Source of the DNA: Burkholderiales bacterium
GTDB taxonomy: Bacteria > Pseudomonadota > Gammaproteobacteria > Burkholderiales > SG8-39
Reading direction: 5' to 3'
Length of the DNA: 64,000 nucleotides
Assembly (NCBI GenBank): GCA_020845995.1
Contig: JADLES010000089.1
Location: 320-64,319 of the forward strand
Part shown: positions 1 through 64,000 of the stretch, one piece after another
Layout: each line of letters starts with the position of its first letter
Numbering within the stretch: position 1 is the stretch's first letter
Notes under the pieces: generated by a model
Databases searched by the model: none
What the model was told of the DNA's origin: nothing
The model's input: only the letters and a program-made list of their open reading frames with translations
Translations under genes and position numbers: made by a program

Positions 1-19
1 CCGGTCAACGACCCACAAT

Positions 20-39
20 ACCTGGACGTTTATACAGTA
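20..39 (+). promoter_or_regulatory. Putative LexA (SOS) box upstream of recA
   Basis: Sequence ACCTGGACGTTTATACAGTA. Core CTGG-N8-ACAG at 22-37 is one mismatch from the CTGT-N8-ACAG LexA consensus of beta/gamma-proteobacteria. It lies about 70 nt upstream of the recA ATG. Confidence 0.6.
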
Positions 40-106
40 TCCGGTGTTGGCCCAGCGCAAGCTGCCGCAGATGCCAACCTGAAAAGAGGGTCGGGAGCAA
101 TCCAAT

Positions 107-1160
<1,054 letters not shown>

Positions 1161-1168
<8 letters not shown>

Positions 1169-1607
1169 GCGCGACAGCGAGCAGGAACTCCGGGCGCGGG
1201 CGCTGCGGCTGCTCGCGCGCCGGGAGCACTCCCGCCAGGAGCTGGAGCGAAAGCTGTCGCCGCACGCTGGTTCCTCGGACGCCTTGAGAAATCTGGTTTC
1301 AAGCCTGGCGGAGAAAAATCAACTGTCGGAGGCGCGCTTCGCCGAAGAACGCGCCCGCTGGCTCTCCCGCAAATACGGCGCGGCGAAGATCCGGCAGGAC
1401 CTGAAAGCGAAAGGCGTGCCGGAGGAAATGATCGCGCGCTTTTCCTCCCCGCAGGACGAAATGCAAAAAGCACGGGAAATTCTGGAGCGCAAATACCGCT
1501 CGCCCGCGACGACGCGCGAGGAAAAGGCGAAGCGCATGCGCTTTCTGCAGGCGCGCGGATTCAGCTGCGACACGATCCGCGCCGCAGTGCGCGGCGCAGA
1601 CGAGTAG
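1161..1607 (+). CDS. recX: Recombination regulator RecX
   Basis: 148-aa ORF whose GTG start overlaps the recA stop (GTGGCTGA). Arg/Glu-rich helical repeats and the conserved position directly after recA. Confidence 0.9.
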
Positions 1608-1612
1608 GCAGG

Positions 1613-1948
1613 CTACGGTTTCTTCTTCGGTGCTTCGCCGCCCGGCGCGGGCGGCGGCGGGGACTGGCGGCGGAAGCTCTGCGGCGTGGGATCGGCGCGC
1701 CCGGAATTGCGGTACTCCTGCGCCGCTTGCTGCGGCGTGCGCTTCGGCGCCGCCGCCGGCTTCGCGACCACCGCGTCGCGGGTGTTGAGCGTGCTGTTCC
1801 CGGATCCCGAGCGATTGCCGTCGAAAGTGCGGCCGCTCTGGTTGGCCTGGTTGAGTTGGCGGCGCGCGTCGTCCTTCTTCTGCTGCGCGAGCGCAGGCGC
1901 CGCTGCGAGCAGCGCTGCGAGCGCCAGCGCGATCGTCGTTTCCCTCAT
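1613..1948 (-). CDS. Small secreted low-complexity protein (hypothetical)
   Basis: Internal ATG at 1948 is preceded by GGGAGG. Signal peptide MRETTIALALAALLAAAPALA-QQ is followed by a Gln/Asn/Pro/Ala-rich tail. The upstream 32 codons of tracked ORF 1613..2044 are not supported. Confidence 0.55.
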   Translation of the reverse strand: MRETTIALALAALLAAAPALAQQKKDDARRQLNQANQSGRTFDGNRSGSGNSTLNTRDAVVAKPAAAPKRTPQQAAQEYRNSGRADPTPQSFRRQSPPPPAPGGEAPKKKP

Positions 1949-2000
1949 GTCAACCTCCCGGACGCGGTATCGTTCTTCATCGTTGAAAGGGGGTGATTCA

Positions 2001-2330
2001 ATGAACCAATCGGAAGCGCTGGGAATTGTATGGTCGCTCGCCAACGGCGTCTACCCGGAGACGGGCGAAGTATTCCCGGCTGACAGCGCCTATCAGCGCG
2101 CGCAAACGGTGCGCGCGCTGTATGCGGCTGCAGAGGCGCTGGAGAAGGCGGAGCGCTTCGAGCGCCGCAAGCGCGAGTTGCCGGCGAAGACCGGAGAGCC
2201 GTGGACGGAGGACGAGGACCGCAGGCTGCTCGCGCCCTTGAGCGCCGATACCGCACTGCAGCGACGACGCCCGAAGAACGCGCGCGACGCATGCGGTTCC
2301 TTCAGGGCCGTGGGTTTAGCGCGGAAGTGA
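2001..2330 (+). pseudogene. Truncated paralogue of the 3619..3957 gene, reading out of frame into a recX-like relic
   Basis: ATG at 2001 after a GGGGG Shine-Dalgarno. The first 78 codons parallel 3619..3852 (MNQSEAL...PWTEDEDRRLLA). Homology stops abruptly at 2234 and the remaining 31 codons are unrelated read-through. Confidence 0.6.
2055..2234 (+). repeat. Left copy of 180-bp direct repeat (179/180 identical to 3673..3852)
   Basis: Aligned by eye. The only difference is A2132 versus C3750. Confidence 0.9.
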
Positions 2331-2380
2331 TACGGATTCTCGTCTCGCGGCGAGGGGAGCGGGACCCGGCAATCAGTTGA
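2234..2380 (+). pseudogene. Fossil 3' end of a second, diverged recX
   Basis: The frame-2 translation ALERRYRTAATTPEERARRMRFLQGRGFSAEVIRIL aligns with the resident RecX C-terminus [37 protein letters not shown]. No upstream recX body is present. Confidence 0.6.
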
Positions 2381-2438
2381 GCTATCTCAAATCTTCCCGG
2401 CTGCCGGTCCCTATCCTGCCACGAAGAGGATACGGATC

Positions 2439-3482
2439 ATGAGCGAGGAGCGGAAGACAGATTGGCCGCCCGGCGGGGATCTCGAACCCGCCCCGGTGAA
2501 GTCGAGGCCGGCGAAGCGGCGCCGGTCCGGGAGGACGGAGCGCGAGGCCGCGGCCGCCGCGGTGCTTGCGATCAGCAGGGCGCCGGGCGCGGTGCGAGTC
2601 GCGCTCGCACGCCACGGTTCGCACGAGGACAGCGCGCGCGCACCGCTGCCGGCCGATTACCCCTACCCGGCGCGCCTGCGCCGGCGCGAGTACGAGACGC
2701 TCAAGAAGGAGCTGCAGATCGAGCTGCTCAAGGTCCAGAAATGGGTCAAGCAGACCGGCCAGCGGATCGTGACCGTGTTCGAAGGCCGCGACGCCGCCGG
2801 CAAGGGCGGGACTATCAAGCGCTTCATGGAGCACCTCAACCCGCGCGGCGCGCGCATCGTCGCGCTGGACAAGCCCTCGGACGGCGAGCGAGGACAATGG
2901 TATTTCCAGCGCTACGTGCAGCACCTGCCGACGCACGGCGAGATGGTGTTCTTCGACCGCTCCTGGTACAACCGCGCCGGCGTCGAGCGCGTCATGGAGT
3001 TCTGCACGCCGGAGGAATACCAGGAGTTCCTGCGCCAGTGCCCCGACTTCGAGCGCATGCTGGTGAAGAGCGGTGTGCAGTTGATCAAATACTGGTTCTC
3101 CGTCAGCCGGCAGGAGCAGATGCGCCGTTTCATCTCGCGCCGCGACGATCCGCTCAAGCAATGGAAGCTTTCGCCGCTCGACATCCAGTCGCTCGACCGC
3201 TGGGAACAGTACAGCGAGGCGAAGCGCGACATGTTCTTTCACACCGACACCGCGGACGCGCCCTGGGTGGTGATCAAATCCGACGACAAGAAGCGCGCGC
3301 GCGTCAATTGCCTGCGTCATTTCCTGTCGTTGCTCGACTACCCCGACAAGAACAGCGAGGTCGCGGTCGCGCCGGACCCCCTGCTGGTCGCGCCGGCCGC
3401 CAGGGTCGTCGAGGAGGCCGAGCGCGTGCTGCCGCGGATTGCGCGGCAACTCGTCGCGGCGAGGCGCGAAGCGAGCCCCTGA
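2439..3482 (+). CDS. ppk2: Polyphosphate kinase 2 (PPK2 family)
   Basis: Contains FEGRDAAGKGGTIKR (Walker A-like), RYVQHLPTHGEMVFFDRSWYNRAGVERV and KYWFSVSRQEQMRRF. The roughly 85-aa Arg/Ala-rich N-terminal extension makes the true start uncertain. Confidence 0.9.
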   Translation: MSEERKTDWPPGGDLEPAPVKSRPAKRRRSGRTEREAAAAAVLAISRAPGAVRVALARHGSHEDSARAPLPADYPYPARLRRREYETLKKELQIELLKVQKWVKQTGQRIVTVFEGRDAAGKGGTIKRFMEHLNPRGARIVALDKPSDGERGQWYFQRYVQHLPTHGEMVFFDRSWYNRAGVERVMEFCTPEEYQEFLRQCPDFERMLVKSGVQLIKYWFSVSRQEQMRRFISRRDDPLKQWKLSPLDIQSLDRWEQYSEAKRDMFFHTDTADAPWVVIKSDDKKRARVNCLRHFLSLLDYPDKNSEVAVAPDPLLVAPAARVVEEAERVLPRIARQLVAARREASP

Positions 3483-3618
3483 GCCGTCCAGGGAGATCCC
3501 CCCGCGCGGGGCGCGGCGCTCTCCGTGGCCATCGCGGCGCGCGCCGGATGTCATCCGCCGCCACTGGATAAGCGTTCATCTCCTGGCCGCCCCGTGCGGC
3601 GGAGAGGGGGTGAGGGGA

Positions 3619-3957
3619 ATGAACCAGGCGGAAGCATTGAGTGTCGTGCGCTCGCTGGCCAACGGCGTGGATCCGGAGACGGGCGAAGTATTCCCGGCTG
3701 ACAGCGCCTATCAGCGCGCGCAAACGGTGCGCGCGCTGTATGCGGCTGCCGAGGCGCTGGAGAAGGCGGAGCGCTTCGAGCGCCGCAAGCGCGAGTTGCC
3801 GGCGAAGACCGGAGAGCCGTGGACGGAGGACGAGGACCGCAGGCTGCTCGCGAGCTTCGACGCGGGGCGCGGTCTGCCGGAACTGGCGGCCGCGCACGAG
3901 CGCACGCAAACCGGCGTGCGCGCGCGGTTGGTGAAGTACGGCAGGCTCGCCGCGTAG
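3619..3957 (+). CDS. Small hypothetical protein with C-terminal SANT/Myb-like helix-turn-helix motif
   Basis: ATG at 3619 after GAGGGG, 112 codons. Contains PWTEDEDRRLLASFDAGRGLPELAAAHERTQTGVRARL. This is the intact copy of the duplicated gene. The upstream 60 codons of tracked ORF 3439..3957 are rejected. Confidence 0.7.
   Translation: MNQAEALSVVRSLANGVDPETGEVFPADSAYQRAQTVRALYAAAEALEKAERFERRKRELPAKTGEPWTEDEDRRLLASFDAGRGLPELAAAHERTQTGVRARLVKYGRLAA
3673..3852 (+). repeat. Right copy of 180-bp direct repeat
   Basis: 179/180 identical to 2055..2234. Confidence 0.9.
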
Positions 3958-3962
3958 CGGGC

Positions 3963-4003
3963 ACGGGATGCTGCGGCGCCCGGGCGCCGCAGCGCCATCC
4001 CGT
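3963..4003 (+). terminator. Long GC-rich imperfect palindrome between the small gene and alaS (terminator and/or alaS operator)
   Basis: Outer arms ACGGGATG (3963-3970) / CATCCCGT (3996-4003). Inner arms CTGCGGCGCC (3971-3980) / GGCGCCGCAG (3983-3992), with a 3-nt bulge. No U-tract. Its 3' end abuts a TAGAAT -10-like hexamer at 4003-4008. Confidence 0.45.
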
Positions 4004-4017
4004 AGAATAGGCGGGTG

Positions 4018-6651
<2,634 letters not shown>

Positions 6652-6655
6652 GGCG

Positions 6656-7644
6656 CTAGAAGCCGATCCGGCTCTTGCGGCCGCCGCGCGGCAGGTCGAC
6701 GTCCTCCGGGCTGAGTTCGTCGCGCCCGGCCAGCTTGGCGTTGCCAAAAGCGGCCTGCACTGCGCGGCGCATCTCGCGCGGCGTGAGCAGCGCCAGCTTC
6801 TCGATCACGCTCGCCGAGGGCCGCTCGGGAAAACGCCTGCCCCAGTCGTGCGCTTCGCGGATCTCCCGGTACAGCGACAGCGCGATCCTCGCCGCGCCCT
6901 CGGCATCGGGCGCCGCAATCTCGTAGACGTGCATGCGGTTGAGCAGGGGCTCGGGGATGCGCGCGGCGTCGTTGGCGGTGGCGAACCAGACCGCGCCCGA
7001 GGCATCGATCGGCACCTCGGCGAACTCGTCGACGAAGCGCATCGCGGTCTGGCTCTCCAGCAGCTCGTAGAGCGCGCCCAGCGGGTCGTACTGGCCCTCG
7101 GCGCTCGCCTTGTCGATCTCGTCCACCACCATCACCGGGTTGGCGTACTCGCCGTTGAGGAAGGTCTCGAACACCTTGCCGGGCTTGGCGTTCTTCCACT
7201 GGGAGGAAGCGCCCGAGAGCACCCAGCCGGCGGTGAGCGAGCTCATCGGCACGAAGCCGAAACCCGTGGCGAGGAGCTGCGACACGCGCCGCGCGAAGTG
7301 GGTCTTGCCGATGCCGGGCCCGCCCAGCAGCAGGACCGGCTGCAGCTCGATGTCGTCGGCCGAGTCCACGCACAGCGCGAGCTGGCGGCGGATGTGCTCG
7401 AGCACCTCGCCGAAGTTGGGCAGCTCCTCGTGCAGCGCCTGCATTTCCGGCAGCCCGGAGGGCTTGACGGCGAAGCGCTGGCCGCCCAGGCGCAGCATCT
7501 TCTCGTAGAGCGCGCGCAGGGCCTCGTTGGCCGAGGGCGGCAGCTCCTGCAGGGCCTTCTCGACCGCGGCGGTGTCGTAGATGTCCTTGAAGCCGGCGAC
7601 GGGGATCGCTGGCGGCGGGACGGGAAGCGCGACGTTTGAGGGCA
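6656..7644 (-). CDS. AAA+ ATPase, Lon-like ATPase module without protease domain
   Basis: ATG at 7644 after GGAGG. Walker A GGPGIGKTH, Walker B MVVDEIDK, sensor region TANDAARIPEPLLNRM. The upstream 313 codons of tracked ORF 6656..8584 are antisense to aroG and rejected. Confidence 0.85.
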
Positions 7645-7765
7645 TGGCTACCTCCGAACGTTCTTGTTGTGAGTCATCGATCCGCGCGAAAAAAATAGCA
7701 TGGCACCCGCCGTCGAGCAAATCCGGTGTTGGACAGGCGGCGCGGATCTGTGCTTGAATAGGCCC

Positions 7766-7831
7766 ATGCGACGCTGGTTTTTCGGCTATTTCTTCACCTT
7801 CCCGCGCCCTCTGGCGGAGGGGAACGGCTAG
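7766..7831 (+). CDS. Putative aromatic-amino-acid leader peptide (MRRWFFGYFFTFPRPLAEGNG)
   Basis: 21-codon ORF 91 nt upstream of the DAHP synthase start. Seven of residues 4-12 are aromatic (1 Trp, 1 Tyr, 5 Phe). FFTFP resembles the end of E. coli PheL. A terminator/antiterminator pair follows. Confidence 0.55.
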   Translation: MRRWFFGYFFTFPRPLAEGNG

Positions 7832-7855
7832 CCGCGCTACCAGCGACCACCGACG

Positions 7856-7893
7856 AACCGCCAGAGCAGAGATGCCTGGCGGTTTTTGTTTTT
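7856..7893 (+). terminator. Attenuator: intrinsic terminator in the DAHP synthase leader
   Basis: Stem AACCGCCAG (7856-7864) / CTGGCGGTT (7876-7884), 11-nt loop, then TTTTTGTTTTT. An alternative 9-bp pairing is CTCTGGCGG (7809-7817, inside the leader ORF) with CCGCCAGAG (7858-7866). Confidence 0.6.
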
Positions 7894-7921
7894 CGGGGAC
7901 GCCCCGCAACCAGGACCTGCC

Positions 7922-9010
7922 ATGAGCACCCACATCGACGACAAGACCTCGCTGACCGACGACGAGCGCATCGAGAACATCGTGCCGCTGCCTCCGCCCG
8001 AGAACCTGATCCGCTTCTTCCCGATCCAGGGCACGACCGTGGAGCGCCTGGTGGCCGACACGCGCAAGCGCGTGCGCGAGATCGTGCGCGGCAAGTCCGA
8101 CCGGCTGCTGGTGATCATCGGGCCGTGCTCGATCCATGACCCCGCCGCCGCGATCGGCTATGCGGAAAAGCTTCTCCTCGAAAGAAAGAAGCATGAAGGC
8201 GAGCTGGAAGTCGTCATGCGCGTGTACTTCGAGAAGCCGCGCACCACGGTGGGCTGGAAGGGGCTGATCAACGACCCGTACCTGAACGGCAGCTTTCGCA
8301 TCAACGAGGGCCTGCGCATCGCCAGGGACCTGCTCGTGCGCATCAGCCGCGCCGGCGTGCCGGCGGGCTGCGAGTTCCTCGACGTCATCTCGCCGCAATA
8401 CATCGGCGACCTGGTGTCCTGGGGCGCGATCGGCGCGCGCACCACGGAATCGCAGGTGCACCGCGAGCTCGCCTCGGGGCTGTCGGCGCCGGTCGGCTTC
8501 AAGAACGGCACCGACGGCAACGTGCGCATCGCCGTGGACGCGATTCTCGCCGCCCGGCAGAAGCACCACTTCCTCTCGGTGCACAAGAGCGGGCAGGTAT
8601 CAATCGTCGAGACGCGCGGCAACGAGGACTGCCACGTCATCCTGCGCGGCGGCAAGGCACCGAACTACGACGCCGCCAGCGTCGCCGCCGCCTGCGCCGA
8701 GCTGGCGACCGCAAAGCTCGACTGCCGGCTGATGATCGATCTCTCGCACGCCAACGCGGAAAAGAATTTCAGGCGCCAACTCGATGTCGCGCGCGACGTC
8801 GGCGCGCAGATCGCCGCCGGCGCGCGCTGCATCATCGGCGCGATGGTCGAATCGCACCTCGTAGAGGGCCGGCAGGAGCTGGCGGCCGGCAAGCCGCTCG
8901 CCTTCGGCCAGAGCATCACCGATCCCTGCCTGGGCTGGGAGGACTCGGTGACGCTGCTCGGCGTGCTGGCCGACGCGGTCAAGGCGCGCCGGAAGAAGGG
9001 CAAACGCTGA
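7922..9010 (+). CDS. aroG: 3-deoxy-7-phosphoheptulonate (DAHP) synthase, class I
   Basis: Contains [50 protein letters not shown] and the GFKNGTDG motifs. ATG at 7922. The isozyme (Phe, Tyr or Trp sensitive) is not determinable; the symbol is a best guess from the Phe-rich leader. Confidence 0.95.
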   Translation: MSTHIDDKTSLTDDERIENIVPLPPPENLIRFFPIQGTTVERLVADTRKRVREIVRGKSDRLLVIIGPCSIHDPAAAIGYAEKLLLERKKHEGELEVVMRVYFEKPRTTVGWKGLINDPYLNGSFRINEGLRIARDLLVRISRAGVPAGCEFLDVISPQYIGDLVSWGAIGARTTESQVHRELASGLSAPVGFKNGTDGNVRIAVDAILAARQKHHFLSVHKSGQVSIVETRGNEDCHVILRGGKAPNYDAASVAAACAELATAKLDCRLMIDLSHANAEKNFRRQLDVARDVGAQIAAGARCIIGAMVESHLVEGRQELAAGKPLAFGQSITDPCLGWEDSVTLLGVLADAVKARRKKGKR

Positions 9011-9039
9011 GCGCGCCCTTCGAGACGCTGGCGCTGGCG

Positions 9040-9744
9040 ATGATGATCGTCGCCGGCGCGTACTTCGTGTTCGGCCTCACCGGCTTCGGCTCGACGGTGA
9101 TCGCGCTGCCGCTGCTGGTGCATTTCTTTCCGCTCAAGTTCGCGGTGTCCCTGCTGATGCTGCTCGACCTGGCGGTGCTGGCGCTGTTCGGCGCGCGCCT
9201 GCGGCGCGGCCTGCGGCTGGACGAAATCGGCTGGCTGCTGCCGTCCATGCTGGCCGGCATGGCGGTGGGGCTCACGCTGCTGATCACGGCGCCCGAGCGG
9301 CCGCTGCTCGCCGTGCTGGGCCTGTTCCTGCTCTGCTACGCGGCCTGGGGCCTCGCGCGGCCGGCGGGCCCGCCGCGGCTCGCGCGGGGCTGGTGCGTGC
9401 CGGTCGGCCTTGCCGGCGGCGCATTCTCCGCGCTGTTCGGCACGGGCGGCGTGCTGTTCGCGGTCTACAACGCCGGCCGCCTGAGGGACGCCGCCGAACT
9501 GCGCGCCAACAACGCGGCCATGATCCTGCTGTCCTCGTCGCTGCGCCTGGTGCTGTTCGGCGCGGTCGGCCTGCTCGCGCAGGACGGACTGCTCACGACC
9601 GCGCTCGCGCTCGCGCCCGCGCTCGCGCTCGGCTTCTGGCTCGGCGGGCGCGCCAACGCGGCGGTGTCCGCGGCCGCGGTGGTGAAAGCGGTGTACGCTT
9701 TACTGGTGATCGCGGGCCTGACGCTACTCGCGCGCTCCCTTTGA
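9040..9744 (+). CDS. TauE/SafE (DUF81) family membrane transporter
   Basis: 234 aa and polytopic. GLTGFGSTVIALPLL and a repeated half (GLAGGAFSALFGTGG) are typical of the sulfite-exporter TauE/SafE family. Confidence 0.8.
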   Translation: MMIVAGAYFVFGLTGFGSTVIALPLLVHFFPLKFAVSLLMLLDLAVLALFGARLRRGLRLDEIGWLLPSMLAGMAVGLTLLITAPERPLLAVLGLFLLCYAAWGLARPAGPPRLARGWCVPVGLAGGAFSALFGTGGVLFAVYNAGRLRDAAELRANNAAMILLSSSLRLVLFGAVGLLAQDGLLTTALALAPALALGFWLGGRANAAVSAAAVVKAVYALLVIAGLTLLARSL

Positions 9745-9752
9745 CGGCGCCC

Positions 9753-11240
9753 ATGTCCAGGCGCTGGCTGCCGCTCGCGCTCGCCGCGACGCTCGCATAC
9801 CGGCTCTGGTTGGCGGCCGTCGCGCCGGTCACCGCGGACGAGGCCTATTTCATCCTCTGGGGCCGCGCGCCGGCGCTGGGATACTACGACCACCCGCCGC
9901 TGGTGGGCTGGCTGCTCGCGCCGCTCGCGGCGTTGACGGACTCCGCCTGGGCGCTGCGCCTGCCGGCGGTGCTCGCGCCTGTGCTGGCCGCGCTGATGGT
10001 GCGCGCCGCGCTGCGCCGCTGGTTCGGGCGCGACCGGGAGACCGCCGACCTCGCCGCGCTCGCCGTGCTGCTCGCCCCAGCGAGCGCATGGAGCGTGCTG
10101 ATCACCACCGACGCGCCACTGGCGGTGTTCTCGCTCGCGTCGCTGCTCGTCTTCGCGCGCGCGGCGCAGGCGGGCCGGGGGCGCCTGTTCCTCGCCGCCG
10201 GCGCGCTGCTCGGGCTCGCGTTCCTGTCGAAGTACCTGGCCGTGCTGCTGGGCCTCGCCTATCTCGCCTGGGCGCTGCTCTCGCGCAGGCCAGCGGCGGC
10301 GCTGCTCGTGTTCCTGGGCGCCCTGCCGTTCGGCCTGCTGAACCTGTACTGGAATTACGAGGCCTGCTGGTGCAACGTGATGTTCAACGCGATCAATCGC
10401 CACGACGGGGAGGACAGCGGCTGGTCGCTCGCCACCCCGGCGCTCTACGCCGTCTCGCTCGCTTACCTGGCCGCGCCGCTGCTGTGGTTCGCCTGGCGCG
10501 GGCGCGGGCGGCTGCGCGAAGCCTGGCGGCGGCCCGCCGAGCGCGCGCTGCTGCTCGCCTGGCTGCTGCCGCTCGCGGCCTTCGCCGCGTTGAGCCCGGT
10601 CAGGCGCATTGGGCTGCACTGGCTGCTCGCGTTCCTGCCGGCGCTCGCGCTGAGCGTCGCGCTCGCGCTGCAGCGCGATGCGTTGCGCTGGAGCGTGCGC
10701 GCTTTCGGCCTGCTCGCCGTGCTGCAAGCGGCGGTGATCATCGGCGTGCTCGCCGCGCCGATCGATGCCTGGCAGTCCAGCCGCTTCTACTCGCGGCTGG
10801 CGTTTCCGGGCCGCGTGCCGGAGCTTGCGGCGGTGATCGCGCCGGACCGGCCGGGCAAGGCGCTGGCGACCGACAGTTATGCATCGGCGGCGCTGCTCGA
10901 ATACCATTGGCGAGAGCCGGTGGCGGTGTTCGGCAGGGGCACCTCGCACGCGCGCCAGGACGACATCGACACCGACTGGCGCGCGCTCGCGGGCCGGGAC
11001 CTGCTGATCCTGCGGCGCGATGCCCCGCTCGCCCGGGACTACGCGCCGTACTTCCGCGAGATCCGGGTCCATCGCTATGCGCTCGGCGGGCGCGACTTCC
11101 ATGCCGTGAGCGGCTTCGGCTTCGACTACGAGGCCTACCGCAAAGGAGTGCTCGCCGACATCCGCGCGCGCTTCTATGCGATACCGGCGGCCCTGCCGGT
11201 GGGGACTTGCTACTTTTTGGAGCGCTACTTTCCCGGATGA
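9753..11240 (+). CDS. GT-C fold glycosyltransferase (family 39 / ArnT-PMT_2-like), polytopic membrane protein
   Basis: ATG at 9753, 495 aa. N-terminal motif TADEAYFILWGRAPALGYYDHPPLVGWL is the DE...YxDxPP signature of ArnT/PMT-type enzymes. About 10 or more hydrophobic segments plus a soluble C-terminal domain. Confidence 0.85.
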   Translation: MSRRWLPLALAATLAYRLWLAAVAPVTADEAYFILWGRAPALGYYDHPPLVGWLLAPLAALTDSAWALRLPAVLAPVLAALMVRAALRRWFGRDRETADLAALAVLLAPASAWSVLITTDAPLAVFSLASLLVFARAAQAGRGRLFLAAGALLGLAFLSKYLAVLLGLAYLAWALLSRRPAAALLVFLGALPFGLLNLYWNYEACWCNVMFNAINRHDGEDSGWSLATPALYAVSLAYLAAPLLWFAWRGRGRLREAWRRPAERALLLAWLLPLAAFAALSPVRRIGLHWLLAFLPALALSVALALQRDALRWSVRAFGLLAVLQAAVIIGVLAAPIDAWQSSRFYSRLAFPGRVPELAAVIAPDRPGKALATDSYASAALLEYHWREPVAVFGRGTSHARQDDIDTDWRALAGRDLLILRRDAPLARDYAPYFREIRVHRYALGGRDFHAVSGFGFDYEAYRKGVLADIRARFYAIPAALPVGTCYFLERYFPG

Positions 11241-12109
11241 GCGCGGCACGCGCGCTCCTCGAGTTGCTGCGCCCGCGGCAATGGCTGAAGAACGCGTTCG
11301 TGCTGGTGGGTCTCGTGTTCGGGCACGCCTGGCGCGATCCGGAACTGGCGATCGCGGCATTGTGGGCGACGCTCGCGTTCTGCCTCGCCTCGGGCGCCGC
11401 GTATGCGTTCAACGATGCGCGCGATGCGGCGCAGGATCGCGAGCATCCCGACAAGCGCCGCCGGCCGGTGGCGCGTGGCGCCGTCGCGCCGGCGCGTGCG
11501 ACCGCGGTGTCCGGGCTGGTGGCGGCCGCTTCGCTGCTTGCCGGCGCCTGCGCCGGCGCGCGGGTGGCGGCGATTGTCGCGTTCTACCTCGTCCTCAGCG
11601 CTCTCTACACGCTGTGGCTGAAGCGGGTGCGGATGCTGGACGTGGGCGCGATCGCCCTCGGCTTCATGCTGCGCCTGCTCGCCGGCACGCTCGGCATTGG
11701 CATCGAGCCCTCGAACTGGCTGCTCGCTTGCGGACTGCTGCTGACGCTGTTTCTCGGGCTCGCCAAGCGGCGCGCGGAGCTGGAGCGGCTGGCCGCGGAA
11801 GCCCCGCGGCACCGCGCGGTTCTCGCCGGCTACAGCGCGCGCGGGCTGGACCGGGCGATCGCGCTGTGCGCCGCGGGCATGGTCGCGGCCTATGCCTGGT
11901 ACACGCTGGCGGAGGAAACCGCGCGCCTGCACGGCACGCGCAGCCTCGTGCTGACGCTGCCGTGGGTGCTGCTCGGAACCCTGCGCTACCTCTCGCGCAT
12001 GCGCTCGCGTGGCGCCGGCGGCGATCCGGCCGAAGAGCTGCTGCGCGACCCGTTGCTCGCCGCCGCGGTCGCGGGCTGGGCGGGGACCGTGCTCTGGCTC
12101 ATCGGCTAG
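11237..12109 (+). CDS. UbiA-family prenyltransferase, decaprenyl-phosphate phosphoribosyltransferase-like
   Basis: The ATG overlaps the upstream stop (ATGA). 290 aa. LRPRQWLKNAFV start, NDARDAAQDREHPDKRRRPVARG (NDxxDxxxD) and a second Asp-rich region are typical of the Rv3806c-like UbiA subfamily. Confidence 0.85.
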   Translation: MSAARALLELLRPRQWLKNAFVLVGLVFGHAWRDPELAIAALWATLAFCLASGAAYAFNDARDAAQDREHPDKRRRPVARGAVAPARATAVSGLVAAASLLAGACAGARVAAIVAFYLVLSALYTLWLKRVRMLDVGAIALGFMLRLLAGTLGIGIEPSNWLLACGLLLTLFLGLAKRRAELERLAAEAPRHRAVLAGYSARGLDRAIALCAAGMVAAYAWYTLAEETARLHGTRSLVLTLPWVLLGTLRYLSRMRSRGAGGDPAEELLRDPLLAAAVAGWAGTVLWLIG

Positions 12110-12138
12110 AATTCCACGCAGGAGCCGCATTCCGACCC

Positions 12139-12681
12139 ATGGCCGAACGTCCCGCGCATTTCGCCCACCTCGAGCACCTCGGGGACGCGACCCGGTTTTC
12201 GCCGCAGATTCATGCGCTCATCCCGCGCTGCGACCTGCTGGAGAATTTCTCGCCCGCGGAGGTGCGGCTGCTCGCGCATTTCATGGACGTCTACCAGGCG
12301 CCGGCGGGAACCGAGATCATTCGCGAGGGCGAGAACGGCGACTTCATGCTGATGCTGATCGAGGGCCGGGTCGAAGTGCTCAAGCGCGACCGCTGGAAGG
12401 TGCCGCAGATGATCGCGCAGGTCGAGGCCGGCAAGACCCTGGGGGAGATGTCGATGATCGACGGCGAGGCGCGCTTCGCGACCTGCGTCGCCGCCGAGCC
12501 GACGGTGCTGGCGGTGCTCGACCGCGAAAACCTGGCGCGCATCATCGTCGAGCAGCCGATGCTGGGCGCGAAGATCCTGATGCAGATGGTGCTGATGCTG
12601 TCGCAGCGGCTGCGCTCGACCAGCGCCCGCCTGCTGGCGATGATGGACGAGCAGTCGCACCGCGCGACCAACTTCCTGTAA
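12139..12681 (+). CDS. Stand-alone cyclic-nucleotide-binding domain protein
   Basis: 180 aa. CAP-effector-domain beta-roll with FMLMLIEGRVEV and phosphate-binding-cassette-like GEMSMIDGEARFATCVA. No DNA-binding or enzymatic domain is attached. Confidence 0.85.
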   Translation: MAERPAHFAHLEHLGDATRFSPQIHALIPRCDLLENFSPAEVRLLAHFMDVYQAPAGTEIIREGENGDFMLMLIEGRVEVLKRDRWKVPQMIAQVEAGKTLGEMSMIDGEARFATCVAAEPTVLAVLDRENLARIIVEQPMLGAKILMQMVLMLSQRLRSTSARLLAMMDEQSHRATNFL

Positions 12682-12711
12682 GCCGCGCCGGCCCGCGGCG
12701 ACGAACGGGCG

Positions 12712-14883
12712 GTGGAAAGGCGCCTCCTGAAAGAGTCCCGGATCGTCGTGCTCGCCCTGCTGGCGGCGCTCGCCGCCGCGTTCTTCGCGCTGGGCGGGCA
12801 CCGCTACCTGAGCTTCGCCGCCGTCAAGGCCGGGCAGGCGGCGATTCTGCAGTTCTACGCCGCGCGCCCCTGGGAGACCGCGGCGGGATTCTTCCTCGTC
12901 TACGTCGCGCTCACCGGCCTGTCGCTGCCCGGCGCGGCGGTGATGACCATCGCCGGGGGCGCGATCTTCGGCCTGCTCTGGGGCACGATGATCGTGTCGT
13001 TTGCGTCATCGATCGGGGCGACGCTGGCGTTCCTCGCCTCGCGCTTCGTGCTGCGCGACTGGGTGCAGACGAAGTTCGGGCACCACCTGCGCGCGATCCA
13101 TGCGGGCATCGAGCGCGAGGGCGGCTTCTATCTGTTCACGCTGCGCCTCATTCCGCTGGTGCCATTCTTCGCCATCAACCTGGCGATGGGGCTGACTCCG
13201 ATCTGCGCCTGGCGCTTCTACTGGGTGAGCCAGCTCGGCATGCTCGCGGGGACGATCGTCTACGTGAACGCGGGGACGCAGCTGGGCGCGCTCGACTCGG
13301 CGGCGGGAATTCTCTCGCCGGGGCTGATCGGCGCGTTCGCGCTCCTCGGTTTCTTCCCGCTCATCGCGAAAAAGACCGTCGAGGCCGCCAAATCGCGCCG
13401 CGTCTACGCCCCCTGGGCGGCGCGCAGGCCCGAGCGCTTCGACCGCAACCTGGTGGTGATCGGCGCGGGTTCGGCGGGGCTGGTGGCGGCCTACATCGCG
13501 GCGGCGGCCAAGGCGCGGGTGACGCTGGTCGAGAAACACAGGATGGGGGGCGACTGCCTCAACACGGGCTGTGTACCCTCGAAGGCGCTGCTTCGTTCCG
13601 CGAAATTTCTCGCCCTGGCGAAGAAGTCGAAGGATCTGGGAATAAGGTCGACGCAGGTCGAATTCGACTTCGCCGACGTCATGGCGCGCGTGCGGCGAAT
13701 CGTGAAGACGATCGAGCCGCACGATTCGGTCGAGCGTTATTCCGGGCTTGGCGTGGAGTGCATCCACGGCGAGGCGAGACTGGTTTCGCCTTGGGAAGTT
13801 GAAATCCGGACGGAACAGCAGAGGAACATCCGTCTGACCACACGGTCCATCGTCATCGCGGCGGGCGCGCGGCCGTTCGTTCCGCCGATTCCGGGAATCG
13901 AGGACGTGGACTGCCTCACTTCCGACACCTTGTGGGGTCTGCGCGAGCTGCCGGCGCGGCTGCTGGTGCTGGGCGGCGGGCCGGTCGGCTGCGAACTGGC
14001 GCAGGCCTTCGCGCGCCTGGGTTCGAAGGTGACGCAGGTGGAGATGCTCCCGCGCCTGCTGCCGCGCGAGGACCCGGAAGTCTCGGAGCTGATCCGCGCG
14101 AAATTCGTGGAGGAGGGGATCGCCGTGCTCACCGGGCACAAGGCGAAGCAGTTCCTGCGCGATGGCGAACGCAAGATCCTCATCTGCGAGCACCAGAGCA
14201 GGGACATCGCCGTCGAGTTCGACGCCCTGCTGTGCGCGGTGGGGCGCGTCGCCCGTACCGCGGGCTACGGTCTGGAAGAGCTCGGCATCCCGATATCGGC
14301 GGCGCGCACGGTGCGGACCAACGAGTTCCTGCAGACTTCGTTCCCCAACATCTACGCCTGCGGCGACGTCGCCGGGCCTTTCCAGTTCACGCATGCCGCG
14401 TCGCACCAGGCCTGGTACGCCGCAGTCAACGCGCTGTTCGGCGGCGTGAAGAAATTCCGTGCCGACTACTCGGTGATTCCCTGGGCCACCTTCACGGATC
14501 CGGAGGTCGCGCGCGTGGGCCTGTCCGAAAGCGAGGCGAAGGAGCGAGGCATCCCGCACGAGGTGACCGTGTACGGCATCGAGGAACTCGACCGCGCGAT
14601 CGCCGACGGCACCGCGCAGGGTATGGTTAAGGTGCTCACGGTCCCGGGCAAGGACCGGATCCTCGGCGCCGCCATCGTCGGCGAGCATGCGGGCGACCTG
14701 ATTGCCGAGTATGTCGCCGCGATGCGCCACGGCCTCGGCATGAACAAGATCCTGGGCACCATCCATATCTATCCCACGCTCGCCGAAGCCAACAAGTACG
14801 CCGCCGGCGCGTGGAAAAAGGCGCACGCGCCACAGCGGCTGCTGCGCGCGGTGGAAAAATTCCATGCCTGGCGCAGGGGTTGA
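12712..14883 (+). CDS. Fusion protein: DedA/TVP38-TMEM64 membrane domain + class I pyridine-nucleotide-disulfide oxidoreductase
   Basis: 723 aa with a GTG start. The N-terminal ~230 aa are SNARE-associated/DedA-like (FTLRLIPLVPFFAINLAMG). The C-terminus has GAGSAGLVAAY (FAD), redox-active GGDCLNTGCVPSK (CxxxxC), GGGPVGCELAQ (NAD(P)H) and HIYPTLAE (His-Glu dyad). Confidence 0.9.
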   Translation: MERRLLKESRIVVLALLAALAAAFFALGGHRYLSFAAVKAGQAAILQFYAARPWETAAGFFLVYVALTGLSLPGAAVMTIAGGAIFGLLWGTMIVSFASSIGATLAFLASRFVLRDWVQTKFGHHLRAIHAGIEREGGFYLFTLRLIPLVPFFAINLAMGLTPICAWRFYWVSQLGMLAGTIVYVNAGTQLGALDSAAGILSPGLIGAFALLGFFPLIAKKTVEAAKSRRVYAPWAARRPERFDRNLVVIGAGSAGLVAAYIAAAAKARVTLVEKHRMGGDCLNTGCVPSKALLRSAKFLALAKKSKDLGIRSTQVEFDFADVMARVRRIVKTIEPHDSVERYSGLGVECIHGEARLVSPWEVEIRTEQQRNIRLTTRSIVIAAGARPFVPPIPGIEDVDCLTSDTLWGLRELPARLLVLGGGPVGCELAQAFARLGSKVTQVEMLPRLLPREDPEVSELIRAKFVEEGIAVLTGHKAKQFLRDGERKILICEHQSRDIAVEFDALLCAVGRVARTAGYGLEELGIPISAARTVRTNEFLQTSFPNIYACGDVAGPFQFTHAASHQAWYAAVNALFGGVKKFRADYSVIPWATFTDPEVARVGLSESEAKERGIPHEVTVYGIEELDRAIADGTAQGMVKVLTVPGKDRILGAAIVGEHAGDLIAEYVAAMRHGLGMNKILGTIHIYPTLAEANKYAAGAWKKAHAPQRLLRAVEKFHAWRRG

Positions 14884-15550
14884 GCGCCTGTCGATCGTCG
14901 TCCCGGTGCTCAACGAGGCCGGGATCCTCGCGCAGTCGCTACTGGCGCTGGCGCCGCTGCGCGGCCGCGGCCACGAGGTGATCGTCGTGGACGGCGGCAG
15001 CCGGGACGGCACGCCCGCCATCGCCGCGCCGCTTGCCGACCGGGTCCTCGCCGCGCCGCGCGGCCGCGCGCGACAGATGAACGCGGGCGCCGCGGCGGCG
15101 ACCGGTGATGTGCTCCTGTTTCTTCACGCGGATACCGAGTTGCCTCGCGCCGCGGATGAGGCAATTCTCAATGCGGCAAAGACCCGCTCGTGGGGACGAT
15201 TCGACGTGGCGATCGACGGCGCCTCGCCACTGCTTCCCGTCGTCGCCTTCTTCATGAACCAGCGCTCGCGGCTGACCGGCGTCGCCACCGGCGACCAGGC
15301 GATCTTCGTGCGCCGCGCCGGCTTCACCGGCTTCCCGGAAATCGCGCTGATGGAGGATGTCGCCTTCTGCAAGGCGATGAAGCGGCGCTCGCCGCCCGCC
15401 TGCCTGCGCTCGCGCGTGCGCACCTCGGGGCGGCGCTGGGAGCGGCGCGGAGTGCTGCGCACCGTGTTCCTGATGTGGCGGCTGCGCCTCGCCTACTTCC
15501 TCGGCGCTGCGCCCGAGGAGCTTGCGCGGCGCTATGCCGAAGGGCGCTGA
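14864..15550 (+). CDS. Family 2 glycosyltransferase, TIGR04283-like
   Basis: 228 aa with LSIVVPVLNE, VIVVDGGSRDGT and LFLHADT (DxD-like). Overlaps the upstream gene by 20 nt. The subfamily call is from memory of TIGR04283 sequences and was not tested. Confidence 0.8.
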   Translation: MPGAGVERLSIVVPVLNEAGILAQSLLALAPLRGRGHEVIVVDGGSRDGTPAIAAPLADRVLAAPRGRARQMNAGAAAATGDVLLFLHADTELPRAADEAILNAAKTRSWGRFDVAIDGASPLLPVVAFFMNQRSRLTGVATGDQAIFVRRAGFTGFPEIALMEDVAFCKAMKRRSPPACLRSRVRTSGRRWERRGVLRTVFLMWRLRLAYFLGAAPEELARRYAEGR

Positions 15551-16208
15551 GTCCTCGCTGGTCATCGTCTTTGCGCGGGCGCCCACGCCGGGCCGGGTGA
15601 AGACGCGCCTCGCGCCGCTGCTCGGCCGGGAGGGGGCCGCGCGCCTGCACGAGCGGATGCTGGAGAGGGCGATCCGAACGGCGGTTGCCGCGCGCTGCGG
15701 CGAGGTCGAGCTGCACGGCGCGCCGGGAGCGACGCATGCCTTCTTTCGCGGCCTGCGCGGGCGATTCGCGCTGCGCCTGCGCGCGCAGGGACGGGGCGGT
15801 CTCGGTGCGCGCATGCGGCGCGCGTTCGCGCGCGCGTTGCGCCGGCATGCGTACGTGATTCTGATCGGCAGCGACTGCCCGGCGCTGCGTCCCGCGGACC
15901 TGCGCGCGGCGCTGCGGGCGCTGCGCGCGGGCGCCGATGCCGTGCTCAGCCCGGTCGAGGACGGCGGCTACGCGCTGCTCGGCCTGCGCCGCGCGGCCCC
16001 AGAGCTCTTCGCCGGCGTGCGCTGGGGCCGCAACCGGGTCCTGGCGCAGACGCGCAGCCGGCTCGCGCGCCTGGGCTGGCGCCGGCGGGAGCTGCGCACG
16101 CTGTGGGACGTGGACCGGCCGCGGGATGTGGCGCGCCTGCGCAGGTCCGCGAGCCTCGCGTCGTTGGCGGCGGGCCTGCCCGCGGCTATAGCGCGCCCGA
16201 CTTCTTGA
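15534..16208 (+). CDS. DUF2064 / TIGR04282-like nucleotidyl- or glycosyl-transferase
   Basis: The ATG at 15534 overlaps the upstream gene by 17 nt. LVIVFARAPTPGRVKTRLAP and ILIGSDCPAL are typical of DUF2064. Confidence 0.75.
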   Translation: MPKGAESSLVIVFARAPTPGRVKTRLAPLLGREGAARLHERMLERAIRTAVAARCGEVELHGAPGATHAFFRGLRGRFALRLRAQGRGGLGARMRRAFARALRRHAYVILIGSDCPALRPADLRAALRALRAGADAVLSPVEDGGYALLGLRRAAPELFAGVRWGRNRVLAQTRSRLARLGWRRRELRTLWDVDRPRDVARLRRSASLASLAAGLPAAIARPTS

Positions 16209-16842
16209 GCAATTCGTGGATGCGCTCGGCCATCAGCCGGTAGCCGAGCGCGTTGGGGTGAATCTGATCCGATTTGAGGCTGCTGTCCTTGAGGATCCTG
16301 CCGAGCACGTCGCCTTCGTAGGGAATGCGGAATTCCTTGGCGATTTCGGCATAGAAATCCGCCGGGGTCACGGTCAACCCGGGTTCGGGGGTGCCGATGA
16401 GCAGCACGTCGATGCCGCGCGATTTCGCGAGCCGGATCATCGCGCGCAGGTTCTCGGCCGCCTTCGCCTTCGGCAGCCGCCGCAGGAAATCGTTGCCGCC
16501 GTGGCACAGCAGCAGCAGGCGCGGGCGGTGCTCATCCAGGGCTGCCGGCAGCCGCTCGAGGCCCGCCTCGCTCACTTCGCCCGGCACGCCTTCGCGCACC
16601 ACGCGCCGGCCGGAGAGCTTTTCCAGCAGCGCCGGATAGCTCTCGCTCTCGTTCGCCCCCGTGCCGTAGGTCAGGCTGTCGCCGAATGCGAGTATAACGG
16701 CGTCGGCCGGCAGCGGCGCGAGCTGCGGTTTCTGACTGCAGCCTGACGATATCAGCAGCGCGTAGAGCAGGGACGCCGCGAGCATCATCCAGAATCCGGG
16801 GGCGAAACGCGTTTTCCGCGGGCGCAACGCCATGTACGCCAT
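16186..16842 (-). CDS. GDSL/SGNH-family lipase or arylesterase lipoprotein (TesA-like)
   Basis: Lipobox LISSGC, ILAFGDSLTYG (GDSL), LLLCHGGNDF, and the DQIHPN catalytic block. The rest of tracked ORF 16186..18912 is antisense to tctBA and rejected. Confidence 0.85.
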   Translation of the reverse strand: MAYMALRPRKTRFAPGFWMMLAASLLYALLISSGCSQKPQLAPLPADAVILAFGDSLTYGTGANESESYPALLEKLSGRRVVREGVPGEVSEAGLERLPAALDEHRPRLLLLCHGGNDFLRRLPKAKAAENLRAMIRLAKSRGIDVLLIGTPEPGLTVTPADFYAEIAKEFRIPYEGDVLGRILKDSSLKSDQIHPNALGYRLMAERIHELLKKSGAL

Positions 16843-16875
16843 GCTACACTGCCCTATCCCAGGGGGAGGCAGCGA

Positions 16876-17346
16876 ATGAAGATCAAGAGTCCACGCGATT
16901 TCTGGGCCGGGCTGATGTTCATAGCCTTTGGCCTGTTCTTTCTCTTGGTCGCGCAGTTCAACTATCAGATGGGCAGCGCGGTGCGCATGGGCCCGGGCTA
17001 CTTCCCCTCGGTGCTGGGCGCCATCCTCGCCGTGCTCGGCGGGATCGTGCTGTTCAACTCCTTCTTGATCGCCGGCACGCCGGTGCCGAAGTTCCACTTC
17101 CGGCCGGTGATCTTCGTCCTTATTTCCGGCCTCGCGTTTGCCTACCTGCTCAAGCCGCTCGGCCTGGTGCTGGCCACGATCGCGCTGGTGTTCATCAGCG
17201 CGTACGGCGGCCACGAATTCAGGTGGAAGGAGGTCGCGATCCTTTCGGCGGTGCTGGTGATCTTCTCGGTGGTGGTGTTCGTCAAGGGCCTCACGCTGCC
17301 CTTCCCGATCTGCCCGAGCTTCGTCGAAATCTGCCCGATCCGGTAG
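16876..17346 (+). CDS. tctB: Tripartite tricarboxylate transporter small membrane subunit TctB
   Basis: 156 aa with 4 TM segments, GAGG Shine-Dalgarno, directly upstream of tctA. Confidence 0.85.
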   Translation: MKIKSPRDFWAGLMFIAFGLFFLLVAQFNYQMGSAVRMGPGYFPSVLGAILAVLGGIVLFNSFLIAGTPVPKFHFRPVIFVLISGLAFAYLLKPLGLVLATIALVFISAYGGHEFRWKEVAILSAVLVIFSVVVFVKGLTLPFPICPSFVEICPIR

Positions 17347-17358
17347 GCGGAGGACGCG

Positions 17359-18918
17359 ATGGAAGCAATGTTCACGAATCTGGGAATCGGCTTCACCGAG
17401 GTCTTCAAGCTGCAGGCGGTCACCATCGCCGGCGTGTCGATGACCCTGCCGTTCAACATCCTCATGTGCCTCATCGGCGTGATCCTCGGCACGCTGATCG
17501 GCGTGCTGCCCGGCATCGGCCCGGTGGCGACCATTGCCATGCTGCTGCCGGTGACCTTCAACCTGTCGCCGATCGCCGCGCTGATCATGCTGGCGGGCAT
17601 CTACTATGGCGCGCAATACGGCGGCTCGACCTCGGCGATCCTGGTCAACCTGCCGGGCGAGTCTTCGTCGGTGGTGACCTGCCTGGATGGCTACCAGATG
17701 GCGCGGCGCGGCCGCGCCGGGCCGGCGCTCGCCACGGCGGCGATCGGCTCGTTCTTCGCCGGCTGCGTGGCGACGCTGGTCGTGGCCATGTTCGCCCCGC
17801 CGCTTGCCGAGGTGGCGCTGAAGTTCGGTCCGGCCGAATACTTCTCCCTGATGGTGCTTGGCCTGGTGTCGTCCGTGGTGCTCGCCTCCGGCTCGCTCGT
17901 CAAGGCGATCGGGATGGTGATTCTCGGCCTGCTGCTCGGCCTGGCGGGCACCGATGTGAACTCGGGCGTGCTGCGCTTCTCCTTTGGTCTCGCGGAGATG
18001 GCGGACGGCATCGGATTCTTCACCGTGGCGATGGGCATGTTCGGCATCGCCGAGATCATCAGCAACCTCGAGCAGAAGGAACACCGCGAGGTATTCACCG
18101 ACAAGGTCAGCCACCTCTGGCCGACGGCGGACGACTTCCGCCGCATCTTCGGGCCGATCCTGCGCGGCACCATATTCGGCTGCTGCCTCGGCATTCTGCC
18201 CGGAGGCGGCGCCCTGCTCTCCTCCTTCGGCGCCTATACCATCGAGAAAAAGATCTCCAGGAACTCGCGTGAGTTCGGCAAGGGGGCGATCGAGGGCGTG
18301 GCGGCGCCCGAGTCGGCCAACAACGCCGGCGCGCAGACCTCCTTCATCCCGCTGCTCACGCTCGGCATCCCCTCCAACGCGGTGATGGCGCTGATGATCG
18401 GCGCGATGATGATCCAGGGCATTGCGCCGGGCCCGCAGGTGATGACCGAAAGGCCGCAGCTCTTCTGGGGCATGATCGCCTCGATGTGGGTGGGCAACCT
18501 GATGCTGGTGCTGCTCAACCTGCCGATGATCGGCGTCTGGATCAAGCTGCTCACCGTGCCCTACCGGATCCTTTATCCCTCGATCCTGGTGTTCATGTCC
18601 GTGGGCGTGTTCAGCATCTCCAACCAGCCCTTCGACTGCTTCCTGATGGCGCTCTTCGGCCTGTTCGGCTATGTCTGCGTGAAGCTGGAGTGCGAGCCCG
18701 CGCCGCTGATCCTCGGCTTCATCCTCGGGCCGCTGATGGAAGAGAACCTGCGGCGCGCGATGCTGCTCTCGCGCGGCGATCCGTTCGTCTTCATCAGTCC
18801 GTCCAAGCCGATCAGCCTGGGCTTTCTGATTGCTTCGGCGCTGCTGCTCATCGTCATCGCGCTGCCTGCACTGCGCAAGAAGCGCGACGAGGCATTCGCG
18901 GGCGAAGAGCACGGCTGA
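17359..18918 (+). CDS. tctA: Tripartite tricarboxylate transporter large permease TctA
   Basis: 519 aa and polytopic. GVLPGIGPVATIAMLLP and ILPGGGALLSSF are the duplicated TctA motifs. Confidence 0.95.
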   Translation: MEAMFTNLGIGFTEVFKLQAVTIAGVSMTLPFNILMCLIGVILGTLIGVLPGIGPVATIAMLLPVTFNLSPIAALIMLAGIYYGAQYGGSTSAILVNLPGESSSVVTCLDGYQMARRGRAGPALATAAIGSFFAGCVATLVVAMFAPPLAEVALKFGPAEYFSLMVLGLVSSVVLASGSLVKAIGMVILGLLLGLAGTDVNSGVLRFSFGLAEMADGIGFFTVAMGMFGIAEIISNLEQKEHREVFTDKVSHLWPTADDFRRIFGPILRGTIFGCCLGILPGGGALLSSFGAYTIEKKISRNSREFGKGAIEGVAAPESANNAGAQTSFIPLLTLGIPSNAVMALMIGAMMIQGIAPGPQVMTERPQLFWGMIASMWVGNLMLVLLNLPMIGVWIKLLTVPYRILYPSILVFMSVGVFSISNQPFDCFLMALFGLFGYVCVKLECEPAPLILGFILGPLMEENLRRAMLLSRGDPFVFISPSKPISLGFLIASALLLIVIALPALRKKRDEAFAGEEHG

Positions 18919-18922
18919 GCCA

Positions 18923-19885
18923 TTGCAGCGGCTGCTGCTTCTCCTCGCGCTGGCCGGCGCGGTCGCGCCGGCCTGGTCGCAGGCCTGGCCGGCGCGGCCG
19001 CTGCGCCTGGTCGTGCCCTATGCGCCCGGCGGCCCCGTGGACATCTCCGCGCGCCTGCTCGCGGCCAGGCTGCAGCAGGGACTCGGGCAGCCGGTGGTGC
19101 CGGAGAACCGGCCGGGAGCGGGCGGCAACATCGGCGTGGACCTGATCGCCAAGGGGCCCGCGGACGGCTACAACCTGGTCATGAGCGCGATCGCCACGCT
19201 GGCGATCAATCCATCGCTGTATTCGAGCCTGCCCTACGATCCGCTGAAGGACCTGCGGCACGTCACGCTGCTGGTGCAGGTCCCCAACGTGCTCATCGTG
19301 CGCCCGGACCTGCCGGCGAAGAGCGTGCCGGAACTCATCGCGCTCGGGAAAAGCCGCCCGGGCAAACTCGACTTCGGCTCGGGCTCGACCGGCTCCACCG
19401 GACACCTTGCCGGAGAAATGTTCAAGATGGTGACCGGCACCTACATGGTGCACATCCCCTACAAGGGTTCGGCGCCCGCGCTCGCGGACATGATGGCCGG
19501 CCGCATCGACCTGATGTTCGACAACCTGGCGAGCGCGCTACCCAGCATCAAGTCGGAGAAGGTGCGCGCGCTTGCCGTCACCACCAGGAAGCGTACCGAC
19601 TTCCTGCCCGGCCTGCCCACGCTGGACGAATCGGGCCTGAAAGGCTTCGACATGACCACCTGGTGGGGGGTATCGGTCGCGGCCAGGACCCCGCAACCGG
19701 TTGTCGATCGCCTGTCGGCCGAGATCCTCAAGGCGATGGATTCGCCCGACATGAGGGAGCGGCTGCGCGGCATGGGGTCCGAACCTCCCGCCATCCGCAC
19801 GCCGGACCACTTCGCGGCTTTCGTTGCCGCGGAACTGAAAACCTATACCGGACTCGTCAGGCGCTCGGGCGCCAAGGTCGACTAG
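18923..19885 (+). CDS. tctC: Bug/TctC-family periplasmic substrate-binding protein
   Basis: Proposed TTG start at 18923 gives signal peptide QRLLLLLALAGAVAPAWSQA. Contains RLVVPYAPGGPVDISARL, and the PDLPAKSVPELIALGKSRPGKLDFGSGSTGSTGHL family motifs. The start is uncertain (track gives 18830). Confidence 0.85.
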   Translation: MQRLLLLLALAGAVAPAWSQAWPARPLRLVVPYAPGGPVDISARLLAARLQQGLGQPVVPENRPGAGGNIGVDLIAKGPADGYNLVMSAIATLAINPSLYSSLPYDPLKDLRHVTLLVQVPNVLIVRPDLPAKSVPELIALGKSRPGKLDFGSGSTGSTGHLAGEMFKMVTGTYMVHIPYKGSAPALADMMAGRIDLMFDNLASALPSIKSEKVRALAVTTRKRTDFLPGLPTLDESGLKGFDMTTWWGVSVAARTPQPVVDRLSAEILKAMDSPDMRERLRGMGSEPPAIRTPDHFAAFVAAELKTYTGLVRRSGAKVD

Positions 19886-19891
19886 GGTTTG

Positions 19892-19912
19892 CCGGACGCG
19901 TCGACGCGCCGG
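19892..19912. terminator. Hairpin between convergent tctC and response-regulator genes
   Basis: CCGGACGCG-TCGA-CGCGCCGG (8 bp with one bulged A). No U-tract on either strand. Confidence 0.3.
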
Positions 19913-19931
19913 AGGCGGATTCCCGCCACGG

Positions 19932-20354
19932 TCATTTTCCCGGGGGTTTCGGCTTGCCGCGGCCGGCGAACTGGGCCTTGACCGTGGCGATGAGCGAAGC
20001 GCGCTCGACCGGCTTGACCACGTAGGCGCTGGCGCCGGCGCGCATGCAGCGGTCCTTGGTGGCCTGGTCCGCGAGCACCGAGACGACGATCACCGGCGTC
20101 GCGACGTTGGGGGAGGCGCGGCGAATCTCGCGCAGCACCTCGAAGCCGCCGACGCCCGGCATCAGCAGGTCGAGCAGGATCGCGTCGTAGGCGTAGTTGC
20201 CCGCCATGCGCAGCGCCTGCTCGCAGGTGCCCGCGAGCGTGACCTCGACTTTCAGTCCGTTCGCCAGGATGCGCGCGAGGAACAGACGCATCGATTCCTC
20301 GTCGTCGACGATCAGCACCCGGTGGCGCGTCGCCTTGCCCGCCGCCTGGCTCAC
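19932..20354 (-). CDS. Single-domain response regulator (CheY-like receiver)
   Basis: 140 aa with VLIVDDEE, the phospho-acceptor context ILLDLLMPGVGG, and VVSVLAD...KP. Confidence 0.9.
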   Translation of the reverse strand: MSQAAGKATRHRVLIVDDEESMRLFLARILANGLKVEVTLAGTCEQALRMAGNYAYDAILLDLLMPGVGGFEVLREIRRASPNVATPVIVVSVLADQATKDRCMRAGASAYVVKPVERASLIATVKAQFAGRGKPKPPGK

Positions 20355-20364
20355 GAGGCGGTCT

Positions 20365-21084
20365 TCATGCGGTCATCCTGCGCGCAAGATCCACGAAGTC
20401 GCGGGCGTTGTAGTCGAAGTCCGCTTCCGGCTTTACGTCCACTCGCACCTTCGGTCCCATCTCCCTGGGCCGGCGCACGAAGGCGGTGGCGAGGCCGCAG
20501 GCCTGCGCGGCGCGCAGGTCGTCCTTGTGCGCGGCCACCATCATCACCTCGGAAGGTTCGCAGCCGAGCATCGCCGCGGCGCCGAGGTAGGCCTCCGGGT
20601 CAGGCTTGTAGTGGCGAAAGAGCTCCGCCGAGAGCACCGCGTCCCAGGGCAGGCGGCCTCGCTTGGCCATGTTCACCAACAGCGCGACGTTGCCGTTCGA
20701 CAGCGTCGCGATCACATGTCGGCGCTTGAGCAGCGCGAGCCCGCGGCGCGCGTCCGGCCAGGGGTCGAGCCGGTGCCAGACGCGATTGAGGTCGTCGATC
20801 TCATCCTCGGTGAGCGCATCGATGCCGAACCGGGCGAGCAGCCCGTCGAGGATCATGCGGTGCAGCTGGTCGATGTTCATCCACGGCAGTTCGCCCGAGC
20901 GCACGCGCGCCATAGCGGGTCGGTAGCCCGCGCGCCACTCGTCGGTGAACGCCTCCCAGTCGGCGGCGATCTTCTTGCGCCGGCCGAGCGCGCGGCATTC
21001 GCGCAGGATGGAGCCGCGCCAGTCCACCACCGTGCCAAAGACGTCGAAGACCAGAGCGCGGATCCGGCGCGGCAGGGCAAGCAT
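20365..21084 (-). CDS. Haloacid dehalogenase type II (HAD superfamily)
   Basis: Contains FDVFGTVVDW (DxxGT nucleophile motif), TLSNGN, and the FRHYKPDPEAY, AAHKDDLRAA motifs. Confidence 0.9.
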   Translation of the reverse strand: MLALPRRIRALVFDVFGTVVDWRGSILRECRALGRRKKIAADWEAFTDEWRAGYRPAMARVRSGELPWMNIDQLHRMILDGLLARFGIDALTEDEIDDLNRVWHRLDPWPDARRGLALLKRRHVIATLSNGNVALLVNMAKRGRLPWDAVLSAELFRHYKPDPEAYLGAAAMLGCEPSEVMMVAAHKDDLRAAQACGLATAFVRRPREMGPKVRVDVKPEADFDYNARDFVDLARRMTA

Positions 21085-21124
21085 GGCGGGATTCTAGCCC
21101 GACGCAGCCGCCCGCCGCGCTCGC

Positions 21125-21793
21125 TTACTGCAGCTGGATGGTTCCGGACACCGAGATCACGATGCGCGTGCTGCCGGGCTCGAGCGCGGGTTGCGCGACG
21201 GCTTCCGGCGCGACCCGCGCCATCGCCAGCGGGCGCGGCGCGGCGCCGCCGGAGGAGATCTGCAGGCCCTTCACGCGGTAGGACTTCGCCTTCATCGCGT
21301 CGCGCACCACCCGGGCGCGCTCCTCGTAGGCCGCGAGCGCCTCCGGAATGAGCGCATTCTCCGCCTTGCGGCGCGCTTCGGCCGACACGGATTGGCTGAG
21401 CCCGGCCACCATGAGGCTCGCCTGCAGCTTGCCGATCAGCTCGGAGGCGGCGGCAAAGTCGGCGGACTCCAGCCGCAACTCCTGACGCACGCGCCAGCGC
21501 GCGACGCGGCCCTTTTCATAGATGGGGAGCGTCTGGTAGCCGGCGGTCTGCGCCTTGATTCCCCTGGCGCCAAGCGCGAGGGCGAGCGCGCGCTGCATCT
21601 GGCGATTCACCTCGTCGGCCAGCCGCGCGGGGTCCGTGCCCTCGGCTTCGGCGACCATCGTCGCGGTCAGCAGGTCGTTGGCGACCTCCCGCTCGGCCTG
21701 CGCGTTGAGCCCGATGACGTTGAACAGCGGCTCCTCGGCTTGCGCGGCGGCCGCGAAGACGGCGAGCAACAGAAGGAGCAATGAGCCGCGCAT
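21125..21793 (-). CDS. SIMPL-domain (DUF541) periplasmic protein
   Basis: Signal peptide MRGSLLLLLLAVFAAAAQA. Overall SIMPL/YggE-like organisation. Start is 1 nt after the upstream gene's stop. Confidence 0.85.
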   Translation of the reverse strand: MRGSLLLLLLAVFAAAAQAEEPLFNVIGLNAQAEREVANDLLTATMVAEAEGTDPARLADEVNRQMQRALALALGARGIKAQTAGYQTLPIYEKGRVARWRVRQELRLESADFAAASELIGKLQASLMVAGLSQSVSAEARRKAENALIPEALAAYEERARVVRDAMKAKSYRVKGLQISSGGAAPRPLAMARVAPEAVAQPALEPGSTRIVISVSGTIQLQ

Positions 21794-21794
21794 G

Positions 21795-22352
21795 TCAGGC
21801 CTTTCGCTTGCGCTCGTGGCGCCACAGGACGTCGCCGCGCCGCGCGGCGCGGTTCAGGCTGCGCCCCAGCACGAACAGCAGGTCGGACAGCCGGTTGAGG
21901 TAGGGGAGCGCGCGCTCGCCGAGCGGCTCGGCGCGGCGCAGCGCGACCAGGCTGCGCTCGGCGCGCCGGCACACCGTGCGCGCCAGGTGCGCGATCGCCG
22001 CCGCGCGGGTGCCGCCCGGGAGGATGAACTCCTTCAGCGCGGGCAGCTTGCCGTTCAGGCCGGCGAGCGCCTCGTCCAGGCGCTGCACCTGCATCTGCGC
22101 GATCATGCTGTGGCCCGGAATGCAGACCTCGCCCCCCAGGTCGAAGAGGTCCTGCTGGACCTGCAGCAGCAGCGCGCGCGGCCCGGGCGGGATGCGTTCC
22201 GCGAGGAGCAGGCCGATGCAGGAATTGAGCTCGTCGATGTCGCCCAGCGCCTGCACCCGCGCCGCGTCCTTGGGCACCCGCCGCCCGTCGCCGAGGCCGG
22301 TCTCGCCGCCGTCGCCGGTGCGGGTCGCGATCCTGGTGAGCCGGTTGCCCAT
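21795..22352 (-). CDS. pduO: ATP:cob(I)alamin adenosyltransferase, PduO type
   Basis: The MGNRLTRIATRTGDGGETGL start, LGDIDELNSCIG and FILPGG are hallmarks of the PduO N-terminal domain. Confidence 0.92.
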   Translation of the reverse strand: MGNRLTRIATRTGDGGETGLGDGRRVPKDAARVQALGDIDELNSCIGLLLAERIPPGPRALLLQVQQDLFDLGGEVCIPGHSMIAQMQVQRLDEALAGLNGKLPALKEFILPGGTRAAAIAHLARTVCRRAERSLVALRRAEPLGERALPYLNRLSDLLFVLGRSLNRAARRGDVLWRHERKRKA

Positions 22353-22353
22353 C

Positions 22354-22707
22354 TCAGCCTAGCACCAGCGCGAGCGCGAAGATGCCGGGCAGCGCCTGCA
22401 TGAAAAGGATCTTGTAGTGCACCGTCGCCGCGCCGAACACGCCCGCGATGATCACGCAGGCGAGGAAGAAGAGCTTCACGTGCAGGCCCGCGTCGCCCAT
22501 CGCCAGGCCCCAGGCGAGGCCGGCGGCGAGAAAGCCGTTGTAGAGACCCTGGTTCGCGGCGAGCGCCTTCGCCGCTGCCGCGAACTCCGGCGTGGTGCCG
22601 AACGCCCGGCGGCCGAAGGGGGTGTTCCAGAGGAACATCTCGAGCACGAGGAACCCGGCGTGCAGCAGCGCCACCAGGCCGATCATCACATCCGCAGCGA
22701 TTTTCAT
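22354..22707 (-). CDS. DUF1304 family small membrane protein
   Basis: ATG at 22707, 117 aa, 4 TM segments. Contains LLHAGFLVLEMFLWNTPFGRRAFG and ANQGLYNGFLAAGL. Confidence 0.75.
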   Translation of the reverse strand: MKIAADVMIGLVALLHAGFLVLEMFLWNTPFGRRAFGTTPEFAAAAKALAANQGLYNGFLAAGLAWGLAMGDAGLHVKLFFLACVIIAGVFGAATVHYKILFMQALPGIFALALVLG

Positions 22708-22807
22708 GGACCGATTCCTACGGTGCGCCAGGATGCCAGTATCCCATGCCGGGCAAGCTATTTCCCGCGCGTGGGCGCAGAATGCGGACTTTCCCGAAGG
22801 AGGAGCC

Positions 22808-23218
22808 ATGGCAAGCATCCGCAAGGCCGATTACTACACGATGAAGGTCTCCCAGCGCCCGGGCGCCGGCGCCAGGCTGCTCGCCGAGATGAAGGCGGCC
22901 GGCGTGAACCTGCTCGCGTTCACGGGTTTTCCGGCAGGCGGCGGCGCGCAGGTCGATTTCGTTCCCGAGAACGGCGCCAGGTTCCGCCAGGCGGCCAGGA
23001 AAGCGGGCCTGCGCGTCTCGAAACGCAAGACCGTGTTCCTCGCGCGGGGCGACGACCGGGTCGGGGCGCTCACCGGCATCCTGGGCAGGCTCGCCGCGGC
23101 GAAGATCAATCTCGTCGCGCTCAGCGCCGTGACCGCGGGCAAGCGCCGCTACGGCATGCTGTTCTGGGTGAAGAAGAAGGACGTCGCGCGCGCGGCGCGC
23201 GTGCTCGGGGCGCGCTAG
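22808..23218 (+). CDS. Hypothetical protein with tandem ACT-like domains
   Basis: ATG at 22808 after AGGAGG, 136 aa. Two repeats of a beta-alpha-beta-beta-alpha-beta-like pattern (YTMKVSQRPGAGARLLAEMKAAGVNL; FLARGDDRVGALTGILGRLAAAKINL). Confidence 0.6.
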   Translation: MASIRKADYYTMKVSQRPGAGARLLAEMKAAGVNLLAFTGFPAGGGAQVDFVPENGARFRQAARKAGLRVSKRKTVFLARGDDRVGALTGILGRLAAAKINLVALSAVTAGKRRYGMLFWVKKKDVARAARVLGAR

Positions 23219-24426
23219 GCGCCGCGTTTCACGACCCTGCTCTCAAGCACGCCCCTGGCAACGGTCGTGACGATGGATTCCCCTTCGGAAATCCTGCTGG
23301 CATCGCGGACCAGGTTGCCGCGCGCGTCGCGGGTAAGGCTGTAGCCGCGATTCAGCACCGCGGCGGCGTCGAGGCTGGCGAGGCTCGCGCGCAGGCGGGC
23401 GAGATCGGCCTCGAGGCGCTCGAGGTGGCGCGCGGAGGCGACCGAGAGGCGCCTGGCGAGGTGCGCCAGGTGCTGGTGGAAGGTGTGCAGGCGCTCGGCG
23501 GGATGGACGAGCCGCCGCGCAAGCGCGTCCACCGCCTGCATGGCGTATTCGATCCGGCGCGCGGTTTCCCGCGAGATCCGGCCGGCGTTCTCGGCCAGGC
23601 GCGCGAGGATCGCCTCGAGCGGCGGGCTGACCAGCTCGGCGGCCGCGGTCGGCGTCGGCGCGCGCTCGTCGGCGGCGAAATCGGCGATGGTGAAGTCGGT
23701 CTCGTGGCCGATCCCGGTCACCACGGGGATCGGGCAGGCGCGGATCGCGCGCGCGAGCGCCTCCTCGTTGAACTGCCAGAGGTCCTCGATCGAACCGCCG
23801 CCGCGCACCAGCAGCAGCACATCGCATTCGGCGCGCCGGCCGGCAGTAGCGAGCGCATGTGCGAGCCGATCGGCTGCTCCCTCGCCCTGGACCGGCGCCG
23901 GGTAGACCACCACCGGGATCGCCGGATTGCGCCGGCGCAGGGTGCTGAGGACATCGCGCAGGGCGGCGGCGGCAAGCGAGGTGACGACGCCGATCTGCCG
24001 GGGGTGCGCCGGCGCCGGGCGCTTGCGATCCGCATCGAACAGCCCTTCCGTGGCGAGCTTTTCCTTGAGGCGGAGGAATTTCTCGTACAGCTGCCCCAGC
24101 CCGGCACGGCGCATCGCTTCGACGTTGAGCTGGAAGCGGCCGCGCGGCTCGTACAGGGTGACGAGGGCGCGCGCCTCGACGCGCTGGCCGTCGGCAAGCT
24201 CCCAATCCAGGTGCGCGGCGCGACCCCGGAACATCACGCAATCCACCTGGGCGGCCTCGTCCTTGAGCGTGAAATACAGGTGTCCCGAGGCCGCCGGGCG
24301 CAGGTTCGAGACTTCGCCGGCGATCCACTGCAGCGGGAAGCGGCGCTCGAGCAGGTCGCGCGCGCTGCGCAGCAGCTGCGAGACGCTCAGGACCGGCGCC
24401 TGGCTCGCGGAAATGTCAAGCGGCAT
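23215..24426 (-). CDS. xseA: Exodeoxyribonuclease VII large subunit
   Basis: 403 aa with an N-terminal OB fold (WIAGEVSNLRPAASGHLYFTLKD). Contains GVVTSLAAAALRDV, VRGGGSIEDLWQFNEE and the C-terminal coiled coil. Confidence 0.95.
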   Translation of the reverse strand: MPLDISASQAPVLSVSQLLRSARDLLERRFPLQWIAGEVSNLRPAASGHLYFTLKDEAAQVDCVMFRGRAAHLDWELADGQRVEARALVTLYEPRGRFQLNVEAMRRAGLGQLYEKFLRLKEKLATEGLFDADRKRPAPAHPRQIGVVTSLAAAALRDVLSTLRRRNPAIPVVVYPAPVQGEGAADRLAHALATAGRRAECDVLLLVRGGGSIEDLWQFNEEALARAIRACPIPVVTGIGHETDFTIADFAADERAPTPTAAAELVSPPLEAILARLAENAGRISRETARRIEYAMQAVDALARRLVHPAERLHTFHQHLAHLARRLSVASARHLERLEADLARLRASLASLDAAAVLNRGYSLTRDARGNLVRDASRISEGESIVTTVARGVLESRVVKRGA

Positions 24427-24445
24427 GGGGCGGACCAGACTACAC

Positions 24446-24645
24446 TAATCCACACTGACGGCGGCGAGCGTGCAGGCCGCGCGCCGCCTGCGCGCGGAGG
24501 CCGATTCTTATCCATAAGCCGCTGTTTGGAAAACGAAATCGCTTGATGAAAAATTAATCGCAACCGAGTCGGCGCAAGCCGCGAGACGGACGCGAGGGAA
24601 TGTTCAGGGATAATCCACAAACTTATCCACATCTTTTGTGGATAT
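24446..24645. promoter_or_regulatory. Cluster of five DnaA-box-like 9-mers in the xseA/exbB divergent intergenic region
   Basis: TAATCCACA (24446-24454,+), TTATCCATA (24508-24516,+), TAATCCACA (24611-24619,+), perfect TTATCCACA (24623-24631,+), and TGTGGATAT = ATATCCACA (24637-24645,-). An AT-rich stretch at 24525-24560 lies between them. Confidence 0.45.
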
Positions 24646-24749
24646 CGCGTTGTCCTGCCCCGGCGGGCAGGGCGTCGAAGTTGCTGCTTACGCACGGTTT
24701 GGCTAAAGTGCGCCCTCGAAAAATGCTTTTTCGATTCAAAGGATAGTCC

Positions 24750-25382
24750 TTGTTCGCCATCATCCAGGCCGCGGGCTGGCCGATCTGGCCGCTGCTCCTT
24801 GCCTCCATCATCGCGGTCGCCCTGATCATCGAGCGCTCGGTTTCGCTGCGAGAGTCGAAGATCGTCCCCCCGACTCTTCTCGACCAGGTGATCGCGGTGC
24901 ACGCGCGCCAGGGCGTCAACGCGGACGTGGTCGACAAGCTGGCCAAGGATTCGCCGCTGGGAGAGGTGCTGGCCGCCGGGCTGCGCAACGAGAAGAGCCC
25001 GCGCCACGTCATGAAGGAGGCGATCGAGGAGGCGGGCCGCTCCGTGGCGCACAACCTGGAGCGGTTCCTGACCACGCTGGGCACCATCGCCACCGCGGCG
25101 CCGCTGCTGGGCCTGTTCGGGACGGTGGTCGGCATGATCGAGATCTTCGGCTCGCAGTCGCCGACCGGCGGCACCAACCCGGCGCAGCTCGCGCACGGCA
25201 TCTCGATCGCGCTCTACAACACCGCCTTCGGCATCGCCATCTCGATTCCCTCGCTCATCTTCTACCGCCACTTCAAGAACAAGGTGGACGGTTTCGTGGT
25301 GCGGATGGAGCAGGCGGCCTCGAAGCTGATCGACATCGTGCACGGCGAGCGCGAGGGCTACCGGTCGCGGGGCGCGCAGTAG
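24750..25382 (+). CDS. exbB: MotA/TolQ/ExbB proton-channel protein
   Basis: TTG start, 210 aa. Contains LGTIATAAPLLGLFGTVVGMI and ALYNTAFGIAISIP. Confidence 0.9.
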   Translation: MFAIIQAAGWPIWPLLLASIIAVALIIERSVSLRESKIVPPTLLDQVIAVHARQGVNADVVDKLAKDSPLGEVLAAGLRNEKSPRHVMKEAIEEAGRSVAHNLERFLTTLGTIATAAPLLGLFGTVVGMIEIFGSQSPTGGTNPAQLAHGISIALYNTAFGIAISIPSLIFYRHFKNKVDGFVVRMEQAASKLIDIVHGEREGYRSRGAQ

Positions 25383-25401
25383 CGCCGCGCGGGTCACGGC
25401 G

Positions 25402-25818
25402 ATGAATTTCCAGCGCGGCCGCTACAAGGAGGAGCCCGAGATCAACCTGGTGCCCCTCATCGACGTGATGATGGTGATCCTGATCTTCCTCATGATCACC
25501 ACCACCTACTCGAAGTACACCGAGCTGCAGATCAACCTGCCGACTGCCGACGCCGAGAAGCAGCTCGAGCGCCCCGGCGAGGTGAATGTGCTGGTCAACG
25601 CGAAAGGCCAGTACGTGGTCAACAAGGCGCCGGTGGAGTTCGCCAGCATCGAGCAGCTCGCCGGCGAGCTGCGGCGCGCGGGCGCCGGCCTGCGCGAGCC
25701 GATCGTGATCATCAGCGCCGACGCGGCCGCCACCCACCAGTCGGTGATCCGGGTGATGGAAGCCTCGCGCGTCGCCGGCCTGTCGCAAATCACCTTCACC
25801 ACGCAGTCCTCGAAGTAG
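25402..25818 (+). CDS. exbD: Biopolymer transport protein ExbD/TolR
   Basis: 138 aa with INLVPLIDVMMVILIFLMIT followed by a periplasmic domain. Confidence 0.9.
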   Translation: MNFQRGRYKEEPEINLVPLIDVMMVILIFLMITTTYSKYTELQINLPTADAEKQLERPGEVNVLVNAKGQYVVNKAPVEFASIEQLAGELRRAGAGLREPIVIISADAAATHQSVIRVMEASRVAGLSQITFTTQSSK

Positions 25819-26786
25819 TGCGGCACTGGGCGCGCCGCGGCGCCGTCGCCTGGCTGCTGTGGCCGGTGAGCCTGCTGTTCGGGGTTCTGGTTTTTTTTCG
25901 ACGAGCTCTTTACAAGCTGGGAATCTTCAAGAGCCACGGCGCCGGAATTCCGCTCATCGTCATCGGCAACCTGAGCGCGGGTGGCAGCGGCAAGACGCCG
26001 CTCGTGCTGCGCACCGTCGAGATCCTCAGGGAACACGGCTGGAAACCGGGCATCGTCTCGCGCGGCTACGGCGGATCCAGCCGGCAGCCCCGCGAAGCGA
26101 GCATTGCTTCCGACCCGTCCGCAGTGGGCGACGAGCCGATGCTGCTCGCCCGCCGCAGCGGCTGCCCGGTGTGGGTCGCGCCCGAGCGCGTCGCGGCTTG
26201 CCGCGCGCTGCGCGAGCGGCACCCGGAGTGCGACGTCATCGTCAGCGACGACGGCCTGCAGCACTACGCGTTGCGGCGCGCCGTGGAGATCTGCATCGTG
26301 GATGCGCGCGGCTTCGGCAACGGCTTCCTGCAGCCCGCGGGGCCGCTACGCGAGCCGGCTTCGCGCCTCGGCTCGGTGGACCTGGTGGTGGCGCACGGCG
26401 CGCCCGGGGTCCGGGGGCACGCCATGACGCTGGAGGGCGAGCGGCTGGTGCGCTTCGCCGATGCGCGCGACGTGCGCGCGGCGAAATCCTTCGCCGGCCA
26501 GCGCGTGCACGCGGTGGCCGGCGTCGGCGACCCGGCGCGGTTCTTCCAGCAGCTGGCCGGCTTCGGCATCGAGGTCGTGCCGCATCCGTTTCCCGATCAC
26601 CACCGGTTCGGCGCACGCGACTTCGATTTCGGCGACGCCGGCCCGGTCGTGATGACCGAGAAGGACGCGGTAAAATGCAAGCCCTTCGCGCGGGCGAATT
26701 TCTGGGTGTTTCCCGTGAGCGCTTCGCTCGACCCCGCGTTCGAACGCAGGCTGCTGGAGAAGCTGGGTGGACCCAAAGCTGCTTGA
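25818..26786 (+). CDS. lpxK: Tetraacyldisaccharide 4'-kinase
   Basis: The GTG start overlaps the exbD stop by 1 nt. Contains P-loop [13 protein letters not shown], and the [16 protein letters not shown] motifs. Confidence 0.93.
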
Positions 26787-26949
26787 AATCCTCGTGTGCC
26801 CGCTGTGCAAGGGCCCGCTCGTGCACCGCAAGGCGGCGGGCGAGCTGATCTGCAAGGCCGACCGGCTCGGCTTCCCGATCCGGGACGGGATCCCGGTGAT
26901 GCTCGAGGAGGATGCGCGCAAGCTTCCCCCCGAAGAGGAAGTGGCCTGA
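26767..26949 (+). CDS. Trm112/YcaR family small zinc-ribbon-like protein
   Basis: 60 aa with [14 protein letters not shown] and the [16 protein letters not shown] motif. Conserved position between lpxK and kdsB. Confidence 0.85.
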
Positions 26950-27695
26950 GCTTTCACGCGATCATTCCCGCCCGGTTCGCGTCCACCCGCCTGCCGGGCA
27001 AGCCGCTCGAGGACATCGCCGGCCGGCCCATGGTGGTGCGCGTGTGCGAGCGGGCGCGGGCGGGCGGGGCGCTCGACGTGACCGTGGCCACCGACGACGA
27101 GCGCATCCTGGAGGCCGTGGAGCGGCATGGCTTTCGCGCCATGATGACGCGACCCGGGCACCCCTCAGGGACCGACCGGATCGCCGAGGCGGCCGTGGCG
27201 CTCGGCCTGGGCGACGCCGATCTCGTGGTCAACGTGCAGGGCGACGAGCCGCTCATCGCGCCCGCGCTGATCGCGCAGGTCGCCGGGGCGCTGGTGCGCG
27301 ATCCCGGCGCCAGCATGGCGACCGCCTGCCACCCGGTCCGCGACGAGGCGGCGATCGCCAGTCCCAACGTGGTGAAGGTCGTTCTCGATGCCGCGGGCCG
27401 CGCGCTGTATTTCTCGCGCTCGCGCATTCCGTACCCGCGCGAGCCGGACGGCGTCTGGTATCGGCACACCGGCATCTACGCGTACCGGAACGGCTTCCTG
27501 CAGCGCTTCGCGCGCCTTGCGCCGGCCCCGGCCGAGCGCACCGAGTCCCTGGAGCAGCTGCGCGCGCTCTGGCACGGCCACCGCATCGCGGTCGCGGTCA
27601 GCGCGGAGGATATTGCGCCCGGCGTCGATACTCCCGCCGACCTGGAGCGGGTCCGCGCGCGCTATATCGGCGATAATCGCGCGCAACAAACCTGA
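26946..27695 (+). CDS. kdsB: 3-deoxy-manno-octulosonate cytidylyltransferase
   Basis: Contains (L)[28 protein letters not shown] and HTGIYAYR. The only start-like codon at the conserved N-terminus is CTG at 26946, overlapping the upstream stop. The tracked GTG at 26796 would add 50 aa lying inside the Trm112 gene. Confidence 0.88.
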
Positions 27696-27703
27696 GGCGA
27701 GGA

Positions 27704-28357
27704 ATGCGCGTCATCCTGCTCGGACCGCCCGGCAGCGGCAAGGGTACCCAGGCGGCCTTCATCACCGGCAAGTACGGCATTCCGCAGATTTCGACGGGCG
27801 ACATGCTGCGCGTAGCGGCCAGGGAGGGCAGCGCGCGCGCGCTGGAGGCGAAGAAGCTGATGGACGCCGGCAGGCTGGTTTCCGACGACATCATCGTCGC
27901 GCTGGTGCTGGAGCGCCTGCGCAAGCCCGACTGCGCCGCAGGCTACCTCTTCGACGGTTTTCCGCGCACCATCCCGCAGGCCGAGGCGATGCGCGTGGCC
28001 GCCGTGCCGATCGACTACGTGCTCGAGATCCAGGTTCCCGACGAGGAGATCATCGCGCGCATGGGCGGCCGGCGCGTGCACCTCGCCTCGGGCCGCACCT
28101 ACCACGTGAAATTCAATCCGCCCCGGGTCGAGGGCAAGGACGATGTCAGCGGCGAGCCGCTCGTGCAGCGTGAGGACGACAAGGAGGAGACGGTGCGCAA
28201 GCGCCTCGAGGTCTACCACTCGCAGACGCAGCCGCTGATCCAGTTCTATGCCCGCTGGGCCGCTTCCAGCGCCGCGGGGACGCCCGCGTGCCGGAGCATT
28301 TCGGGCCTGGGCGGGGTCGAGGAAATCCGCGCCCGGGCGTTCGCCGCGCTCGCCTGA
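27704..28357 (+). CDS. adk: Adenylate kinase
   Basis: Contains [25 protein letters not shown] and the lid domain [12 protein letters not shown]. Confidence 0.97.
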
Positions 28358-28395
28358 TGACCTGATAAAATCCCGCCTCTTTCGGGGGGTTCCGC

Positions 28396-30468
<2,073 letters not shown>

Positions 30469-30494
30469 GCGCGCGGCGCTGGCGCGGGGGTCCG

Positions 30495-30792
30495 CTACAG
30501 CCAGCGGACACTGACCTCGCCCTCGATCTGCTTGAATTCCTTGTCGCCGGTGGCCAGATCGGCTTTGCGTTCCTTCGCCAGCGCCGCGGCAAAGCAATCG
30601 GCGTACGACATGCGGTGACGGGCTTTGAACCTCCCCGGCGGTTACGCCGGTCATGTACATGGGAACGCGATGCTCATGAGCGCCGGCAATGAGATCGGCG
30701 ACCTGCACGCGCGTTCCCTTCTTGATGCCGAACTGCCGCCGGATTCTCGCGGGAATCACGATCTGGCCCTTTACGGTCATGTATGAATCCAT
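30495..30792 (-). pseudogene. Decayed AbrB/SpoVT-type antitoxin + PIN-domain toxin module (internal deletions and frameshift)
   Basis: Antitoxin N-terminus MTVKGQIVIPARIRRQFGIKKGTRV (SpoVT-AbrB fold) runs directly into a mid-PIN fragment (HRVPMYMTGVTAGEV). After an in-frame TAA in the toxin frame, a C-terminal PIN fragment follows in another frame (FKARHRMSYADCFAAALAKERKADLATGDKEFKQIEGEVSVRWL*). Confidence 0.6.
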
Positions 30793-30931
30793 GTGAAAAT
30801 CGCTCAAGATACGAAGGTATGGGGATATACGGTAGGTAAGACGTATTCCAATAGTCTTGCCTCGATCCGGCATTTCGACCTGACGCGTGCGTCCGGTCGC
30901 CGTCAATTGCGCCGACGGGTAAGCTGATCAC

Positions 30932-31762
30932 ATGGAACCCAAGCCGACGCGGTCGCAGGATCCGCTCGCCCTCGCGTTTTTCGGCGCGGCTCTTGTCTTG
31001 CTAGCCGCTTTGCTGCTGTACGTGTTCTTCTTCAGGTCGCCGGAGCCGGCGCCGGCAAAGGGAACGGCGGACGTGGTGGAAGGATTGCGCCGCAAGATCA
31101 CGGAACTGGCCAAGGAAAGCACGGCCAAACGCCCGGCAGCGCCGGCCCCGGAGCCGGCGGCTCCGCAGGCGGCGGGGTCGCGATCGGCTGCGCCGCCCGC
31201 CGCCCCGGTTGCCGGCGCCACGCTGGAGGCTGGCCGCAGCTGGCGCTACGCGGTGGTCGTCGAACCGCCGATCTGGCGCGACATCACCCTGACCTACCGC
31301 ACGCGTCGCGAAGGCGCCGGCATCGGCGTGCTTACCGACTTCGTCCACGCGGGCGGGAAATCGAACTTTCACCTCGGCGTCTTCTCCCCGGGTCATGCGA
31401 CCCACGCCAACACGCGCTTTCCGGGGTTCTTCATGTACGCCGCCTACCTGAAGCAGCCGCTCAAGCCGGGCGACCCGGTCGGCTTCGGCTGGCAGTGGCA
31501 GGGCAAGAGCCCGCGCAGCACGAAGCGCTTCGCGGGGACGGTGACCACGACGGCGACAGTGCTGGTGCCGGCGGGAACGTACCTTGCGGCTGTGGTCGAG
31601 GGCACGTGGACCTACACGGAGGACGGCCAAGTCCGCGCGCGCGCGCACGAGAAGTTCTGGTATGCCCCCGAGGTGTCGCAGATCGTGAGAATCGAGCGCT
31701 TGGGCATCACCCCGGACGAGAGCTCGCAGCGCATTGTCGCCGAACTCGCGGACTATCGCTGA
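30932..31762 (+). CDS. Hypothetical membrane-anchored protein (N-terminal TM, Pro/Ala linker, beta-rich C-terminal domain)
   Basis: 276 aa. TM segment LALAFFGAALVLLAALLLYVFFF, linker AAPAPEPAAPQAAGSRSAAPPAAPVAG, then about 170 aa with no motif I recognise. Codon usage is consistent with neighbouring genes. Confidence 0.6.
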   Translation: MEPKPTRSQDPLALAFFGAALVLLAALLLYVFFFRSPEPAPAKGTADVVEGLRRKITELAKESTAKRPAAPAPEPAAPQAAGSRSAAPPAAPVAGATLEAGRSWRYAVVVEPPIWRDITLTYRTRREGAGIGVLTDFVHAGGKSNFHLGVFSPGHATHANTRFPGFFMYAAYLKQPLKPGDPVGFGWQWQGKSPRSTKRFAGTVTTTATVLVPAGTYLAAVVEGTWTYTEDGQVRARAHEKFWYAPEVSQIVRIERLGITPDESSQRIVAELADYR

Positions 31763-31947
31763 CCTCGTCGCCGGCGCGAGTCTGACAGCGGCGCGAAACC
31801 GCTGCGCCGAACCGACCTCGCGGGGGCTACCATTGTCGCCGGAGATTCACCCTGCATCCTGGACGCGGACTACTGCGCGGCGCGCGTGCTGGTGCAGTTC
31901 GGCGACAAGCGCGCAGGCATGGCGATCAAACCATAGGAGGAAACGCG

Positions 31948-32925
31948 ATGAGCATGACCCGCAGGCATTTCGCCGCCGGCCTCGCCGCTGGCGCGGCGTC
32001 CCTGGCGCTGCCCAGGACCTCGATCGCGCAATCAGGCAAGCCGCTGCGCCTCGTGCTCAGCGTGCCGCCGGGCGCGGCGATCGACGCGAGCGCGCGCCTG
32101 CTCACGGAGCGGCTGAGGGTAAGTCTCGACCGCCCGATCGTTCTCGACTACAAGGTGGGCGGCGCCGGCCTGGCGGCGGGCGAATTCATACGCAATGGCG
32201 AGGCCGACGGCGCGACGCTCCTTTACACGCCGACCGGCTTCTACTCGTTCAACCCGTTCCTGATGGCGAACCCGCCCTACGACCCGGACATGGAACTGCT
32301 GCCGGTCTGCGAGGGCACCATCATCCCGGCGGCGATCACGGTGTCGACCGCGAGCGGCTTCACGACCCTGAAAGACTGGGTGGAGGCGGTGCGCCGCGAG
32401 CCGAAGATGCGCTTCGTAGGGGCGCCCAGCGCCTCCGGCGTTCCGGCCTTCGTCACGCATCTGCTGGCGAAAGCGCTCGGCGTCGATCTGCAGGTAGTGG
32501 CGTACAAGGGCGGCGGGCCGCTGCTCACGGATCTGCTCGGCGGGCAGGTGCCGGCGAGCTCTTCGGTGATCGCCGACTATCTGGTGCAGCGGCGCGGCGG
32601 GCGCCTGAGAATTCTCGCGCAGACGCTGAAGGGACGCACCGCGCTTGCGCCGGACGTACCCTCCTTCACCGAGTTGGGTTATCCGCAGATCGTCGGCAAG
32701 ACGCGGTTCGGCTTCTTCGTCAAGGCGGGCACGCCGCGCGCGCTCGTGGACCAGTACGCGAAAGCGCTCACCGAGGCGCTGCGCGCGCCCGAGACCACGA
32801 AGCGACTGAACGAACTCGGGCTGGAGGTGGCCGGCGGCACGCCGGAGGAGTTCCGCGAGGCGCTGCTGGAGGACCGCAGGCAATGGATGCCGATCGCGAA
32901 GGCGGCCGGCATCCGGCTGGACTGA
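31948..32925 (+). CDS. Bug/TctC-family periplasmic substrate-binding protein
   Basis: Tat-like signal MTRRHFAAGLAAGAASLALP. Contains LRLVLSVPPGAAIDASARL and the family C-terminal region. GGAGG Shine-Dalgarno. Confidence 0.9.
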   Translation: MSMTRRHFAAGLAAGAASLALPRTSIAQSGKPLRLVLSVPPGAAIDASARLLTERLRVSLDRPIVLDYKVGGAGLAAGEFIRNGEADGATLLYTPTGFYSFNPFLMANPPYDPDMELLPVCEGTIIPAAITVSTASGFTTLKDWVEAVRREPKMRFVGAPSASGVPAFVTHLLAKALGVDLQVVAYKGGGPLLTDLLGGQVPASSSVIADYLVQRRGGRLRILAQTLKGRTALAPDVPSFTELGYPQIVGKTRFGFFVKAGTPRALVDQYAKALTEALRAPETTKRLNELGLEVAGGTPEEFREALLEDRRQWMPIAKAAGIRLD

Positions 32926-32927
32926 GG

Positions 32928-33695
32928 ATGCGCACCGACCGCTTCACCGGCAAGGTCTGCGTCGTGACCGGCGGGGCGAGCGGCATCGGCGCCGCGGCGG
33001 CGAAAGGCTTCGCCGCCGAGGGCGGCCGGCTGGTGCTCATGGACCGCGACGCGCCGGCGCTGCGCGAAGCGGCGCAGGCGCTCGGCGCGCGGGCGGTCGC
33101 CGTGGATGTCGCTTCCAGGGCGTCGGTCGAAAACGCCTTCGCCGGGCTGGACGCCGTGCACGTCCTCGTCAACAGCGCGGGCGTGATCGGCAGGTCCACG
33201 CTGCGCAACCTCGCCGAAGAGGAGTGGGACCGCGTGCTCGACATCAACCTGAAGGGCACGGTCTTCTGCACGCAGGCGGCGGCGGCGAAGATGCGCGCGC
33301 AGGGCGGCGGCGCGGTGGTGAATGTCTCCTCCATGGCGGGCAAGCGGGTGTCGTTCGCGGGCGGTGCGCACTACACCGCCTCCAAGACCGGGGTGGTCGG
33401 CTTCACGGCGCATGCCGCCTTCGAGCTGGCGCCGGACCGCATCCGCGTCAACGCGGTCTGCCCTGGGCCGACCCTCACCGGCATGACGCAGCAGGCGGGA
33501 CCCGAGCGCATGGCCTGGGTCGCCGCGAAGATCCCGCTCGGTCGCTGGGTGAGCGCCGAGGACGTGGCGAACGCGATCCTCTTTCTCGCCGGCGACGAGG
33601 CGGCCATGTGCACCGGCGCCGCGCTCGACGTGGACGGCGGTATCCTCGTCTCCAACGGCACCACTTACGAAGAGTACTTCGCCAACCGGAGTTGA
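32928..33695 (+). CDS. Short-chain dehydrogenase/reductase (classical SDR)
   Basis: ATG 2 nt after the upstream stop. Contains VTGGASGIGAA, NSAG and SSMAG...YTASK (catalytic S/Y/K). Confidence 0.9.
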   Translation: MRTDRFTGKVCVVTGGASGIGAAAAKGFAAEGGRLVLMDRDAPALREAAQALGARAVAVDVASRASVENAFAGLDAVHVLVNSAGVIGRSTLRNLAEEEWDRVLDINLKGTVFCTQAAAAKMRAQGGGAVVNVSSMAGKRVSFAGGAHYTASKTGVVGFTAHAAFELAPDRIRVNAVCPGPTLTGMTQQAGPERMAWVAAKIPLGRWVSAEDVANAILFLAGDEAAMCTGAALDVDGGILVSNGTTYEEYFANRS

Positions 33696-33696
33696 C

Positions 33697-35430
33697 ATGA
33701 ACCAGCCCGCCGAACCGATCCCGCCGGTCCCCGCCGGCGCCTGCGACCTCGGGGCGTATCCCGGCGAAAACGCCGAAAAGCGCATCGCCGCCGGCGCCTA
33801 CGACCCGGCCGGCAAGGCGGTGCGCGTGCTCAACCCGCGCGGCACGCCGCCGCCGGCGGCGCTGCGGCCGATGGCGCCGCGGCCCGCGTCGCTGGAGGGG
33901 CGCACAGTCTACTTCGTGGACGTGCGCTTCATGAATGGCGGCGTGTTCCTGGAGGAAATCCGCAAGCTCTTCGCCGAGCAGCTGCCGGGAGTGAAGACGG
34001 AATTTCGGCAAAAGCGCGGCGGCTACACCGAGGACGATCCGGAGCTGTGGGCCGAAGTGAAAGGCAAAGGGGCGCTGGTGGTGATGGCCATCGGCCATTG
34101 CAGCACCTGCGCGCCGGCGGTGGCGGTGCATTGCATGCGGCTGGAAGACATGGGCATCGCCACGGCGCCGCTCGTGACCACGGCTTTCGTGGACCTGGTG
34201 AAAGCGGTCGCGCGCAAGGCCGGGATGCCCGAGCTGCGCTTCAGCTTCGTGCCGCACCCGGTGGGCGGCAAGACGCCCGCGGAGTTGCGCGCGTACGGCA
34301 AGGGAGCGATGGCCGGCCTCGTCGGCGCGCTGACGCGGCCGTTGAGCGAGGCCGAGACGCGCACCGGCGCGCTCGAGCGGCCGGTGCCGCGCCTCCTGGG
34401 CGCGCGCGACGAAGACGAGCTGCACGCGCTCTTTCTCGAAGCGGGCTGGACCGACGGCCTGCCGGTGGTGCTGCCCACCGAGGCGCGCGTCGCGGCGATG
34501 CTCAAGGGCACGAGCCATGCGCCGGGCGAGCCGGTGGGAAAGATGCGCCCCACCGAGACGCAGGAAGACTGGAGCTATACCGTGGAGCAGGTGGCGGTGA
34601 ACGCGGTGATGGCGGGCGCGAAGCCCGAGCACCTGCCGGTGATCCTCGCGCTCGCCGCCACCGAGGTGTCGGCGCTGCACAGCTCGACCAGCTCCTTCGC
34701 GGCGATGGCCGTGGTGAACGGGCCGATCCGCAAGGAAATCGGCATGAACGCGGGCCTCGGGGCGCTCGGGCCGTTCAACCACGCCAACGCCGTCATCGGC
34801 CGCGCCTACGGCCTGCTGTCGCGCAACCTGGGCGGCGGCGCGATTCCGGGCATCACCTACCTCGGCTCGCAGGGCAACCCGCTCAATTATTCCAGCGTCT
34901 GCTTCGCCGAGAACGAGGAGCGCAGCCCCTGGGAGCCGTTCCACGTGCAAAAGGGCTTCCAGGCCGGCGAGAGCGTGGTCAGCGTCTTTCGCGGCCGCGT
35001 CCTCACGCACCTGCTGGAAGTGCGGCAGAAGACCTGGCGCGAGCAGTTCCTCAACCTGGTCGGCGCTTTCACGCCTACGCCGTGGACCAACCTCACGCTG
35101 CTGCTCGAGCCGATCGCGGCGCGCGCGCTGAAGGAGCGCGAGGGCTTCGACTCCAAGCGCAAGCTCGCGCAGTGGTTCCACGACAACGCCAGGCTGCCGG
35201 CGAAGGTCTACTGGGACCACCAGCTCGTCGTCAACTACGTCGAGCCGCAGGCGCGCAAGGGCGTGCAGCCCTTCGCCTCGTACCTCGACATTCCGCCCGA
35301 GGGCATGGTGCCGCGCTTCGCCGACCCGGAGAGGATCGGCGTCGTGGTGGTGGGCGGCGAAAAGAACGCCTACTGGTTCGCCACCGACTTCGACTGGAAG
35401 AAGAGCGAATCGGTGGACCGCTGGCGCTGA
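33697..35430 (+). CDS. Hypothetical 577-aa two-module protein with CSTC (CxxC) motif
   Basis: ATG 1 nt after the SDR stop. The N-terminal module (~aa 60-215) has VVMAIGHCSTCAPAVAVHC. The C-terminal module (~aa 240-577) has GWTDGLPVVLPTE and the NGPIRKEIGMNAGLGALGPFNHAN. No family confidently recognised. Confidence 0.75.
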   Translation: MNQPAEPIPPVPAGACDLGAYPGENAEKRIAAGAYDPAGKAVRVLNPRGTPPPAALRPMAPRPASLEGRTVYFVDVRFMNGGVFLEEIRKLFAEQLPGVKTEFRQKRGGYTEDDPELWAEVKGKGALVVMAIGHCSTCAPAVAVHCMRLEDMGIATAPLVTTAFVDLVKAVARKAGMPELRFSFVPHPVGGKTPAELRAYGKGAMAGLVGALTRPLSEAETRTGALERPVPRLLGARDEDELHALFLEAGWTDGLPVVLPTEARVAAMLKGTSHAPGEPVGKMRPTETQEDWSYTVEQVAVNAVMAGAKPEHLPVILALAATEVSALHSSTSSFAAMAVVNGPIRKEIGMNAGLGALGPFNHANAVIGRAYGLLSRNLGGGAIPGITYLGSQGNPLNYSSVCFAENEERSPWEPFHVQKGFQAGESVVSVFRGRVLTHLLEVRQKTWREQFLNLVGAFTPTPWTNLTLLLEPIAARALKEREGFDSKRKLAQWFHDNARLPAKVYWDHQLVVNYVEPQARKGVQPFASYLDIPPEGMVPRFADPERIGVVVVGGEKNAYWFATDFDWKKSESVDRWR

Positions 35431-35440
35431 GGCGCGGGAG

Positions 35441-36400
35441 TCACTTCCGCGCCATGCCCAGGTCCTGGATTACCTTGCTCCAGCGTTCGTAGGCGTCGCG
35501 CGTGATCGCCGCGAGCTCTTCGGGGGTGGAGGTCGCCGGCTCATAGGCCCCCTTCTCGATGCCGGCCTTCACGTCGGGGGCGGCGAGGGCCTTGACGATC
35601 GCGGCGTTGACCCTGCGCACCGTTTCCGCCTGCATGCCGGCGGGGCCGTACCAGCCGATCCAGCCGGCGAGATCGATGCCCTTCAGGCCCTGCTCGGTGA
35701 GCGTCGGCAGGTCGGGCAGGAACTTCGAGCGTTCTTCGGCCACGACGCCGAGCGCGCGCAGCCTGCCGGTGCCGATGTTCTGCAGCGCCGAGGTCGCCCC
35801 GTCGAACATGAGCTGGACGCGCCCGGAGAGCAGATCTTTCGCCGCGTCGCCCGTGCCCTTGTAGGGCACGTGCACCATGTCGACGCCGAGCTGGCGCATC
35901 AGCAGCTCGGCGAACACGTGCGACGATGTGCCGGCGCCGATCGAGGCGATGTTGAGCTCGCGCGGATGCGCGCGCCCCCAGGCGCGCAGCTCGGCGATGT
36001 TCTTCACCGGCACCGAGGCATGCACGACGAGAAGCTGCACGCCGCGCGTGCCGAGCGAGATGGGCGTGAAGTCCTTGAATGGATCGTAGGACACCTGCTG
36101 CGTGAACGGCAGCTGCGCGAAGGTGCCGTTGAAGGTGTAGAGCAGCGTATGGCCGTCGGGTGCCGAGCGCGCCACCTCCGTCGCGGCGAGCGCGGTGCTC
36201 GCGCCGGGCTTGTTTTCGATCAGCACCGGCACGCCGAGCGCCTCGGCGAGCCTGGGCTGAATGATGCGCACCTGAATGTCGGTGCCGCCGCCGGCGGCAA
36301 ACCCGATCAGCACGCGCACCGGCTTGCCGGGCACCGGAAAGCCCTGCGCCCCGGCCGCGATCGACCACGCACTGATTACCATTGCGACGAGAGTTCTCAT
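35441..36400 (-). CDS. Bug/TctC-family periplasmic substrate-binding protein
   Basis: Signal peptide MRTLVAMVISAWSIAAGAQG. Contains VRVLIGFAAGGGTDIQVR and the family core. Confidence 0.9.
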   Translation of the reverse strand: MRTLVAMVISAWSIAAGAQGFPVPGKPVRVLIGFAAGGGTDIQVRIIQPRLAEALGVPVLIENKPGASTALAATEVARSAPDGHTLLYTFNGTFAQLPFTQQVSYDPFKDFTPISLGTRGVQLLVVHASVPVKNIAELRAWGRAHPRELNIASIGAGTSSHVFAELLMRQLGVDMVHVPYKGTGDAAKDLLSGRVQLMFDGATSALQNIGTGRLRALGVVAEERSKFLPDLPTLTEQGLKGIDLAGWIGWYGPAGMQAETVRRVNAAIVKALAAPDVKAGIEKGAYEPATSTPEELAAITRDAYERWSKVIQDLGMARK

Positions 36401-36427
36401 GAGATCTCCTTTGCGGTGTGTGCTCGC

Positions 36428-37330
36428 CTATTCCGCCATCGGCGGGACAAAGACCGGCGCATAGGCCGGGTCGCGCCGTTCGATGCGCGCGACGAACGGG
36501 CGGGCGAAGTGGGCCGGGAAGAGCAGGGCGGGTGTGTCGACGCAATAGTCGAGCAGGCATCGGCGCGTTTGCCGGGCGAGTTCCTGGTCGACGCAGAACT
36601 GCGTGTTCCACTCGGGATGGTAGAGCTGCACGGGATGATGGATCGCATCGCCGCAGCAAAGGCCGTGCTCGCCGGCCGAGGCGATCTTCAGGACGATGTG
36701 TCCGGGGGTGTGCCCCGGGGCGGGTTCGATGAGAAGTTCCGCCGAAAGCCGGTGCGCTCCGTCCAGAAGGCGCGCCTGCCCCGCTTCGATCACCGGCAGC
36801 ACACTGTCCTCGTAGACCGCCCGCCGGCCGGCGTTTTCCTTCAGCACGGTCGCGACCTGCGCCTGCCAGTAGGCGTTCTCGCTCTCGGAGAAAAGGTAGC
36901 GGGCGTTGGGGAAGGTCGGGATCCAGCGCCCGTTGTCGAGGCGCGTGTTCCAGCCGACGTGGTCCGCGTGCAGGTGCGTGCACAGGACGACGTCCACCTC
37001 CTCGGGCGCCACGCCAGCGGCGGCCAGCCTCTCGAGGTAGGGGGTGTCGAGCTGGTGAAAGGCCGGGTTGAACGGCCGGTACTTGTGGTTGCCCGCGCAG
37101 CAGTCGAGCAGCACCGTCAGGCCGTCCGCGCGAACGAGCCACGAGTGGCAGCTGATCATCAGGCGCTCGTGCTGCGTCGAGTAATGGTGCGGCACCAGCC
37201 AGTCGAGATGGCGCTCGAACAGCCGGCGCTCGAAGCCGGCGAAGAAGGATTCGGGTGGCATGCTCCCCGGGCGCTCGCTTTCCTCGACCCGGGAAAGCGA
37301 GACGCCGCCCACCCGCCAGGATTGGGTCAT
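36428..37330 (-). CDS. MBL-fold metallo-hydrolase (lactonase-like)
   Basis: The ATG at 37330 overlaps the upstream stop (ATGA). Contains CTHLHADHVGW (HxHxDH), and the PGHTPGH, CGDAIHHP metal ligands. Upstream codons of tracked ORF 36428..38485 are rejected. Confidence 0.85.
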   Translation of the reverse strand: MTQSWRVGGVSLSRVEESERPGSMPPESFFAGFERRLFERHLDWLVPHHYSTQHERLMISCHSWLVRADGLTVLLDCCAGNHKYRPFNPAFHQLDTPYLERLAAAGVAPEEVDVVLCTHLHADHVGWNTRLDNGRWIPTFPNARYLFSESENAYWQAQVATVLKENAGRRAVYEDSVLPVIEAGQARLLDGAHRLSAELLIEPAPGHTPGHIVLKIASAGEHGLCCGDAIHHPVQLYHPEWNTQFCVDQELARQTRRCLLDYCVDTPALLFPAHFARPFVARIERRDPAYAPVFVPPMAE

Positions 37331-38286
37331 TCCTTGATCGCGAGCCCGAACTTCTCGAGCTGCACCTTTTGCTGCGCACTGCTTCGCAGCGCGAACGCCT
37401 TCAACTGCTCGGGCGTCATCTCCATCGTTTCCTGGTTGAGCTGCTCGAGCACGCGCAGGTGCTCGGGCTCGTAGAGCGCCTTGCGGAACGCGTCGTAGAG
37501 GATCTTCACCACTTTCGGGTCCATCCCGCGCGGGCCGCCGATGCCGTACGGCGAACTCTCGACAATATCGTAGCCCAGCTCGCGCAGCGTGGGCACGGTC
37601 GGCCAGGGCTTGGAGCGGCGCTCGCCCCAGGTCGCCAGCAGCCGAAATTTGCCCGCATTCACCAGCGACGCCCACCCCGCCCCGTCGGCCGATGCCGTCA
37701 CTTCCCCGCCCATCACGAGCGCGTTGTTGTCCGCCGTGCCCTTGGTGGGCACGTGCAGCAAGCGAGCGCCCTCGCGTTCGGCGATCGTCTCCATCACGAT
37801 GTACATCGGCGAGCCGGGCCAGGTGGCATAGCTCACCTTGCCCGGGTTGGCCCTGGCAAAGGCAAACAGGTCCCTCAGGCTCTGGAACGGCGAGTCGGCG
37901 CGCACCACCACCCCGAGCGTGTAGGCGGATACGCCCATGATGTAGGTGAAGTCCTCGAGCGTGTAATTCGTCTTCGCGATGTACATTTGCCGGTAGACGC
38001 TCGTGTTGAGCTGCGTGAGCGTGTAGCCGTCGGGTTTCGCGCTCGCCGCTACCGAGGCGGGACCGATGGTTCCGCCGGCGCCGGGCTTGTTCTCGATGAC
38101 GATCGGCTGCCCCAGGTGGCGGCTCGCGAGCTGCGCGAGCACGCGCATCTGGATGTCGGTCGCGCCGCCGGGCGGCCACGGGATGACGAGGCGGATCGGC
38201 CGGCTCGGGAACGCATCCTGGGCAAGGAGCGCCATCGGCAGCATGAGCAGGGCGGCAAGCGCCGCGACGGTGCGAAATCTGGTCAT
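37327..38286 (-). CDS. Bug/TctC-family periplasmic substrate-binding protein
   Basis: Signal peptide MTRFRTVAALAALLMLPMALLAQD. Contains IRLVIPWPPGGATDIQMR. Confidence 0.9.
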   Translation of the reverse strand: MTRFRTVAALAALLMLPMALLAQDAFPSRPIRLVIPWPPGGATDIQMRVLAQLASRHLGQPIVIENKPGAGGTIGPASVAASAKPDGYTLTQLNTSVYRQMYIAKTNYTLEDFTYIMGVSAYTLGVVVRADSPFQSLRDLFAFARANPGKVSYATWPGSPMYIVMETIAEREGARLLHVPTKGTADNNALVMGGEVTASADGAGWASLVNAGKFRLLATWGERRSKPWPTVPTLRELGYDIVESSPYGIGGPRGMDPKVVKILYDAFRKALYEPEHLRVLEQLNQETMEMTPEQLKAFALRSSAQQKVQLEKFGLAIKE

Positions 38287-38532
38287 CGTGATCTCCCCTG
38301 GGCAGTGCGGCTCTCAGGATACGCCTTGGGGCGCAAGGCATGCTTGCCGAGTTCCTTTCCGTTTCGCCAGCCGAAAGTTCGTTGGTGAACCGCCTGTACC
38401 GCCTGGCTGCTGCGCCGCCCGTTCGGAATGGCCTCCCGGCAGCGTCGATCGGGAGTTTCGCAAATCGCGCAGCCGCGCCGCGCAAGCCCGAGCGCCTATC
38501 CTATAATTCAACCGATCAAGAGGAGGCTCACC

Positions 38533-39483
38533 ATGAGGCGTTTGCTGGTGCTGGTCGTGGCGGCGGGGCTCGCGGCGCCGTCGTTCGCGCAATATCCGAC
38601 AAAGCCGATCCGCGTCGTGGTGCCGTTTCCCGCGGGTTCGGCCACCGACACCATCACGCGCATCCTCGCCCAGTCGGTGTCGGCGGCGGTGGGGCAGCCG
38701 CTGGTGGTCGACAACAAAGCGGGCGCCGACGGCGCCATCGCCGGCGCGGAGGTCGCCAAGGCGGCGCCGGACGGCTACACGCTGATCATGGCGACCAACA
38801 GCCCGATGGCGGTGGTGCCGACGATGAAGAAGCAGCCGCCCTACGACCCGATCGCCGATTTCACGCCGATCACGGACATCGGCCGCTACACGTTCTTTCT
38901 CTACATCAACGCGAACACGCCGATCAAGACCTTCAAAGAGCTGGTCGCCTACGCGAAGGCCAATCCGGGCAAGCTCAACTACGCCACCGGCAATACCACC
39001 GGCATGGTTTCGTTCGCGCAAATGAACGCGCTCGCCGGCATCGTCATGACGCACGTGCCCTACAGGGGCGAGCCGCAGGCGGTCACCGACATCGTCGGCG
39101 GCCGCGTGCAGCTGCTCTGGGCGACGCCGACCACGGGCCTTGCGCACGTCCGCGACGGCAAGCTGCGGGCGCTGGCCACCAACCTGAAATCACGCTCAAG
39201 CCTGCTGCCCGACGTGCCGACGATGGCCGAAGTCGGCATCCCGGGCTATTCGGTGGTGTCCTGGGCGGCGCTCTATGCACCCGCGAAGCTGCCGCGCGAA
39301 CTGCAGGTGCGGCTGAACAAGGAGTTCACCGACGCAATGAAGCGGCCGGACGTGATCGCGCAGATGGACAAGCAGGCGTTCCAGACGACGGGCAGTTCGC
39401 CGGAGGAGCTTGCCGCGTTCACGCGCTCGCAGATCGAGGCCTACCGGGGCATCTTCAAGTCCATCGGCGTGCAACCGGAGTAG
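38533..39483 (+). CDS. Bug/TctC-family periplasmic substrate-binding protein
   Basis: ATG at 38533 after AGGAGG. Signal MRRLLVLVVAAGLAAPSFA-QY. Contains IRVVVPFPAGSATDTITR. TATAAT at 38502-38507. Confidence 0.9.
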   Translation: MRRLLVLVVAAGLAAPSFAQYPTKPIRVVVPFPAGSATDTITRILAQSVSAAVGQPLVVDNKAGADGAIAGAEVAKAAPDGYTLIMATNSPMAVVPTMKKQPPYDPIADFTPITDIGRYTFFLYINANTPIKTFKELVAYAKANPGKLNYATGNTTGMVSFAQMNALAGIVMTHVPYRGEPQAVTDIVGGRVQLLWATPTTGLAHVRDGKLRALATNLKSRSSLLPDVPTMAEVGIPGYSVVSWAALYAPAKLPRELQVRLNKEFTDAMKRPDVIAQMDKQAFQTTGSSPEELAAFTRSQIEAYRGIFKSIGVQPE

Positions 39484-39487
39484 CGCC

Positions 39488-40390
39488 TCAGCCTCGGCCG
39501 AGCGCGGCTTCGAGACCGGCTGCCGGTTCGATGCCCGGCAGGCTGCGCAACCAGGTGAGCTGGCGCTTGGCGAGCTGGCGCGTGGCGGCGATGGCGCGCT
39601 CGCGCAGCGTCTTGCGGTCGTATCTGCCCTCGAGGTATTCCCAGACCTGACGGTAGCCGACGCAGCGCATGCTGGGCAGGTCGGCGCGCAGGTCGTGCCG
39701 CGTCCTGAGTTCCCGCAGTTCTTCCACCAGGCCCGCCGAGAGCATGGCGTCGAATCGCGCGGCGATGCGCTGGTGCAGCCCGGCGCGGTCCGCGGGCACG
39801 AGAGCGTAGGCCTGCAGTCCAAACGGCGGCTCGCCCCGTGCCTTGCCTTGCAGGGCCGACAGCGGCTGTCCGGTCAGGCGGAGCACCTCCAGCGCTCGCT
39901 GGATGCGCTGCGCGTCTGCGGGCCGGATGCGAGCGGCGCTGCGCGGGTCGGCGCGCGCAAGCTCGGCGTGCAGCGCCGGCCAGCCGCGTTCGGCAGCCTC
40001 CGCGTCGATCCGGCGGCGCAGGCCCGCGTCGGCGGCGGGCAGCCGGTCCAGACCATGCGCAAGGGCCCGGTAGTAGAGCATCGTGCCGCCGACGAGCAAT
40101 GGAATTCTTGCCCTGGAAAGAATGTCTTCGACGGCGCGCACCGCGTCCGCGCAGAAACGGCCCGCGGAGTAGCTCGCCGTCGGTTCAACCACGTCGATGA
40201 GATGGTGCGGGACCGCGCGCCGGTCGGCGGCCGAAGGCTTGGCGGTGCCGATGTCCATGCCGCGGTAGACCTGCGCCGAGTCGACGCTGACGATCTCGAT
40301 CGGGTGCCGGGAGGCCAGCTGCATCGCCAGCAGGGACTTGCCGCTGGCGGTCGGGCCGAGGAGGGCAAGAACCCGGGACGCCGGGATCAT
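39488..40390 (-). CDS. miaA: tRNA dimethylallyltransferase
   Basis: P-loop GPTASGKS, plus [18 protein letters not shown] and LLVGGTMLY. Confidence 0.95.
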
Positions 40391-42099
40391 TGACCGCGCA
40401 GGAACAGGCGGTCGATATCCGCGAGCCCGAGCTGGTACCAGGTCGGCCGGCCGTGGTTGCAGCTGCCCGAGCGTTCGGTCTGCTCCATCTCGCGCAGCAG
40501 CGCGTTCATCTCGGCAATGCTGAGGGCGCGGTGGGCGCGCACCGCCGCGTGGCAGGCCATGGTGGCGAGCAGCTCGTTCTGCCGCGCCCGCAGGACTTCG
40601 CTCGCGCCGTACTCGCGAATCTCGCGCAGCAGTTCGCGCGTGAGGCCGGCGATGTCGCCGCCGGCGAGCAGCGCCGGCGCGGCGCGCACCGCGATCTCGT
40701 TGGGGCCGGAGACGCTCGCTTCCAGGCCCAGTTTCTGCAATGCCTCGGCGTTCTCCTCCGCCGTGGCGGCATCCAGCGTGTCCACGGCGAGCACCGCCGG
40801 AACGAGCAGGCTCTGGCGCGCCACCGCGCCCGCGTCCAGGCTCTTCTTCAGCTTCTCCATGACGATGCGCTCGTGCGCCGCGTGCATGTCCACGAGCACC
40901 AGTCCGGCCTCGTTCTGCGCGAGGATGTACACGCCGTGCAACTGGGCGAGCGCGTAGCCGAGCGGCGGAGACTGTCCGGCCGCGGGCAGCGGCGGAGCCG
41001 CGGCCGCCGCCATGAAGCCCTGGTAGGCCTGCGCGGGTTGGGCCAGATGGAATCCTGCCTGCAGGCCGCCGCCGGCGGTCACGGCCCTGGCGTAGGACAC
41101 CGGCGCCTGCGCCGCGGAGGGCGCGAGGGCGCGCTTGAGCGCGTGCAGCACGAACTGGCGCACGGCGCCGGCGTCGCGAAAGCGCACCTCTGTCTTCGCG
41201 GGGTGCACGTTGACGTCGACGCCGCGCGGGTCCAGGTCGAGGAACAGCAGGTACGCGGGCTGCCGGTCGCCGTGCAACTGCTCGCGATAGGCCTCGCGCG
41301 CCGCGTGCGCGAGCATCCGGTCGCGCACGAAGCGGCCGTTGACGTAGAGATACTGGGCGTCGGCGCGCGCGCGCGCCGCCTGCGGCGTTCCGGCCACGCC
41401 GTGCAGGCGCAGCGGCCCCGCTTGCGCGTCCACGGGGAGGCTTGCCTCCAGGAAATCGCGGCCGAGCAGCGCCGCGGCGCGCTCGGCGAGGGGCTGCGCG
41501 CGCAGGTGCTGCGACACGCGGCCGTTGTGTTTGAGGCTGAAACCGACATCGGCGCGCGCGAGCGCGGCGCGCCGGAACGCCTCCTCGCAGTGGCCGAACT
41601 CGGTCTGCTCGGTACGCAGGAACTTGCGGCGCGCGGGCGTGTTGAAGTACAGGTCCTCGACGAGCACGGTCGTGCCTCTTGCGCGCGCGGCGGGGGCGGC
41701 GCGGCCGGCGGCGGCGCCCTCGGCGCGCAGCAGCGCCGCGTGCGGCGCGTCCGCGGGCCGCGACGTGATCGAGAGCCGCGCGACCGAGGCGATGGAGGCA
41801 AGCGCCTCGCCCCGGAAGCCCATCGTGGCCACCGCCTGCAGGTCCTCCAGGCTCGCGATCTTGCTCGTCGCGTGGCGCGCGAGCGCAAGCGGCAGCTCGT
41901 CGGCCGCAAGACCCACGCCGTCGTCGTCCACCTGCACGCGCTTTGCGCCGCCCTGCTCGAGCGCGACCTGGATCTCGGTCGCGCCGGCATCGAGCGCGTT
42001 CTCGATCAGCTCCTTCAGCACCGAGGCCGGCCGCTCGACCACTTCGCCGGCCGCGATCTGGCTGATGAGCAGCTCGGGCAGGACGCGGATCCGGTTCAT
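40387..42099 (-). CDS. mutL: DNA mismatch repair protein MutL
   Basis: Contains [26 protein letters not shown] (GHKL ATPase), and the GFRGEAL, C-terminal CNHGRPT motifs. Overlaps the miaA start by 4 nt. Confidence 0.97.
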
Positions 42100-42581
42100 G
42101 CGGCGGCCTCCAACGGTCGCCCGCCCGTGATACGCAACAGCTCCTCGTAGCTCAGCGGGAAAACCGTGTTGGGATGTCCGGCCGCCGCCCAGATCCTGGC
42201 GTGCGCGGCGAGGCTCTTCTCCACGAACGCGAGCAGGGCGGTGGCGTGGCCCAGCGGCGCGACGCCCCCGATCGCAAAGCCCGTGCGCGCGCGCACGAAA
42301 TCGGCGTCCGCCTTGGCGATCCTCTCGCCGATCTCGGCGCCCAGCCGGTCCGTATCGACGCGTCGCGCGCCCGAGGACATGACCAGCACCGCGCGTCCGG
42401 AAGGCTCGGCGCGGAACACGAGCGAATTCGCGATCTGCGCGATCTCGCAGCCGAGGAACTCCGCGGCGGCCCTGGCGGTCCGCGCCGCGCCCGGCAGCTC
42501 GATGATCCGGGTCGCGATGCCAGCGGCTTGCAGCGCCGCCTTGACGCGCGCGACGCCGGCATTGGCGAGGACCTCCGACAT
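42096..42581 (-). CDS. YbaK/EbsC-type aminoacyl-tRNA editing (deacylase) domain protein
   Basis: 161 aa with IANSLVF and a [12 protein letters not shown] core. Its stop overlaps the mutL start by 4 nt. Confidence 0.8.
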
Positions 42582-42619
42582 CGCGAGATTATATAAGCGG
42601 CCCCCGGTAGAATCGACGC

Positions 42620-43267
42620 ATGGAGCTGCTCGCTTCCGCCTGGGAGTTTGCCGTCCATCTGGATGCGCACCTGGCGGAATTCGTGGCGGCGCACGGCGCC
42701 TGGGTCTACGCGCTGCTCTTCGTCATCATCTTCATCGAGACCGGGCTGGTGATCTGGCCCTTCCTGCCCGGGGATTCGCTGCTCTTCGTCACCGGCGCGC
42801 TCGCCGCGGCCGGCGGCATCGACCTCGCGACGGTGATGGCGGTGCTGATCGCCGCCGCGCTCAGCGGCGACAACGTCAACTACTTCGTCGGCCGCTGGGT
42901 CGGGCCGCGCGTGTTCCACTACGAGAAGTCGCGCTGGTTCAGCCCCCGGCACCTCGCGCGCGCGCACGAATTCTACGAGCGCCACGGCGGCAAGACCATC
43001 ATCCTCGCGCGCTTCATCCCGATCGTGCGCACCTACGTGCCGTTCGTCGCCGGCATCGGCGCGATGCCCTACGCGCGCTACATCGGCGTTTGCGTCGCGG
43101 GGGCGCTGCTCTGGGTGGTGTCGTTGTGCGGCCTGGGCTACTTCTTCGGCAATCTCGCCGCGGTGAAGCAGAACCTGACCGCGGTGATCCTGCTCATCGT
43201 GCTGGTCTCGATCTCGCCGGGACTGTTCGCCTGGATGAAGGCGCGCGCGGCGCGCAAAAGCGCGTAG
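42620..43267 (+). CDS. DedA family membrane protein
   Basis: Contains IETGLVIWPFLPGDSLLF, and the GKTIILARFIPIVRTYVPFVAG motifs. Confidence 0.9.
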   Translation: MELLASAWEFAVHLDAHLAEFVAAHGAWVYALLFVIIFIETGLVIWPFLPGDSLLFVTGALAAAGGIDLATVMAVLIAAALSGDNVNYFVGRWVGPRVFHYEKSRWFSPRHLARAHEFYERHGGKTIILARFIPIVRTYVPFVAGIGAMPYARYIGVCVAGALLWVVSLCGLGYFFGNLAAVKQNLTAVILLIVLVSISPGLFAWMKARAARKSA

Positions 43268-43289
43268 GGATGTTCTGAACAGGCCCGGT

Positions 43290-44096
43290 TCACGCCTCGC
43301 CGCCGGCAGCGAAGGCGGACAGGCTGCGGTTGAACTCGTCGAGCTCTTCGAAAAACGGGCAGTGCGCGCTCTCGGCAAAACGGACCAGCCGGGCGTTCGG
43401 CAGGTGGCGCGCGAGATAGACGCCTCCCTCGTAACGGTTCTTGGCGTCGTGCACGCCGTGCATCACCAGGACCGGCTGGCGGATGCGCGCCAGGTACTGG
43501 CGATGATCGACACTGGCGAGGTCGGCCATCAGCTGCTTGATGACGTACACCGGCCAGGCGAGAGCCATCTGCAGCCCCGCCATCTTGTACGCCTGTCCAG
43601 GATCCTTGTGGAACAGCCAGCGCTCGAGCAGGTCCCAGTTGGCCTGAGGATTGTTGCGCGCGATCCCCTCGCTCAACCCGCGCGTGAACTGCTCGCTGAA
43701 TCCGCCCGAGCCGGACTTGTCGCCGGTGAACCAGGGTGCGGCGGCGCACAGGGCCAGACGCGCCGCGACCTCGGGATGCCGGGCGACACAGCGCAGCACG
43801 ACGTGGCCCCCCAGACCGTGACTGACCAGGGTCGCATCCGCGAGGTGCAGCGCGCGCACGAGCTCGGCCAGGTCGTCGGCCAGCCGGTCGCAGGTGTAGC
43901 CCGCGGGCGGCTTGTCCGATCCGCCGACCCCGCGATGGTCGTAGGTGATGGTGCGAAACCGGTCGGCCAGATCGCAGACCTGCTGCTCCCACGCGGCATG
44001 CGTGGCCGCGCCGCCGTGCACGAACACGATCGGCCGGCCGCTGCCGAATTCCTCGTAGTACAGCCGCACGCCGTCCGACATGGTTGCGCGGGGCAT
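43290..44096 (-). CDS. Alpha/beta hydrolase
   Basis: 268 aa with IVFVHGG and a nucleophile-elbow-like LVSHGLGG (the usual Ser position is Leu). C-terminal AHCPFFE His motif. Confidence 0.8.
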   Translation of the reverse strand: MPRATMSDGVRLYYEEFGSGRPIVFVHGGAATHAAWEQQVCDLADRFRTITYDHRGVGGSDKPPAGYTCDRLADDLAELVRALHLADATLVSHGLGGHVVLRCVARHPEVAARLALCAAAPWFTGDKSGSGGFSEQFTRGLSEGIARNNPQANWDLLERWLFHKDPGQAYKMAGLQMALAWPVYVIKQLMADLASVDHRQYLARIRQPVLVMHGVHDAKNRYEGGVYLARHLPNARLVRFAESAHCPFFEELDEFNRSLSAFAAGGEA

Positions 44097-44108
44097 GGCA
44101 GCGATTCG

Positions 44109-45407
44109 CTAGCGCGCGACCGGCGCGTTCAACGCCACCGGCGATGGCCGGGGCGGGTGCCTGGCGAGGTAGCGCTTGATGCCGGCGAGGATCGCGATCG
44201 CCAGCTGCGCCTGGTAGTCCTCGTCGTTGAGGCGCTTCTCTTCGGCCGGGTTGGAGATGAAGGCGGTTTCCACCAGGATCGAGGGCACGTCGGGCGATTT
44301 CAGCACCGCGAAGCTCGCCTGCTCGACGCGCGCTTTGTGCAGCGTGTTCACCTGACCGAGCTCGCCCAGCACCGCCTTGCCCAGGCGCAGGCTGTGGTCG
44401 ATAGTCGCGGTCTGCGACAGGTCCAGCAGGGTCTGCGCGAGGTACTTGTCCTTCACGTCGATGTTGACGCCGCCGACCAGGTCGGCTTCGTTCTCCTTCT
44501 TCGCCAGCCAGCGCGCCGCTTCCGAGGTGGCGCGCCGCTCCGAGAGCGCGAACACGCTCGAGCCGCGCGCGTTGGGCCGGATGAAGGCGTCGGCGTGCAC
44601 CGAGACGAAGAGGTCCGCCCGCACGCGCCGCGCCTTGTCGACGCGCAGTTGCAGCGGCACGTAGTAGTCGCCGTCGCGCGTCAGCAGCGCGCGCATGTCG
44701 GTTTCCGCGTCGATCAGCGCTTTCAGGCGCCTGGCGATCGTCAGGGTGATGTCCTTCTCGCGCGAGCCGTGCCGGCCGCGCGCGCCGGGATCTTCGCCGC
44801 CGTGCCCGGGATCGATGACGATGGTGGCCATGCGCGTCACGCGCGGCCTCTCGGGCGGCGGCGCGGCTTCCTCCCTGCGCGCGGGCGCCTCCCGCGCGGG
44901 CAGCTTGCCGTCGGCCTGGATCAGCGCGGCGAGCGGGTCGGGCGCAACCAGCGGGTAGAGATCGATCACCAGCCGGTAGCCGTATTCGCCGACCGGCTTG
45001 AGGACGAACACCTGCGGCTTCACCTCGGTCTTGAGGTCGAGGACCAACCGCAGCACCCCCGGCCGGTTGCGTCCGGCGCGCAGCTTGTCGATGTAGGGGT
45101 CGCCCGCGGCGACCTTGCCCTGCAGGTCGGCGACAGCCGGCCCGTACTCCGCGCCTTCCAGGTCGAGGACGAGGCGCTCGGGGTCTTTGACCACGAAAAG
45201 CTCGAACCTGATCTGGGCTTTCGATTCCAGCGTGACGCGCGTGTAGTCCTTCGCCGGCCAGATCCGGGTGGAAACGATCTGTGCCTGCGCCGTGACGGCG
45301 CCTATGAAGAGCGCCAGCGCGACAAGGCCGCGGCGAGCCAGGCCTCGCCCGCGGGGGAATGCGCGGTGAGCGTCGCGCGGCGCGACGGATTCTCCGTGTC
45401 GCCGCAA
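44109..45407 (-). CDS. amiC: N-acetylmuramoyl-L-alanine amidase with AMIN domain
   Basis: AMIN domain (IWPAKDYTRVTLES...LVLDL), and catalytic IVIDPGHGGEDPGA, SVHADA, ETAFISNP. The start is uncertain. TTG at 45407 is the nearest in-frame start upstream of the RRGLVALALFIGAVTAQA signal, and it overlaps tsaE by 106 nt. Confidence 0.85.
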   Translation of the reverse strand: MRRHGESVAPRDAHRAFPRGRGLARRGLVALALFIGAVTAQAQIVSTRIWPAKDYTRVTLESKAQIRFELFVVKDPERLVLDLEGAEYGPAVADLQGKVAAGDPYIDKLRAGRNRPGVLRLVLDLKTEVKPQVFVLKPVGEYGYRLVIDLYPLVAPDPLAALIQADGKLPAREAPARREEAAPPPERPRVTRMATIVIDPGHGGEDPGARGRHGSREKDITLTIARRLKALIDAETDMRALLTRDGDYYVPLQLRVDKARRVRADLFVSVHADAFIRPNARGSSVFALSERRATSEAARWLAKKENEADLVGGVNIDVKDKYLAQTLLDLSQTATIDHSLRLGKAVLGELGQVNTLHKARVEQASFAVLKSPDVPSILVETAFISNPAEEKRLNDEDYQAQLAIAILAGIKRYLARHPPRPSPVALNAPVAR

Positions 45408-45811
45408 TATTCGAGCAAGAGGTCGAGATCGGGCCTGGGCAGAAGGTCCCCGGCCCGCTCCGGCCACTCGACCACGCAGAGCGATTCCGCATTGAAGTGC
45501 TCGCGGAAGCCGGAACTCAGCCATTCTGCTCGATCCTTGATCCTATAAAAATCAAAGTGATACAAGTTTAATCTCAAATCGGCATAAGGTTCAACCAGGG
45601 CGTAGGTAGGACTCTTGACCCGCCCCAGGTAGCCCAGGGCGCGCAGCAAGCCTCTGACCAGGGTGGTTTTTCCGGCACCAAGCTCCCCGCGCAGATGCAG
45701 GGTCCGGCCGCCCGCCGCTGCGGCGGCGCAGGCCCCGCCCAGCCGCAGCGTCGCCGCCTCGTCGGGCAGCTCGACCTGTGTCCCGCCGAGCCCGCTACGA
45801 TGCTCCGCCAT
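45302..45811 (-). CDS. tsaE: tRNA threonylcarbamoyladenosine biosynthesis ATPase TsaE
   Basis: Contains LRGELGAGKTTLVRG, and the SPTYALVEPY, LYHFDFYR, VVEWPE motifs. Confidence 0.9.
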   Translation of the reverse strand: MAEHRSGLGGTQVELPDEAATLRLGGACAAAAAGGRTLHLRGELGAGKTTLVRGLLRALGYLGRVKSPTYALVEPYADLRLNLYHFDFYRIKDRAEWLSSGFREHFNAESLCVVEWPERAGDLLPRPDLDLLLEYCGDTENPSRRATLTAHSPAGEAWLAAALSRWRSS

Positions 45812-46859
45812 GGATTACGCCGCGCTGGCGGACCGGATCAAGCAGTGGGGGCGCGAACTCGGCTTCCAGGCCGTGGGCATTGCGGACACCGATCTGTCGG
45901 CCGCGCAAGGCCGCCTCGCCGAATGGCTCGGACTGGGCTGGCACGGCGAGATGGATTATATGGCGCGCCACGCGCAGCTCCGCGCGCAGCCGGGGCGGCT
46001 GCTCGAGGGAACGGTGCGCGTCATCGCCTGCCGCATGGATTATGTGGACGACGCGGTGGCGCCGCTGGAGGCAGAACTTGCCGACCGCTCGCGCGCCTAC
46101 ATCGCGCGCTACGCGCGCGGGCGCGACTACCACGGGCTCGTGCGCGGGCGCCTGCAGAAGCTGTGTGAGCGGATCGCTGCGCAAACCGGTCCTTTCCGCC
46201 ACCGCGCGCTCGCCGACTCCGCGCCGGTCATGGAGGTGGAGCTCGCCGCGCGCGCCGGCATCGGCTGGCGCGGCAAGCACACGCTGCTGCTCGACCGGGA
46301 AGGCTCCTGGTTTTTTCTCGGCGAGATCTACTGCGACTTGCCTCTCCCCGCCGATGCGGAGAGGGATAGCCATTGCGGCAGCTGCGAGCGCTGCATCGGG
46401 ATCTGCCCGACGCAGGCCATCATCGCGCCCTACCGGCTCGATGCGCGCCGCTGCATCTCGTACCTCACGATCGAGCACAAGAGCGCGATCCCCGAGGAGC
46501 TGCGCCCGCTGATCGGCAACCGCGTCTACGGCTGCGACGACTGCCAGCTCGTCTGTCCCTGGAATGGATTCGCGGGGGTGTCGCGGGAAAAGGACTTCCA
46601 GGCGAGGAACGGACTGGACCGCGCCGCCCTGCTGGAGCTGTTCGCCTGGACCGAGGCGGAGTTCGACGAGCGCCTGCGCGGCTCGCCGATCCGGCGCATC
46701 GGCTACGAGCGCTGGCTGCGCAATCTTGCCGTCGGCCTGGGCAATGCGCCCACGTCCCCGGCAGTGATCGGCGCCCTGCAGAAAAAGCGACACCATCCCT
46801 CCCCGCTGGTGCGCGAGCACGTGGCCTGGGCGCTATCACGTCACGGAGTGGCCTCCTGA
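45810..46859 (+). CDS. queG: Epoxyqueuosine reductase
   Basis: ATG at 45810. Contains IGWRGKHTLLL, ferredoxin motifs CGSCERCIGICPTQA and CDDCQLVCPWN, and C-terminal HEAT-like HPSPLVREHVAWAL. Confidence 0.93.
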   Translation: MDYAALADRIKQWGRELGFQAVGIADTDLSAAQGRLAEWLGLGWHGEMDYMARHAQLRAQPGRLLEGTVRVIACRMDYVDDAVAPLEAELADRSRAYIARYARGRDYHGLVRGRLQKLCERIAAQTGPFRHRALADSAPVMEVELAARAGIGWRGKHTLLLDREGSWFFLGEIYCDLPLPADAERDSHCGSCERCIGICPTQAIIAPYRLDARRCISYLTIEHKSAIPEELRPLIGNRVYGCDDCQLVCPWNGFAGVSREKDFQARNGLDRAALLELFAWTEAEFDERLRGSPIRRIGYERWLRNLAVGLGNAPTSPAVIGALQKKRHHPSPLVREHVAWALSRHGVAS

Positions 46860-46940
46860 CGCGCGCCACGGCGCCGCTCGACAGAACCTGCGCGACACGG
46901 CAACATCGGGCCTGACCTAGACACCCTGGAGGAGGGGATC

Positions 46941-48086
46941 ATGGCAAGACAGGCATTCGTGCTCGCGGCCGCGCTCGCGGCCTTCGCGGGCGGCGCTCTC
47001 GCGCAGGCGCCCAAGCTGCCCCAGACCTTGACGCTGACCGCCTACGACACGGGCTCGTCCGGCTTCAATATCGCCGTCGCGGTGGGCAAGGCGCTCAAGG
47101 ACCGGCACGGCACCGACACGCGCGTGCTGCCCGCGGGCAACGACGTGGCGCGCCTTGCGCCGCTGAAGGGCGGGCGCGCGCAGGCCTCGTTCATGGGCAT
47201 CGGCGTGTATTTCGCGCAGGAGGGCGTGTTCGAGTTCGCGGTCAGGGACTGGGGCCCGCAGGCGCTGCGGCTCGTGCTCGCGTCCATCGACTGCAACGCC
47301 GTCTCGCTCGGCGTCGCCAAGGACACGGGCGTGAAGCAGGTGAAGGACCTGAAGGGCAAGCGCATCGGCGTCGTGGTCGGCTCGCCCGCCCTCAACCAGA
47401 ACGCGTTCGCGGTGCTCGCCTTCGGCGGGGTCGCCAAGAACCAGGTCAAGCTGGTTGAATTCTCGAGCTACGGCGCGATGTGGAAGGGCATCCTCAATAA
47501 CGAGGTGGATGCCGCCATCGCCTCGACCATTTCCGGCCAGGCGAAGGAAGCCGAGGCTTCGCCCCGCGGCCTGGTGTACCCGCCGACCCCGGCCGCTGAC
47601 AAGGCCGGCTGGCAGCGCCTGCGCGAGATCGGCCCCTACTACTCGCCGCACAAGGCCACCTGCGGGGGCGGGGCCACGCCACAGGCGCCGATCGAGCTTC
47701 CCAGCTATCCCTACCCGATCCTCAGCGCCTACGCGACCCAGCCCGCGGACCTCGTTTACGCGCTCACCAAGGCGATGATCACGGACTACGCGGCCTACAA
47801 GGACGGCGCGCCGGGCGCGGCCGGGCTGGAGCTCTCTCGGCAGAACCTCGCCTGGGTGCTGCCGTACCACGAGGGGGCCGTGAGGGCGATACGCGAGGCG
47901 GGCGCCTGGAAGCCCGAGCATGAGGCGCACCAGCAGAAGGCGCTCAAGCGACAGCAGACGCTCGCCGCCGCCTGGGCCGCGTTCCTCAAGACGAACCCGC
48001 CCGAGGGCGGCGACGCCTTCCGCAAGGCCTGGATGACGGTGCGCAACTCTACGCTGCAGAAAGCCGGTTTCGACACGGTGTTCTGA
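46941..48086 (+). CDS. TAXI-family TRAP transporter solute-binding protein
   Basis: Signal peptide MARQAFVLAAALAAFAGGALA-QA. Contains TGSSGFNIAVAVGKAL and the VKDLKGKRIGVVVGSPALN pattern of NMT1/TAXI receptors. GGAGGAGGGG Shine-Dalgarno. Confidence 0.85.
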   Translation: MARQAFVLAAALAAFAGGALAQAPKLPQTLTLTAYDTGSSGFNIAVAVGKALKDRHGTDTRVLPAGNDVARLAPLKGGRAQASFMGIGVYFAQEGVFEFAVRDWGPQALRLVLASIDCNAVSLGVAKDTGVKQVKDLKGKRIGVVVGSPALNQNAFAVLAFGGVAKNQVKLVEFSSYGAMWKGILNNEVDAAIASTISGQAKEAEASPRGLVYPPTPAADKAGWQRLREIGPYYSPHKATCGGGATPQAPIELPSYPYPILSAYATQPADLVYALTKAMITDYAAYKDGAPGAAGLELSRQNLAWVLPYHEGAVRAIREAGAWKPEHEAHQQKALKRQQTLAAAWAAFLKTNPPEGGDAFRKAWMTVRNSTLQKAGFDTVF

Positions 48087-48095
48087 GCCGGCGGC

Positions 48096-50069
48096 GTGAC
48101 GGTCGGCCCGCAGGAAGCGGAGGTCGTCCGCGTCCGCCGCCTCCCGGGCGTCTGGCGCGCCCTGCTGATCGCCGCCGCCGCGGCGACGATCTTCCTTTGC
48201 GTCAACCAGCAGTTCGTCCTGCGCTTCTTCGTCGGCTTCACTCCGCTCAACACCGAGTACTACTACGGCCTCGTGCTGGTGATGCTGCCGTTCGTGTTCG
48301 TGATCTTTCCGGGCAGCGCGCGCGCGCCTCTGGACCGCGTCGCCTGGGTCGACGCGGCGCTGTTCGCGCTCACGGCGGCCACTGCCGCCTACCTGATGCT
48401 GCACATCCGCAAGGCGGCCGAACTGGGCTGGGAGTTCAGCGGCGCGCCCGCCGGCGTGGTCTGGGCGGGCTATGCGATGTGGGCCCTGCTCATGGAGGCG
48501 CTGCGGCGCACCGGCGGCTGGGGACTCGTGCTTTCGGTGCTGCCCTTCTCTCTCTATCCGGTGTTCGCCGGCGCCGACTGGCTGGGGCCGTTGAAGGGCA
48601 CGGAATCGACCTTCGCGCAGGCGAGCGCCTACCACATGCTCTCGGTGGAGAGCCTGCTCGGCATCCCGCTGCAGGCGTTCGCCGAGACCGTGATCGGCTT
48701 TCTCGTCTTCGGCACCGCGCTGATGATGACCGGCGCCGGCAAGTTCTTCATCAACCTCGCGTTCGCGCTCTGCGGCACGTTCCGCGGCGGCGCAGCCAAG
48801 GTGTGCATCTTCGCCAGCGGACTGCTCGGCATGATGTCGGGCAGCGTGGTCTCCAACGTGCTCACCGCGGGCACGATGACCATTCCGGTGATGAAGAAGA
48901 CCGGCTTTCGCGCCTCCTACGCGGGCGCGATCGAGGCCTGCGCCTCCACCGGCGCGGTGCTCGCGCCGCCGGTGATGGGCGCGACCGCGTTCGTGATGGC
49001 CCAGTTCCTCAACGTCAGCTACGCCGAGGTGGCGCTCGCCGCGGCGATCCCCGCGTTCCTCTACTACTTCGGGCTGTTCATGCAGGTGGACGCGTATGCC
49101 GCGCGCCACGGCCTGCAGGGCCTCGCGCGCGCCGAACTGCCGCGCCTGGCCGACACGCTGCGCGAGGGCTGGTACTACATCTTCGTCATCGTGCTGCTCG
49201 TGTTCATGATGCTGGTGATGAAGCGCGAGAGCCACGCGCCTTTCTACGCGACGCTGCTCCTGCTTGCGCTCAACCAGGCGTTCAACCGCGAGCGCTGGAC
49301 CTGGGCCACCGTGGCGCGCTTTCTCGAGGTCAACGGCCGCACCTTCGCCGAGCTGGTCGGCATCCTCGCCGGCTGCGGCCTGCTGATCGGCGCCTTCTCG
49401 CTCACGGGCGTGGTTTCCAGCCTCGCCAACGACCTGCTGCGCATCGCCGGCAACAACGCGCTGCTGCTGCTCGCCATGACCGCGCTGACCAGCCTGGTGC
49501 TGGGCCTGGGCCTGACCACCACCGCCTGCTACATCTTCCTCGCGGTGCTGGTCGGGCCGGCGCTGGAGAAGGTGGGTCTCAACAAGATGGCGGTGCACAT
49601 GTTCGTGTTCTACTGGGGGATGCTCTCGGCGATCACGCCGCCGGTGGCGATCGCCTCGTTCGCCGCCGCCGGCATCGCCGGCGCGCCGCCGATGAAGACC
49701 GGCTGGGAGTCGATGCGCGTGGGCAGCATCATCTACTTCCTGCCGTTCTTTTTCGTCCTCAACCCCGCGTTCGTGCTGCAGGGGCCCTGGCTCGAGGCGC
49801 TCTACCTCACGCTCACCGCGGGTCTGGGCGCGGTCTTCATCTGCGGCGGCATGCAGGGCTACCAGCTCGGCGTGGGTGACCTGCGGCGCGCGGGCGCGCT
49901 CGAATGGCCGTTGCGCTGCGCCTACATGGTCGGCGGCGTCGTGCTCGCCACGCCCGGCGGCGGCATCATGCTGCTGTCGAACGCCGAGATGGAGCTGCTC
50001 GGCGCGGCAATCCTGGTGCCCGCGGCGGCGGCCGGCGCGCTGCTTGTGCGCCGCGCGCGCGCCGCATGA
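48096..50069 (+). CDS. TRAP transporter fused 4TM/12TM permease (TAXI-associated)
   Basis: 657 aa with a GTG start, highly hydrophobic, DctM-like core (SGLLGMMSGSVVSNVLTAGTMTIPVMKK). Confidence 0.9.
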   Translation: MTVGPQEAEVVRVRRLPGVWRALLIAAAAATIFLCVNQQFVLRFFVGFTPLNTEYYYGLVLVMLPFVFVIFPGSARAPLDRVAWVDAALFALTAATAAYLMLHIRKAAELGWEFSGAPAGVVWAGYAMWALLMEALRRTGGWGLVLSVLPFSLYPVFAGADWLGPLKGTESTFAQASAYHMLSVESLLGIPLQAFAETVIGFLVFGTALMMTGAGKFFINLAFALCGTFRGGAAKVCIFASGLLGMMSGSVVSNVLTAGTMTIPVMKKTGFRASYAGAIEACASTGAVLAPPVMGATAFVMAQFLNVSYAEVALAAAIPAFLYYFGLFMQVDAYAARHGLQGLARAELPRLADTLREGWYYIFVIVLLVFMMLVMKRESHAPFYATLLLLALNQAFNRERWTWATVARFLEVNGRTFAELVGILAGCGLLIGAFSLTGVVSSLANDLLRIAGNNALLLLAMTALTSLVLGLGLTTTACYIFLAVLVGPALEKVGLNKMAVHMFVFYWGMLSAITPPVAIASFAAAGIAGAPPMKTGWESMRVGSIIYFLPFFFVLNPAFVLQGPWLEALYLTLTAGLGAVFICGGMQGYQLGVGDLRRAGALEWPLRCAYMVGGVVLATPGGGIMLLSNAEMELLGAAILVPAAAAGALLVRRARAA

Positions 50070-50950
50070 GCGCGTGGGCGGCCGACCGGCAGCTCGCGGG
50101 CTTCGAAGCGCTCGAGCTGCCCGCGCCCGACGACTACGACGGGCGCGTGGTCGCGACGCTCGTGCGGCTGCCCGCGGGCGACGCGCCCGAAGGCGCCGTG
50201 CTTTACGTGCACGGCTTCATCGACTACTTTTTCCAGCGCCACATGGCCGAGCGCTTCGCCGCCGAGGGCTACGCGTTCTACGCGCTCGACCTGCGCAAGC
50301 ACGGCCGCTCGCTGCTGCCGCACCAGCATCCCTGCTTCTGCAAGGACCTCGCGGAATACCACGACGACATCACGCGCGCGCTGGAGGCGATCGGCACCAA
50401 CGTGCTGCTCGCGGGGCACTCGACGGGCGGTCTGGTTTGCTCCTTGTATTGTCATGAAGGGAAACGGAGAGACCGCATCCGCGCGCTCTGGCTGAACAGC
50501 CCGTTCCTCGACTGGCGCGAGTCGCACAAGGGCAGGCTGCGCATCGCGCAGTTTCTCGGCTGGTTTTCGCCCTTCCTGCACGACCCCAAGGCGGTGCTGC
50601 CCGAGTACGTGCGCAGCCTGCACCGCGACTGGGGCGGCGAGTGGGAGTTCGACCTGACGCTCAAGCCCGAATATGGCTTCCCGGCCTACTTCGGCTGGGT
50701 GCGCGCGATCTTCGAGGCGCATCGAAAAATACACGCGGGGCTCGGCCTGGGGATCCCCGTGCTGTCGATGCACTCGGACGGGGCCGACATCGTGCTCGCC
50801 TGGAAATCGATCGCGCGCTGGTCGCGCGCGCTCGGCCCGGAGGTCGCGGTGCAGGCGTTCCCGGGGGCCCTGCACGATCTCGTGCTCTCGCGCCGCGAGA
50901 TCCGCGAAGCCGTGTTCCGCCAGCTCTTCGCCTGGGCGGCGCGACACTGA
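50066..50950 (+). CDS. Alpha/beta hydrolase (lysophospholipase/monoacylglycerol-lipase-like)
   Basis: The ATG overlaps the permease stop (ATGA). Contains VLYVHGFIDY, nucleophile elbow GHSTGG, and C-terminal ALHDL (His). Confidence 0.85.
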   Translation: MSAWAADRQLAGFEALELPAPDDYDGRVVATLVRLPAGDAPEGAVLYVHGFIDYFFQRHMAERFAAEGYAFYALDLRKHGRSLLPHQHPCFCKDLAEYHDDITRALEAIGTNVLLAGHSTGGLVCSLYCHEGKRRDRIRALWLNSPFLDWRESHKGRLRIAQFLGWFSPFLHDPKAVLPEYVRSLHRDWGGEWEFDLTLKPEYGFPAYFGWVRAIFEAHRKIHAGLGLGIPVLSMHSDGADIVLAWKSIARWSRALGPEVAVQAFPGALHDLVLSRREIREAVFRQLFAWAARH

Positions 50951-50977
50951 TTCGAGGCGGCCGGCGAGAATGCCACC

Positions 50978-51835
50978 ATGATCACCCACGTCCCCCTGCC
51001 CGACCTCGCCGGAAAGCACGTCATCGTCACCGGCGCGAACACGGGCATCGGCAAGGTCACGGCGATCGCGCTCGCCCGCGCGGGCGCGCGCGTGTGGCTC
51101 GCCTGCCGCTCGCGCGAGCGGACCCAGGCGGTCCTCGACGAAATCGGCGCGAATGCGGAGTTCCTGCCGCTGGACCTGGCCAGCCTCGCGTCGGTCCGCG
51201 AAGCGGCGGCCGCGTTTCTCGCGCTGGACGCGCCGCTGCATCTGCTCGTCAACAACGCCGGCCTCGCCGGGCAGCGCGGCCAGACCCGCGACGGCTTCGA
51301 GCTGGCGTTCGGCGTCAACCACCTGGGTCATTTCCTCTTCACGATCCTGCTGCTGGAGCGCCTCAAGGCGTCGGCGCCGGCGCGCATCATCAACGTGGCG
51401 AGCCGCTCGCATTACCAGGCGCGCCGCGGCATCGACTGGGAGCGGCTGCGGGGCCGCACGCGCACTCTGACCGGCCTGGAAGAATACGCGGTGTCAAAGC
51501 TGGCCAACGTGCTGTTCACGCGCGAGCTGGCGCGCCGCCTGCACGGCGCCGGCGTGACCGTGTGCAGCCTGCATCCCGGGGTGATCGCCAGCGAAATCTG
51601 GCGGGGCGTGCCCTGGCCGCTGCGGCAACTCATGCTCGGCTTCATGAAAACCCCCGAAGAGGGCGCCCGCACCGGCCTGTGGTGCGCCACGGCGCCGGAG
51701 ATCGCCGAGCGGAGCGGGGGCTACTTCGACGGCTGCCGCGAGCGCCGCCCGTCGCGCTTCGCGCTGGATGTCGCGCTCGCCGGCGAGCTGTGGCGACGCA
51801 GCGAAGCCTGGGCGGGGCTCGCGCCCGCCGGTTGA
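50978..51835 (+). CDS. Short-chain dehydrogenase/reductase (retinol-dehydrogenase-like)
   Basis: Contains VTGANTGIGK, NNAG and YAVSKLAN (YxxxK). Confidence 0.9.
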   Translation: MITHVPLPDLAGKHVIVTGANTGIGKVTAIALARAGARVWLACRSRERTQAVLDEIGANAEFLPLDLASLASVREAAAAFLALDAPLHLLVNNAGLAGQRGQTRDGFELAFGVNHLGHFLFTILLLERLKASAPARIINVASRSHYQARRGIDWERLRGRTRTLTGLEEYAVSKLANVLFTRELARRLHGAGVTVCSLHPGVIASEIWRGVPWPLRQLMLGFMKTPEEGARTGLWCATAPEIAERSGGYFDGCRERRPSRFALDVALAGELWRRSEAWAGLAPAG

Positions 51836-51880
51836 TCCACATCAATTCGGCCGCGCGCGTTCCGTAAATAATTCTTCACA

Positions 51881-53299
51881 ATGAGGATCTTGCTGATCAA
51901 TCCGCCGTGCGGGCCGCGCACGATCGGGTTGAAGAATATCGCCAAGATCGAACCGCTCGGCCTGGAACTGGTCGGGGCCGGCGTCTCGGGCGTGCATGAA
52001 GTGCGGCTCGTCGACATGGAAGTCCGCCCAGAAGATCTCCAGGAGACGCTGCGCGGCTTCACGCCGGATGTCGCGGGCGTGACTTCCGAGATCGTGCACG
52101 TCGAGACCGCGCTGGCGGCGCTGCGGCAGGTGCGCCGCGCCGCGCCGGACTGCCTGACCGTGGTCGGCGGCCATCATCCGACGCTGCATCCTCAGGATTT
52201 CCACGACGACGCGGTCGATCTCATCGTCATCGGCGAAGGCATCGAGACCTTCGCGGAGATCTGCGCCGCGCGCGCCGCCGGCGAGCGCGCCTTTGCCGGC
52301 GTTCGCGGGATCGTGCGCCGCACGCAAGGGGGATTTGTCCGCAACGGCGCGCGGCCCCTGCCCGCGAACCTGGACGCGCAGCCGATGCCGGACCGCTCGC
52401 TCACCGCCCGCTACCGGGACCGCTACTACTATCTCTTCGAGGACTCGGTGGCGGCGGTGCGGACCTCCGCCGGCTGCTCCTTCCCCTGCATCTTCTGCTC
52501 GTGCCGCGTCTACTCGCAGGGCGCTTTCATCCCGCGCTCGCCGGAGCTGGTATTCGAGGAGATCGCCTCCCTCAAGGAGGAGTTCGTGATGTTCTGCGAC
52601 GATCATTCGTTTCACGACCCGGAGCGCATGCGCAGGCTCGGCCAGATGCTTCTCGACGCCGGGATCAAGAAGCGTTACTTCGCCTACGCGCGCGCGGATT
52701 CGATCGTCGCCGACCGCGAAGTGTTCAGGATCTGGGCGAAGGCCGGGCTGTTCCTGGTCATGACCGGGCTGGAATCGCTCGACCACGACACCCTGCGCAA
52801 TATCGGCAAGAAGATCGAAGACGACATCAACGAGCGCGCCATCGCGGTGCTCGCGGAGCTGGGCATCCACATGAGCGCGGGTTTCCTCGTCGAACCTGAC
52901 TTCGACGCCGAGGATTTCGCGCGCATCGACCGGTATGTGGACGCGCACCCGTCGATCCTTCTGGTGGAATTTACGCCGACCACGCCGTTTCCGGGCACGC
53001 CCCTGTATCGCAAGAAAGAGGGCGAGCTGCTCACCGCCGACCGCCAGGTCTACGATTTGCAGCATTTCCTCATGAAGACGGCCCTGCCACCGCGCGAGCT
53101 CTACCGCCTGATGATGAAGTCCTACGGCAAGGTCGTCCTGCGCGTGATCCGGCGGCTCGGCCTGTGGCGTCCGCAGGTGCTGTTCTCGCGGCGCATTCTG
53201 CGCCTGATCGCCGGGCTGGCGCGCAGCCAGCGCCAGCTCTGGCGGGCGCACAAGGACGTGCCTGCGCCGGGGCTCGCGCCGGTCGAGCGCACCGGATGA
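51881..53299 (+). CDS. B12-binding-domain radical SAM protein (class B)
   Basis: N-terminal Rossmann-like RILLINPP...EPLGLELVGA...VVGGHHPT. Cluster motif SAGCSFPCIFCS (CxxxCxxC). 472 aa, function unknown. No obvious Shine-Dalgarno and an AT-rich upstream region. Confidence 0.9.
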   Translation: MRILLINPPCGPRTIGLKNIAKIEPLGLELVGAGVSGVHEVRLVDMEVRPEDLQETLRGFTPDVAGVTSEIVHVETALAALRQVRRAAPDCLTVVGGHHPTLHPQDFHDDAVDLIVIGEGIETFAEICAARAAGERAFAGVRGIVRRTQGGFVRNGARPLPANLDAQPMPDRSLTARYRDRYYYLFEDSVAAVRTSAGCSFPCIFCSCRVYSQGAFIPRSPELVFEEIASLKEEFVMFCDDHSFHDPERMRRLGQMLLDAGIKKRYFAYARADSIVADREVFRIWAKAGLFLVMTGLESLDHDTLRNIGKKIEDDINERAIAVLAELGIHMSAGFLVEPDFDAEDFARIDRYVDAHPSILLVEFTPTTPFPGTPLYRKKEGELLTADRQVYDLQHFLMKTALPPRELYRLMMKSYGKVVLRVIRRLGLWRPQVLFSRRILRLIAGLARSQRQLWRAHKDVPAPGLAPVERTG

Positions 53300-54195
53300 A
53301 CGGCGCGCCGGCGCCGGCGCTGGAGTACCTCGGCTGGTCGGGCCTGCGCATTGCCGGGACGGGCGGCGAGCTCTGCATCGACCCGCCCGCAGGCGCCGCG
53401 CTCGCGCTCGACCGGCCGATGCACGCGCTCCTTACGCACGGCCACCCCGAGCACGTCGCGGGGACGCTCGCGCACCTGCGCAACCCGGCGCGCACCGCGC
53501 CGGTGCGCGCGGCGGCAGCGGCGCCGGTGTGCCGATACCTGCGCCGGCACGCGGTCGTCCCCGGGGACCAGATCGAGGCCTGCGCGCCGGGCCAGCGGTT
53601 CGACATGGCCGGGTTTGCCATCGACGTGTTCGAATGGCAGCACATGCCGCTGCTGCCCCCGGGGATCGGCGCGGCCCTGCAGCGGCTGATGACGATCGCG
53701 GCGCGCCCCCGTCTCGCCGCGAACATCGTGTTGTCGGGGATGCGCGGTCCCTGGCCGTTTCCGATGCTCGGCTTCCGCCTCTCGGGCGCGGAGGGGGCTC
53801 GCATCCTCGTGTACGGAGAAGGGTTGCATCGGCGAACCGACAGCGGCGAGCTGGATCGCATCCGCGAGGCGCTGCCGGCGGATCTCCTCCTCGCGGCTGT
53901 CGAACCGGAGGACGCGGAGGTGTTGCCGGACCTGTTCCGCAGGATCGGCGCCCCGGCAGTCGGACTGTACGAGGCGCATCGCCCCTGGCGGGAGGCTTTC
54001 GGCATGCCGCTCGCCGATCTCGACGCGCTGGCGGCCGCGGTCGCCGGCATCGGCCTGCGAGCGGCAGTCCTCAGGCCCGGCATGGCGGACCCGGCCACGC
54101 TCCCGCAGGCACTCAGCGTCGAATCCGGCGCAAAGGCGGCGCTCGAGCGCAAGCCTCCGTTCAGCTCAGCGGGTTCTCCCAGCGCAGGCCCTTGA
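53296..54195 (+). CDS. MBL-fold-like protein with HGHPEH motif (hypothetical)
   Basis: The ATG overlaps the radical SAM stop (ATGA). LLTHGHPEH resembles HxHxDH with Glu in place of Asp. The rest is poorly conserved to my eye. The last 35 nt overlap convergent vapC. Confidence 0.65.
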   Translation: MNGAPAPALEYLGWSGLRIAGTGGELCIDPPAGAALALDRPMHALLTHGHPEHVAGTLAHLRNPARTAPVRAAAAAPVCRYLRRHAVVPGDQIEACAPGQRFDMAGFAIDVFEWQHMPLLPPGIGAALQRLMTIAARPRLAANIVLSGMRGPWPFPMLGFRLSGAEGARILVYGEGLHRRTDSGELDRIREALPADLLLAAVEPEDAEVLPDLFRRIGAPAVGLYEAHRPWREAFGMPLADLDALAAAVAGIGLRAAVLRPGMADPATLPQALSVESGAKAALERKPPFSSAGSPSAGP

Positions 54196-54589
54196 ACCGG
54201 CCGAAGTCCAGGTCGGTGGAGCACAGCACTGCGTCGTGGGTGATGGCGAGCGCGGCGAGATGCGCATCCGTGGTCAGGTTGCCGGCGGTGCCGGCGGACG
54301 CAATCAGGTCTCGCAGCGTGTCCCAGTGATCTTCCTTTTCCCGCACGATGCGAACGCTGTCCAGGGCCAGCCAACGGTCGATTCGTACAAGGGCGGAGCG
54401 AACGTCGTGGGGCGCCGCGAATATCCTGGGGTTGGTGACGATGCGCAAGAAGCCGGCGAGTACGATCCACGGCAGGCCGATTGCCTCCTCACCATTGACC
54501 AGCTCCTCCCACCACGCGCGCACGGATCGATGCTGGGCGGCGTTCGAATCCACGGCGTACAGCAGGATGTTGACGTCGACGATCTTCAC
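54161..54589 (-). CDS. vapC: Type II toxin, PIN-domain ribonuclease VapC
   Basis: 142 aa with MKIVDVNILLYA (first acidic residue), TDAHLAALA and STDLDF. Confidence 0.9.
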   Translation of the reverse strand: MKIVDVNILLYAVDSNAAQHRSVRAWWEELVNGEEAIGLPWIVLAGFLRIVTNPRIFAAPHDVRSALVRIDRWLALDSVRIVREKEDHWDTLRDLIASAGTAGNLTTDAHLAALAITHDAVLCSTDLDFGRFKGLRWENPLS

Positions 54590-54852
54590 TTGCCGAGCGC
54601 GAGCTTGCGTACGATCTCTTCGTCTTCGAGCGCGGCCGCCAGCGCCAGTGCCTTGGTCAGATCTACTTTGGCGGGCCCCATCGGCAGCGGGTGTTCCCGG
54701 TAGCGTTTTCGCCTCGACTTAGGTTGACGAGAAGCGCGCAACCCCTCGCGGAGCGCCCGGTTAAGCGCGCGCGTCATGCTGACCTTGTCCTTGCGGGCGC
54801 GCGCCTGCAACTGCTCGGCTAACTCATTATCCAGACGGACTGTCGTGCGCAT
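54586..54852 (-). CDS. vapB: Type II antitoxin VapB (ribbon-helix-helix-like)
   Basis: 88 aa. MRTTVRLDNELAEQLQARA is a typical RHH N-terminus. Its stop overlaps the vapC start by 4 nt. Confidence 0.75.
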   Translation of the reverse strand: MRTTVRLDNELAEQLQARARKDKVSMTRALNRALREGLRASRQPKSRRKRYREHPLPMGPAKVDLTKALALAAALEDEEIVRKLALGK

Positions 54853-54859
54853 ATTGGCA

Positions 54860-54893
54860 TCATAGCACCAAGTAACTTGATGTCATAGCATCA
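54860..54893 (-). promoter_or_regulatory. Candidate vapBC promoter/operator
   Basis: AT-rich 40 nt upstream of vapB. Direct repeat TCATAGCA at 54860-54867 and 54883-54890. Inverted repeat TGATG-N6-CATCA at 54878-54893. Confidence 0.3.
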
Positions 54894-55253
54894 TTTCTTA
54901 TGGACCGGAATCAACCACAGCGTTACCAGCGCCGCGGTGGCCCAGCTCGCGTAAAGCAGGGTAAACACCCATTCCGGAGCGTCGTAGTAAAGCAGGCGCG
55001 CCACCCAGCGGCCGACGAAGCTCTCGGGCCGCGCGCCGCCGCGCAGCGCGTCCTCCCAGACGGTGAGCGGGCACATCAAGCCGGCGAGCGCCTCGAGCGC
55101 GACGCAGGCGATGGCGGCCAGGTGCAGGTAGCGGAACCAGGGATTGCGCACCCAGACCCAGCCGGCGAGCGCGCCGATCCAGACCAGGATCAGGCCGAGG
55201 ACGAGGAAGCCGGCGACGCAGAAATGTAGAACGAGGACGAGATCGGCGAGCAA
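54891..55253 (-). CDS. DUF2784 family membrane protein
   Basis: Proposed TTG start at 55253, giving (M)LADLVLVLHFCVAGFLVLG. Contains CPLTVWE. The upstream 170 codons of tracked ORF 54891..55763 lie in an alternate frame across the rhodanese gene and are rejected. Confidence 0.65.
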   Translation of the reverse strand: MLADLVLVLHFCVAGFLVLGLILVWIGALAGWVWVRNPWFRYLHLAAIACVALEALAGLMCPLTVWEDALRGGARPESFVGRWVARLLYYDAPEWVFTLLYASWATAALVTLWLIPVHKK

Positions 55254-55260
55254 TTCCCGC

Positions 55261-56088
55261 CTACGCGCTCCGCGAGATCGGCCGCGCCGGGTCCGTCGAC
55301 CACTCGCTCCAGGAGCCGACGTACACGCGCGAGCCCGGCATGCCCGCGAGCTCCATCGCCAGCGCGTTGTGGCAGGCGGCGACCCCCGAGCCGCAGTAGT
55401 GGATGACTTCGCCGGGGTTTCTTCCGGAAAGAATTTTCTCGAACTCCGCGCGCAGGAGTTCCGCGCTCTTGAAGGTTCCTTCGGCCGAGAGGTTGTCGCT
55501 ATTGAAGCGGTTCTTCGCGCCGGGGATACGCCCGGCGACCGGATCGATCGGTTCCTGCTCGCCGCGGTAGCGTTCCGGCGCGCGCGCATCGAGCAAGGCC
55601 GCGCGCTTGAGCTTCTTTTCGACGAGCGTGAGGCTGGCGTGCATCGAGGCCCTCGCCTTGCCCGGGTAGGGCGCGGCCGCGAAGGCCGGCACCTCGGCCG
55701 TGATCGGCCGGCCCTCGCGCCGCCACTTGGCGAGGCCGCCATCGAGCACCGCGACCTGCTCATGTCCCGCCCAGCGCAGCATCCACCACAGGCGCGAGGC
55801 CATGGCGCCGGGGCCGCCGTCGTAGCACACCACCGTGTCGGCGGGCTTGAGGCCCTGGCGGCCCAGCCAGGCGATGAAGGTCTTCGCCTCCGGCAGCGGA
55901 TGCCGGCCGTTCTTTCCGGTCAGCGCGCCCGACAGGTCGCGGTTCAGGTGCGCGAACGAAGCGCCCGGGATGTGCGCCTCCTGGTATTGCCGTTCGCCGA
56001 GCGCGGGATCGGCGAGCTCATGGCGGCAGTCGAATACCCGCCACTCGGGATGCGTGGCCAGCTCATCGGTCGAGACGAGCTGCTTCAT
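55261..56088 (-). CDS. sseA: Two-domain rhodanese sulfurtransferase (thiosulfate/3-mercaptopyruvate type)
   Basis: The ATG at 56088 overlaps the upstream stop (ATGA). Contains HIPGA, the active-site loop YCGSGVAAC, and C-terminal GSWSEW. Confidence 0.9.
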   Translation of the reverse strand: MKQLVSTDELATHPEWRVFDCRHELADPALGERQYQEAHIPGASFAHLNRDLSGALTGKNGRHPLPEAKTFIAWLGRQGLKPADTVVCYDGGPGAMASRLWWMLRWAGHEQVAVLDGGLAKWRREGRPITAEVPAFAAAPYPGKARASMHASLTLVEKKLKRAALLDARAPERYRGEQEPIDPVAGRIPGAKNRFNSDNLSAEGTFKSAELLRAEFEKILSGRNPGEVIHYCGSGVAACHNALAMELAGMPGSRVYVGSWSEWSTDPARPISRSA

Positions 56089-57185
56089 GCCGGCTTCTCC
56101 AGCTCGCGGCGCAGCCATTCGTGAAAGTGCACCATCGCGTCCTCCATCGGGGATTGATAGGGCCCGGCGTCGTCGTGGCCGGCCTGCCACAGCGCGCGGC
56201 GGCCGCGGTCCATGCGCTGCTGGATTTCGTCATCCTCCAGCGCGGTTTCCATGTAGGCGGCCTGCTGGGCCTCGACGAACTCGCGCTCGAAGTGGGCGAT
56301 CTCCTCGGGGTAGTAGAACTCGACCACGTTGGTGGTCAGCTCCGGCGTGCGCGGGATCAGGTTCGAGACGACCAGCACGTTCGGATACCACTCGAGGGTC
56401 AGTCCCGGAAAATAACTTGCCCAGAGCGCGCCGTACTTCGGCGTGGCGCCGCCGAGATGCGCAAGGCATGCCTCGTGCCACTTGCGATAGACGGGTGTGC
56501 CCGGCGCCGCCAGGGCGTTCTTCGCCGGGACCACCTGCACCGAATAGTGCTCGCCGGCCTCGACATGAAAGCGGTCGCAATCGGCGAAGTTTCCCAGGCC
56601 GGCGTGGAACGGATTGACGTGGTAGACCTCGAGGTACACCTCGACAAAGGTCTTCCAGTTGCAGCGGTAGTCGGTGGTTTCGACACGGTCCAGCACGTAG
56701 CCGGAGAAGTCGAAATCCGCGGCGGTGCGCATGCCCGCGAGGTCCCTGCGCGGGTCGCGCGGCCCTGCGAACAGCAATCCGTTCCAGCGGCTGAGCGGCC
56801 GCGAGTCGAGCTTCGCGCAGGGCGTCTCGTCGAAACGTGGGGCGCCGAGCAGTTCGCCCTTCAGGTCGTAGGTCCAGCGGTGCAGCGGGCAGACGATGTT
56901 CCGCAGCTTGCCGCGGCCCTCCAGCATGATCGCCTGGCGGTGGCGGCAGACATTCGACAGCAACTCTACGCCGCCGTCGTTGCGAACCAGCACCTTGGCG
57001 TGATCCATCCACCCGAGCGTCTGGTAGTCGCCCGGCTCCGGCACCATCAGCTCGTGGCCGACGTAGTTGGCGCCTGCGGAGAACAGCTTCTGCTCGCGCG
57101 CGAAGACCTCGGGATCGAAATACCAGGAAACCGGGAGCTGGCAGCGCGCGGGGCGGAGTCGCGCGGGAATGGCAAGGGAGGACAT
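56085..57185 (-). CDS. Rieske [2Fe-2S] non-heme-iron oxygenase, alpha-subunit-like
   Basis: Rieske motif CRHRQ...CPLHRW. The catalytic-domain region EVYLEVYHVNPFH carries His ligands. ATG at 57185 is preferred over the tracked GTG at 57206. Confidence 0.85.
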   Translation of the reverse strand: MSSLAIPARLRPARCQLPVSWYFDPEVFAREQKLFSAGANYVGHELMVPEPGDYQTLGWMDHAKVLVRNDGGVELLSNVCRHRQAIMLEGRGKLRNIVCPLHRWTYDLKGELLGAPRFDETPCAKLDSRPLSRWNGLLFAGPRDPRRDLAGMRTAADFDFSGYVLDRVETTDYRCNWKTFVEVYLEVYHVNPFHAGLGNFADCDRFHVEAGEHYSVQVVPAKNALAAPGTPVYRKWHEACLAHLGGATPKYGALWASYFPGLTLEWYPNVLVVSNLIPRTPELTTNVVEFYYPEEIAHFEREFVEAQQAAYMETALEDDEIQQRMDRGRRALWQAGHDDAGPYQSPMEDAMVHFHEWLRRELEKPA

Positions 57186-57228
57186 GCCGTAAGTGCTTAA
57201 AGGCACGGGATTTTACATGAATCCTGGT

Positions 57229-57257
57229 TTGACCCGCCAACGCCCCTCGGTTATGGT
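57229..57257 (+). promoter_or_regulatory. Sigma-70-like promoter for xseB-ispA-dxs
   Basis: TTGACC (57229-57234), a 17-nt spacer, then TATGGT (57252-57257). The -10 ends 11 nt before the xseB ATG. Confidence 0.4.
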
Positions 57258-57268
57258 GGCAACCCCCT

Positions 57269-57544
57269 ATGCGCAAGAAAGAATCGGGCGCCGCGGAGCC
57301 GAGCTTCGAGAAGGCGCTGGCAGAGCTCGAGACGCTGGTCGCGAGAATGGAAGAGGGCGGCCTCACCCTGGAGCAGTCGCTGGCGGCGCACAAGCGCGGC
57401 CTGGAACTCGCCCGCCAATGCCGCGAGCGCCTGACGGCCGCGCAGCAGCAGGTGCGGGTGCTGGAGGGCGAGGTCCTCAAGCCTTTCGCAAACGACGCGC
57501 TTCGGCCCGCGGGCGGCGCCGCCGATGACGGCGATCGCGGCTGA
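57269..57544 (+). CDS. xseB: Exodeoxyribonuclease VII small subunit
   Basis: 91 aa with SFEKALAELETLVARMEEGGLTLEQSL. Confidence 0.9.
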   Translation: MRKKESGAAEPSFEKALAELETLVARMEEGGLTLEQSLAAHKRGLELARQCRERLTAAQQQVRVLEGEVLKPFANDALRPAGGAADDGDRG

Positions 57545-58421
57545 CGCCGATTTCGCCGCCTGGATGAGCTCGGTCCAGGCGCGCGTCGAGGCGACGCTCG
57601 AGCGCAGCCTGCCGGGCGCGCGGCAGGCGCCGGCGCGCCTGCATGCCGCGATGCGCTATGCCACGCTCGGCGGCGGCAAGCGGGTGCGCCCGCTGCTCGC
57701 GTTCGCCGCGGGTGAACTCGCCGGCGCCGATTCCTCCCGGGTCGAGGTCGTGGCCTGCGCCGTGGAGATGATTCACGCCTATTCGCTCGTTCATGACGAC
57801 ATGCCCTGCATGGACAACGACGTCCTGCGCCGCGGCAAGCCCACGTTGCACGTCGAATACGACGAGGCGACCGCGCTGCTGGTGGGCGACGCGCTGCAGA
57901 CGCTCGCCTTCCAGCTGATCGCCGAGCGCCGGCTCAGCGACGACCCGGCCGCGCACATGGAGATGGTGCGCCTGCTGGCGGTCGCCTGCGGCTCGCGCGG
58001 CATGGCCGGGGGGCAGGCGATCGACCTGGAGGCGACCGGCAAGGCGCTGTCGCAGGCGGAGCTCGAGCACATGCATGTGCGAAAGACCGGGGCGCTGATC
58101 AGCGCCGCGGTGAAGCTGGGCGCGATGTGCGGCGGCCCCTGTCCGCCGGCGCTCGAGCAGTACGCGCACCGGATCGGGCTCGCCTTCCAGGTGGTCGACG
58201 ACGTGCTCGATGCCGAGGCGAGCACCGCGACGCTCGGCAAGACCGCGGGGAAGGATTCCAGGCAGGGCAAACCGACCTACGTGTCGGCGCTGGGCGGCGC
58301 GCGCGCCAGGGCGTACGCCGAGGAGCTGCGGCGCGACGCGCACCAGGCGCTCGCGCAATTCGGCGCGGATGCGCTGCGGCTGCGCCAGCTCGCCGACTTC
58401 ATCGTGTTGAGGAAATTCTAG
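57525..58421 (+). CDS. ispA: Farnesyl diphosphate synthase
   Basis: FARM motif [12 protein letters not shown] and SARM motif FQVVDDVLD. Overlaps xseB by 20 nt. Confidence 0.95.
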
Positions 58422-58423
58422 GC

Positions 58424-60313
58424 ATGACGACGATCGCCGGGGAGCTGCCCGCCGGCGGCTACAATCCGTCCATGTACGAGCTGCTGAAGACGGTCAACGA
58501 TCCGGCCGATCTGCGGCAGCTGGAGCGCAAGCAGTTGCCGCGGCTCGCCGACGAGCTGCGCGCCTACGTGCTCGATTCGGTGTCGAAGACGGGCGGCCAC
58601 CTGTCGTCGAATCTCGGCACGGTCGAGCTGACCATCGCGCTGCACTACGTCTTCAACACGCCCGAGGACCGCATCGTCTGGGACGTCGGCCACCAGACCT
58701 ACGCGCACAAGATCCTCACCGGGCGGCGCGAGCAGATGGGGCGGCTGCGCATGATCGACGGCATCTCGGGCTTTCCGCGCCGGAGCGAATCGAGGTACGA
58801 CGCCTTCGGCACGGCGCATTCGAGCACATCGATCTCCGCCGCATTGGGGATGGCTGTTTCATCAAGATTGAAGAACGAAAAAAGAAAGGCCGTGGCGGTG
58901 ATCGGCGACGGCGCCATGTCGGCCGGGATGGCCTTCGAGGCGCTCAACAGCGCCGGCGCCATGGACGTCGACCTGCTGGTGGTCCTGAACGACAACGAGA
59001 TGTCGATCTCGCCGCCGGTGGGCGCGCTGACCAACTACCTCGCGCGCCTGCTCTCCGGGCGCATGTACGACACCGCCAAGCGCGCGAGCGAGCACGTGCT
59101 CAAGCGTCTGCCGATCGCCTGGGAGCTGGCGCGCCGGGCCGAGGAGCACGTCAAGGGCATGGTGACGCCGAGCACGCTGTTCGAGGAGTTCGGCTTCAAC
59201 TACATCGGCCCCATCGACGGCCACGACCTGGATGCGCTGATCCCGACGCTCACCAACATCGCCAAGCTGCGCGGGCCCCAGTTCCTGCACGTGATCACGA
59301 GAAAGGGCCAGGGCTACAAGCTCGCCGAGGAGGACCCGATCGCCTACCACGGCCCGGGCCGCTTCGATCCCGCCGAGGGGATCAAGCTGGCAAGCGGCGC
59401 CGGCAAACCGAGCTACAGCCAGGTCTTCGGCGACTGGCTGTGCGACATGGCGAAAGCCGACGAAAGGCTGGTCGCGATCACGCCGGCGATGCGCGAAGGC
59501 TCGGGCATGGTGCGCTTCTCGGAGGAGTACCCGGCGCGGTACTTCGACGCCGCCATCGCCGAGCAGCACGCGGTCACCTTCGCGGCCGGCATCGCCTGCG
59601 AGGGGCTCAAGCCGGTGGTCGCGATCTACTCCACGTTCCTGCAGCGGGGCTACGACCAGCTGATCCACGACGTGGCGATCCAGAACCTGCCGGTGCTCTT
59701 CGCCCTGGATCGCGCCGGCATCGTCGGCGGCGACGGGCAGACGCACAACGGCGCTTTCGACCTCGCCTACCTGCGCACCGTGCCGAACCTGGTGGTGATG
59801 GCGCCGGCCGACGAGAACGAGTGTCGGCAGATGCTGACTACCGGGTTTCGGCTGAACGGCCCCTCGGCGGTACGCTATCCGCGCGGCGCCGGAGTCGGCG
59901 CGCCGATCGAGAAGGAGCTGCGCGCGTTGCCCATCGGCAAGGGCGAAATCCGCCGGCGCGGCCGGAAGGTCGCGATCCTCGCCTTCGGCTCGATGCTCAA
60001 GCCGGCGCTGGAGGCGGGGGAAACCCTGGGCGCCACGGTCGCCAACATGCGCTTTGTCAAGCCAATCGATGCCGGCCTCGTGGCCGAACTCGCGGCAACG
60101 CACGAGCTGATCGTCACTGTCGAAGAGCACCAGATCATGGGAGGGGCGGGCAGCGCGGTGCTGGAGGCGCTCGCGCATTCGGGCTGCCGTGCGCTGCAGC
60201 TCGGGCTGCCCGATCGCTTCGTCGACCATGGCGATTCGGCGAAGCTGCTCGCCTCGGTGGGGCTGGATGCCGCGGGGATCGTGAAATCGATCCGGGCGGC
60301 AATACCCGAGTAA
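58424..60313 (+). CDS. dxs: 1-deoxy-D-xylulose-5-phosphate synthase
   Basis: Contains [29 protein letters not shown], and the [18 protein letters not shown] motif. An alternative start at 58472 (MYELL) is possible. Confidence 0.97.
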
Positions 60314-60337
60314 AGCACTAGGGGATATAATCGTTCC

Positions 60338-61141
60338 ATGAAAGCCAAGGACCTGCACAACATCCCCGACGTCCAGGCTGCGCGCGATTCGCGCAAGCTC
60401 GCGATCGACCAGGTCGGGGTCAAGGCGATCCGCCACCCGGTGCGCATCACGGAGCGCGCGGGCGGCACGCAGCACACCATCGCCAGCTTCAACATGTATG
60501 TCGGCCTGCCGCACCAGTTCAAGGGCACGCACATGTCGCGCTTCGTGGAGATCCTCGCGGCGCAGGAGCGCGAGCTCACGGTGGACAGCTTCAAGGCGAT
60601 GCTCAAGGAGATGGTCGAGCGCCTGGAAGCCGAGGAAGGCCGCATCGAGATGGTCTTTCCCTATTTCATCGAAAAAAAGGCCCCCGTGTCCGGCGTACGC
60701 AGCCTCATGGATTACGAGGTCACGTTCATCGGCGAAGTGAAGAAGGGCCGGCAACACTTCGCGATGAAAGTGCTGGTGCCGGTGACCAGCCTGTGCCCCT
60801 GCTCGAAGAAGATCTCCGACTACGGCGCGCACAACCAGCGCTCGCACGTCACCGTCACCGCGACGACCAGCGACTTCGTCTGGATCGAGGAAATCGTCGA
60901 CCTGGTCGAGAAGCAGGCCTCCAGCGAGCTCTACGGGCTGCTCAAGCGCCCGGACGAGAAGTTCGTCACCGAGCGCGCCTACGACAACCCGAAATTCGTC
61001 GAGGACATGGTGCGCGACGTCGCGGCGATCCTCAACCTGGACGAACGCATCACCGCCTACGTGGTCGAGTCGGAGAATTTCGAGTCGATCCACAACCACT
61101 CCGCCTACGCCCTGATCGAGAGGGAAAAACGGGTTTCCTAG
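60338..61141 (+). CDS. folE2: GTP cyclohydrolase I type 2 (FolE2/GCYH-IB)
   Basis: Contains GTHMSRF, the SLCPCSK metal site and NHSAYA. TATAAT at 60326-60331. Confidence 0.93.
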
Positions 61142-61146
61142 CCCGT

Positions 61147-61848
61147 TTGGTCCTGGCCCTGCTCGTGGCTGACGACGCCGGCGCCCAGGATTTCGCGGCG
61201 CAGCGCGCGCGCCTGGTGGCCGAGGTCGAGGCGACCTACGCCGAGACGCGCGCCCTCACCGGGCTGGCGGCGATGTCGCCGCGCGTGCGCGCGGCGCTGG
61301 GCAAGGTCGAGCGCCATCGGCTGGTCCCGACCGGGCAGCGGTCGCTCGCCTACCGCAACCATCCGCTGCCGATCGGCCTGGGGCAGACCATCTCGCAGCC
61401 ATATATCGTCGCCCTTTCGGCGGACCTGATCGCGCCGCAGACGCAGCATGTCGTCCTGGAGGTCGGAACCGGCTCGGGCTACCAGGCGGCGATCCTCGCT
61501 GAGATCGTTTCCAGGGTCTTTTCCATTGAAATCATCGAAACCCTCGGCAAGAAAGCAGAGCAAGACCTCAAGCAACTGGGGTACGCGAACATCGAGATCC
61601 GCATCGGCGACGGCTACCAGGGCTGGCCGGAGAAGGCGCCCTTCGACGGCATCGTGGTCACCGCCGCCGCGCCGCGGGTTCCCGAGGCGCTCATCGAGCA
61701 GCTCAGGCCCGGCGGCAGGATGGTGATCCCGGTGGGCGAGCCGGGCGGGGCGCAGGACCTGGTCCTGATCACGAAGCGCGCCGACGGCGGGTTCGAGCGC
61801 CGGAGCGTGCTGCCCGTGCGCTTCGTGCCCCTGGTCCCCGGAAAGTAA
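61147..61848 (+). CDS. pcm: Protein-L-isoaspartate O-methyltransferase
   Basis: Contains QTISQPYIVA and the SAM motif VLEVGTGSGYQAA, MVIPVG. The start is uncertain: TTG at 61147 or GTG at 61165. The tracked 60793 lies inside folE2. Confidence 0.85.
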   Translation: MVLALLVADDAGAQDFAAQRARLVAEVEATYAETRALTGLAAMSPRVRAALGKVERHRLVPTGQRSLAYRNHPLPIGLGQTISQPYIVALSADLIAPQTQHVVLEVGTGSGYQAAILAEIVSRVFSIEIIETLGKKAEQDLKQLGYANIEIRIGDGYQGWPEKAPFDGIVVTAAAPRVPEALIEQLRPGGRMVIPVGEPGGAQDLVLITKRADGGFERRSVLPVRFVPLVPGK

Positions 61849-61851
61849 AGC

Positions 61852-62502
61852 TCAATAGCGGCGCGTGAGGGTCATGGTCTGACCCTCGCGCCGCATGTCC
61901 ATCCGTCCGAGGAAGGAATTGCCGAGCAGGGCGACCGGGAGGCCCGACTCGATGACGATCGCCTGGACGTTCTGCAGCTCGATGTCGCCCACGCGCACGC
62001 TCGCCAGGGTGACGAGCCACGCCGGCGCCGGGCCGCTCGCGGTCTGCGTAGTCACGCGCTGGCCGTTCTGGTAGTCGATTCGCAGGCGGCTCGCATCGCT
62101 CGCCGGGATCGCGACGGAGGTCGCGCCGGTGTCGACCACGAAGCGGATCGCGCCGCCGTTGACCTGGCCCTCGGCCATGAAATGCCCGCCGGCGCCGACC
62201 GCGAGGGTGACGGTCTGCGCACCGGAACCCGCGCGCGCGCTGCTGTAGGTCTGGCCGCGCTGCAGGATCCTGCGCTTGCCCTCCACTTCGACAGTGGCGC
62301 GGTCCTTTTCGACCGAGATCAGGGTGACGCCGCCGAAGCTCTGCCCGACCTTGACCGTTTTCGGCGCGCCGGCGTCGATCGACAGGATCGCCGCCTTGGT
62401 GTCGAAGGTGCCGATCAGCGCCACGTCGGCGGCCGCCGCGGCGCAGGGGACCAGCGGGGCGAGAAGCGCAATACAATTTCGCGTCGTGAAGCCGGTCGCC
62501 AT
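61852..62502 (-). CDS. Retropepsin-like (clan AA) aspartic protease, TIGR02281-like
   Basis: Signal-like N-terminus CIALLAPLVPCAAAAA. Catalytic FVVDTGATSVAI and LLGNSFL. Confidence 0.8.
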   Translation of the reverse strand: MATGFTTRNCIALLAPLVPCAAAAADVALIGTFDTKAAILSIDAGAPKTVKVGQSFGGVTLISVEKDRATVEVEGKRRILQRGQTYSSARAGSGAQTVTLAVGAGGHFMAEGQVNGGAIRFVVDTGATSVAIPASDASRLRIDYQNGQRVTTQTASGPAPAWLVTLASVRVGDIELQNVQAIVIESGLPVALLGNSFLGRMDMRREGQTMTLTRRY

Positions 62503-63196
62503 CTTCAGGCACGCCCGCAGTGAAGGTCCGGGCTATTTTGCCACTTACCTGGAGCGCCGGGCGATTCCCTGGAAGCTGTTCGCGGTGGACGAGGGCAGGG
62601 ATTTGCCCAAGGACGTGCGCCGCTTCTCCGGGCTCGTCCTGATGGGCGGCCCGATGAGCGTCAACGACGACCTGCCCTGGATCGGGCCGGCGCTGGAACT
62701 GGTGCGCGAGGCCGTGCGCAAGGACGTGCCGGCGCTCGGCCATTGCCTGGGCGGCCAGCTGATGTCCCGGGCGCTGGGCGGAGAGGTGACGCGCGCCCGC
62801 GTCAAGGAGATCGGCTGGGGCGAGGTGCAGGTCGCCGACAACGCGGTGGCGCGCGAATGGTTCGGCGCGCTGGCGTCGTTCGAATCGTTCCACTGGCACG
62901 GCGAGACCTTCAGCATTCCGCCCGGCGGCACGCGCGTGCTCGAGAACAAGCATTGCGCCAACCAGGCCTTTGCCCTTGGCAAGCACCTCGGCATGCAATG
63001 CCACGTCGAAATGACCGAAGAGCTGATCCGCGGCTGGTGCCGCGGCGGCGCCGACGAGATCGAGGCGGCGAAGGATTCGCCGGGCGTGCAGACGCCGGCC
63101 CGGATCGAGAAGAACCTCGATGCGCGCGTCGCCGCGCTGCACGCGGTGGCTGACCGGATCTACGAGCGCTGGACGCAAGGCCTGGCGCCGGGTTAG
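62486..63196 (+). CDS. Class I glutamine amidotransferase (GuaA-N-like)
   Basis: The GTG at 62486 gives (M)KPVAIFRH. Nucleophile GHCLGGQL and QCHVE His-Glu. The tracked upstream 70 codons are antisense to the protease gene and rejected. Confidence 0.85.
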   Translation: MKPVAIFRHARSEGPGYFATYLERRAIPWKLFAVDEGRDLPKDVRRFSGLVLMGGPMSVNDDLPWIGPALELVREAVRKDVPALGHCLGGQLMSRALGGEVTRARVKEIGWGEVQVADNAVAREWFGALASFESFHWHGETFSIPPGGTRVLENKHCANQAFALGKHLGMQCHVEMTEELIRGWCRGGADEIEAAKDSPGVQTPARIEKNLDARVAALHAVADRIYERWTQGLAPG

Positions 63197-63365
63197 CCCG
63201 GGATGGTTGTCCATCAGGCGCCGCGCCGCTCGCCACCGTGATCCAGGACATCCTCAGCCTGCTGGTGTACTTCGCGGTAGTGCGCGCCTTCGGTCTGTGA
63301 TTTCCACCAGCACCGGAAGCGCGACGGTTCGCACCGCCCGCAGCGCGTGGGTGGCGATCCTTCCT

Positions 63366-64000
<635 letters not shown>

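Follow-up and report, generated by a model that had tools for sequence, protein, structure and literature searches.

A probable ribosome-mediated transcription attenuator with a Phe- and Tyr-rich leader upstream of a DAHP synthase gene in Burkholderiales

Attenuation of a 3-deoxy-7-phosphoheptulonate (DAHP) synthase gene by an aromatic leader peptide has a precedent in the aroR-aroF attenuator of Corynebacterium glutamicum, first predicted in PMC4046766 and described by Neshat et al. (2014, J Biotechnol 190:55, as cited in PMC11802643); as far as the account in PMC11802643 goes, read-through there is increased under Phe limitation and Tyr supply is without effect. Upstream ORFs followed by terminators before DAHP synthase genes have also been predicted computationally in Acholeplasma, where a motif that precedes aroF, uORFC-13-1, codes for 'at least one' Phe (Brewer et al., 2021, PMC8632094), and in Vibrio, where attenuators are predicted upstream of aroF-tyrA (Merino database, as cited in PMC1173090). 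The locus described here resembles both in arrangement, although the lineages and sequences are unrelated and both predictions are unvalidated; they indicate that DAHP synthase attenuators have arisen repeatedly. In E. coli, the pheA attenuator with its leader peptide PheL (Rfam Phe_leader) and the pheST attenuator combine a short leader ORF carrying a Phe run with a terminator/antiterminator, the same logic that we propose here, and pheL, which ends ACC-UUC-CCC-UGA, is catalogued only in Gammaproteobacteria (PMC3082878). The E. coli trp attenuator (TrpL) follows the Yanofsky model, whose logic rests on four segments: leader codons, anti-antiterminator, antiterminator and terminator.

The analyses presented here indicate that an element in the window (the whole stretch of 64,000 nucleotides of Burkholderiales DNA that we analysed) very probably acts on the DAHP synthase gene, to which we refer as aroG, as a classical ribosome-mediated transcription attenuator. 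This reading draws on sequence conservation, compensatory changes, near-constant spacing and nascent-transcript folding, and agrees with that of the first-pass annotation of this DNA. The features concerned are as follows.

7730-7759, plus strand: putative sigma-70 promoter, read directly from the sequence.
7766-7831, plus strand: leader ORF of 21 codons plus TAG (ATG at 7766, TAG at 7829-7831), peptide MRRWFFGYFFTFPRPLAEGNG.
7775-7801, plus strand: putative regulatory codon run W-F-F-G-Y-F-F-T-F, with five Phe, one Tyr and one Trp among nine codons.
7772-7845, plus strand: predicted leader hairpin, candidate anti-antiterminator or '1:2' element, minimum free energy (MFE) -36.8 kcal/mol.
7809-7817, plus strand: antiterminator 5' arm CUCUGGCGG, inside the leader ORF (codons Pro15-Leu16-Ala17), with the GGCGG core at 7813-7817.
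7858-7866, plus strand: antiterminator 3' arm CCGCCAGAG, overlapping the terminator left arm.
7855-7893, plus strand: intrinsic terminator, a G+C-rich hairpin (-21.7 kcal/mol) and U-tract.
7922-9010, plus strand: type I-alpha (AroF/G/H-type) DAHP synthase, 362 aa.

As in C. glutamicum, mixed aromatic leader codons (there Phe-Tyr-Phe) lie upstream of a DAHP synthase gene, and control would be exerted at the first committed step of the common aromatic pathway. The two organisms belong, however, to different phyla; the analogy is functional only and a sequence relationship is not expected. The C. glutamicum cluster comprises three codons, whereas the run covers seven of nine codons in the window and up to nine of ten in the orthologues, and the GGCGG/ACCGCC/GGCGGU chassis is specific to the betaproteobacterial family. 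With regard to the trp attenuator, the leader hairpin predicted for the window could take the 1:2 role of the four-segment scheme; in contrast to trp, mainly Phe and Tyr would be sensed and the start is probably leaderless, and since conservation of the 1:2 element does not extend across the family, many of its members resemble a simpler, three-element switch.

The first-pass annotation had also compared the end of the aromatic run with that of PheL. The string FFTFP is common to the two peptides, and we consider the likeness coincidental: the Thr and Pro vary among the orthologues, no Rfam leader model matches at E<=10, and the layout differs. We therefore rejected homology to PheL, which controls a terminal-branch gene, has a pure Phe run and ends right after TFP, whereas the run in the window mixes Phe, Tyr and Trp and the ORF extends for nine more codons and so contains the antiterminator arm.

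The leader ORF, the antiterminator arm, the terminator and the gene follow one another in the right order within 157 nt. The coding sequence of the DAHP synthase starts at 7922 (not 7921 or 7923), 90 nt after the leader stop codon and 28 nt after the T-run of the terminator, with an AGGA Shine-Dalgarno sequence at 7913-7916. Its product matches TIGR00034 (aroFGH) with 516 bits (cutoff 173) and also PF00793; it scores 533 against the AroG equivalog model, under the cutoff of 568, and 499 against the AroH subfamily model, over the cutoff of 463.

The 21-codon leader ORF, with one Trp, one Tyr and five Phe codons within nine, lies exactly where it had been placed in the first pass. WFFGYFFTF is the sole nine-codon stretch with seven aromatic codons among the approximately 128,000 such stretches in the six frames of the 64 kb, which has a G+C content of 69%. 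The second most aromatic stretch (FWFFFDELF, at 25885) was dismissed as a leader, as it lies off-frame in a 322-aa ORF (25818-26786) whose product, on our reading of its sequence, presumably is a lipid-A 4'-kinase of the LpxK type. We also set aside a 43-aa version of the leader ORF beginning at the in-frame ATG at 7700, which is upstream of the putative promoter and where one orthologous locus (L001) has an in-frame stop.

Alignment of the upstream regions of orthologous DAHP synthase genes showed that the small ORF and the hairpins described in the first pass are conserved, at 46-47 of 80 loci: leader ORFs of 20-25 codons, rich in F, Y and W, were present at 47 (41 distinct sequences), and the chassis GGCGG ... 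ACCGCC ... GGCGGTTTT was found directly upstream, on the strand of the gene, at 46. In the 41 distinct sequences the leader frame contains 300 aromatic codons and no stop, and the other two frames have 134 and 60 such codons, with 26 and eight stops; length differences between the ORFs are of whole codons, synonymous variation (TTT/TTC and TAT/TAC) is common, and the apparent start is GTG or TTG in a few. The 41 leaders carry on average 4.7 Phe, 1.9 Tyr and 0.7 Trp codons. Every one of them has at least three Phe codons and at least one Tyr codon, and a Trp codon, mostly just one, is present in 28 of 41. The proposal that the leader reads all three aromatic amino acids therefore holds in full for Phe and Tyr only, and we suggest that the attenuator senses Phe and Tyr, plus Trp in about two-thirds of its members.

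Carriers with informative names nearly all belong to the Burkholderiales, Burkholderia, Paraburkholderia, Trinickia, Cupriavidus, Polynucleobacter and Herminiimonas included. The upstream neighbour of the element differs between lineages, which indicates that the element travels with the DAHP synthase gene. The window holds one instance of GGCGG-N25-55-ACCGCC-N4-20-GGCGGTTTT, and 100 shuffles give an expectation of 0.00.

The canonical intrinsic terminator with an 11-nt loop that had been described at 7856-7893 was recovered at precisely that position. Its arms AACCGCCAG (7856-7864) and CTGGCGGTT (7876-7884) are separated by an 11-nt interval and followed by the U-tract TTTTTGTTTTT, which runs to 7893; the full stem pairs 7855-7864 with 7876-7885, with an inner extension of 7866-7868 with 7873-7875. 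A simple terminator scan did not call this hairpin, for the sole reason that it limits the loop to 8 nt; the actual hairpin contains a bulge and extends inwards by a further 3 bp. A terminator is present in all 47 orthologous leaders (-13 to -25 kcal/mol), with pairing at 97.6% across the orthologues and one stem pair changed from A-U to G-C in eight sequences, and it was the only structure that RNAalifold recovered from the 41 sequences. The segment 7760-7900 folds with z = -3.5 relative to shuffles. Moreover, GGCGGTTTTT is invariant in 41 of 41 sequences, which, judged from sequence, is a signature of intrinsic termination.

The alternative 9-bp pairing that had been claimed is exact: CTCTGGCGG (7809-7817) is the reverse complement of CCGCCAGAG (7858-7866), and the resulting duplex has a predicted energy of -17.0 kcal/mol, that of the terminator hairpin being -21.7. 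The GGCGG core shows no or hardly any variation in the 41 sequences, across which 90.3% of cells in the 7809-7817 : 7858-7866 pairing are paired, compared with 25-58% in slid controls, with 13 compensatory cells in two pairs; a few orthologues (L001, L004, L007) have mismatches beside the core. Within the close clade, pairing reaches 92.6% and the pair 7810:7865 is U-A in six sequences and G-C in six; in the terminator, base 7865 is bulged out and unpaired. In three orthologous loci (L018, L019, L021) the arm core is read in a different frame, as Gly-Gly, and its retention there though the frame differs argues for a constraint at the level of the RNA, not of the peptide.

In the leader hairpin predicted for the window, the aromatic-codon region forms pairs with GGAGGGGAAC, a purine-rich segment, and with sequence past the stop codon; 7814-7817 of the antiterminator arm fall in its stem and 7806-7813 in its loop, and in silico this hairpin blocks the antiterminator when nothing is translated. 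In 15 close relatives 71% of its cells are paired, covariation was not significant, and RNAalifold did not recover it across the 41 sequences; we consequently regard this hairpin as predicted for the window and not established for the family.

The distances within the element are nearly constant: in almost all 41 sequences the last aromatic codon is 14 or 17 nt from the GGCGG core, and the core about 16 nt (range 13-22) from the stop codon. These spacings match a ribosome whose front edge lies about 12 nt past the A site and whose rear edge lies about 15 nt behind it. We masked positions A-15 to A+12 as an assumed footprint in folds of the nascent transcript (7766-7870). In the window all nine antiterminator pairs formed only with the A site on codons 3-11, and the full antiterminator was absent without a ribosome or with the A site anywhere from codon 12 to the stop. 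A ribosome at the stop codon would thus mask the arm, as had been anticipated. The complementary proposal, that stalling at the aromatic codons frees the arm, applies to codons 3-11 and fails for the last Phe codon (7799), since a ribosome there already covers 7809-7811.

Across the orthologues, scored by a strict count of the core helix in the MFE structure, the antiterminator core was present at 229 of 299 aromatic stall positions (41 sequences), in 0 of 41 sequences once the A site was at least two codons past the run, and in seven of the 41 when the stop codon occupied the A site; it formed in the absence of any ribosome in 20 of 41. With a ribosome on the stop codon of the window, 7767-7785 can pair in silico with 7850-7868, which would oppose termination if it formed in vivo. 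Equilibrium folding of the full-length RNA gave the terminator always, whatever was masked. Constrained RNA folding, which had been suggested as a check, is thus divided: at equilibrium there is no switch, whereas nascent folds switch as predicted. Since the decision falls before the 3' arm exists, we rejected equilibrium folding as a test; since the full-length RNA at equilibrium always adopts the terminator, the model rests on co-transcriptional kinetics, and on this modelling the switch is kinetic.

Alternative explanations have to be set against this evidence. The transcript might encode a functional aromatic-rich micropeptide, or be a stand-alone sRNA of about 125 nt, with the terminator ending the unit, aroG served by its own promoter and the complementary 9-mer a by-product. 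The short transcript would indeed be self-contained, bounded by a promoter and a terminator of its own, attenuator RNAs and leader peptides are described as able to act in trans in Sinorhizobium (PMC7968998 and PMC7298713), and the C-terminal PLAEG/PLADREG motif looks conserved as peptide. The last point is undone by L018, L019 and L021, where another reading frame is used, so that the 'conserved' C-terminus is the RNA arm, which, moreover, shows covariation with a terminator-proximal base. The gap between the T-run and the aroG ATG measures just 28 nt in the window and shrinks to 15-27 nt in L001, L004, L008, L020 and L030, too short to accommodate a separate aroG promoter; and the element always adjoins the DAHP synthase gene, on the same strand, despite its changing upstream neighbour. 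We therefore consider this explanation very improbable, while a trans function could exist besides attenuation.

Alternative pairing alone does not prove what triggers it, and the antiterminator is the default fold without a ribosome in 20 of the 41 orthologues; the switch might accordingly be real and yet be set by a ligand riboswitch, a TRAP- or PyrR-type protein or uncharged tRNA, with the ORF incidental. We give this little credence, considering that upstream of the arm only the start codon and the frame-specific Phe/Tyr/Trp run are conserved, with synonymous variation, that no aptamer-like structure is conserved (RNAalifold yields the terminator only) and no Rfam model matches, and that the constant run-arm and arm-stop spacing is what a ribosome footprint predicts. 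Least credible of all is that the element acts mainly through aroG translation or Rho loading and not through intrinsic termination. Upstream ORFs near a main start can act by reinitiation (PMC4833913) and the terminator of the window is a short distance from the aroG start, but between the leader stop and the aroG ATG there are 90 nt, among them a -22 kcal/mol hairpin and its U-tract, the AGGA Shine-Dalgarno sequence is outside the hairpin, and the invariance of GGCGGTTTTT speaks for intrinsic termination.

Returning to ribosome-mediated attenuation, a terminator of about -22 kcal/mol just 28 nt before a biosynthetic gene calls for a conditional bypass, and we suggest that it works as follows. 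Transcription would start at or just before the leader AUG, and the 21 codons would be translated while RNA polymerase advances. With Phe-tRNA and Tyr-tRNA (and Trp-tRNA) well charged, the ribosome would reach codons 12-21 and the stop and there cover the GGCGG arm (7813-7817), leaving the terminator left arm free; the terminator would form and the transcript would end at about 7890 as a short RNA of about 125 nt. With poor charging, the ribosome would stall with a codon from 4 to 11 in its A site and its front edge short of 7809, so that CUCUGGCGG could pair with CCGCCAGAG on emergence, block the terminator and allow the polymerase to enter aroG. How read-through responds to amino acid supply, and what part the leader hairpin plays, are predictions of this model.

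The putative promoter bears on how the leader peptide may be started. It consists of a -35-like hexamer (TGGACA, 7730-7735), an 18-nt spacer (7736-7753, counted to TTGAAT, with the TGc included) and an extended -10 element (TGcTTGAAT, 7751-7759), and 6 nt lie between its end and the leader ATG, so that the leader mRNA may be leaderless or nearly leaderless. The same arrangement, TGn and a -10-like hexamer that stops 6-8 nt short of the start codon, without a Shine-Dalgarno sequence, recurs at about 19 related loci. A consensus promoter scan reported no promoter at the leader, because that scan demands A at position 2 of the -10 hexamer. In the window no Shine-Dalgarno sequence precedes the leader ATG; translation of the leader would consequently depend on a leaderless start, which we consider probable from the sequence.

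Finally, we tentatively put forward a wider proposal, in which we place somewhat less than even confidence: that the window element belongs to a Burkholderiales-wide set of uncatalogued attenuators with an invariant three-way chassis (GGCGG / ACCGCC / GGCGGUUUU) that subjects the enzyme at the entrance to the shikimate pathway to joint control by the charging of Phe and Tyr (often also Trp) tRNAs; that in the clade of the window the mRNA is leaderless, its 5' end being the AUG; and that in the many members without a 1:2 hairpin the untranslated default would be read-through and not super-attenuation. Such a family would explain how shikimate flux is set at the level of transcription in many Burkholderiales, and the presence of Burkholderia, Paraburkholderia and Cupriavidus among the carriers gives it clinical and biotechnological relevance. 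The element would offer a compact, portable Phe/Tyr-responsive switch, and deletion of the attenuator would be an obvious de-regulation target in engineering strains for aromatic products. No concept is changed by it, the mechanism being textbook and a Corynebacterium DAHP synthase example existing; a probably leaderless leader-peptide start in a proteobacterium and an invariant pentamer under three-way constraint are of minor mechanistic interest.

The predicted short RNA and its micro-ORF are absent from genome annotation, Rfam and NCBIfam. An Rfam cmscan of 7000-8500 (E<=10) gave only two chance-level matches, to unrelated families, and a scan of 12 orthologous loci (E<=1) gave no match for the leader; no family was found in NCBIfam or Pfam (E<=10) for four representative leader peptides, nor did the full-text literature searched yield a description of the element in Betaproteobacteria. 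The element thus appears to be an attenuator family that matches none of the Rfam, Pfam and NCBIfam models searched. In a collection of 15 billion proteins, exact look-up retrieved one of eight leader peptides, entered as a 'hypothetical protein' of Paraburkholderia sacchari.

Our results indicate that the leader ORF, terminator and antiterminator at 7766–7893 (+) form a genuine regulatory element that is conserved among relatives and very probably works by a textbook mechanism, classical ribosome-mediated attenuation of aroG. Re-reading of the sequence confirmed the positions that the first-pass annotation had assigned to the leader ORF, the terminator and the complementary arm.

Features of the locus and of one rejected candidate
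6656–7645, − strand: divergent Lon-like AAA ATPase, 329 aa, without protease domain (TIGR00763 partial match, PF00004)
7730–7759, + strand: putative promoter, TGGACA (7730–7735), 18-nt spacer to TTGAAT, extended −10 TGcTTGAAT (7751–7759)
7766–7831, + strand: leader ORF MRRWFFGYFFTFPRPLAEGNG, read from sequence; ATG 7766, 21 codons, TAG 7829–7831
7809–7817 / 7858–7866, + strand: antiterminator arms CTCTGGCGG / CCGCCAGAG, perfect reverse complements
7856–7864 / 7876–7884, + strand: terminator stem arms AACCGCCAG / CTGGCGGTT, 11-nt interval, then TTTTTGTTTTT to 7893
7922 (start), + strand: DAHP synthase gene (aroG), type I-alpha (TIGR00034, 516 bits; PF00793); Phe-, Tyr- or Trp-sensitive isoenzyme class not assignable from sequence
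9040–9744, + strand: TauE/SafE-family membrane protein gene (PF01925, 77 bits), beginning 30 nt past the DAHP synthase stop
25873–25911, + strand: FWFFFDELF, second-densest aromatic codon stretch

With ample Phe-, Tyr- and Trp-tRNA, the ribosome would run over the arm and the terminator would form, giving a short RNA of ~125 nt; with poor charging it would stall at codons 4–11, the arm would pair with the left half of the terminator, and polymerase would enter aroG. The pattern of leader ORF, terminator and arm is not due to chance: of the ~128,000 nine-codon stretches in six frames of the window (69% G+C), WFFGYFFTF alone contains seven aromatic codons, GGCGG-N25-55-ACCGCC-N4-20-GGCGGTTTT was found once in the window against 0.00 expected, and the leader region has a folding z of −3.5. 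Since the 6656–7645 gene is divergent, the terminator at 7855–7893 is not part of it. FWFFFDELF was rejected as a leader peptide, lying off-frame within a longer 322-aa ORF (25818–26786); judged by eye from sequence, we take this ORF to resemble the lipid-A 4'-kinase LpxK, and the one just before it (25402–25818) presumably resembles ExbD.

Comparative alignment of orthologous upstream regions bears out the element. Scanning one genome per species with the window DAHP synthase gave 80 loci (61–89% protein identity), 47 of which carry a Phe/Tyr/Trp-rich ORF of 20–25 codons just 5' of the gene, for example MSAKFYFYFFWYLRPLADREG in Burkholderia, MSANNFYFFYFWFSALGGREAEIQA in Polynucleobacter and MTSSRFQFYFYFSYSSPTAVEKR in Herminiimonas. 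All 47 have a strong terminator, ACCGCCrG...CyGGCGGTTTTTT (−13 to −25 kcal/mol), and the three-part pattern of GGCGG, ACCGCC and terminator right arm with U-tract (the RNA chassis) occurs in 46/80 loci, each time directly 5' of the gene and in the same orientation. Carriers comprise Burkholderia, Paraburkholderia, Trinickia, Pararobbsia, Cupriavidus, Polynucleobacter, Herminiimonas, Keguizhuia, Usitatibacter, one Comamonadaceae MAG and many Burkholderiales MAGs; among the 80 loci, those labelled Rhodocyclales, Methylobacillus, Thioalkalivibrio, Planctomycetota and Kiritimatiellae lack it. The Lon-like ATPase is kept 5' of the leader only in the close clade of the window (loci L001, L002, L004, L006, L008–L012, L015, L030, L061), which argues that the element is tied to the DAHP synthase gene.

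The labels of several carrier MAGs, 'Enterobacteriaceae' and 'Bordetella parapertussis' among them, are implausible. Five Planctomycetota, Verrucomicrobia and Kiritimatiellae bins (L013, L014, L017, L024, L029) hold a DAHP synthase 69–75% identical to the betaproteobacterial enzyme of the window but without a leader, which could reflect horizontal transfer or mis-binning. The chassis was also matched at L060 (41–120) and L072 (1354–1432; leader MKPFGLCFSYWYYGPTSGWRNGRQVRT) despite low scores in the first ORF screen. A few loci that lack the chassis (among them L068, L049 and L025) contain different short ORFs with aromatic codons, such as MPWGFYGPSPYWRYRR in Rhodocyclus L068, which might be divergent attenuators.

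In the alignment of 41 distinct leader sequences, aromatic codons number 300 in the leader frame and 134 and 60 in the other frames, and stops 0 against 26 and 8; moreover, TTT/TTC and TAT/TAC interchange freely and leader lengths differ by whole codons, so the run is selected as codons. All 41 leaders have at least three Phe codons and at least one Tyr codon (means 4.7 and 1.9), and their sequences indicate that sensing of Phe and Tyr is common to the whole family. The proposal that the leader reads all three aromatic amino acids is thus supported by codon content for Phe and Tyr, but a Trp codon, mostly single, is present in only 28/41; sensing of all three is plausible for the window leader and is not a defining family property. 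Judged from the reading frames, the apparent C-terminal conservation (PLAEG/PLADREG) is that of the RNA arm and not of a peptide tail: in L018 (1300–1362), L019 (1285–1362) and L021 (1263–1340), whose leader ORFs have longer or different tails, the GGCGG core is read as Gly-Gly, not Leu-Ala-Glu. GGCGG, ACCGCC and GGCGGTTTTT are invariant or nearly so in the 41 sequences, as expected if one segment pairs alternately with two others, since a change needs three coordinated substitutions.

That the arm and the terminator are alternative pairings, as first suggested, is upheld by the alignment. The terminator has 97.6% of cells paired, with one stem pair changing from A-U to G-C in eight sequences. 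The antiterminator (7809–7817 : 7858–7866) has 90.3% paired, versus 25–58% with the partner slid by 1–3 columns, and 13 compensatory cells in two pairs; its covariation score was reached by 0/500 shuffles. In the close-clade alignment (15 sequences), six members have U-A at pair 7810:7865 and six have G-C; since base 7865 is bulged in the terminator hairpin, this switch is specific support for the antiterminator.

In nearly all 41 sequences the last aromatic codon begins 14 nt, or in some cases 17 nt, 5' of the GGCGG core, and the core itself begins 16 nt (range 13–22) 5' of the stop codon. With an assumed ribosome footprint of A−15 to A+12 (A, decoding site), a stall at an aromatic codon ends just before the core, and a ribosome at the ORF end masks it. 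At equilibrium the full-length RNA folded into the terminator every time, as a kinetic switch predicts, and we therefore folded the nascent transcript to 7870, before the terminator 3' arm is made; here constrained folding did switch with ribosome position. In the window, 9/9 antiterminator pairs form with the A site at codons 3–11 (7772–7796; W, F, F, Y, F, F included) and none from the final Phe codon (codon 12, 7799) through the stop, so that in these folds masking by a ribosome at the ORF end holds, and release of the arm by an aromatic-codon stall holds for all but the last Phe codon. The pairs are also absent without a ribosome, because a leader hairpin (7772–7845, −36.8 kcal/mol) wins; conservation of this hairpin is unsupported (71% paired and covariation not significant in the 15 close relatives, not recovered by RNAalifold across the 41 sequences). 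Across the 41 sequences, the minimum-energy fold has the antiterminator core at 229/299 aromatic stall positions, in 0/41 with the A site at least two codons beyond the run, and in 7/41, those with longer tails, with the A site at the stop. The core forms in 20/41 without any ribosome, so that many members resemble a switch of three elements with read-through as the untranslated default. With a ribosome on codons 12–16, 19–21 or the stop, the window nascent fold pairs 7767–7785 (CGCUGGUUUUUCGG) with 7850–7868, an unexpected interaction that takes in the terminator left arm and would amount to a second antiterminator-like pairing.

The element is apparently uncatalogued: Rfam gave no family match for the window or 12 orthologous loci, and NCBIfam and Pfam none for the leader peptides; of eight peptides looked up, one is in the protein collection, as a 'hypothetical protein'. 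No account of such an element in Betaproteobacteria was found in the full-text literature searched. The idea has a precedent in Corynebacterium glutamicum, where an aromatic leader (aroR; Phe-Tyr-Phe) precedes and attenuates a DAHP synthase gene, aroF (PMC4046766; PMC11802643, citing Neshat 2014); in this one tested precedent, PMC11802643 reports that Tyr supply was without effect although a Tyr codon is present. An upstream-ORF motif is predicted before aroF in Acholeplasma (PMC8632094), and PMC1173090 mentions attenuators before aroF-tyrA of Vibrio predicted in the Merino database. Catalogued pheL genes are confined to Gammaproteobacteria and end in TFP-stop (PMC3082878); the resemblance to PheL noted in the shared FFTFP is a coincidence, since its positions vary among orthologues. 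Although the concept itself is unsurprising, the element is of use for annotation, for understanding control of the aromatic pathway in Burkholderiales and for strain engineering.

No obvious terminator was seen in the 30-nt gap between the DAHP synthase stop and the same-strand TauE/SafE gene, so co-transcription is possible, and this gene may come under the same attenuator as aroG; a TauE/SafE-family gene likewise lies 3' of DAHP synthase in L001, L002 and L007.

Finally, the putative −10 of the window ends 6 nt 5' of the leader ATG, with no Shine–Dalgarno sequence in between. A TGn plus −10-like hexamer (TGcTTGAAT, TGcTTCAAT, TGgCAGAAT or TGcTACATT) lies 6–8 nt before the start codon in ~19 related loci (L001–L012, L018, L019, L021, L028, L030, L074), likewise without a Shine–Dalgarno sequence and with a GTG start in L002, L004 and L008. 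This arrangement suggests that the leader peptide of the window's clade is translated from a leaderless mRNA. Other members have the same −10 ~20–25 nt upstream with GGAG/GGAA between, and Burkholderia has TATAAA ~37 nt upstream.

What the first reader, a model, noticed from the sequence alone, without database searches (positions are those of the whole stretch)
9753..16208. Six-gene translationally coupled operon: GT-C glycosyltransferase, UbiA phosphoribosyltransferase-like enzyme, cNMP sensor, DedA::disulfide reductase, and two 'selenodomain/arsenosugar-associated' transferases
The gene junctions are an ATGA overlap (11237-11240), gaps of 29 and 30 nt, then overlaps of 20 and 17 nt. A TauE/SafE permease gene lies only 8 nt upstream. 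This leaves little room for internal promoters. UbiA enzymes of the Rv3806c type make polyprenyl-phosphate-pentose donors, and GT-C enzymes consume such donors on the periplasmic face. Known examples are mycobacterial arabinan, Pseudomonas pilin D-arabinofuranosylation and Azorhizobium Nod-factor arabinosylation. The TIGR04283-like GT2 and TIGR04282/DUF2064-like proteins belong, as far as I can tell by eye, to families defined only by co-occurrence with a radical SAM (seleno)protein now linked to arsenosugar synthesis. No such radical SAM enzyme, ArsM or DprE1/E2-type epimerase is present here. Instead the operon embeds a stand-alone cyclic-nucleotide-binding protein and a membrane-tethered CxxxxC flavoprotein. 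My inference is a regulated, redox-linked pathway that builds a polyprenyl-phosphate-linked sugar and transfers it to an envelope target. I am not aware of this combination being described.
Basis: partly seen in the sequence, partly recalled or inferred. Interest (0 to 1): 0.72.

Follow-up and report, generated by a model that had tools for sequence, protein, structure and literature searches.

The report
Mosaic operon of independent gene cassettes
The tightly packed gene row is real, but it is most likely three separately inherited units sitting side by side at one chromosomal hot-spot, not a single new pathway: a sugar-lipid donor synthase with its periplasmic transferase, a cyclic-nucleotide-binding protein that belongs with the neighbouring aromatic amino-acid gene, and a cut-down copy of the cassette that databases label "arsenosugar biosynthesis".

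Summary
Gene coordinates, junctions (-4, +29, +30, -20, -17 nt) and all domain calls hold. TIGR04283 and TIGR04282 pass their curated cut-offs.

The single-pathway interpretation is only partly supported. Comparing 160 related loci shows a conserved betaproteobacterial backbone: DAHP synthase - cNMP-binding protein - TctBAC. Optional cassettes are inserted into it.

- **Cassette A** is GT-C + UbiA-type phosphoribosyltransferase. It sits between the DAHP synthase gene and the cNMP gene.
- **Cassette B** is ArsS - unknown protein - DedA::FAD reductase - DUF547 - TIGR04283 - TIGR04282. It sits after the cNMP gene.
- All four states occur: A+B+ 10, A+B- 17, A-B+ 5, A-B- 10.
- B also occurs alone on Burkholderia and Acinetobacter plasmids and a Cupriavidus replicon.

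The window carries A plus a reduced B. This B has lost ArsS, the unknown protein and DUF547, which sister lineages keep at the same position. The remaining B genes are still under purifying selection.

A resembles the published pentofuranose "three-component" systems but has no linked epimerase, phosphatase or flippase gene. It probably adds ribofuranose. The constant partner of the cNMP gene is the DAHP synthase gene, not the glycosyltransferases.

Verdict: a new variant of known kinds, of moderate interest.

The parts
7886..9010 (+). AroG-type DAHP synthase gene. It is the backbone gene at the head of the co-directional array.
   Evidence: TIGR00034 516 bits; PF00793. It lies directly upstream of GT-C or TauE in 36 UbiA-anchored loci. 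It lies directly upstream of the cNMP gene where cassette A is absent. A terminator-like hairpin at 7773-7786 lies upstream of it.
9040..9744 (+). TauE/SafE-family permease gene. It is an optional insert between the DAHP synthase gene and the rest of the array.
   Evidence: PF01925 77 bits. Present in 8 of the 12 full loci and in none of the A-only genome loci. Also found as DAHPS-TauE-cNMP without GT-C/UbiA (L125, L128).
9753..11240 (+). Cassette A, gene 1: GT-C fold, ArnT-like polyprenyl-phosphate-sugar-dependent glycosyltransferase.
   Evidence: PMT_2 84 bits. AF2 model pLDDT 78, pTM 0.81. Best PDB fold match is ArnT 5F15, E 4e-7, TM 0.60. D29 is invariant and E30 nearly invariant after TM1. 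It is 39-43% identical to GT-Cs in DprE1/DprE2-containing clusters.
11237..12109 (+). Cassette A, gene 2: UbiA-superfamily PRPP:polyprenyl-phosphate phosphoribosyltransferase (PPPRS/DPPRS-like).
   Evidence: NF008977 222.3 bits against a cut-off of 234. Full-length match to Rv3806c 8J8J, E 5.6e-26. R12, K18, Y56, N59, D63, K73, R76, Y124, K129 and K177 correspond to Rv3806c R22, K28, Y70, N73, D77, K87, R90, Y138, K143 and K191. The NDxxDxxxD motif is at nt 11411-11437.
12139..12681 (+). Stand-alone cNMP-binding-domain protein (180 aa). It is a backbone gene, not part of A or B.
   Evidence: PF00027 62 bits. In the phosphate-binding cassette (residues 102-115, nt 12442-12483), the G-E-M-S, D-G and R-x-A positions are invariant in 28 loci. 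It is the most conserved gene of the array, dN/dS 0.05-0.18. It follows the DAHP synthase gene, directly or after TauE, where A is absent.
12712..14883 (+). Cassette B core, gene 1: DedA (TVP38/TMEM64, COG0398-type) membrane domain fused to a class I FAD/NAD(P)H disulfide reductase.
   Evidence: VTT_dom, Pyr_redox_2 and Pyr_redox_dim. C282-LNTG-C287 lies at nt 13555-13572. The H685...E692 dyad is present and there is no C-terminal Cys pair. Orthologues at 50-60% identity are annotated [quoted passage not shown] next to ArsS.
14864..15550 (+). Cassette B core, gene 2: TIGR04283-family GT2 glycosyltransferase.
   Evidence: TIGR04283 259 bits (cut-off 182). The nearest solved relatives are glucosyl-3-phosphoglycerate synthases, and the match is weak.
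15534..16208 (+). Cassette B core, gene 3: TIGR04282/DUF2064 protein, MobA/CofC-like nucleotidyltransferase fold.
   Evidence: TIGR04282 198.5 bits (cut-off 134); DUF2064 102 bits. PDB 3CGX, E 1.3e-19.
16186..16860 (-). Convergent GDSL/SGNH hydrolase gene. It marks the 3' boundary of the array and overlaps the DUF2064 gene's end by 23 nt.
   Evidence: PF13472 82.7 bits. A variable backbone gene: it is absent from L015, L018 and L030 and lies elsewhere in L054.

Best explanation
The array is a mosaic operon at a conserved betaproteobacterial hot-spot. The backbone is aroG-type DAHP synthase - cNMP-binding protein - TctBAC. Three optional units were inserted into it.

1. **TauE permease.**
2. 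**Cassette A (GT-C + UbiA-type phosphoribosyltransferase).** The UbiA enzyme transfers ribose-5-phosphate from PRPP to a polyprenyl phosphate. After dephosphorylation and flipping by enzymes not encoded here, the ArnT-like GT-C uses polyprenyl-P-ribofuranose on the periplasmic face to decorate an unknown envelope acceptor. Ribose is inferred because no epimerase gene is linked.
3. **Cassette B, in reduced form.** The full form is ArsS - unknown protein - DedA::FAD reductase - DUF547 - TIGR04283 - TIGR04282. The window's sublineage kept only the constant core: DedA::FAD reductase, GT2 and DUF2064. This core still functions.

The inferred chemistry of B is as follows. A nucleotidyltransferase-like enzyme activates a sugar-1-phosphate. 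The GT2 transfers the sugar to a small or lipid acceptor. A membrane-tethered NAD(P)H-dependent disulfide reductase and a scramblase-type DedA domain act on the membrane side.

Shown here: gene content, family membership, cassette independence, loss of ArsS and purifying selection. Inferred: substrates, acceptor, co-transcription and any cross-talk between A and B.
For: **Structure and families:**

**Cassette A**
- The full six-gene order occurs only in loci with UbiA at 56% identity or more. Seventeen or more Rhodocyclales-type and Burkholderiales loci have DAHPS-GT-C-UbiA-cNMP with no B within 10 kb.
- In four Burkholderiales loci TctB follows cNMP directly, so B is an insertion.
- Ten of 13 Rv3806c substrate-binding residues are identical, including the 5'-phosphate binders K28 and Y70.
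- The GT-C model matches ArnT best.
- More distant UbiA homologues sit in GT-C-DprE1-DprE2-HAD-UbiA-LPG_synthase_TM clusters. None of those accessory genes has a homologue in the window.

**Cassette B**
- ArsS (TIGR04167, 452 bits), an unknown protein and DUF547 lie inside B in six sister loci and nowhere in the window.
- In the neighbour-joining tree the ArsS-bearing loci are basal and the window falls in an ArsS-less subclade.
- dN/dS is 0.05-0.45 for all six genes within the ArsS-less clade.
- B occurs without A on B. thailandensis, B. glumae and A. portensis plasmids and a large Cupriavidus replicon.

**Independence of A and B**
- In the cNMP-anchored metagenome sample, A+B+ = 10, A+B- = 17, A-B+ = 5 and A-B- = 10.
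- cNMP follows DAHPS, directly or after TauE, where A is absent. The gap is 2 nt in L104.
Against: - A and B have stayed adjacent, co-directional and tightly spaced in more than 20 loci, even after ArsS was cleanly excised. Selection for co-expression would also produce this.
- Both cassettes plausibly handle ribofuranosyl chemistry, and A lacks its own flippase while B carries a DedA domain. Functional cross-talk is therefore not excluded.
- The four-state table counts related lineages, not independent events.
- The tree has no bootstrap support.
- No transcript data exist, and the promoter/terminator scan was uninformative.
- ArsS, a phosphatase or a flippase could lie elsewhere in this genome.
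- No member of TIGR04282, TIGR04283 or the DedA::FAD fusion has been characterised biochemically in the literature I could search.
Confidence: 0.7

Rival explanations
1. Integrated single pathway. All six proteins cooperate. GT2 and DUF2064 prepare or modify the sugar. UbiA loads it on polyprenyl phosphate. The DedA domain flips the lipid-linked donor, with the FAD reductase providing redox control. GT-C transfers the sugar to the envelope, and the cNMP protein gates the system.
For: Junctions are tight and include overlaps, and they are conserved in 12 genome loci and 10 metagenome contigs. A lacks a flippase gene, while B supplies a DedA domain. Another DedA subfamily, COG0586, is thought to flip undecaprenyl phosphate (PMC10127716).
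Against: - A exists without B in 17 or more loci, and B exists without A in 5 metagenome loci and in four plasmid or large-replicon contexts.
- The frequency of B is about the same with A (10/27) as without it (5/15).
- The DedA domain is of the TVP38/COG0398 type, which that paper separates from the undecaprenyl-phosphate flippase subfamily.
- cNMP stays next to DAHP synthase when both cassettes are absent.
Confidence: 0.12
2. The right-hand half is simply the known ArsS-dependent arsenosugar pathway. ArsS, and ArsM, are encoded elsewhere in this genome, so nothing about B is reduced or different.
For: TIGR04283 and TIGR04282 pass their equivalog cut-offs. Orthologous cassettes in sister loci and on plasmids carry ArsS. 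The A. portensis cassette also carries a methyltransferase and an MTA phosphorylase.
Against: - No ArsS lies within 64 kb.
- About half of the B cassettes at this hot-spot lack ArsS: 12 with and 12 without.
- ArsS and DUF547 are lost independently, while the core trio is always kept.
- The role of TIGR04282 and TIGR04283 in arsenosugar synthesis is an annotation by association. Only ArsS itself has been assayed.
- This reading is not exclusive of the best explanation for cassette A.
Confidence: 0.15
3. The B remnant is a decaying leftover with no function after ArsS was lost.
For: ArsS, the unknown protein and DUF547 have been lost relative to the basal sister loci.
Against: The ORFs are intact in at least 6 genome loci and 12 metagenome contigs that lack ArsS. 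dN/dS is 0.15-0.45 for the three genes within the ArsS-less clade. The overlapping start and stop junctions are conserved.
Confidence: 0.03

Closest known systems
Three-component pentofuranose glycosylation systems (Citrobacter youngae ORF15/ORF14/ORF12, Kelly et al. 2024, PMC11127046), and the mycobacterial DPPRS (Rv3806c) with Emb/Aft arabinosyltransferases
   Same: A UbiA-superfamily PRPP:polyprenyl-phosphate phosphoribosyltransferase is encoded next to a GT-C glycosyltransferase. The PRPP and lipid-phosphate binding residues are conserved. The GT-C fold has an acidic pair after TM1.
   Different: No linked phosphoribose phosphatase, flippase (MATE or SMR) or epimerase (DprE1/E2 or ORF13-like). 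The GT-C is a PMT_2/ArnT-like protein, and its relation to GT136 was not tested. The pair sits inside an aroG operon rather than a polysaccharide locus. The acceptor is unknown.
ArsS-associated cassette annotated in RefSeq as "arsenosugar biosynthesis" (TIGR04167 ArsS + TVP38/FAD oxidoreductase + DUF547 + TIGR04283 + TIGR04282), e.g. the Acinetobacter portensis pJNE5-X3 and Burkholderia glumae/thailandensis plasmids
   Same: The homologous proteins are 37-63% identical. Gene order is the same on the Acinetobacter plasmid, and the same gene set is present but rearranged on the Burkholderia plasmids. Sister chromosomal loci carry the complete cassette at the same position.
   Different: The window's copy lacks ArsS, the adjacent unknown 314-342 aa protein and DUF547. 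It has no linked methyltransferase or MTA phosphorylase. It is joined downstream of an unrelated GT-C/UbiA pair.
ArnT (GT83), undecaprenyl-phosphate-L-Ara4N:lipid A transferase
   Same: It is the best structural match to the GT-C model (5F15, TM 0.60). The Pfam family is PMT_2.
   Different: Only 18% identity. No NCBIfam ArnT model matches. No arn genes are nearby. The co-encoded donor synthase is a PRPP-dependent UbiA enzyme, not ArnC.
COG0398 (TVP38/TMEM64) DedA proteins fused to pyridine nucleotide-disulfide oxidoreductase domains (Todor et al. 2023, PMC10127716)
   Same: The fusion is the one reported there as the commonest for the COG0398 subfamily (PF09335 + PF07992 + PF02852).
   Different: That paper gives no function or gene context. 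Here the fusion is shown to be a constant member of the ArsS-type cassette. In Cupriavidus KK10 the two domains occur in the opposite order.
Mercuric reductase MerA and dihydrolipoyl dehydrogenase
   Same: They are the closest solved homologues of the reductase half (E 1e-79 to 1e-62). The CxxxxC redox pair and the His-Glu dyad are present.
   Different: It scores below the MerA and Lpd cut-offs. It has no C-terminal Cys pair for Hg(II) handover, and it is membrane-tethered through DedA.

Membership tests
Decaprenyl/polyprenyl-phosphate phosphoribosyltransferase (DPPRS/PPPRS, Rv3806c type) | Score at or above the curated NCBIfam equivalog cut-off | tested here: not met
   NF008977 scores 222.3 bits against a cut-off of 234. 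NF008978 scores 178 against 207. This is a near miss, and other UbiA subfamilies score 54 bits or less.
Decaprenyl/polyprenyl-phosphate phosphoribosyltransferase (DPPRS/PPPRS, Rv3806c type) | Residues that bind the PRPP pyrophosphate, ribose and 5'-phosphate and the lipid phosphate in the Rv3806c structure | tested here: met
   Ten of 13 are identical: R22, K28, Y70, N73, D77, K87, R90, Y138, K143 and K191. Y157 is replaced by F, a natural variant. Q135 is replaced by S and K208 by A.
Decaprenyl/polyprenyl-phosphate phosphoribosyltransferase (DPPRS/PPPRS, Rv3806c type) | Catalytic transfer of ribose-5-phosphate from PRPP to polyprenyl phosphate | not testable with these tools
   Needs a membrane assay with labelled PRPP.
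Three-component pentofuranose glycosylation system (PMC11127046) | PPPRS and GT-C encoded together | tested here: met
   The two genes overlap by ATGA. A GT-C homologue lies within 10 kb of UbiA in 47 of 80 UbiA-anchored loci, and directly upstream in the DAHPS-linked loci.
Three-component pentofuranose glycosylation system (PMC11127046) | Dedicated flippase and phosphoribose phosphatase (with an epimerase for Araf or Xylf) in the locus | tested here: not met
   No homologue of the HAD phosphatase, DprE1, DprE2 or LPG_synthase_TM proteins of the distant clusters was found in the 64 kb window. MATE and SMR transporters were not searched for.
Three-component pentofuranose glycosylation system (PMC11127046) | GT-C belongs to CAZy GT136 | not tested
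The fold is ArnT-like.
GT-C glycosyltransferases | Multi-TM GT-C fold with a catalytic acidic residue after TM1 | tested here: met
   PMT_2 scores 84 bits. The AF2 model matches ArnT, AglB, PglB, ALG9, Pmt4 and Emb. D29 is invariant and E30 nearly invariant in 50 homologues.
TIGR04283 (GT2, "arsenosugar biosynthesis glycosyltransferase") | Score at or above the equivalog cut-off | tested here: met
   259.1 bits against a cut-off of 182.
TIGR04282 (DUF2064, "arsenosugar biosynthesis glycosyltransferase") | Score at or above the cut-off | tested here: met
   198.5 bits against a cut-off of 134. PDB 3CGX, E 1.3e-19.
ArsS-dependent arsenosugar pathway | A TIGR04167 radical SAM enzyme (ArsS) linked to the cassette | tested here: not met
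   No ArsS homologue in the window (best tblastn E 0.92). It is present at the equivalent position in L007, L009, L013, L015, L018 and L030.
ArsS-dependent arsenosugar pathway | ArsM supplying DMAs(III), and production of arsenosugars | not testable with these tools
   Only a 64 kb window of a MAG is available, and ArsM was not searched for directly.
Mercuric reductase MerA | Score at or above the TIGR02053 cut-off, and a C-terminal Cys pair | tested here: not met
   386.5 bits against a cut-off of 454. The last Cys is at residue 550 of 723 and no CC pair is present.
cNMP-binding (CAP effector) domain proteins | PF00027 above cut-off, and a phosphate-binding cassette with Gly-Glu and Arg | tested here: met
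   62.3 bits against a cut-off of 27.5. G-E-M-S, D-G and R-x-A are invariant in 28 orthologues. Ligand binding itself was not tested.
COG0398/TVP38-type DedA | VTT domain, and assignment to the TVP38/TMEM64 subfamily | tested here: inconclusive
   PF09335 scores 77.5 bits. The subfamily assignment rests on the RefSeq names of 50-58% identical orthologues and on the fusion pattern described in PMC10127716. No COG model was run.

The most novel reading that the evidence does not exclude
In the Burkholderiales clade that carries both cassettes, the ArsS-less trio may have been recruited to serve the adjacent GT-C/UbiA pair. The DedA domain would act as the missing flippase for polyprenyl-phosphate-ribofuranose. 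The GT2 and DUF2064 enzymes would supply or modify a (5-deoxy)ribofuranosyl unit. The result would be a complete periplasmic ribofuranosylation pathway, co-expressed with aroG and a cNMP sensor. A corollary is that the TIGR04282, TIGR04283 and DedA::FAD families are not arsenic-specific.
Probability: 0.1. Interest if true: 0.7.

Novelty: new variant of a known kind. Interest (0 to 1): 0.4.

Why it matters
- **Cassette A.** The GT-C/PPPRS pairing extends the recently defined pentofuranose glycosylation systems into environmental Betaproteobacteria. The form is minimal, with no linked epimerase, phosphatase or flippase gene. It points to an undescribed, probably ribofuranosylated, envelope structure.
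- **Cassette B.** The cassette labelled "arsenosugar biosynthesis" has a constant core of DedA::FAD reductase, TIGR04283 and TIGR04282. This core persists under purifying selection in many lineages after the linked ArsS was lost. That suggests the family names assigned by association may be too narrow, and it gives a concrete test set for their real chemistry.
- **Method.** This is a cautionary example. Tight, overlapping gene junctions did not indicate one pathway. The array is a hot-spot mosaic, which became clear only when the comparison was anchored on more than one gene.

Tried and rejected
**Searches that led nowhere**
- The exact-sequence look-up of the GT2 protein found nothing.
- The 100%-identical UbiA protein is on record only on contigs under 2 kb.
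- The first, 38-sequence UbiA alignment was too diverse for pattern design.
- A sequence search of the PDB with the GT-C protein gave no real hit, so a model and a fold search were used instead.
- Literature searches for TIGR04282, TIGR04283, DUF2064, DUF3641 and TIGR04167 returned only annotation-level mentions.
- The sigma-70/terminator scan found nothing inside the array and is not informative at 70% GC.
- Rfam gave no match in the window.

**Ideas considered and rejected**
- **Arabinofuranose pathway.** No DprE1 or DprE2 homologue is present, although the distant homologous clusters have them.
- **MerA or Lpd identity for the reductase.** It scores below both cut-offs and has no C-terminal Cys pair.
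- **The cNMP protein as a dedicated regulator of GT-C/UbiA.** This was my own interim idea after the UbiA-anchored scan. I dropped it when the cNMP-anchored scan showed cNMP next to DAHP synthase without them.
- **The GDSL hydrolase as part of cassette B.** It is absent from the basal ArsS-bearing loci L015, L018 and L030 and lies elsewhere in L054.
- **Pseudogenisation of the B remnant.** dN/dS argues against it.

Full report
**Source.** The window comes from a roughly 69% GC metagenome-assembled Burkholderiales genome. A 100%-identical UbiA protein is recorded as "MAG: Burkholderiales bacterium".

**1.
- TauE 9040-9744
- GT-C 9753-11240
- UbiA 11237-12109
- cNMP 12139-12681
- DedA::FAD reductase 12712-14883
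- GT2 14864-15550
- DUF2064 15534-16208

The gaps are 8 nt between TauE and GT-C, then -4, +29, +30, -20 and -17 nt. Pfam and NCBIfam confirm every domain call.
- TIGR04283 scores 259 bits (cut-off 182) and TIGR04282 scores 198.5 bits (cut-off 134). Both pass.
- The UbiA protein scores 222.3 bits against the decaprenyl-phosphate phosphoribosyltransferase model NF008977, whose cut-off is 234. This is a near miss.
- The reductase half carries the C282-LNTG-C287 redox pair and a His-Glu dyad. It has no C-terminal Cys pair and scores below the MerA and Lpd cut-offs.

The array ends at a convergent GDSL hydrolase gene. Upstream, an AroG-type DAHP synthase gene lies only 29 nt before TauE. The co-directional unit therefore probably has eight genes.

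**2. UbiA-anchored comparison.**
An alignment of UbiA homologues retrieved 80 species-level genome loci. I scanned them with tblastn using the window's proteins and clustered all neighbouring ORFs. Three tiers appear.
- **UbiA at 56% identity or more to the window.** These loci have the full six-gene order with equally tight junctions: L003, L005, L006, L007, L009, L012, L013, L015, L018, L030 and L067.
- **UbiA at 45-56% identity (Rhodocyclales-type and other Burkholderiales).** These have only DAHP synthase - GT-C - UbiA - cNMP, with no DedA::FAD reductase, GT2 or DUF2064 gene within 10 kb. In four Burkholderiales loci TctB follows cNMP directly. The right-hand half of the window's array is therefore an insertion.
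- **More distant UbiA homologues (Gallionellaceae and others).** These lie in GT-C - DprE1 - DprE2 - HAD - UbiA - LPG_synthase_TM clusters. That is the classical arabinofuranose logic. Their GT-C is 39-43% identical to the window's.

**3. The missing radical SAM enzyme.**
Six sister loci carry about 2 kb extra between the cNMP and DedA::FAD genes. The extra sequence encodes two proteins:
- a Radical_SAM + DUF3641 protein that scores 452 bits on TIGR04167 (ArsS, cut-off 300);
- a 314-342 aa protein with no Pfam or NCBIfam match (absent from L030).

Five of the six also have a DUF547 gene between the DedA::FAD and GT2 genes. None of the three has a homologue anywhere in the window.

In a neighbour-joining tree of the six concatenated proteins, the ArsS-bearing loci are basal. 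The window falls in an ArsS-less subclade with L003, L005, L006 and L067, and L012 lost ArsS separately. The tree has no bootstrap support.

Within the ArsS-less clade all six genes have dN/dS of 0.05-0.45. The remaining B genes are maintained, not decaying.

**4. Cassette B is an independent unit.**
A tblastn search of the plasmid collection found the GT2 protein in 51 records.
- On B. thailandensis and B. glumae plasmids the locus holds ArsS, the unknown protein, an MTA phosphorylase, TIGR04283, TIGR04282 and a [quoted passage not shown]. It also holds thioredoxin, CcdA and DoxX genes.
- On an Acinetobacter portensis plasmid the order is ArsS - DedA::FAD - DUF547 - TIGR04283 - TIGR04282 - methyltransferase - phosphate transporter - MTA phosphorylase.
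- On the 1.67 Mb Cupriavidus KK10 replicon p1 the reductase and DedA parts occur in swapped order.

None of these has a GT-C, UbiA or cNMP homologue.

**5. cNMP-anchored comparison.**
To test the reverse implication, I scanned metagenome contigs with an alignment of divergent cNMP orthologues. Of the 80 loci returned, 42 can be evaluated on both sides.

| State | Loci | Detail |
|---|---|---|
| A+B+ | 10 | 4 with ArsS, 6 without |
| A+B- | 17 | |
| A-B+ | 5 | 4 with ArsS, 1 without |
| A-B- | 10 | |

- Where A is absent, cNMP directly follows the DAHP synthase gene (gap of 2 nt in L104) or TauE.
- B is about as frequent with A (10/27) as without it (5/15).
- ArsS and DUF547 are present or absent independently of each other. 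DedA::FAD + GT2 + DUF2064 is always kept.

The architecture is therefore: DAHPS - [TauE] - [GT-C - UbiA] - cNMP - [ArsS - unknown - DedA::FAD - DUF547 - GT2 - DUF2064] - TctBAC.

These counts are of related lineages, not independent events. What matters is that all four states exist and persist.

**6. How cassette A most likely works.**
The UbiA protein aligns over its full length with M. tuberculosis Rv3806c (8J8J, E 5.6e-26). Ten of the 13 residues that the structure paper identifies as binding PRPP or decaprenyl phosphate are identical. These include K28 and Y70, which hold the 5'-phosphate. That paper states the phosphoribose-binding sites are not conserved between Rv3806c and the prenyltransferases of the UbiA superfamily.

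The GT-C model (pLDDT 78, pTM 0.81) matches ArnT best, then AglB, PglB, ALG9, Pmt4 and Emb. D29 is invariant and E30 nearly invariant after TM1.

This is the donor-synthase plus periplasmic-transferase logic of the published three-component pentofuranose systems (PMC11127046). No epimerase gene is linked, so the sugar is most likely ribofuranose (inference). Dephosphorylation and flipping must be supplied from elsewhere (inference). The acceptor is unknown.

**7. How the B core may work (inference).**
- TIGR04282 has a MobA/CofC-like nucleotidyltransferase fold.
- TIGR04283 is a soluble GT2 related to MftF and glucosyl-3-phosphoglycerate synthase.
- ArsS makes 5'-deoxy-5'-dimethylarsinoyl-adenosine.
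- An MTA phosphorylase is linked to the plasmid cassettes.

Together these suggest a route: 5'-substituted adenosine → ribose-1-phosphate analogue → NDP-sugar → glycoside. The membrane-tethered reductase and the scramblase-type DedA domain would act at the membrane.

Without ArsS, the trio may use another sugar-1-phosphate. None of this has been assayed in the literature I could search.

**8. The cNMP protein.**
It has a canonical phosphate-binding cassette that is invariant in 28 orthologues. It is the most conserved gene of the array. Its constant neighbour is the aroG-type DAHP synthase gene, so it should not be read as a sensor embedded in a glycosylation pathway.

**9. Verdict.**
Each half is a variant of a known kind:
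- a minimal pentofuranose donor/transferase pair;
- an ArsS-less derivative of the cassette annotated for arsenosugar biosynthesis.

Their juxtaposition is best explained by independent insertion at one hot-spot. Cooperation between them is not excluded; I put it at about 0.1.

**Other points.**
- The rest of the window that I checked is housekeeping: RecA, PPK2, PduO, XseA, LpxK, KdsB, Adk and a membrane pyrophosphatase. AlaS is inferred from synteny with L003 and L005.
- Rfam finds nothing in the window.

Noticed in passing
window 7886-9010 and 12139-12681; L104:4832-6486; L151:2366-4022; L154:638-2350: A stand-alone cNMP-binding-domain protein is the constant downstream partner of an AroG-type DAHP synthase gene across Betaproteobacteria. 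The two are separated by only 2-25 nt where no cassette intervenes. What a cyclic-nucleotide-binding protein does next to the first enzyme of aromatic amino-acid synthesis is unexplained.
   Followed up: partly
L007:12486-13430; L018:12401-13429; L087:61-1080 (B. glumae WP_012732796): A 314-342 aa protein with no Pfam or NCBIfam match lies immediately next to ArsS in five of the six chromosomal sister loci and on the Burkholderia plasmids (48-68% identity). It is absent from L030 and from the Acinetobacter plasmid cassette. It is an uncharacterised, frequent ArsS partner.
   Followed up: partly
L014, L021, L022, L025-L028, L032, L043, L051, L068, L083 (around the UbiA match): Gallionellaceae, a Chlamydiales MAG and others carry GT-C - DprE1 - DprE2 - HAD - UbiA - LPG_synthase_TM clusters. 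An MprF-type LPG_synthase_TM protein sits where the published systems have a MATE or SMR flippase, so it is a candidate alternative flippase for polyprenyl-phosphate-arabinofuranose.
   Followed up: partly
L089:6822-8998 (Cupriavidus sp. KK10 replicon p1); L015:13547-16507: The FAD reductase and DedA parts occur in the opposite order in Cupriavidus. In L015 the DedA::FAD reductase ORF runs on in frame into DUF547 (986 aa). Both are domain-shuffling evidence that these parts work together.
   Followed up: no
L086:8033-8914; L088:12518-13381: An S-methyl-5'-thioadenosine phosphorylase gene is linked to TIGR04283/TIGR04282 on the Burkholderia and Acinetobacter plasmids. This suggests that the 5'-substituted adenosine made by ArsS is phosphorolysed to a ribose-1-phosphate analogue.
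   Followed up: no
window 20365-21084 (-); L086:17087-17779; L088:537-1316: A type II haloacid dehalogenase gene (TIGR01428, 175 bits) lies about 4 kb downstream of the array. It also flanks the ArsS cassette on both plasmid types, and it is present in many loci that lack cassette B. This may be coincidence or an accessory role.
   Followed up: no
P0141 (892 aa), P0124 (515 aa), P0224 (454 aa): Some UbiA-type phosphoribosyltransferase homologues are C-terminal domains of much longer proteins. One has about 600 extra N-terminal residues, which could be a GT-C or phosphatase fusion.
   Followed up: no
window 33697-35430 (+): A 577-aa protein has a partial, sub-threshold match to the UGSC family (seleno)protein model (71.8 bits, cut-off 125).
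   Followed up: no
L036:14224-16152 (-) and equivalents in L024, L033, L041, L045, L060: Rhodocyclales-type loci carry a TauE permease fused to tandem universal stress protein domains, a few kb downstream of the cNMP gene. The window instead has a plain TauE upstream of the GT-C.
   Followed up: no

Follow-up and report, generated by a model that had tools for sequence, protein, structure and literature searches.

The locus considered here raises the question of whether six co-directional genes form one pathway or several. The genes occupy positions 46941 to 54195 of the window (the whole stretch of 64,000 nucleotides that was analyzed) and encode a TAXI-type TRAP transporter, an alpha/beta hydrolase, an SDR oxidoreductase, a cobalamin-dependent radical SAM enzyme, and an MBL-fold protein. 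The initial annotation had offered two readings, an uptake-and-modification route and adjacent modules. The second is favored by synteny and by the occurrence of the radical SAM/MBL pair without the transporter, while two findings described below argue against the first. The array as a whole is probably best explained as a patchwork of at least three unrelated units placed head to tail, in which the radical SAM/MBL pair is the core and has its own predicted FNR-type promoter.

Every junction was read off the sequence, and the gene coordinates and the protein families proposed in the initial annotation were confirmed; all features lie on the forward strand unless noted. The array follows queG (45663–46859), a backbone gene for epoxyqueuosine reductase (Pfam QueG_DUF1730 and Fer4_16), whose true start is probably ~100 nt downstream of the ORF start. 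The TAXI-family solute-binding protein (46941–48086; TIGR02122, 214 bits, cut-off 84) is preceded by a strong Shine-Dalgarno sequence, GGAGGAGG, and the gap between its stop at 48086 and the GTG start of the fused DctQ/DctM-type TRAP permease at 48096 is 9 nt. The permease (48096–50069; TIGR02123, 604 bits, cut-off 321; Pfam DctM, 378 bits) overlaps the lysophospholipase-like alpha/beta hydrolase (50066–50950; Pfam Hydrolase_4, 73 bits; GHSTG nucleophile motif) by ATGA at 50066–50069. A gap of 27 nt separates the hydrolase stop (50950) from the ATG (50978) of the classical SDR (50978–51835; adh_short, 105 bits), which carries the TGxxxGxG and YxxxK motifs. A relatively AT-rich gap of 45 nt lies between the SDR stop (51835) and the ATG (51881) of the class B radical SAM enzyme (51881–53299; PF02310, 66 bits; PF04055, 52 bits), in which the CxxxCxxC cluster motif (C199/C203/C206; 52475–52498) is invariant in a 30-sequence alignment. 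The radical SAM gene in turn overlaps the MBL gene (53296–54195) by ATGA at 53296–53299. The starts at 50066 and 53296 are backed by orthologues with matching N-termini, and several samples yielded contigs of the same organism with the identical six-gene order. Tight spacing and 4-nt overlaps are ordinary for a compact genome of 69% G+C and are, alone, no evidence of a common function.

The gene order was compared with that of close Burkholderiales-type relatives on a common chromosomal backbone (L041, L043, L044, and L045). The order is queG-TAXI-permease-hydrolase-TctC in L041, queG-hydrolase-TctC in L043, and queG-hydrolase followed by an empty slot in L044. Both TRAP genes are present in L041, where the permease orthologue is 92% identical, and neither is present in L043 or L044, where the hydrolase directly follows queG and overlaps it. 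The hydrolase, which has thousands of homologues of 75–88% identity in Burkholderiales MAGs, is a backbone gene tied to queG, its ancestral upstream neighbor. The direct coupling of transporter and hydrolase that had been proposed is weakened, because the hydrolase belongs to the backbone and has no TRAP genes beside it in L043 or L044. The hydrolase would constitute the first unit; the TAXI-TRAP pair would be a second one, inserted between queG and the hydrolase in one sub-lineage, an insertion by which the ATGA overlap would have been created. By curated cut-offs, receptor and permease are full members of the TAXI-TRAP transporters, whose link with the hydrolase is lineage-specific here. The receptor resembles the solved TAXI receptors in the PDB too weakly (E about 1e-9) for a substrate to be read from them.

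The third unit would be a 3.2-kb cassette comprising the SDR, radical SAM, and MBL genes, in a variable slot after the hydrolase. In a blastn comparison with L041, about 86% identity was found across positions 44127–50936 and 54163–60000, with no alignment in between; the segment 50937–54162 is a clean replacement of a 972-bp TctC segment of L041. Flanking repeats were looked for around this cassette and none were found. Among the relatives, the slot is empty, is occupied by TctC, or, as in L045, contains the SDR, radical SAM, and MBL genes. Downstream, the cassette is bounded by a PIN (VapC-like) toxin and RHH antitoxin pair (54161–54852, reverse strand; Pfam PIN, with RHH_1 in the identical contig L037), which lies outside the module and is present in L041 and absent from L043, L044, and L045. 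The ispA-dxs genes further downstream are housekeeping backbone and also occur in L041, L043, and L044, which are without the pair.

The initial annotation described the radical SAM and MBL genes as welded, and their distribution bears this out. The MBL gene was directly downstream of the radical SAM gene on the same strand in all 31 loci with room, among 32 genome loci from at least six phyla, although many of these loci are inter-related (Kordiimonadales) and the counts therefore do not represent independent events. The carriers belong to Pseudomonadota, Myxococcota, Bdellovibrionota, Planctomycetota, Actinomycetota, and probably Chloroflexota, and the radical SAM homologues are 55–88% identical across phyla. 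A second clade (radical SAM 48%, MBL about 35% identical) shows the same pairing. In several organisms the two are fused into one polypeptide of 744–774 aa (P0010-13, P0069, and P0097); the fused form was modeled with a pLDDT of 90 and a pTM of 0.70, the latter being no proof of a defined domain interface. The TAXI receptor, permease, hydrolase, or an orthologous SDR was beside the pair in none of the 32 genome loci, which argues against a single pathway leading from the transporter to the radical SAM enzyme. A Pfam census of 102 neighboring ORFs revealed no further conserved partner. The radical SAM and MBL proteins are probably the functional core of the cassette, a two-subunit enzyme with the MBL protein as obligate partner.

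The radical SAM enzyme, judged by its sequence, is a member of an uncharacterized subfamily nearest to HpnR and BchE. A clear orthology to a characterized enzyme, which the initial annotation had asked about, was not found: its scores of 220 bits against HpnR (cut-off 650) and 138 bits against BchE (cut-off 481) are far below the equivalog level. The MBL protein falls below the cut-off of PF12706 (24 against 27 bits), and its assignment comes from a structure model (pLDDT 88.5) matching MBL-fold structures with a Foldseek probability of 1.0. Its metal motif HGHPEH (residues 48–53; 53437–53454), with HxHxEH in place of HxHxDH, is essentially invariant in 35 homologues. In the family alignment, H48, H50, P51, and H53 never vary, and neither do H116, E175, H178, E203, and H228; E52, E205, and D206 each show at least 90% conservation. 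These residues suggest a complete metal site, which is probably binuclear. The last ~30 residues form a disordered, lineage-specific tail overlapping the convergent PIN gene. The family is small: a search of 1.84 billion proteins gave 37 clusters at E<=1e-30.

A perfect FNR/Anr/FixK-type box, TTGATCCACATCAA, is located at 51832–51845, overlapping the SDR stop codon TGA (51833–51835), and is the sole match with at most one mismatch in 64 kb. At the same −49 offset, the box is perfect in L045 and has one mismatch in L006. Exact TTGAY-N4-RTCAA sites were found in 11 of 39 module promoters (0.03 expected), and boxes with at most one mismatch in 10 of 36 promoters (0.4 expected). A candidate −10 hexamer, AATAAT (51867–51872), is kept at the same position in L045 though the spacer has diverged. 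From the box center at 51838.5 and this hexamer, transcription is predicted to start near 51879–51880, and no Shine-Dalgarno sequence precedes the radical SAM ATG. The spacing would fit a class II promoter whose radical SAM transcript has little or no leader, and on this mRNA the MBL gene would be translated by coupling. A scan of the region for consensus sigma-70 sites found no promoter, which is expected for an activator-dependent promoter and is not positive evidence. A strong promoter together with a terminator between the SDR and radical SAM genes had been put forward as a sign of separate modules; the promoter-type signal is present in the form of the FNR box, and the sequence scan found no terminator at this junction, so that read-through from the upstream genes is possible. 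FNR-type boxes or anaerobic neighbors occur at only about a third of the loci. With its own predicted FNR-type class II promoter, the pair is most likely induced by oxygen depletion.

The boundaries of the functional unit depend on the SDR. It is possible, although we hold this tentatively, that the whole three-gene cassette works as a unit with the classical SDR as a working partner, replacing the extended SDR used elsewhere. The SDR, radical SAM, and MBL genes were gained or lost together relative to L041, L043, and L044, and were kept together in L045 (79%, 85%, and 67% identity, respectively). Of 39 loci, about 20 have a member of the SDR superfamily abutting the pair; most often this third partner is an extended SDR (16 loci), with best matches to HpnA, OleD, and SdmB, and other classical SDRs overlap or adjoin the pair in L003 and L013. 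The window SDR is of a different class, belonging to the PRK06197/retinol-dehydrogenase/LPOR-like subgroup (PRK06197, 194 bits, below the cut-off of 268), and the SDR subclass differs from case to case. Moreover, the FNR box is positioned after the SDR gene, which is thus not under that promoter. No radical SAM or MBL gene was found beside the 42–65% identical relatives of this SDR in 80 metagenome loci, and the pair's nearest relatives outside the lineage (L001, L002/L036, and L046) are without it; this SDR accompanies the pair only in the closest lineage.

Several neighborhoods of the pair point to oxygen-limited metabolism. NsrR-ScdA-NorB with a nitrite-channel gene, and ubiT, ubiU, and ubiV with or without nap genes, are among its neighbors (details below). 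It can be directly preceded by nosZRDFYL, narG is found in L028, L031, and L129, hemN adjoins the pair in L007, and an actinobacterial locus carries a GAF-GAF-HisKA_3 sensor, GerE regulators, and narGHJ. The Myxococcota and Bdellovibrionota loci have unrelated neighbors. Our best guess is that the pair tailors a lipophilic molecule in a step that needs no oxygen. The [4Fe-4S]/SAM/cobalamin subunit would catalyze radical methylation or oxygen-independent oxidation of an unactivated carbon, and a hydrolytic or redox step coupled to this reaction would then take place at the metal site of the MBL-fold subunit, which is rich in His and Glu. Alcohol/ketone interconversion may often be supplied by an NAD(P)-dependent enzyme of the SDR superfamily, in most genomes the HpnA/OleD/SdmB-like extended SDR and here perhaps the classical SDR. 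The substrate could be a quinone, tetrapyrrole, or isoprenoid lipid; its lipophilic nature is hinted at because the third partner is nearest to HpnA, OleD, and SdmB and the radical SAM enzyme is nearest to HpnR and BchE. If this is true, the module would be an anaerobic substitute for, or a complement to, an oxygen-requiring step.

More specific assignments fare less well. Participation of the pair in oxygen-independent biosynthesis or tailoring of respiratory quinones with UbiT, UbiU, and UbiV, such as C-methylation or another modification of ring or side chain under anoxia, is unlikely, although its neighbors invite the idea. In L031, ubiT-ubiU-ubiV-extended SDR-radical SAM-MBL are contiguous and co-directional, with all ubi genes above the NCBIfam cut-offs; ubiVUT is adjacent in L028, together with nearby napC/napA, and ubiT adjoins the pair in L021. 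Divergent U32 pairs share the FNR-box region in L032 and are adjacent in L020, and a SAM methyltransferase follows the pair in L127. However, the pair also occurs in Myxococcota, Planctomycetota, and Actinomycetota, which to our knowledge use menaquinone and not ubiquinone, and no additional enzyme is known to be required for O2-independent ubiquinone synthesis. As ubiTUV has been reported to be FNR-regulated across Pseudomonadota, the adjacency may reflect only common FNR regulation (PMC11707229). The ubi genes are absent from the window.

It is improbable that the enzyme is an HpnR-type methylase of a triterpenoid or other isoprenoid lipid acting with an HpnA-like partner. HpnR is its best family match, the extended SDR points in the same direction, and some members are annotated automatically by JGI as hopanoid C-3 methylase; however, the score is a third of the equivalog cut-off, no squalene-hopene cyclase or hpn genes were found among the annotated neighbors, and HpnR is without a known MBL partner. 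The ispA-dxs genes in the window, being backbone, lend no support.

A role in the response to nitric oxide or nitrosative stress, for example in repair or detoxification via a di-iron MBL-fold site and not in biosynthesis, seems more doubtful still. NsrR-ScdA-NorB is directly upstream of the pair in L014/L033, ScdA adjoins it in L018, a DosS-like sensor is near it in L129, and CmlA, with a di-iron center in an MBL fold, is among the fold matches. Against this, the motif is not the flavodiiron HxExDH, NO-related genes are missing from most loci, and NO chemistry is not known to involve any B12 radical SAM enzyme.

Finally, a single operon in which TAXI-TRAP would import a substrate that the hydrolase de-esterifies, the SDR oxidizes, and the radical SAM/MBL pair modifies is very unlikely and already largely refuted by synteny: although gaps of at most 45 nt, two ATGA overlaps, the lack of a terminator-like site at the junctions, and the recurrence of the arrangement across samples favor it, syntenic relatives carry the hydrolase without TRAP and TRAP plus hydrolase without the cassette, neither TRAP nor hydrolase accompanies the pair in the 32 loci, a separate promoter is predicted before the radical SAM gene, and the hydrolase family is abundant in Burkholderiales whereas the genome collection has the nearest relatives of the pair in MAGs of Steroidobacteraceae and Gammaproteobacteria (77–79% identity).

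The patchwork with the pair as its FNR-controlled core can be compared with known systems. Sites of the type TTGAT-N4-ATCAA also lie upstream of the FNR-activated, oxygen-independent biosynthetic genes ubiTUV and hemN, which adjoin the pair in several genomes and belong to unrelated protein families (PMC11707229). The MBL partner shares the alpha-beta/beta-alpha sandwich of its superfamily (Thermotoga TM MBL 3x2x, Igni18, YhfI, ElaC-like 1zkp, UlaG-like, the CmlA/FrsH di-iron hydroxylases, NAPE-PLD, and PhnP; Foldseek probability 1.0, TM 0.52–0.59), as well as a motif 2 rich in His and other His and acidic ligands that are conserved. It differs in its low identity (11–17%), in HxHxEH, in scoring below the Pfam gathering threshold, and in forming a sharply bounded small family always paired with one radical SAM subfamily. 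In PQQ biosynthesis, the radical SAM enzyme PqqE and the MBL-fold, iron-dependent, non-hydrolytic PqqB act in one pathway. This offers, by analogy only, a precedent for a radical SAM enzyme with a non-hydrolase MBL-fold protein; PqqE is a SPASM-domain enzyme and not a B12 enzyme, and PqqB chemistry uses O2.

Over its N-terminal 460 residues, the modeled fused form matches the structurally characterized class B enzymes AprD4, TsrM, OxsB, CysS, TokK, and MgmA in fold (Foldseek E 1e-18 to 1e-15). In sequence they are remote (E 5e-8 at best; 15–19% identity in structural alignments), they have different substrates and no known MBL partner, and none is known to us as FNR-regulated. The best family matches, with nearly full-length alignment, remain HpnR (hopanoid C-3 methylase, TIGR04367) and BchE (anaerobic Mg-protoporphyrin IX monomethyl ester cyclase, TIGR02026), which share with the present enzyme the order of domains, B12-binding at the N terminus and then a radical SAM core carrying CxxxCxxC. 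We know of no obligate MBL-fold partner or fusion for either, and the carriers of the pair are mostly non-phototrophs with no hopanoid genes seen nearby. BchE is the classic oxygen-independent counterpart of the oxygen-dependent AcsF, and this logic matches the regulatory logic proposed for the pair here.

The six open reading frames at 46941–54195 were read directly from the sequence; they shared one strand, and every junction was as described in the initial annotation. The TAXI receptor and TRAP permease genes were separated by 9 nt (48087–48095), the permease and alpha/beta hydrolase genes overlapped at an ATGA (50066–50069), gaps of 27 nt and 45 nt (the latter comparatively AT-rich) followed the hydrolase and SDR genes, respectively, and a second ATGA overlap (53296–53299) joined the radical SAM gene to the MBL-like gene. 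The first four genes are ordinary members of their respective families. The receptor was assigned to TIGR02122 (214 bits, cut-off of 84) and matched the nearest solved receptors only at E ~1e-9, and the permease was a fused DctQ–DctM protein of TIGR02123 (604 bits, cut-off of 321). The hydrolase was a Hydrolase_4 protein (PF12146, 73 bits, cut-off of 27) with GHSTG as the GxSxG nucleophile elbow, and the SDR was classical (adh_short, 105 bits), with TGANTGIG for the TGxxxGxG cofactor motif and YAVSK for the YxxxK catalytic motif.

Hydrolase homologues with 75–88% identity numbered thousands among the metagenome-assembled genomes of Burkholderiales. Three long contigs carrying orthologues (L041, L043, and L044) had the window's backbone in common (mutL, VTT, amiC, tsaE, and queG on one side; DUF2784, rhodanese, Rieske oxygenase, xseB-ispA-dxs, and folE2 on the other), and they differed from the window exactly at the flagged genes. 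After queG, L044 had an overlapping hydrolase gene (76% identical) with the rhodanese gene directly next, L043 had the hydrolase (79%) and TctC, a tripartite tricarboxylate receptor gene, and L041 had the TAXI, permease, and hydrolase genes (88%, with the same ATGA overlap) followed by TctC and a PIN/RHH pair. The corresponding order in the window was TAXI, permease, hydrolase, SDR, radical SAM, MBL-like, and PIN/RHH. At the nucleotide level, 44127–50936 and 54163–60000 aligned with L041 at ~86% identity, and the segment in between (50937–54162), which encodes the SDR, radical SAM, and MBL-like proteins, faced 972 bp encoding TctC. Thus, the hydrolase gene belongs to the backbone and is linked to queG, the TRAP pair was inserted ahead of the hydrolase gene in one sub-lineage, and the SDR, radical SAM, and MBL-like genes form a cassette in a variable downstream slot. 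The same cassette arrangement in the same slot, with DUF2784 directly after it, was found on a short contig of a second lineage (L045), where the SDR, radical SAM, and MBL-like proteins were 79%, 85%, and 67% identical to those of the window. No terminal repeats or traces of a mobile element were detected on either side of the cassette in a repeat search. The array is therefore a mosaic of separable units in syntenic relatives. The suggestion of a single route from the transporter to the radical SAM enzyme was not supported; the evidence favoured the alternative of adjacent modules, of which there are at least three. Insertion and cassette replacement produced the close spacing and the ATGA overlaps of this array, which must not be taken as signs of a pathway, and nothing about the radical SAM substrate can be learned from the TAXI transporter.

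Several other features of this region were recorded. The queG and hydrolase genes overlapped by 17 nt in the relatives without TRAP genes (L043, 6959–8888; L044, 6965–8900), which points to a queG–hydrolase linkage (45663–46859 and 50066–50950 in the window) conserved in this Burkholderiales lineage. A PIN (VapC-like) toxin gene and an RHH antitoxin gene lay on the minus strand between the MBL-like gene and DUF2784 (54161–54852), with the 3' end of the PIN gene overlapping that of the MBL-like gene by 35 nt. This pair was present in L041 and absent from L043, L044, and L045, and is therefore another independent insertion in the variable slot. Two further segments were missing from the collinear L041, namely 42090–42607 with a YbaK/tRNA_edit-domain gene (42096–42581, minus strand) and 43251–44126 with a second alpha/beta hydrolase gene (43290–44096, minus strand); the entire stretch from mutL to dxs is a hotspot for small-scale gain and loss of genes. 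Three TctC/Bug-family receptor genes were clustered at 35441–39483 (35441–36400 and 37327–38286 on the minus strand, 38428–39483 on the plus strand); taken with the close homologues of the hydrolase, this expansion suggests that the window originates from Burkholderiales.

Judged by sequence comparison, the conserved unit is the pair of radical SAM (51881–53299) and MBL-like (53296–54195) genes. The radical SAM family was very conserved, with 350 matches at E ≤ 1e-10 and identities of 55–88%. A genome scan retaining one genome per species gave 32 loci in Steroidobacteraceae and other Gammaproteobacteria, Alphaproteobacteria (Kordiimonas, Emcibacter, Sphingomonadales, and Rhodospirillaceae), Bdellovibrionales, Myxococcota, and Planctomycetota. 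The MBL-like gene was immediately 3' of the radical SAM gene on the same strand in 31 of the 31 loci with room for it. Co-occurrence of the pair with the transporter, hydrolase, and SDR genes in other genomes, which the initial annotation had raised as a check, was not observed: the TAXI receptor, the permease, the hydrolase, and an orthologue of the window SDR were found at none of the 32 loci. Several homologues (P0010–13, P0069, and P0097) were fused polypeptides of 744–774 residues with the MBL domain at the C-terminus. In a model of the fused form (AF2; pLDDT 90), one half matched structures of class B radical SAM enzymes and the other those of MBL proteins; the linker was disordered, and the pTM of 0.70 is too low for arguing a specific inter-domain geometry. 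The same pairing was found in a second, more distant clade (radical SAM 48% and MBL ~35% identical), for which one actinobacterial (Solirubrobacterales) locus and one other were examined and the MBL matches included a Chloroflexi protein. One second-clade locus (L127/L128, 9877–11096) had, 3' of the pair, genes for a membrane protein of the ABA4-like (DUF4281) type and for a class I SAM methyltransferase and, 5' of it, cobalamin-related genes (Peripla_BP_2 and CbiA), neighbours that may hint at a hydrophobic substrate and B12 supply. At a gammaproteobacterial locus whose protein was 77% identical (L036, 7292–9866), the pair stood alone, divergent from an ABC transporter of the molybdate/sulfate type (SBP_bac_11 receptor and TOBE-domain ATPase), with lepA after it.

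The pair is a predicted enzyme of two subunits, sometimes fused, in which a class B radical SAM protein is combined with an MBL-fold metalloprotein. The radical SAM protein is assigned to class B (cobalamin-dependent) by its domains (N-terminal B12-binding PF02310, 66 bits, cut-off of 32; PF04055, 52 bits, cut-off of 29.5), its CxxxCxxC motif (C199, C203, and C206, invariant in the family alignment), and a predicted fold resembling TsrM, OxsB, TokK, and AprD4 in the structure search, and it is predicted to bind cobalamin and a [4Fe-4S] cluster and to cleave SAM. A sequence search of the PDB returned remote class B matches only. The MBL-like protein scored 24.1 bits against PF12706 (Lactamase_B_2), under the gathering threshold of 27. 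Its AlphaFold model, built from an alignment of 35 homologues (pLDDT 88.5), showed the alpha-beta/beta-alpha MBL fold (Foldseek probability 1.0, TM 0.52–0.59, 11–17% identity), and fold searches returned nothing more specific than generic MBL and class B matches. The HGHPEH motif, noted initially in place of HxHxDH, was located at residues 48–53 and was essentially invariant, with Glu replacing Asp in 34 of the 35 homologues and Asp in the exception. H116, E175, H178, E203, and H228 were also invariant, and E205 and D206 were at least 90% conserved. Because this motif and the further His and acidic residues are conserved, the site looks complete rather than decayed, and the metal centre is probably binuclear, with Glu at the position that Asp usually fills. 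The family was small and sharply bounded (37 clusters at E ≤ 1e-30 among 1.84 billion representatives). The last ~30 residues (54106–54195) had low model confidence and were missing from most homologues; this tail appears to arise where the reading frame continues antisense into the PIN gene.

A candidate promoter was identified before the radical SAM gene. The sequence TTGATCCACATCAA at 51832–51845 matches the FNR/Anr consensus (TTGAT-N4-ATCAA) perfectly and shares bases with the SDR stop codon; it was the sole match in the 64-kb window, even with one mismatch allowed. An AATAAT hexamer (51867–51872) lies 31 bp from the box centre (51838.5), a spacing that is the geometry expected of a class II FNR promoter and that predicts a transcription start at ~51879–51880, at the radical SAM ATG (51881). 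As no Shine-Dalgarno sequence precedes this ATG, the mRNA would have little or no leader. The box (TTGATCCATATCAA), the AATAAT, and the −49 offset of the box were all retained in L045, where the spacer had diverged, and an alphaproteobacterial locus (L006) had a one-mismatch box at the same offset as in the window. The 300 nt in front of the first module gene were searched across the family. Boxes with one mismatch or none occurred in 10 of 36 loci, where dinucleotide-preserving shuffles predict 0.4 (and gave no more than 3 in any of 1000 shuffles), and exact TTGAY-N4-RTCAA boxes in 11 of 39, where 0.03 are expected from shuffles and 0.13 from their density in other parts of these loci; since some loci are close relatives, the independent events are fewer than these counts. 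A CRP/FNR-type site preceded the pair in the window and did so in roughly one family member in four. The consensus scan returned no sigma-70 promoter, and Rfam families, the cobalamin riboswitch included, were absent across the window. The terminator scan found none at the junctions, and because this holds between the SDR and radical SAM genes, read-through from upstream may add to the expression of the pair. Separately, five loci of Kordiimonadales and Emcibacter (L009, L010, L011, L016, and L020) had a conserved element, ATTACATATATTAAAGATTG, with the palindrome TAATAT-N5-ATATTA. It was located within ~200 nt 5' of the extended SDR gene, at a position varying by locus, and was preceded by promoter-like hexamers (TTGCRC ... 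TATACT); another regulator may use it as its operator, and a regulator of the NsrR/Rrf2 type is encoded nearby in the related L014.

Dehydrogenases were recurrent partners of the pair. An extended SDR (Pfam 3Beta_HSD/Epimerase) was encoded directly upstream on the same strand in 14 loci, downstream and convergent in L001, and before the fused gene in L035. Its best curated matches were HpnA, OleD, and SdmB, all under their cut-offs; these proteins act on, or associate with, large lipids. A further classical SDR gene overlapped or abutted the pair in L003 and L013. From these recurrent partners, a dehydrogenase step is plausible in the chemistry of the pair. The 64-kb window had no extended SDR, and its classical SDR, of the PRK06197/retinol-dehydrogenase/LPOR-like group, could serve this step; its relatives (42–65% identity) at 80 metagenome loci never adjoined the pair, and we rate this role as a real possibility that falls a little short of even. 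Apart from dehydrogenases, a Pfam census of 102 flanking ORFs at 13 loci gave no further recurrent partner family.

The informative neighbours of the pair concern life without oxygen. In a Sphingomonas metagenome-assembled genome (L031), ubiT, ubiU, and ubiV, each exceeding its NCBIfam equivalog cut-off, were contiguous and co-directional with the extended SDR, radical SAM, and MBL genes, and narG was nearby. In L028, ubiV, ubiU, ubiT, napC, and napA were immediately 3' of the pair, again with narG, and ubiT adjoined the pair in L021. The ubiTUV genes are reported to carry conserved FNR sites across Pseudomonadota (PMC11707229). Elsewhere, hemN (L007) or scdA (L018) adjoined the pair, and hemN and napC-type genes lay within 10 kb of it in L008 and L015. 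The Kordiimonas loci (L014/L033) had NsrR-ScdA-NorB upstream of the pair and a sensor kinase, a formate/nitrite-family channel, and a NarL-type regulator downstream, and in L035 the entire nosZRDFYL-apbE cluster was directly 5' of the fused gene. The order in the actinobacterial L129 was a DosS-like GAF-GAF-HisKA_3 kinase, two GerE regulators, the pair, feoBA, and narGHJ. The neighbours at the Myxococcota and Bdellovibrionota loci were unrelated and uninformative, and the anaerobic association is not universal. An SLAC1/TehA-family anion channel, a HisKA_3 kinase, and GerE-type regulators were seen near the pair in both L014/L033 (16085–17260) and L129 (3036–4088), and the channel was 52% identical between the alphaproteobacterium and the actinobacterium.

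We tentatively, and with considerable doubt, propose that the pair, with its frequent HpnA/SdmB-like dehydrogenase, is an unrecognised O2-independent enzyme system of facultative anaerobes, which would replace an O2-requiring step in the synthesis or tailoring of a respiratory cofactor or membrane lipid through a new catalytic combination, a cobalamin radical SAM subunit with a non-canonical HxHxEH metal centre in an MBL fold. With more confidence, the pair is probably induced on oxygen scarcity; the radical SAM subunit would then probably perform a radical methylation or an O2-independent oxidation on a hydrophobic substrate (a quinone, a tetrapyrrole, or an isoprenoid lipid), and the MBL-fold metal centre and the dehydrogenase would complete the transformation. 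Narrower functions were considered improbable. Quinone tailoring together with UbiTUV would fit the loci with contiguous ubi genes and is unlikely at best. Triterpenoid methylation would agree with the nearest curated family, the hopanoid C-3 methylase HpnR (TIGR04367); the window protein falls short of its equivalog cut-off (220 vs. 650 bits) as it does of that of the anaerobic cyclase BchE (TIGR02026, 138 vs. 481 bits) and is, on these scores, a member of neither, and shc/hpn hopanoid genes were absent among the annotated neighbours in the window and the related loci examined, so that this function too receives little credence from us. An NO-stress function, prompted by NsrR-ScdA-NorB at the Kordiimonas loci, is similarly improbable. 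A sterol/hopanoid reading, suggested by the Rieske oxygenase, polyprenyl synthetase, and 728-aa ORF encoded nearby, was rejected, because the backbone Rieske gene and xseB-ispA-dxs occur in relatives without the pair.

For the proposed O2-independent system, a literature search covering B12 radical SAM, MBL-fold, FNR, UbiTUV, HpnR/BchE, and anoxia in Sphingopyxis granuli returned no description of the pair, and a 2026 review of B12 radical SAM enzymes made no mention of an MBL partner. As far as this search and the review show, the pair is undescribed; in it, a class B radical SAM protein is joined by an obligate partner not seen before and bears a regulatory signature of anaerobic life. The constant partner, the FNR-type boxes or DosS-like sensor, and the anaerobic neighbours suggest a missing O2-independent reaction in organisms usually deemed aerobes, and the hypothesis is directly testable as culturable carriers such as Kordiimonas lipolytica exist. 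If true, it would bring a new type of reaction or of partner architecture to class B radical SAM enzymology and add a new entry to the anaerobic substitutes for oxygenases, among which HemN, BchE, and UbiU/V are the proposed analogues of the radical SAM/MBL system.
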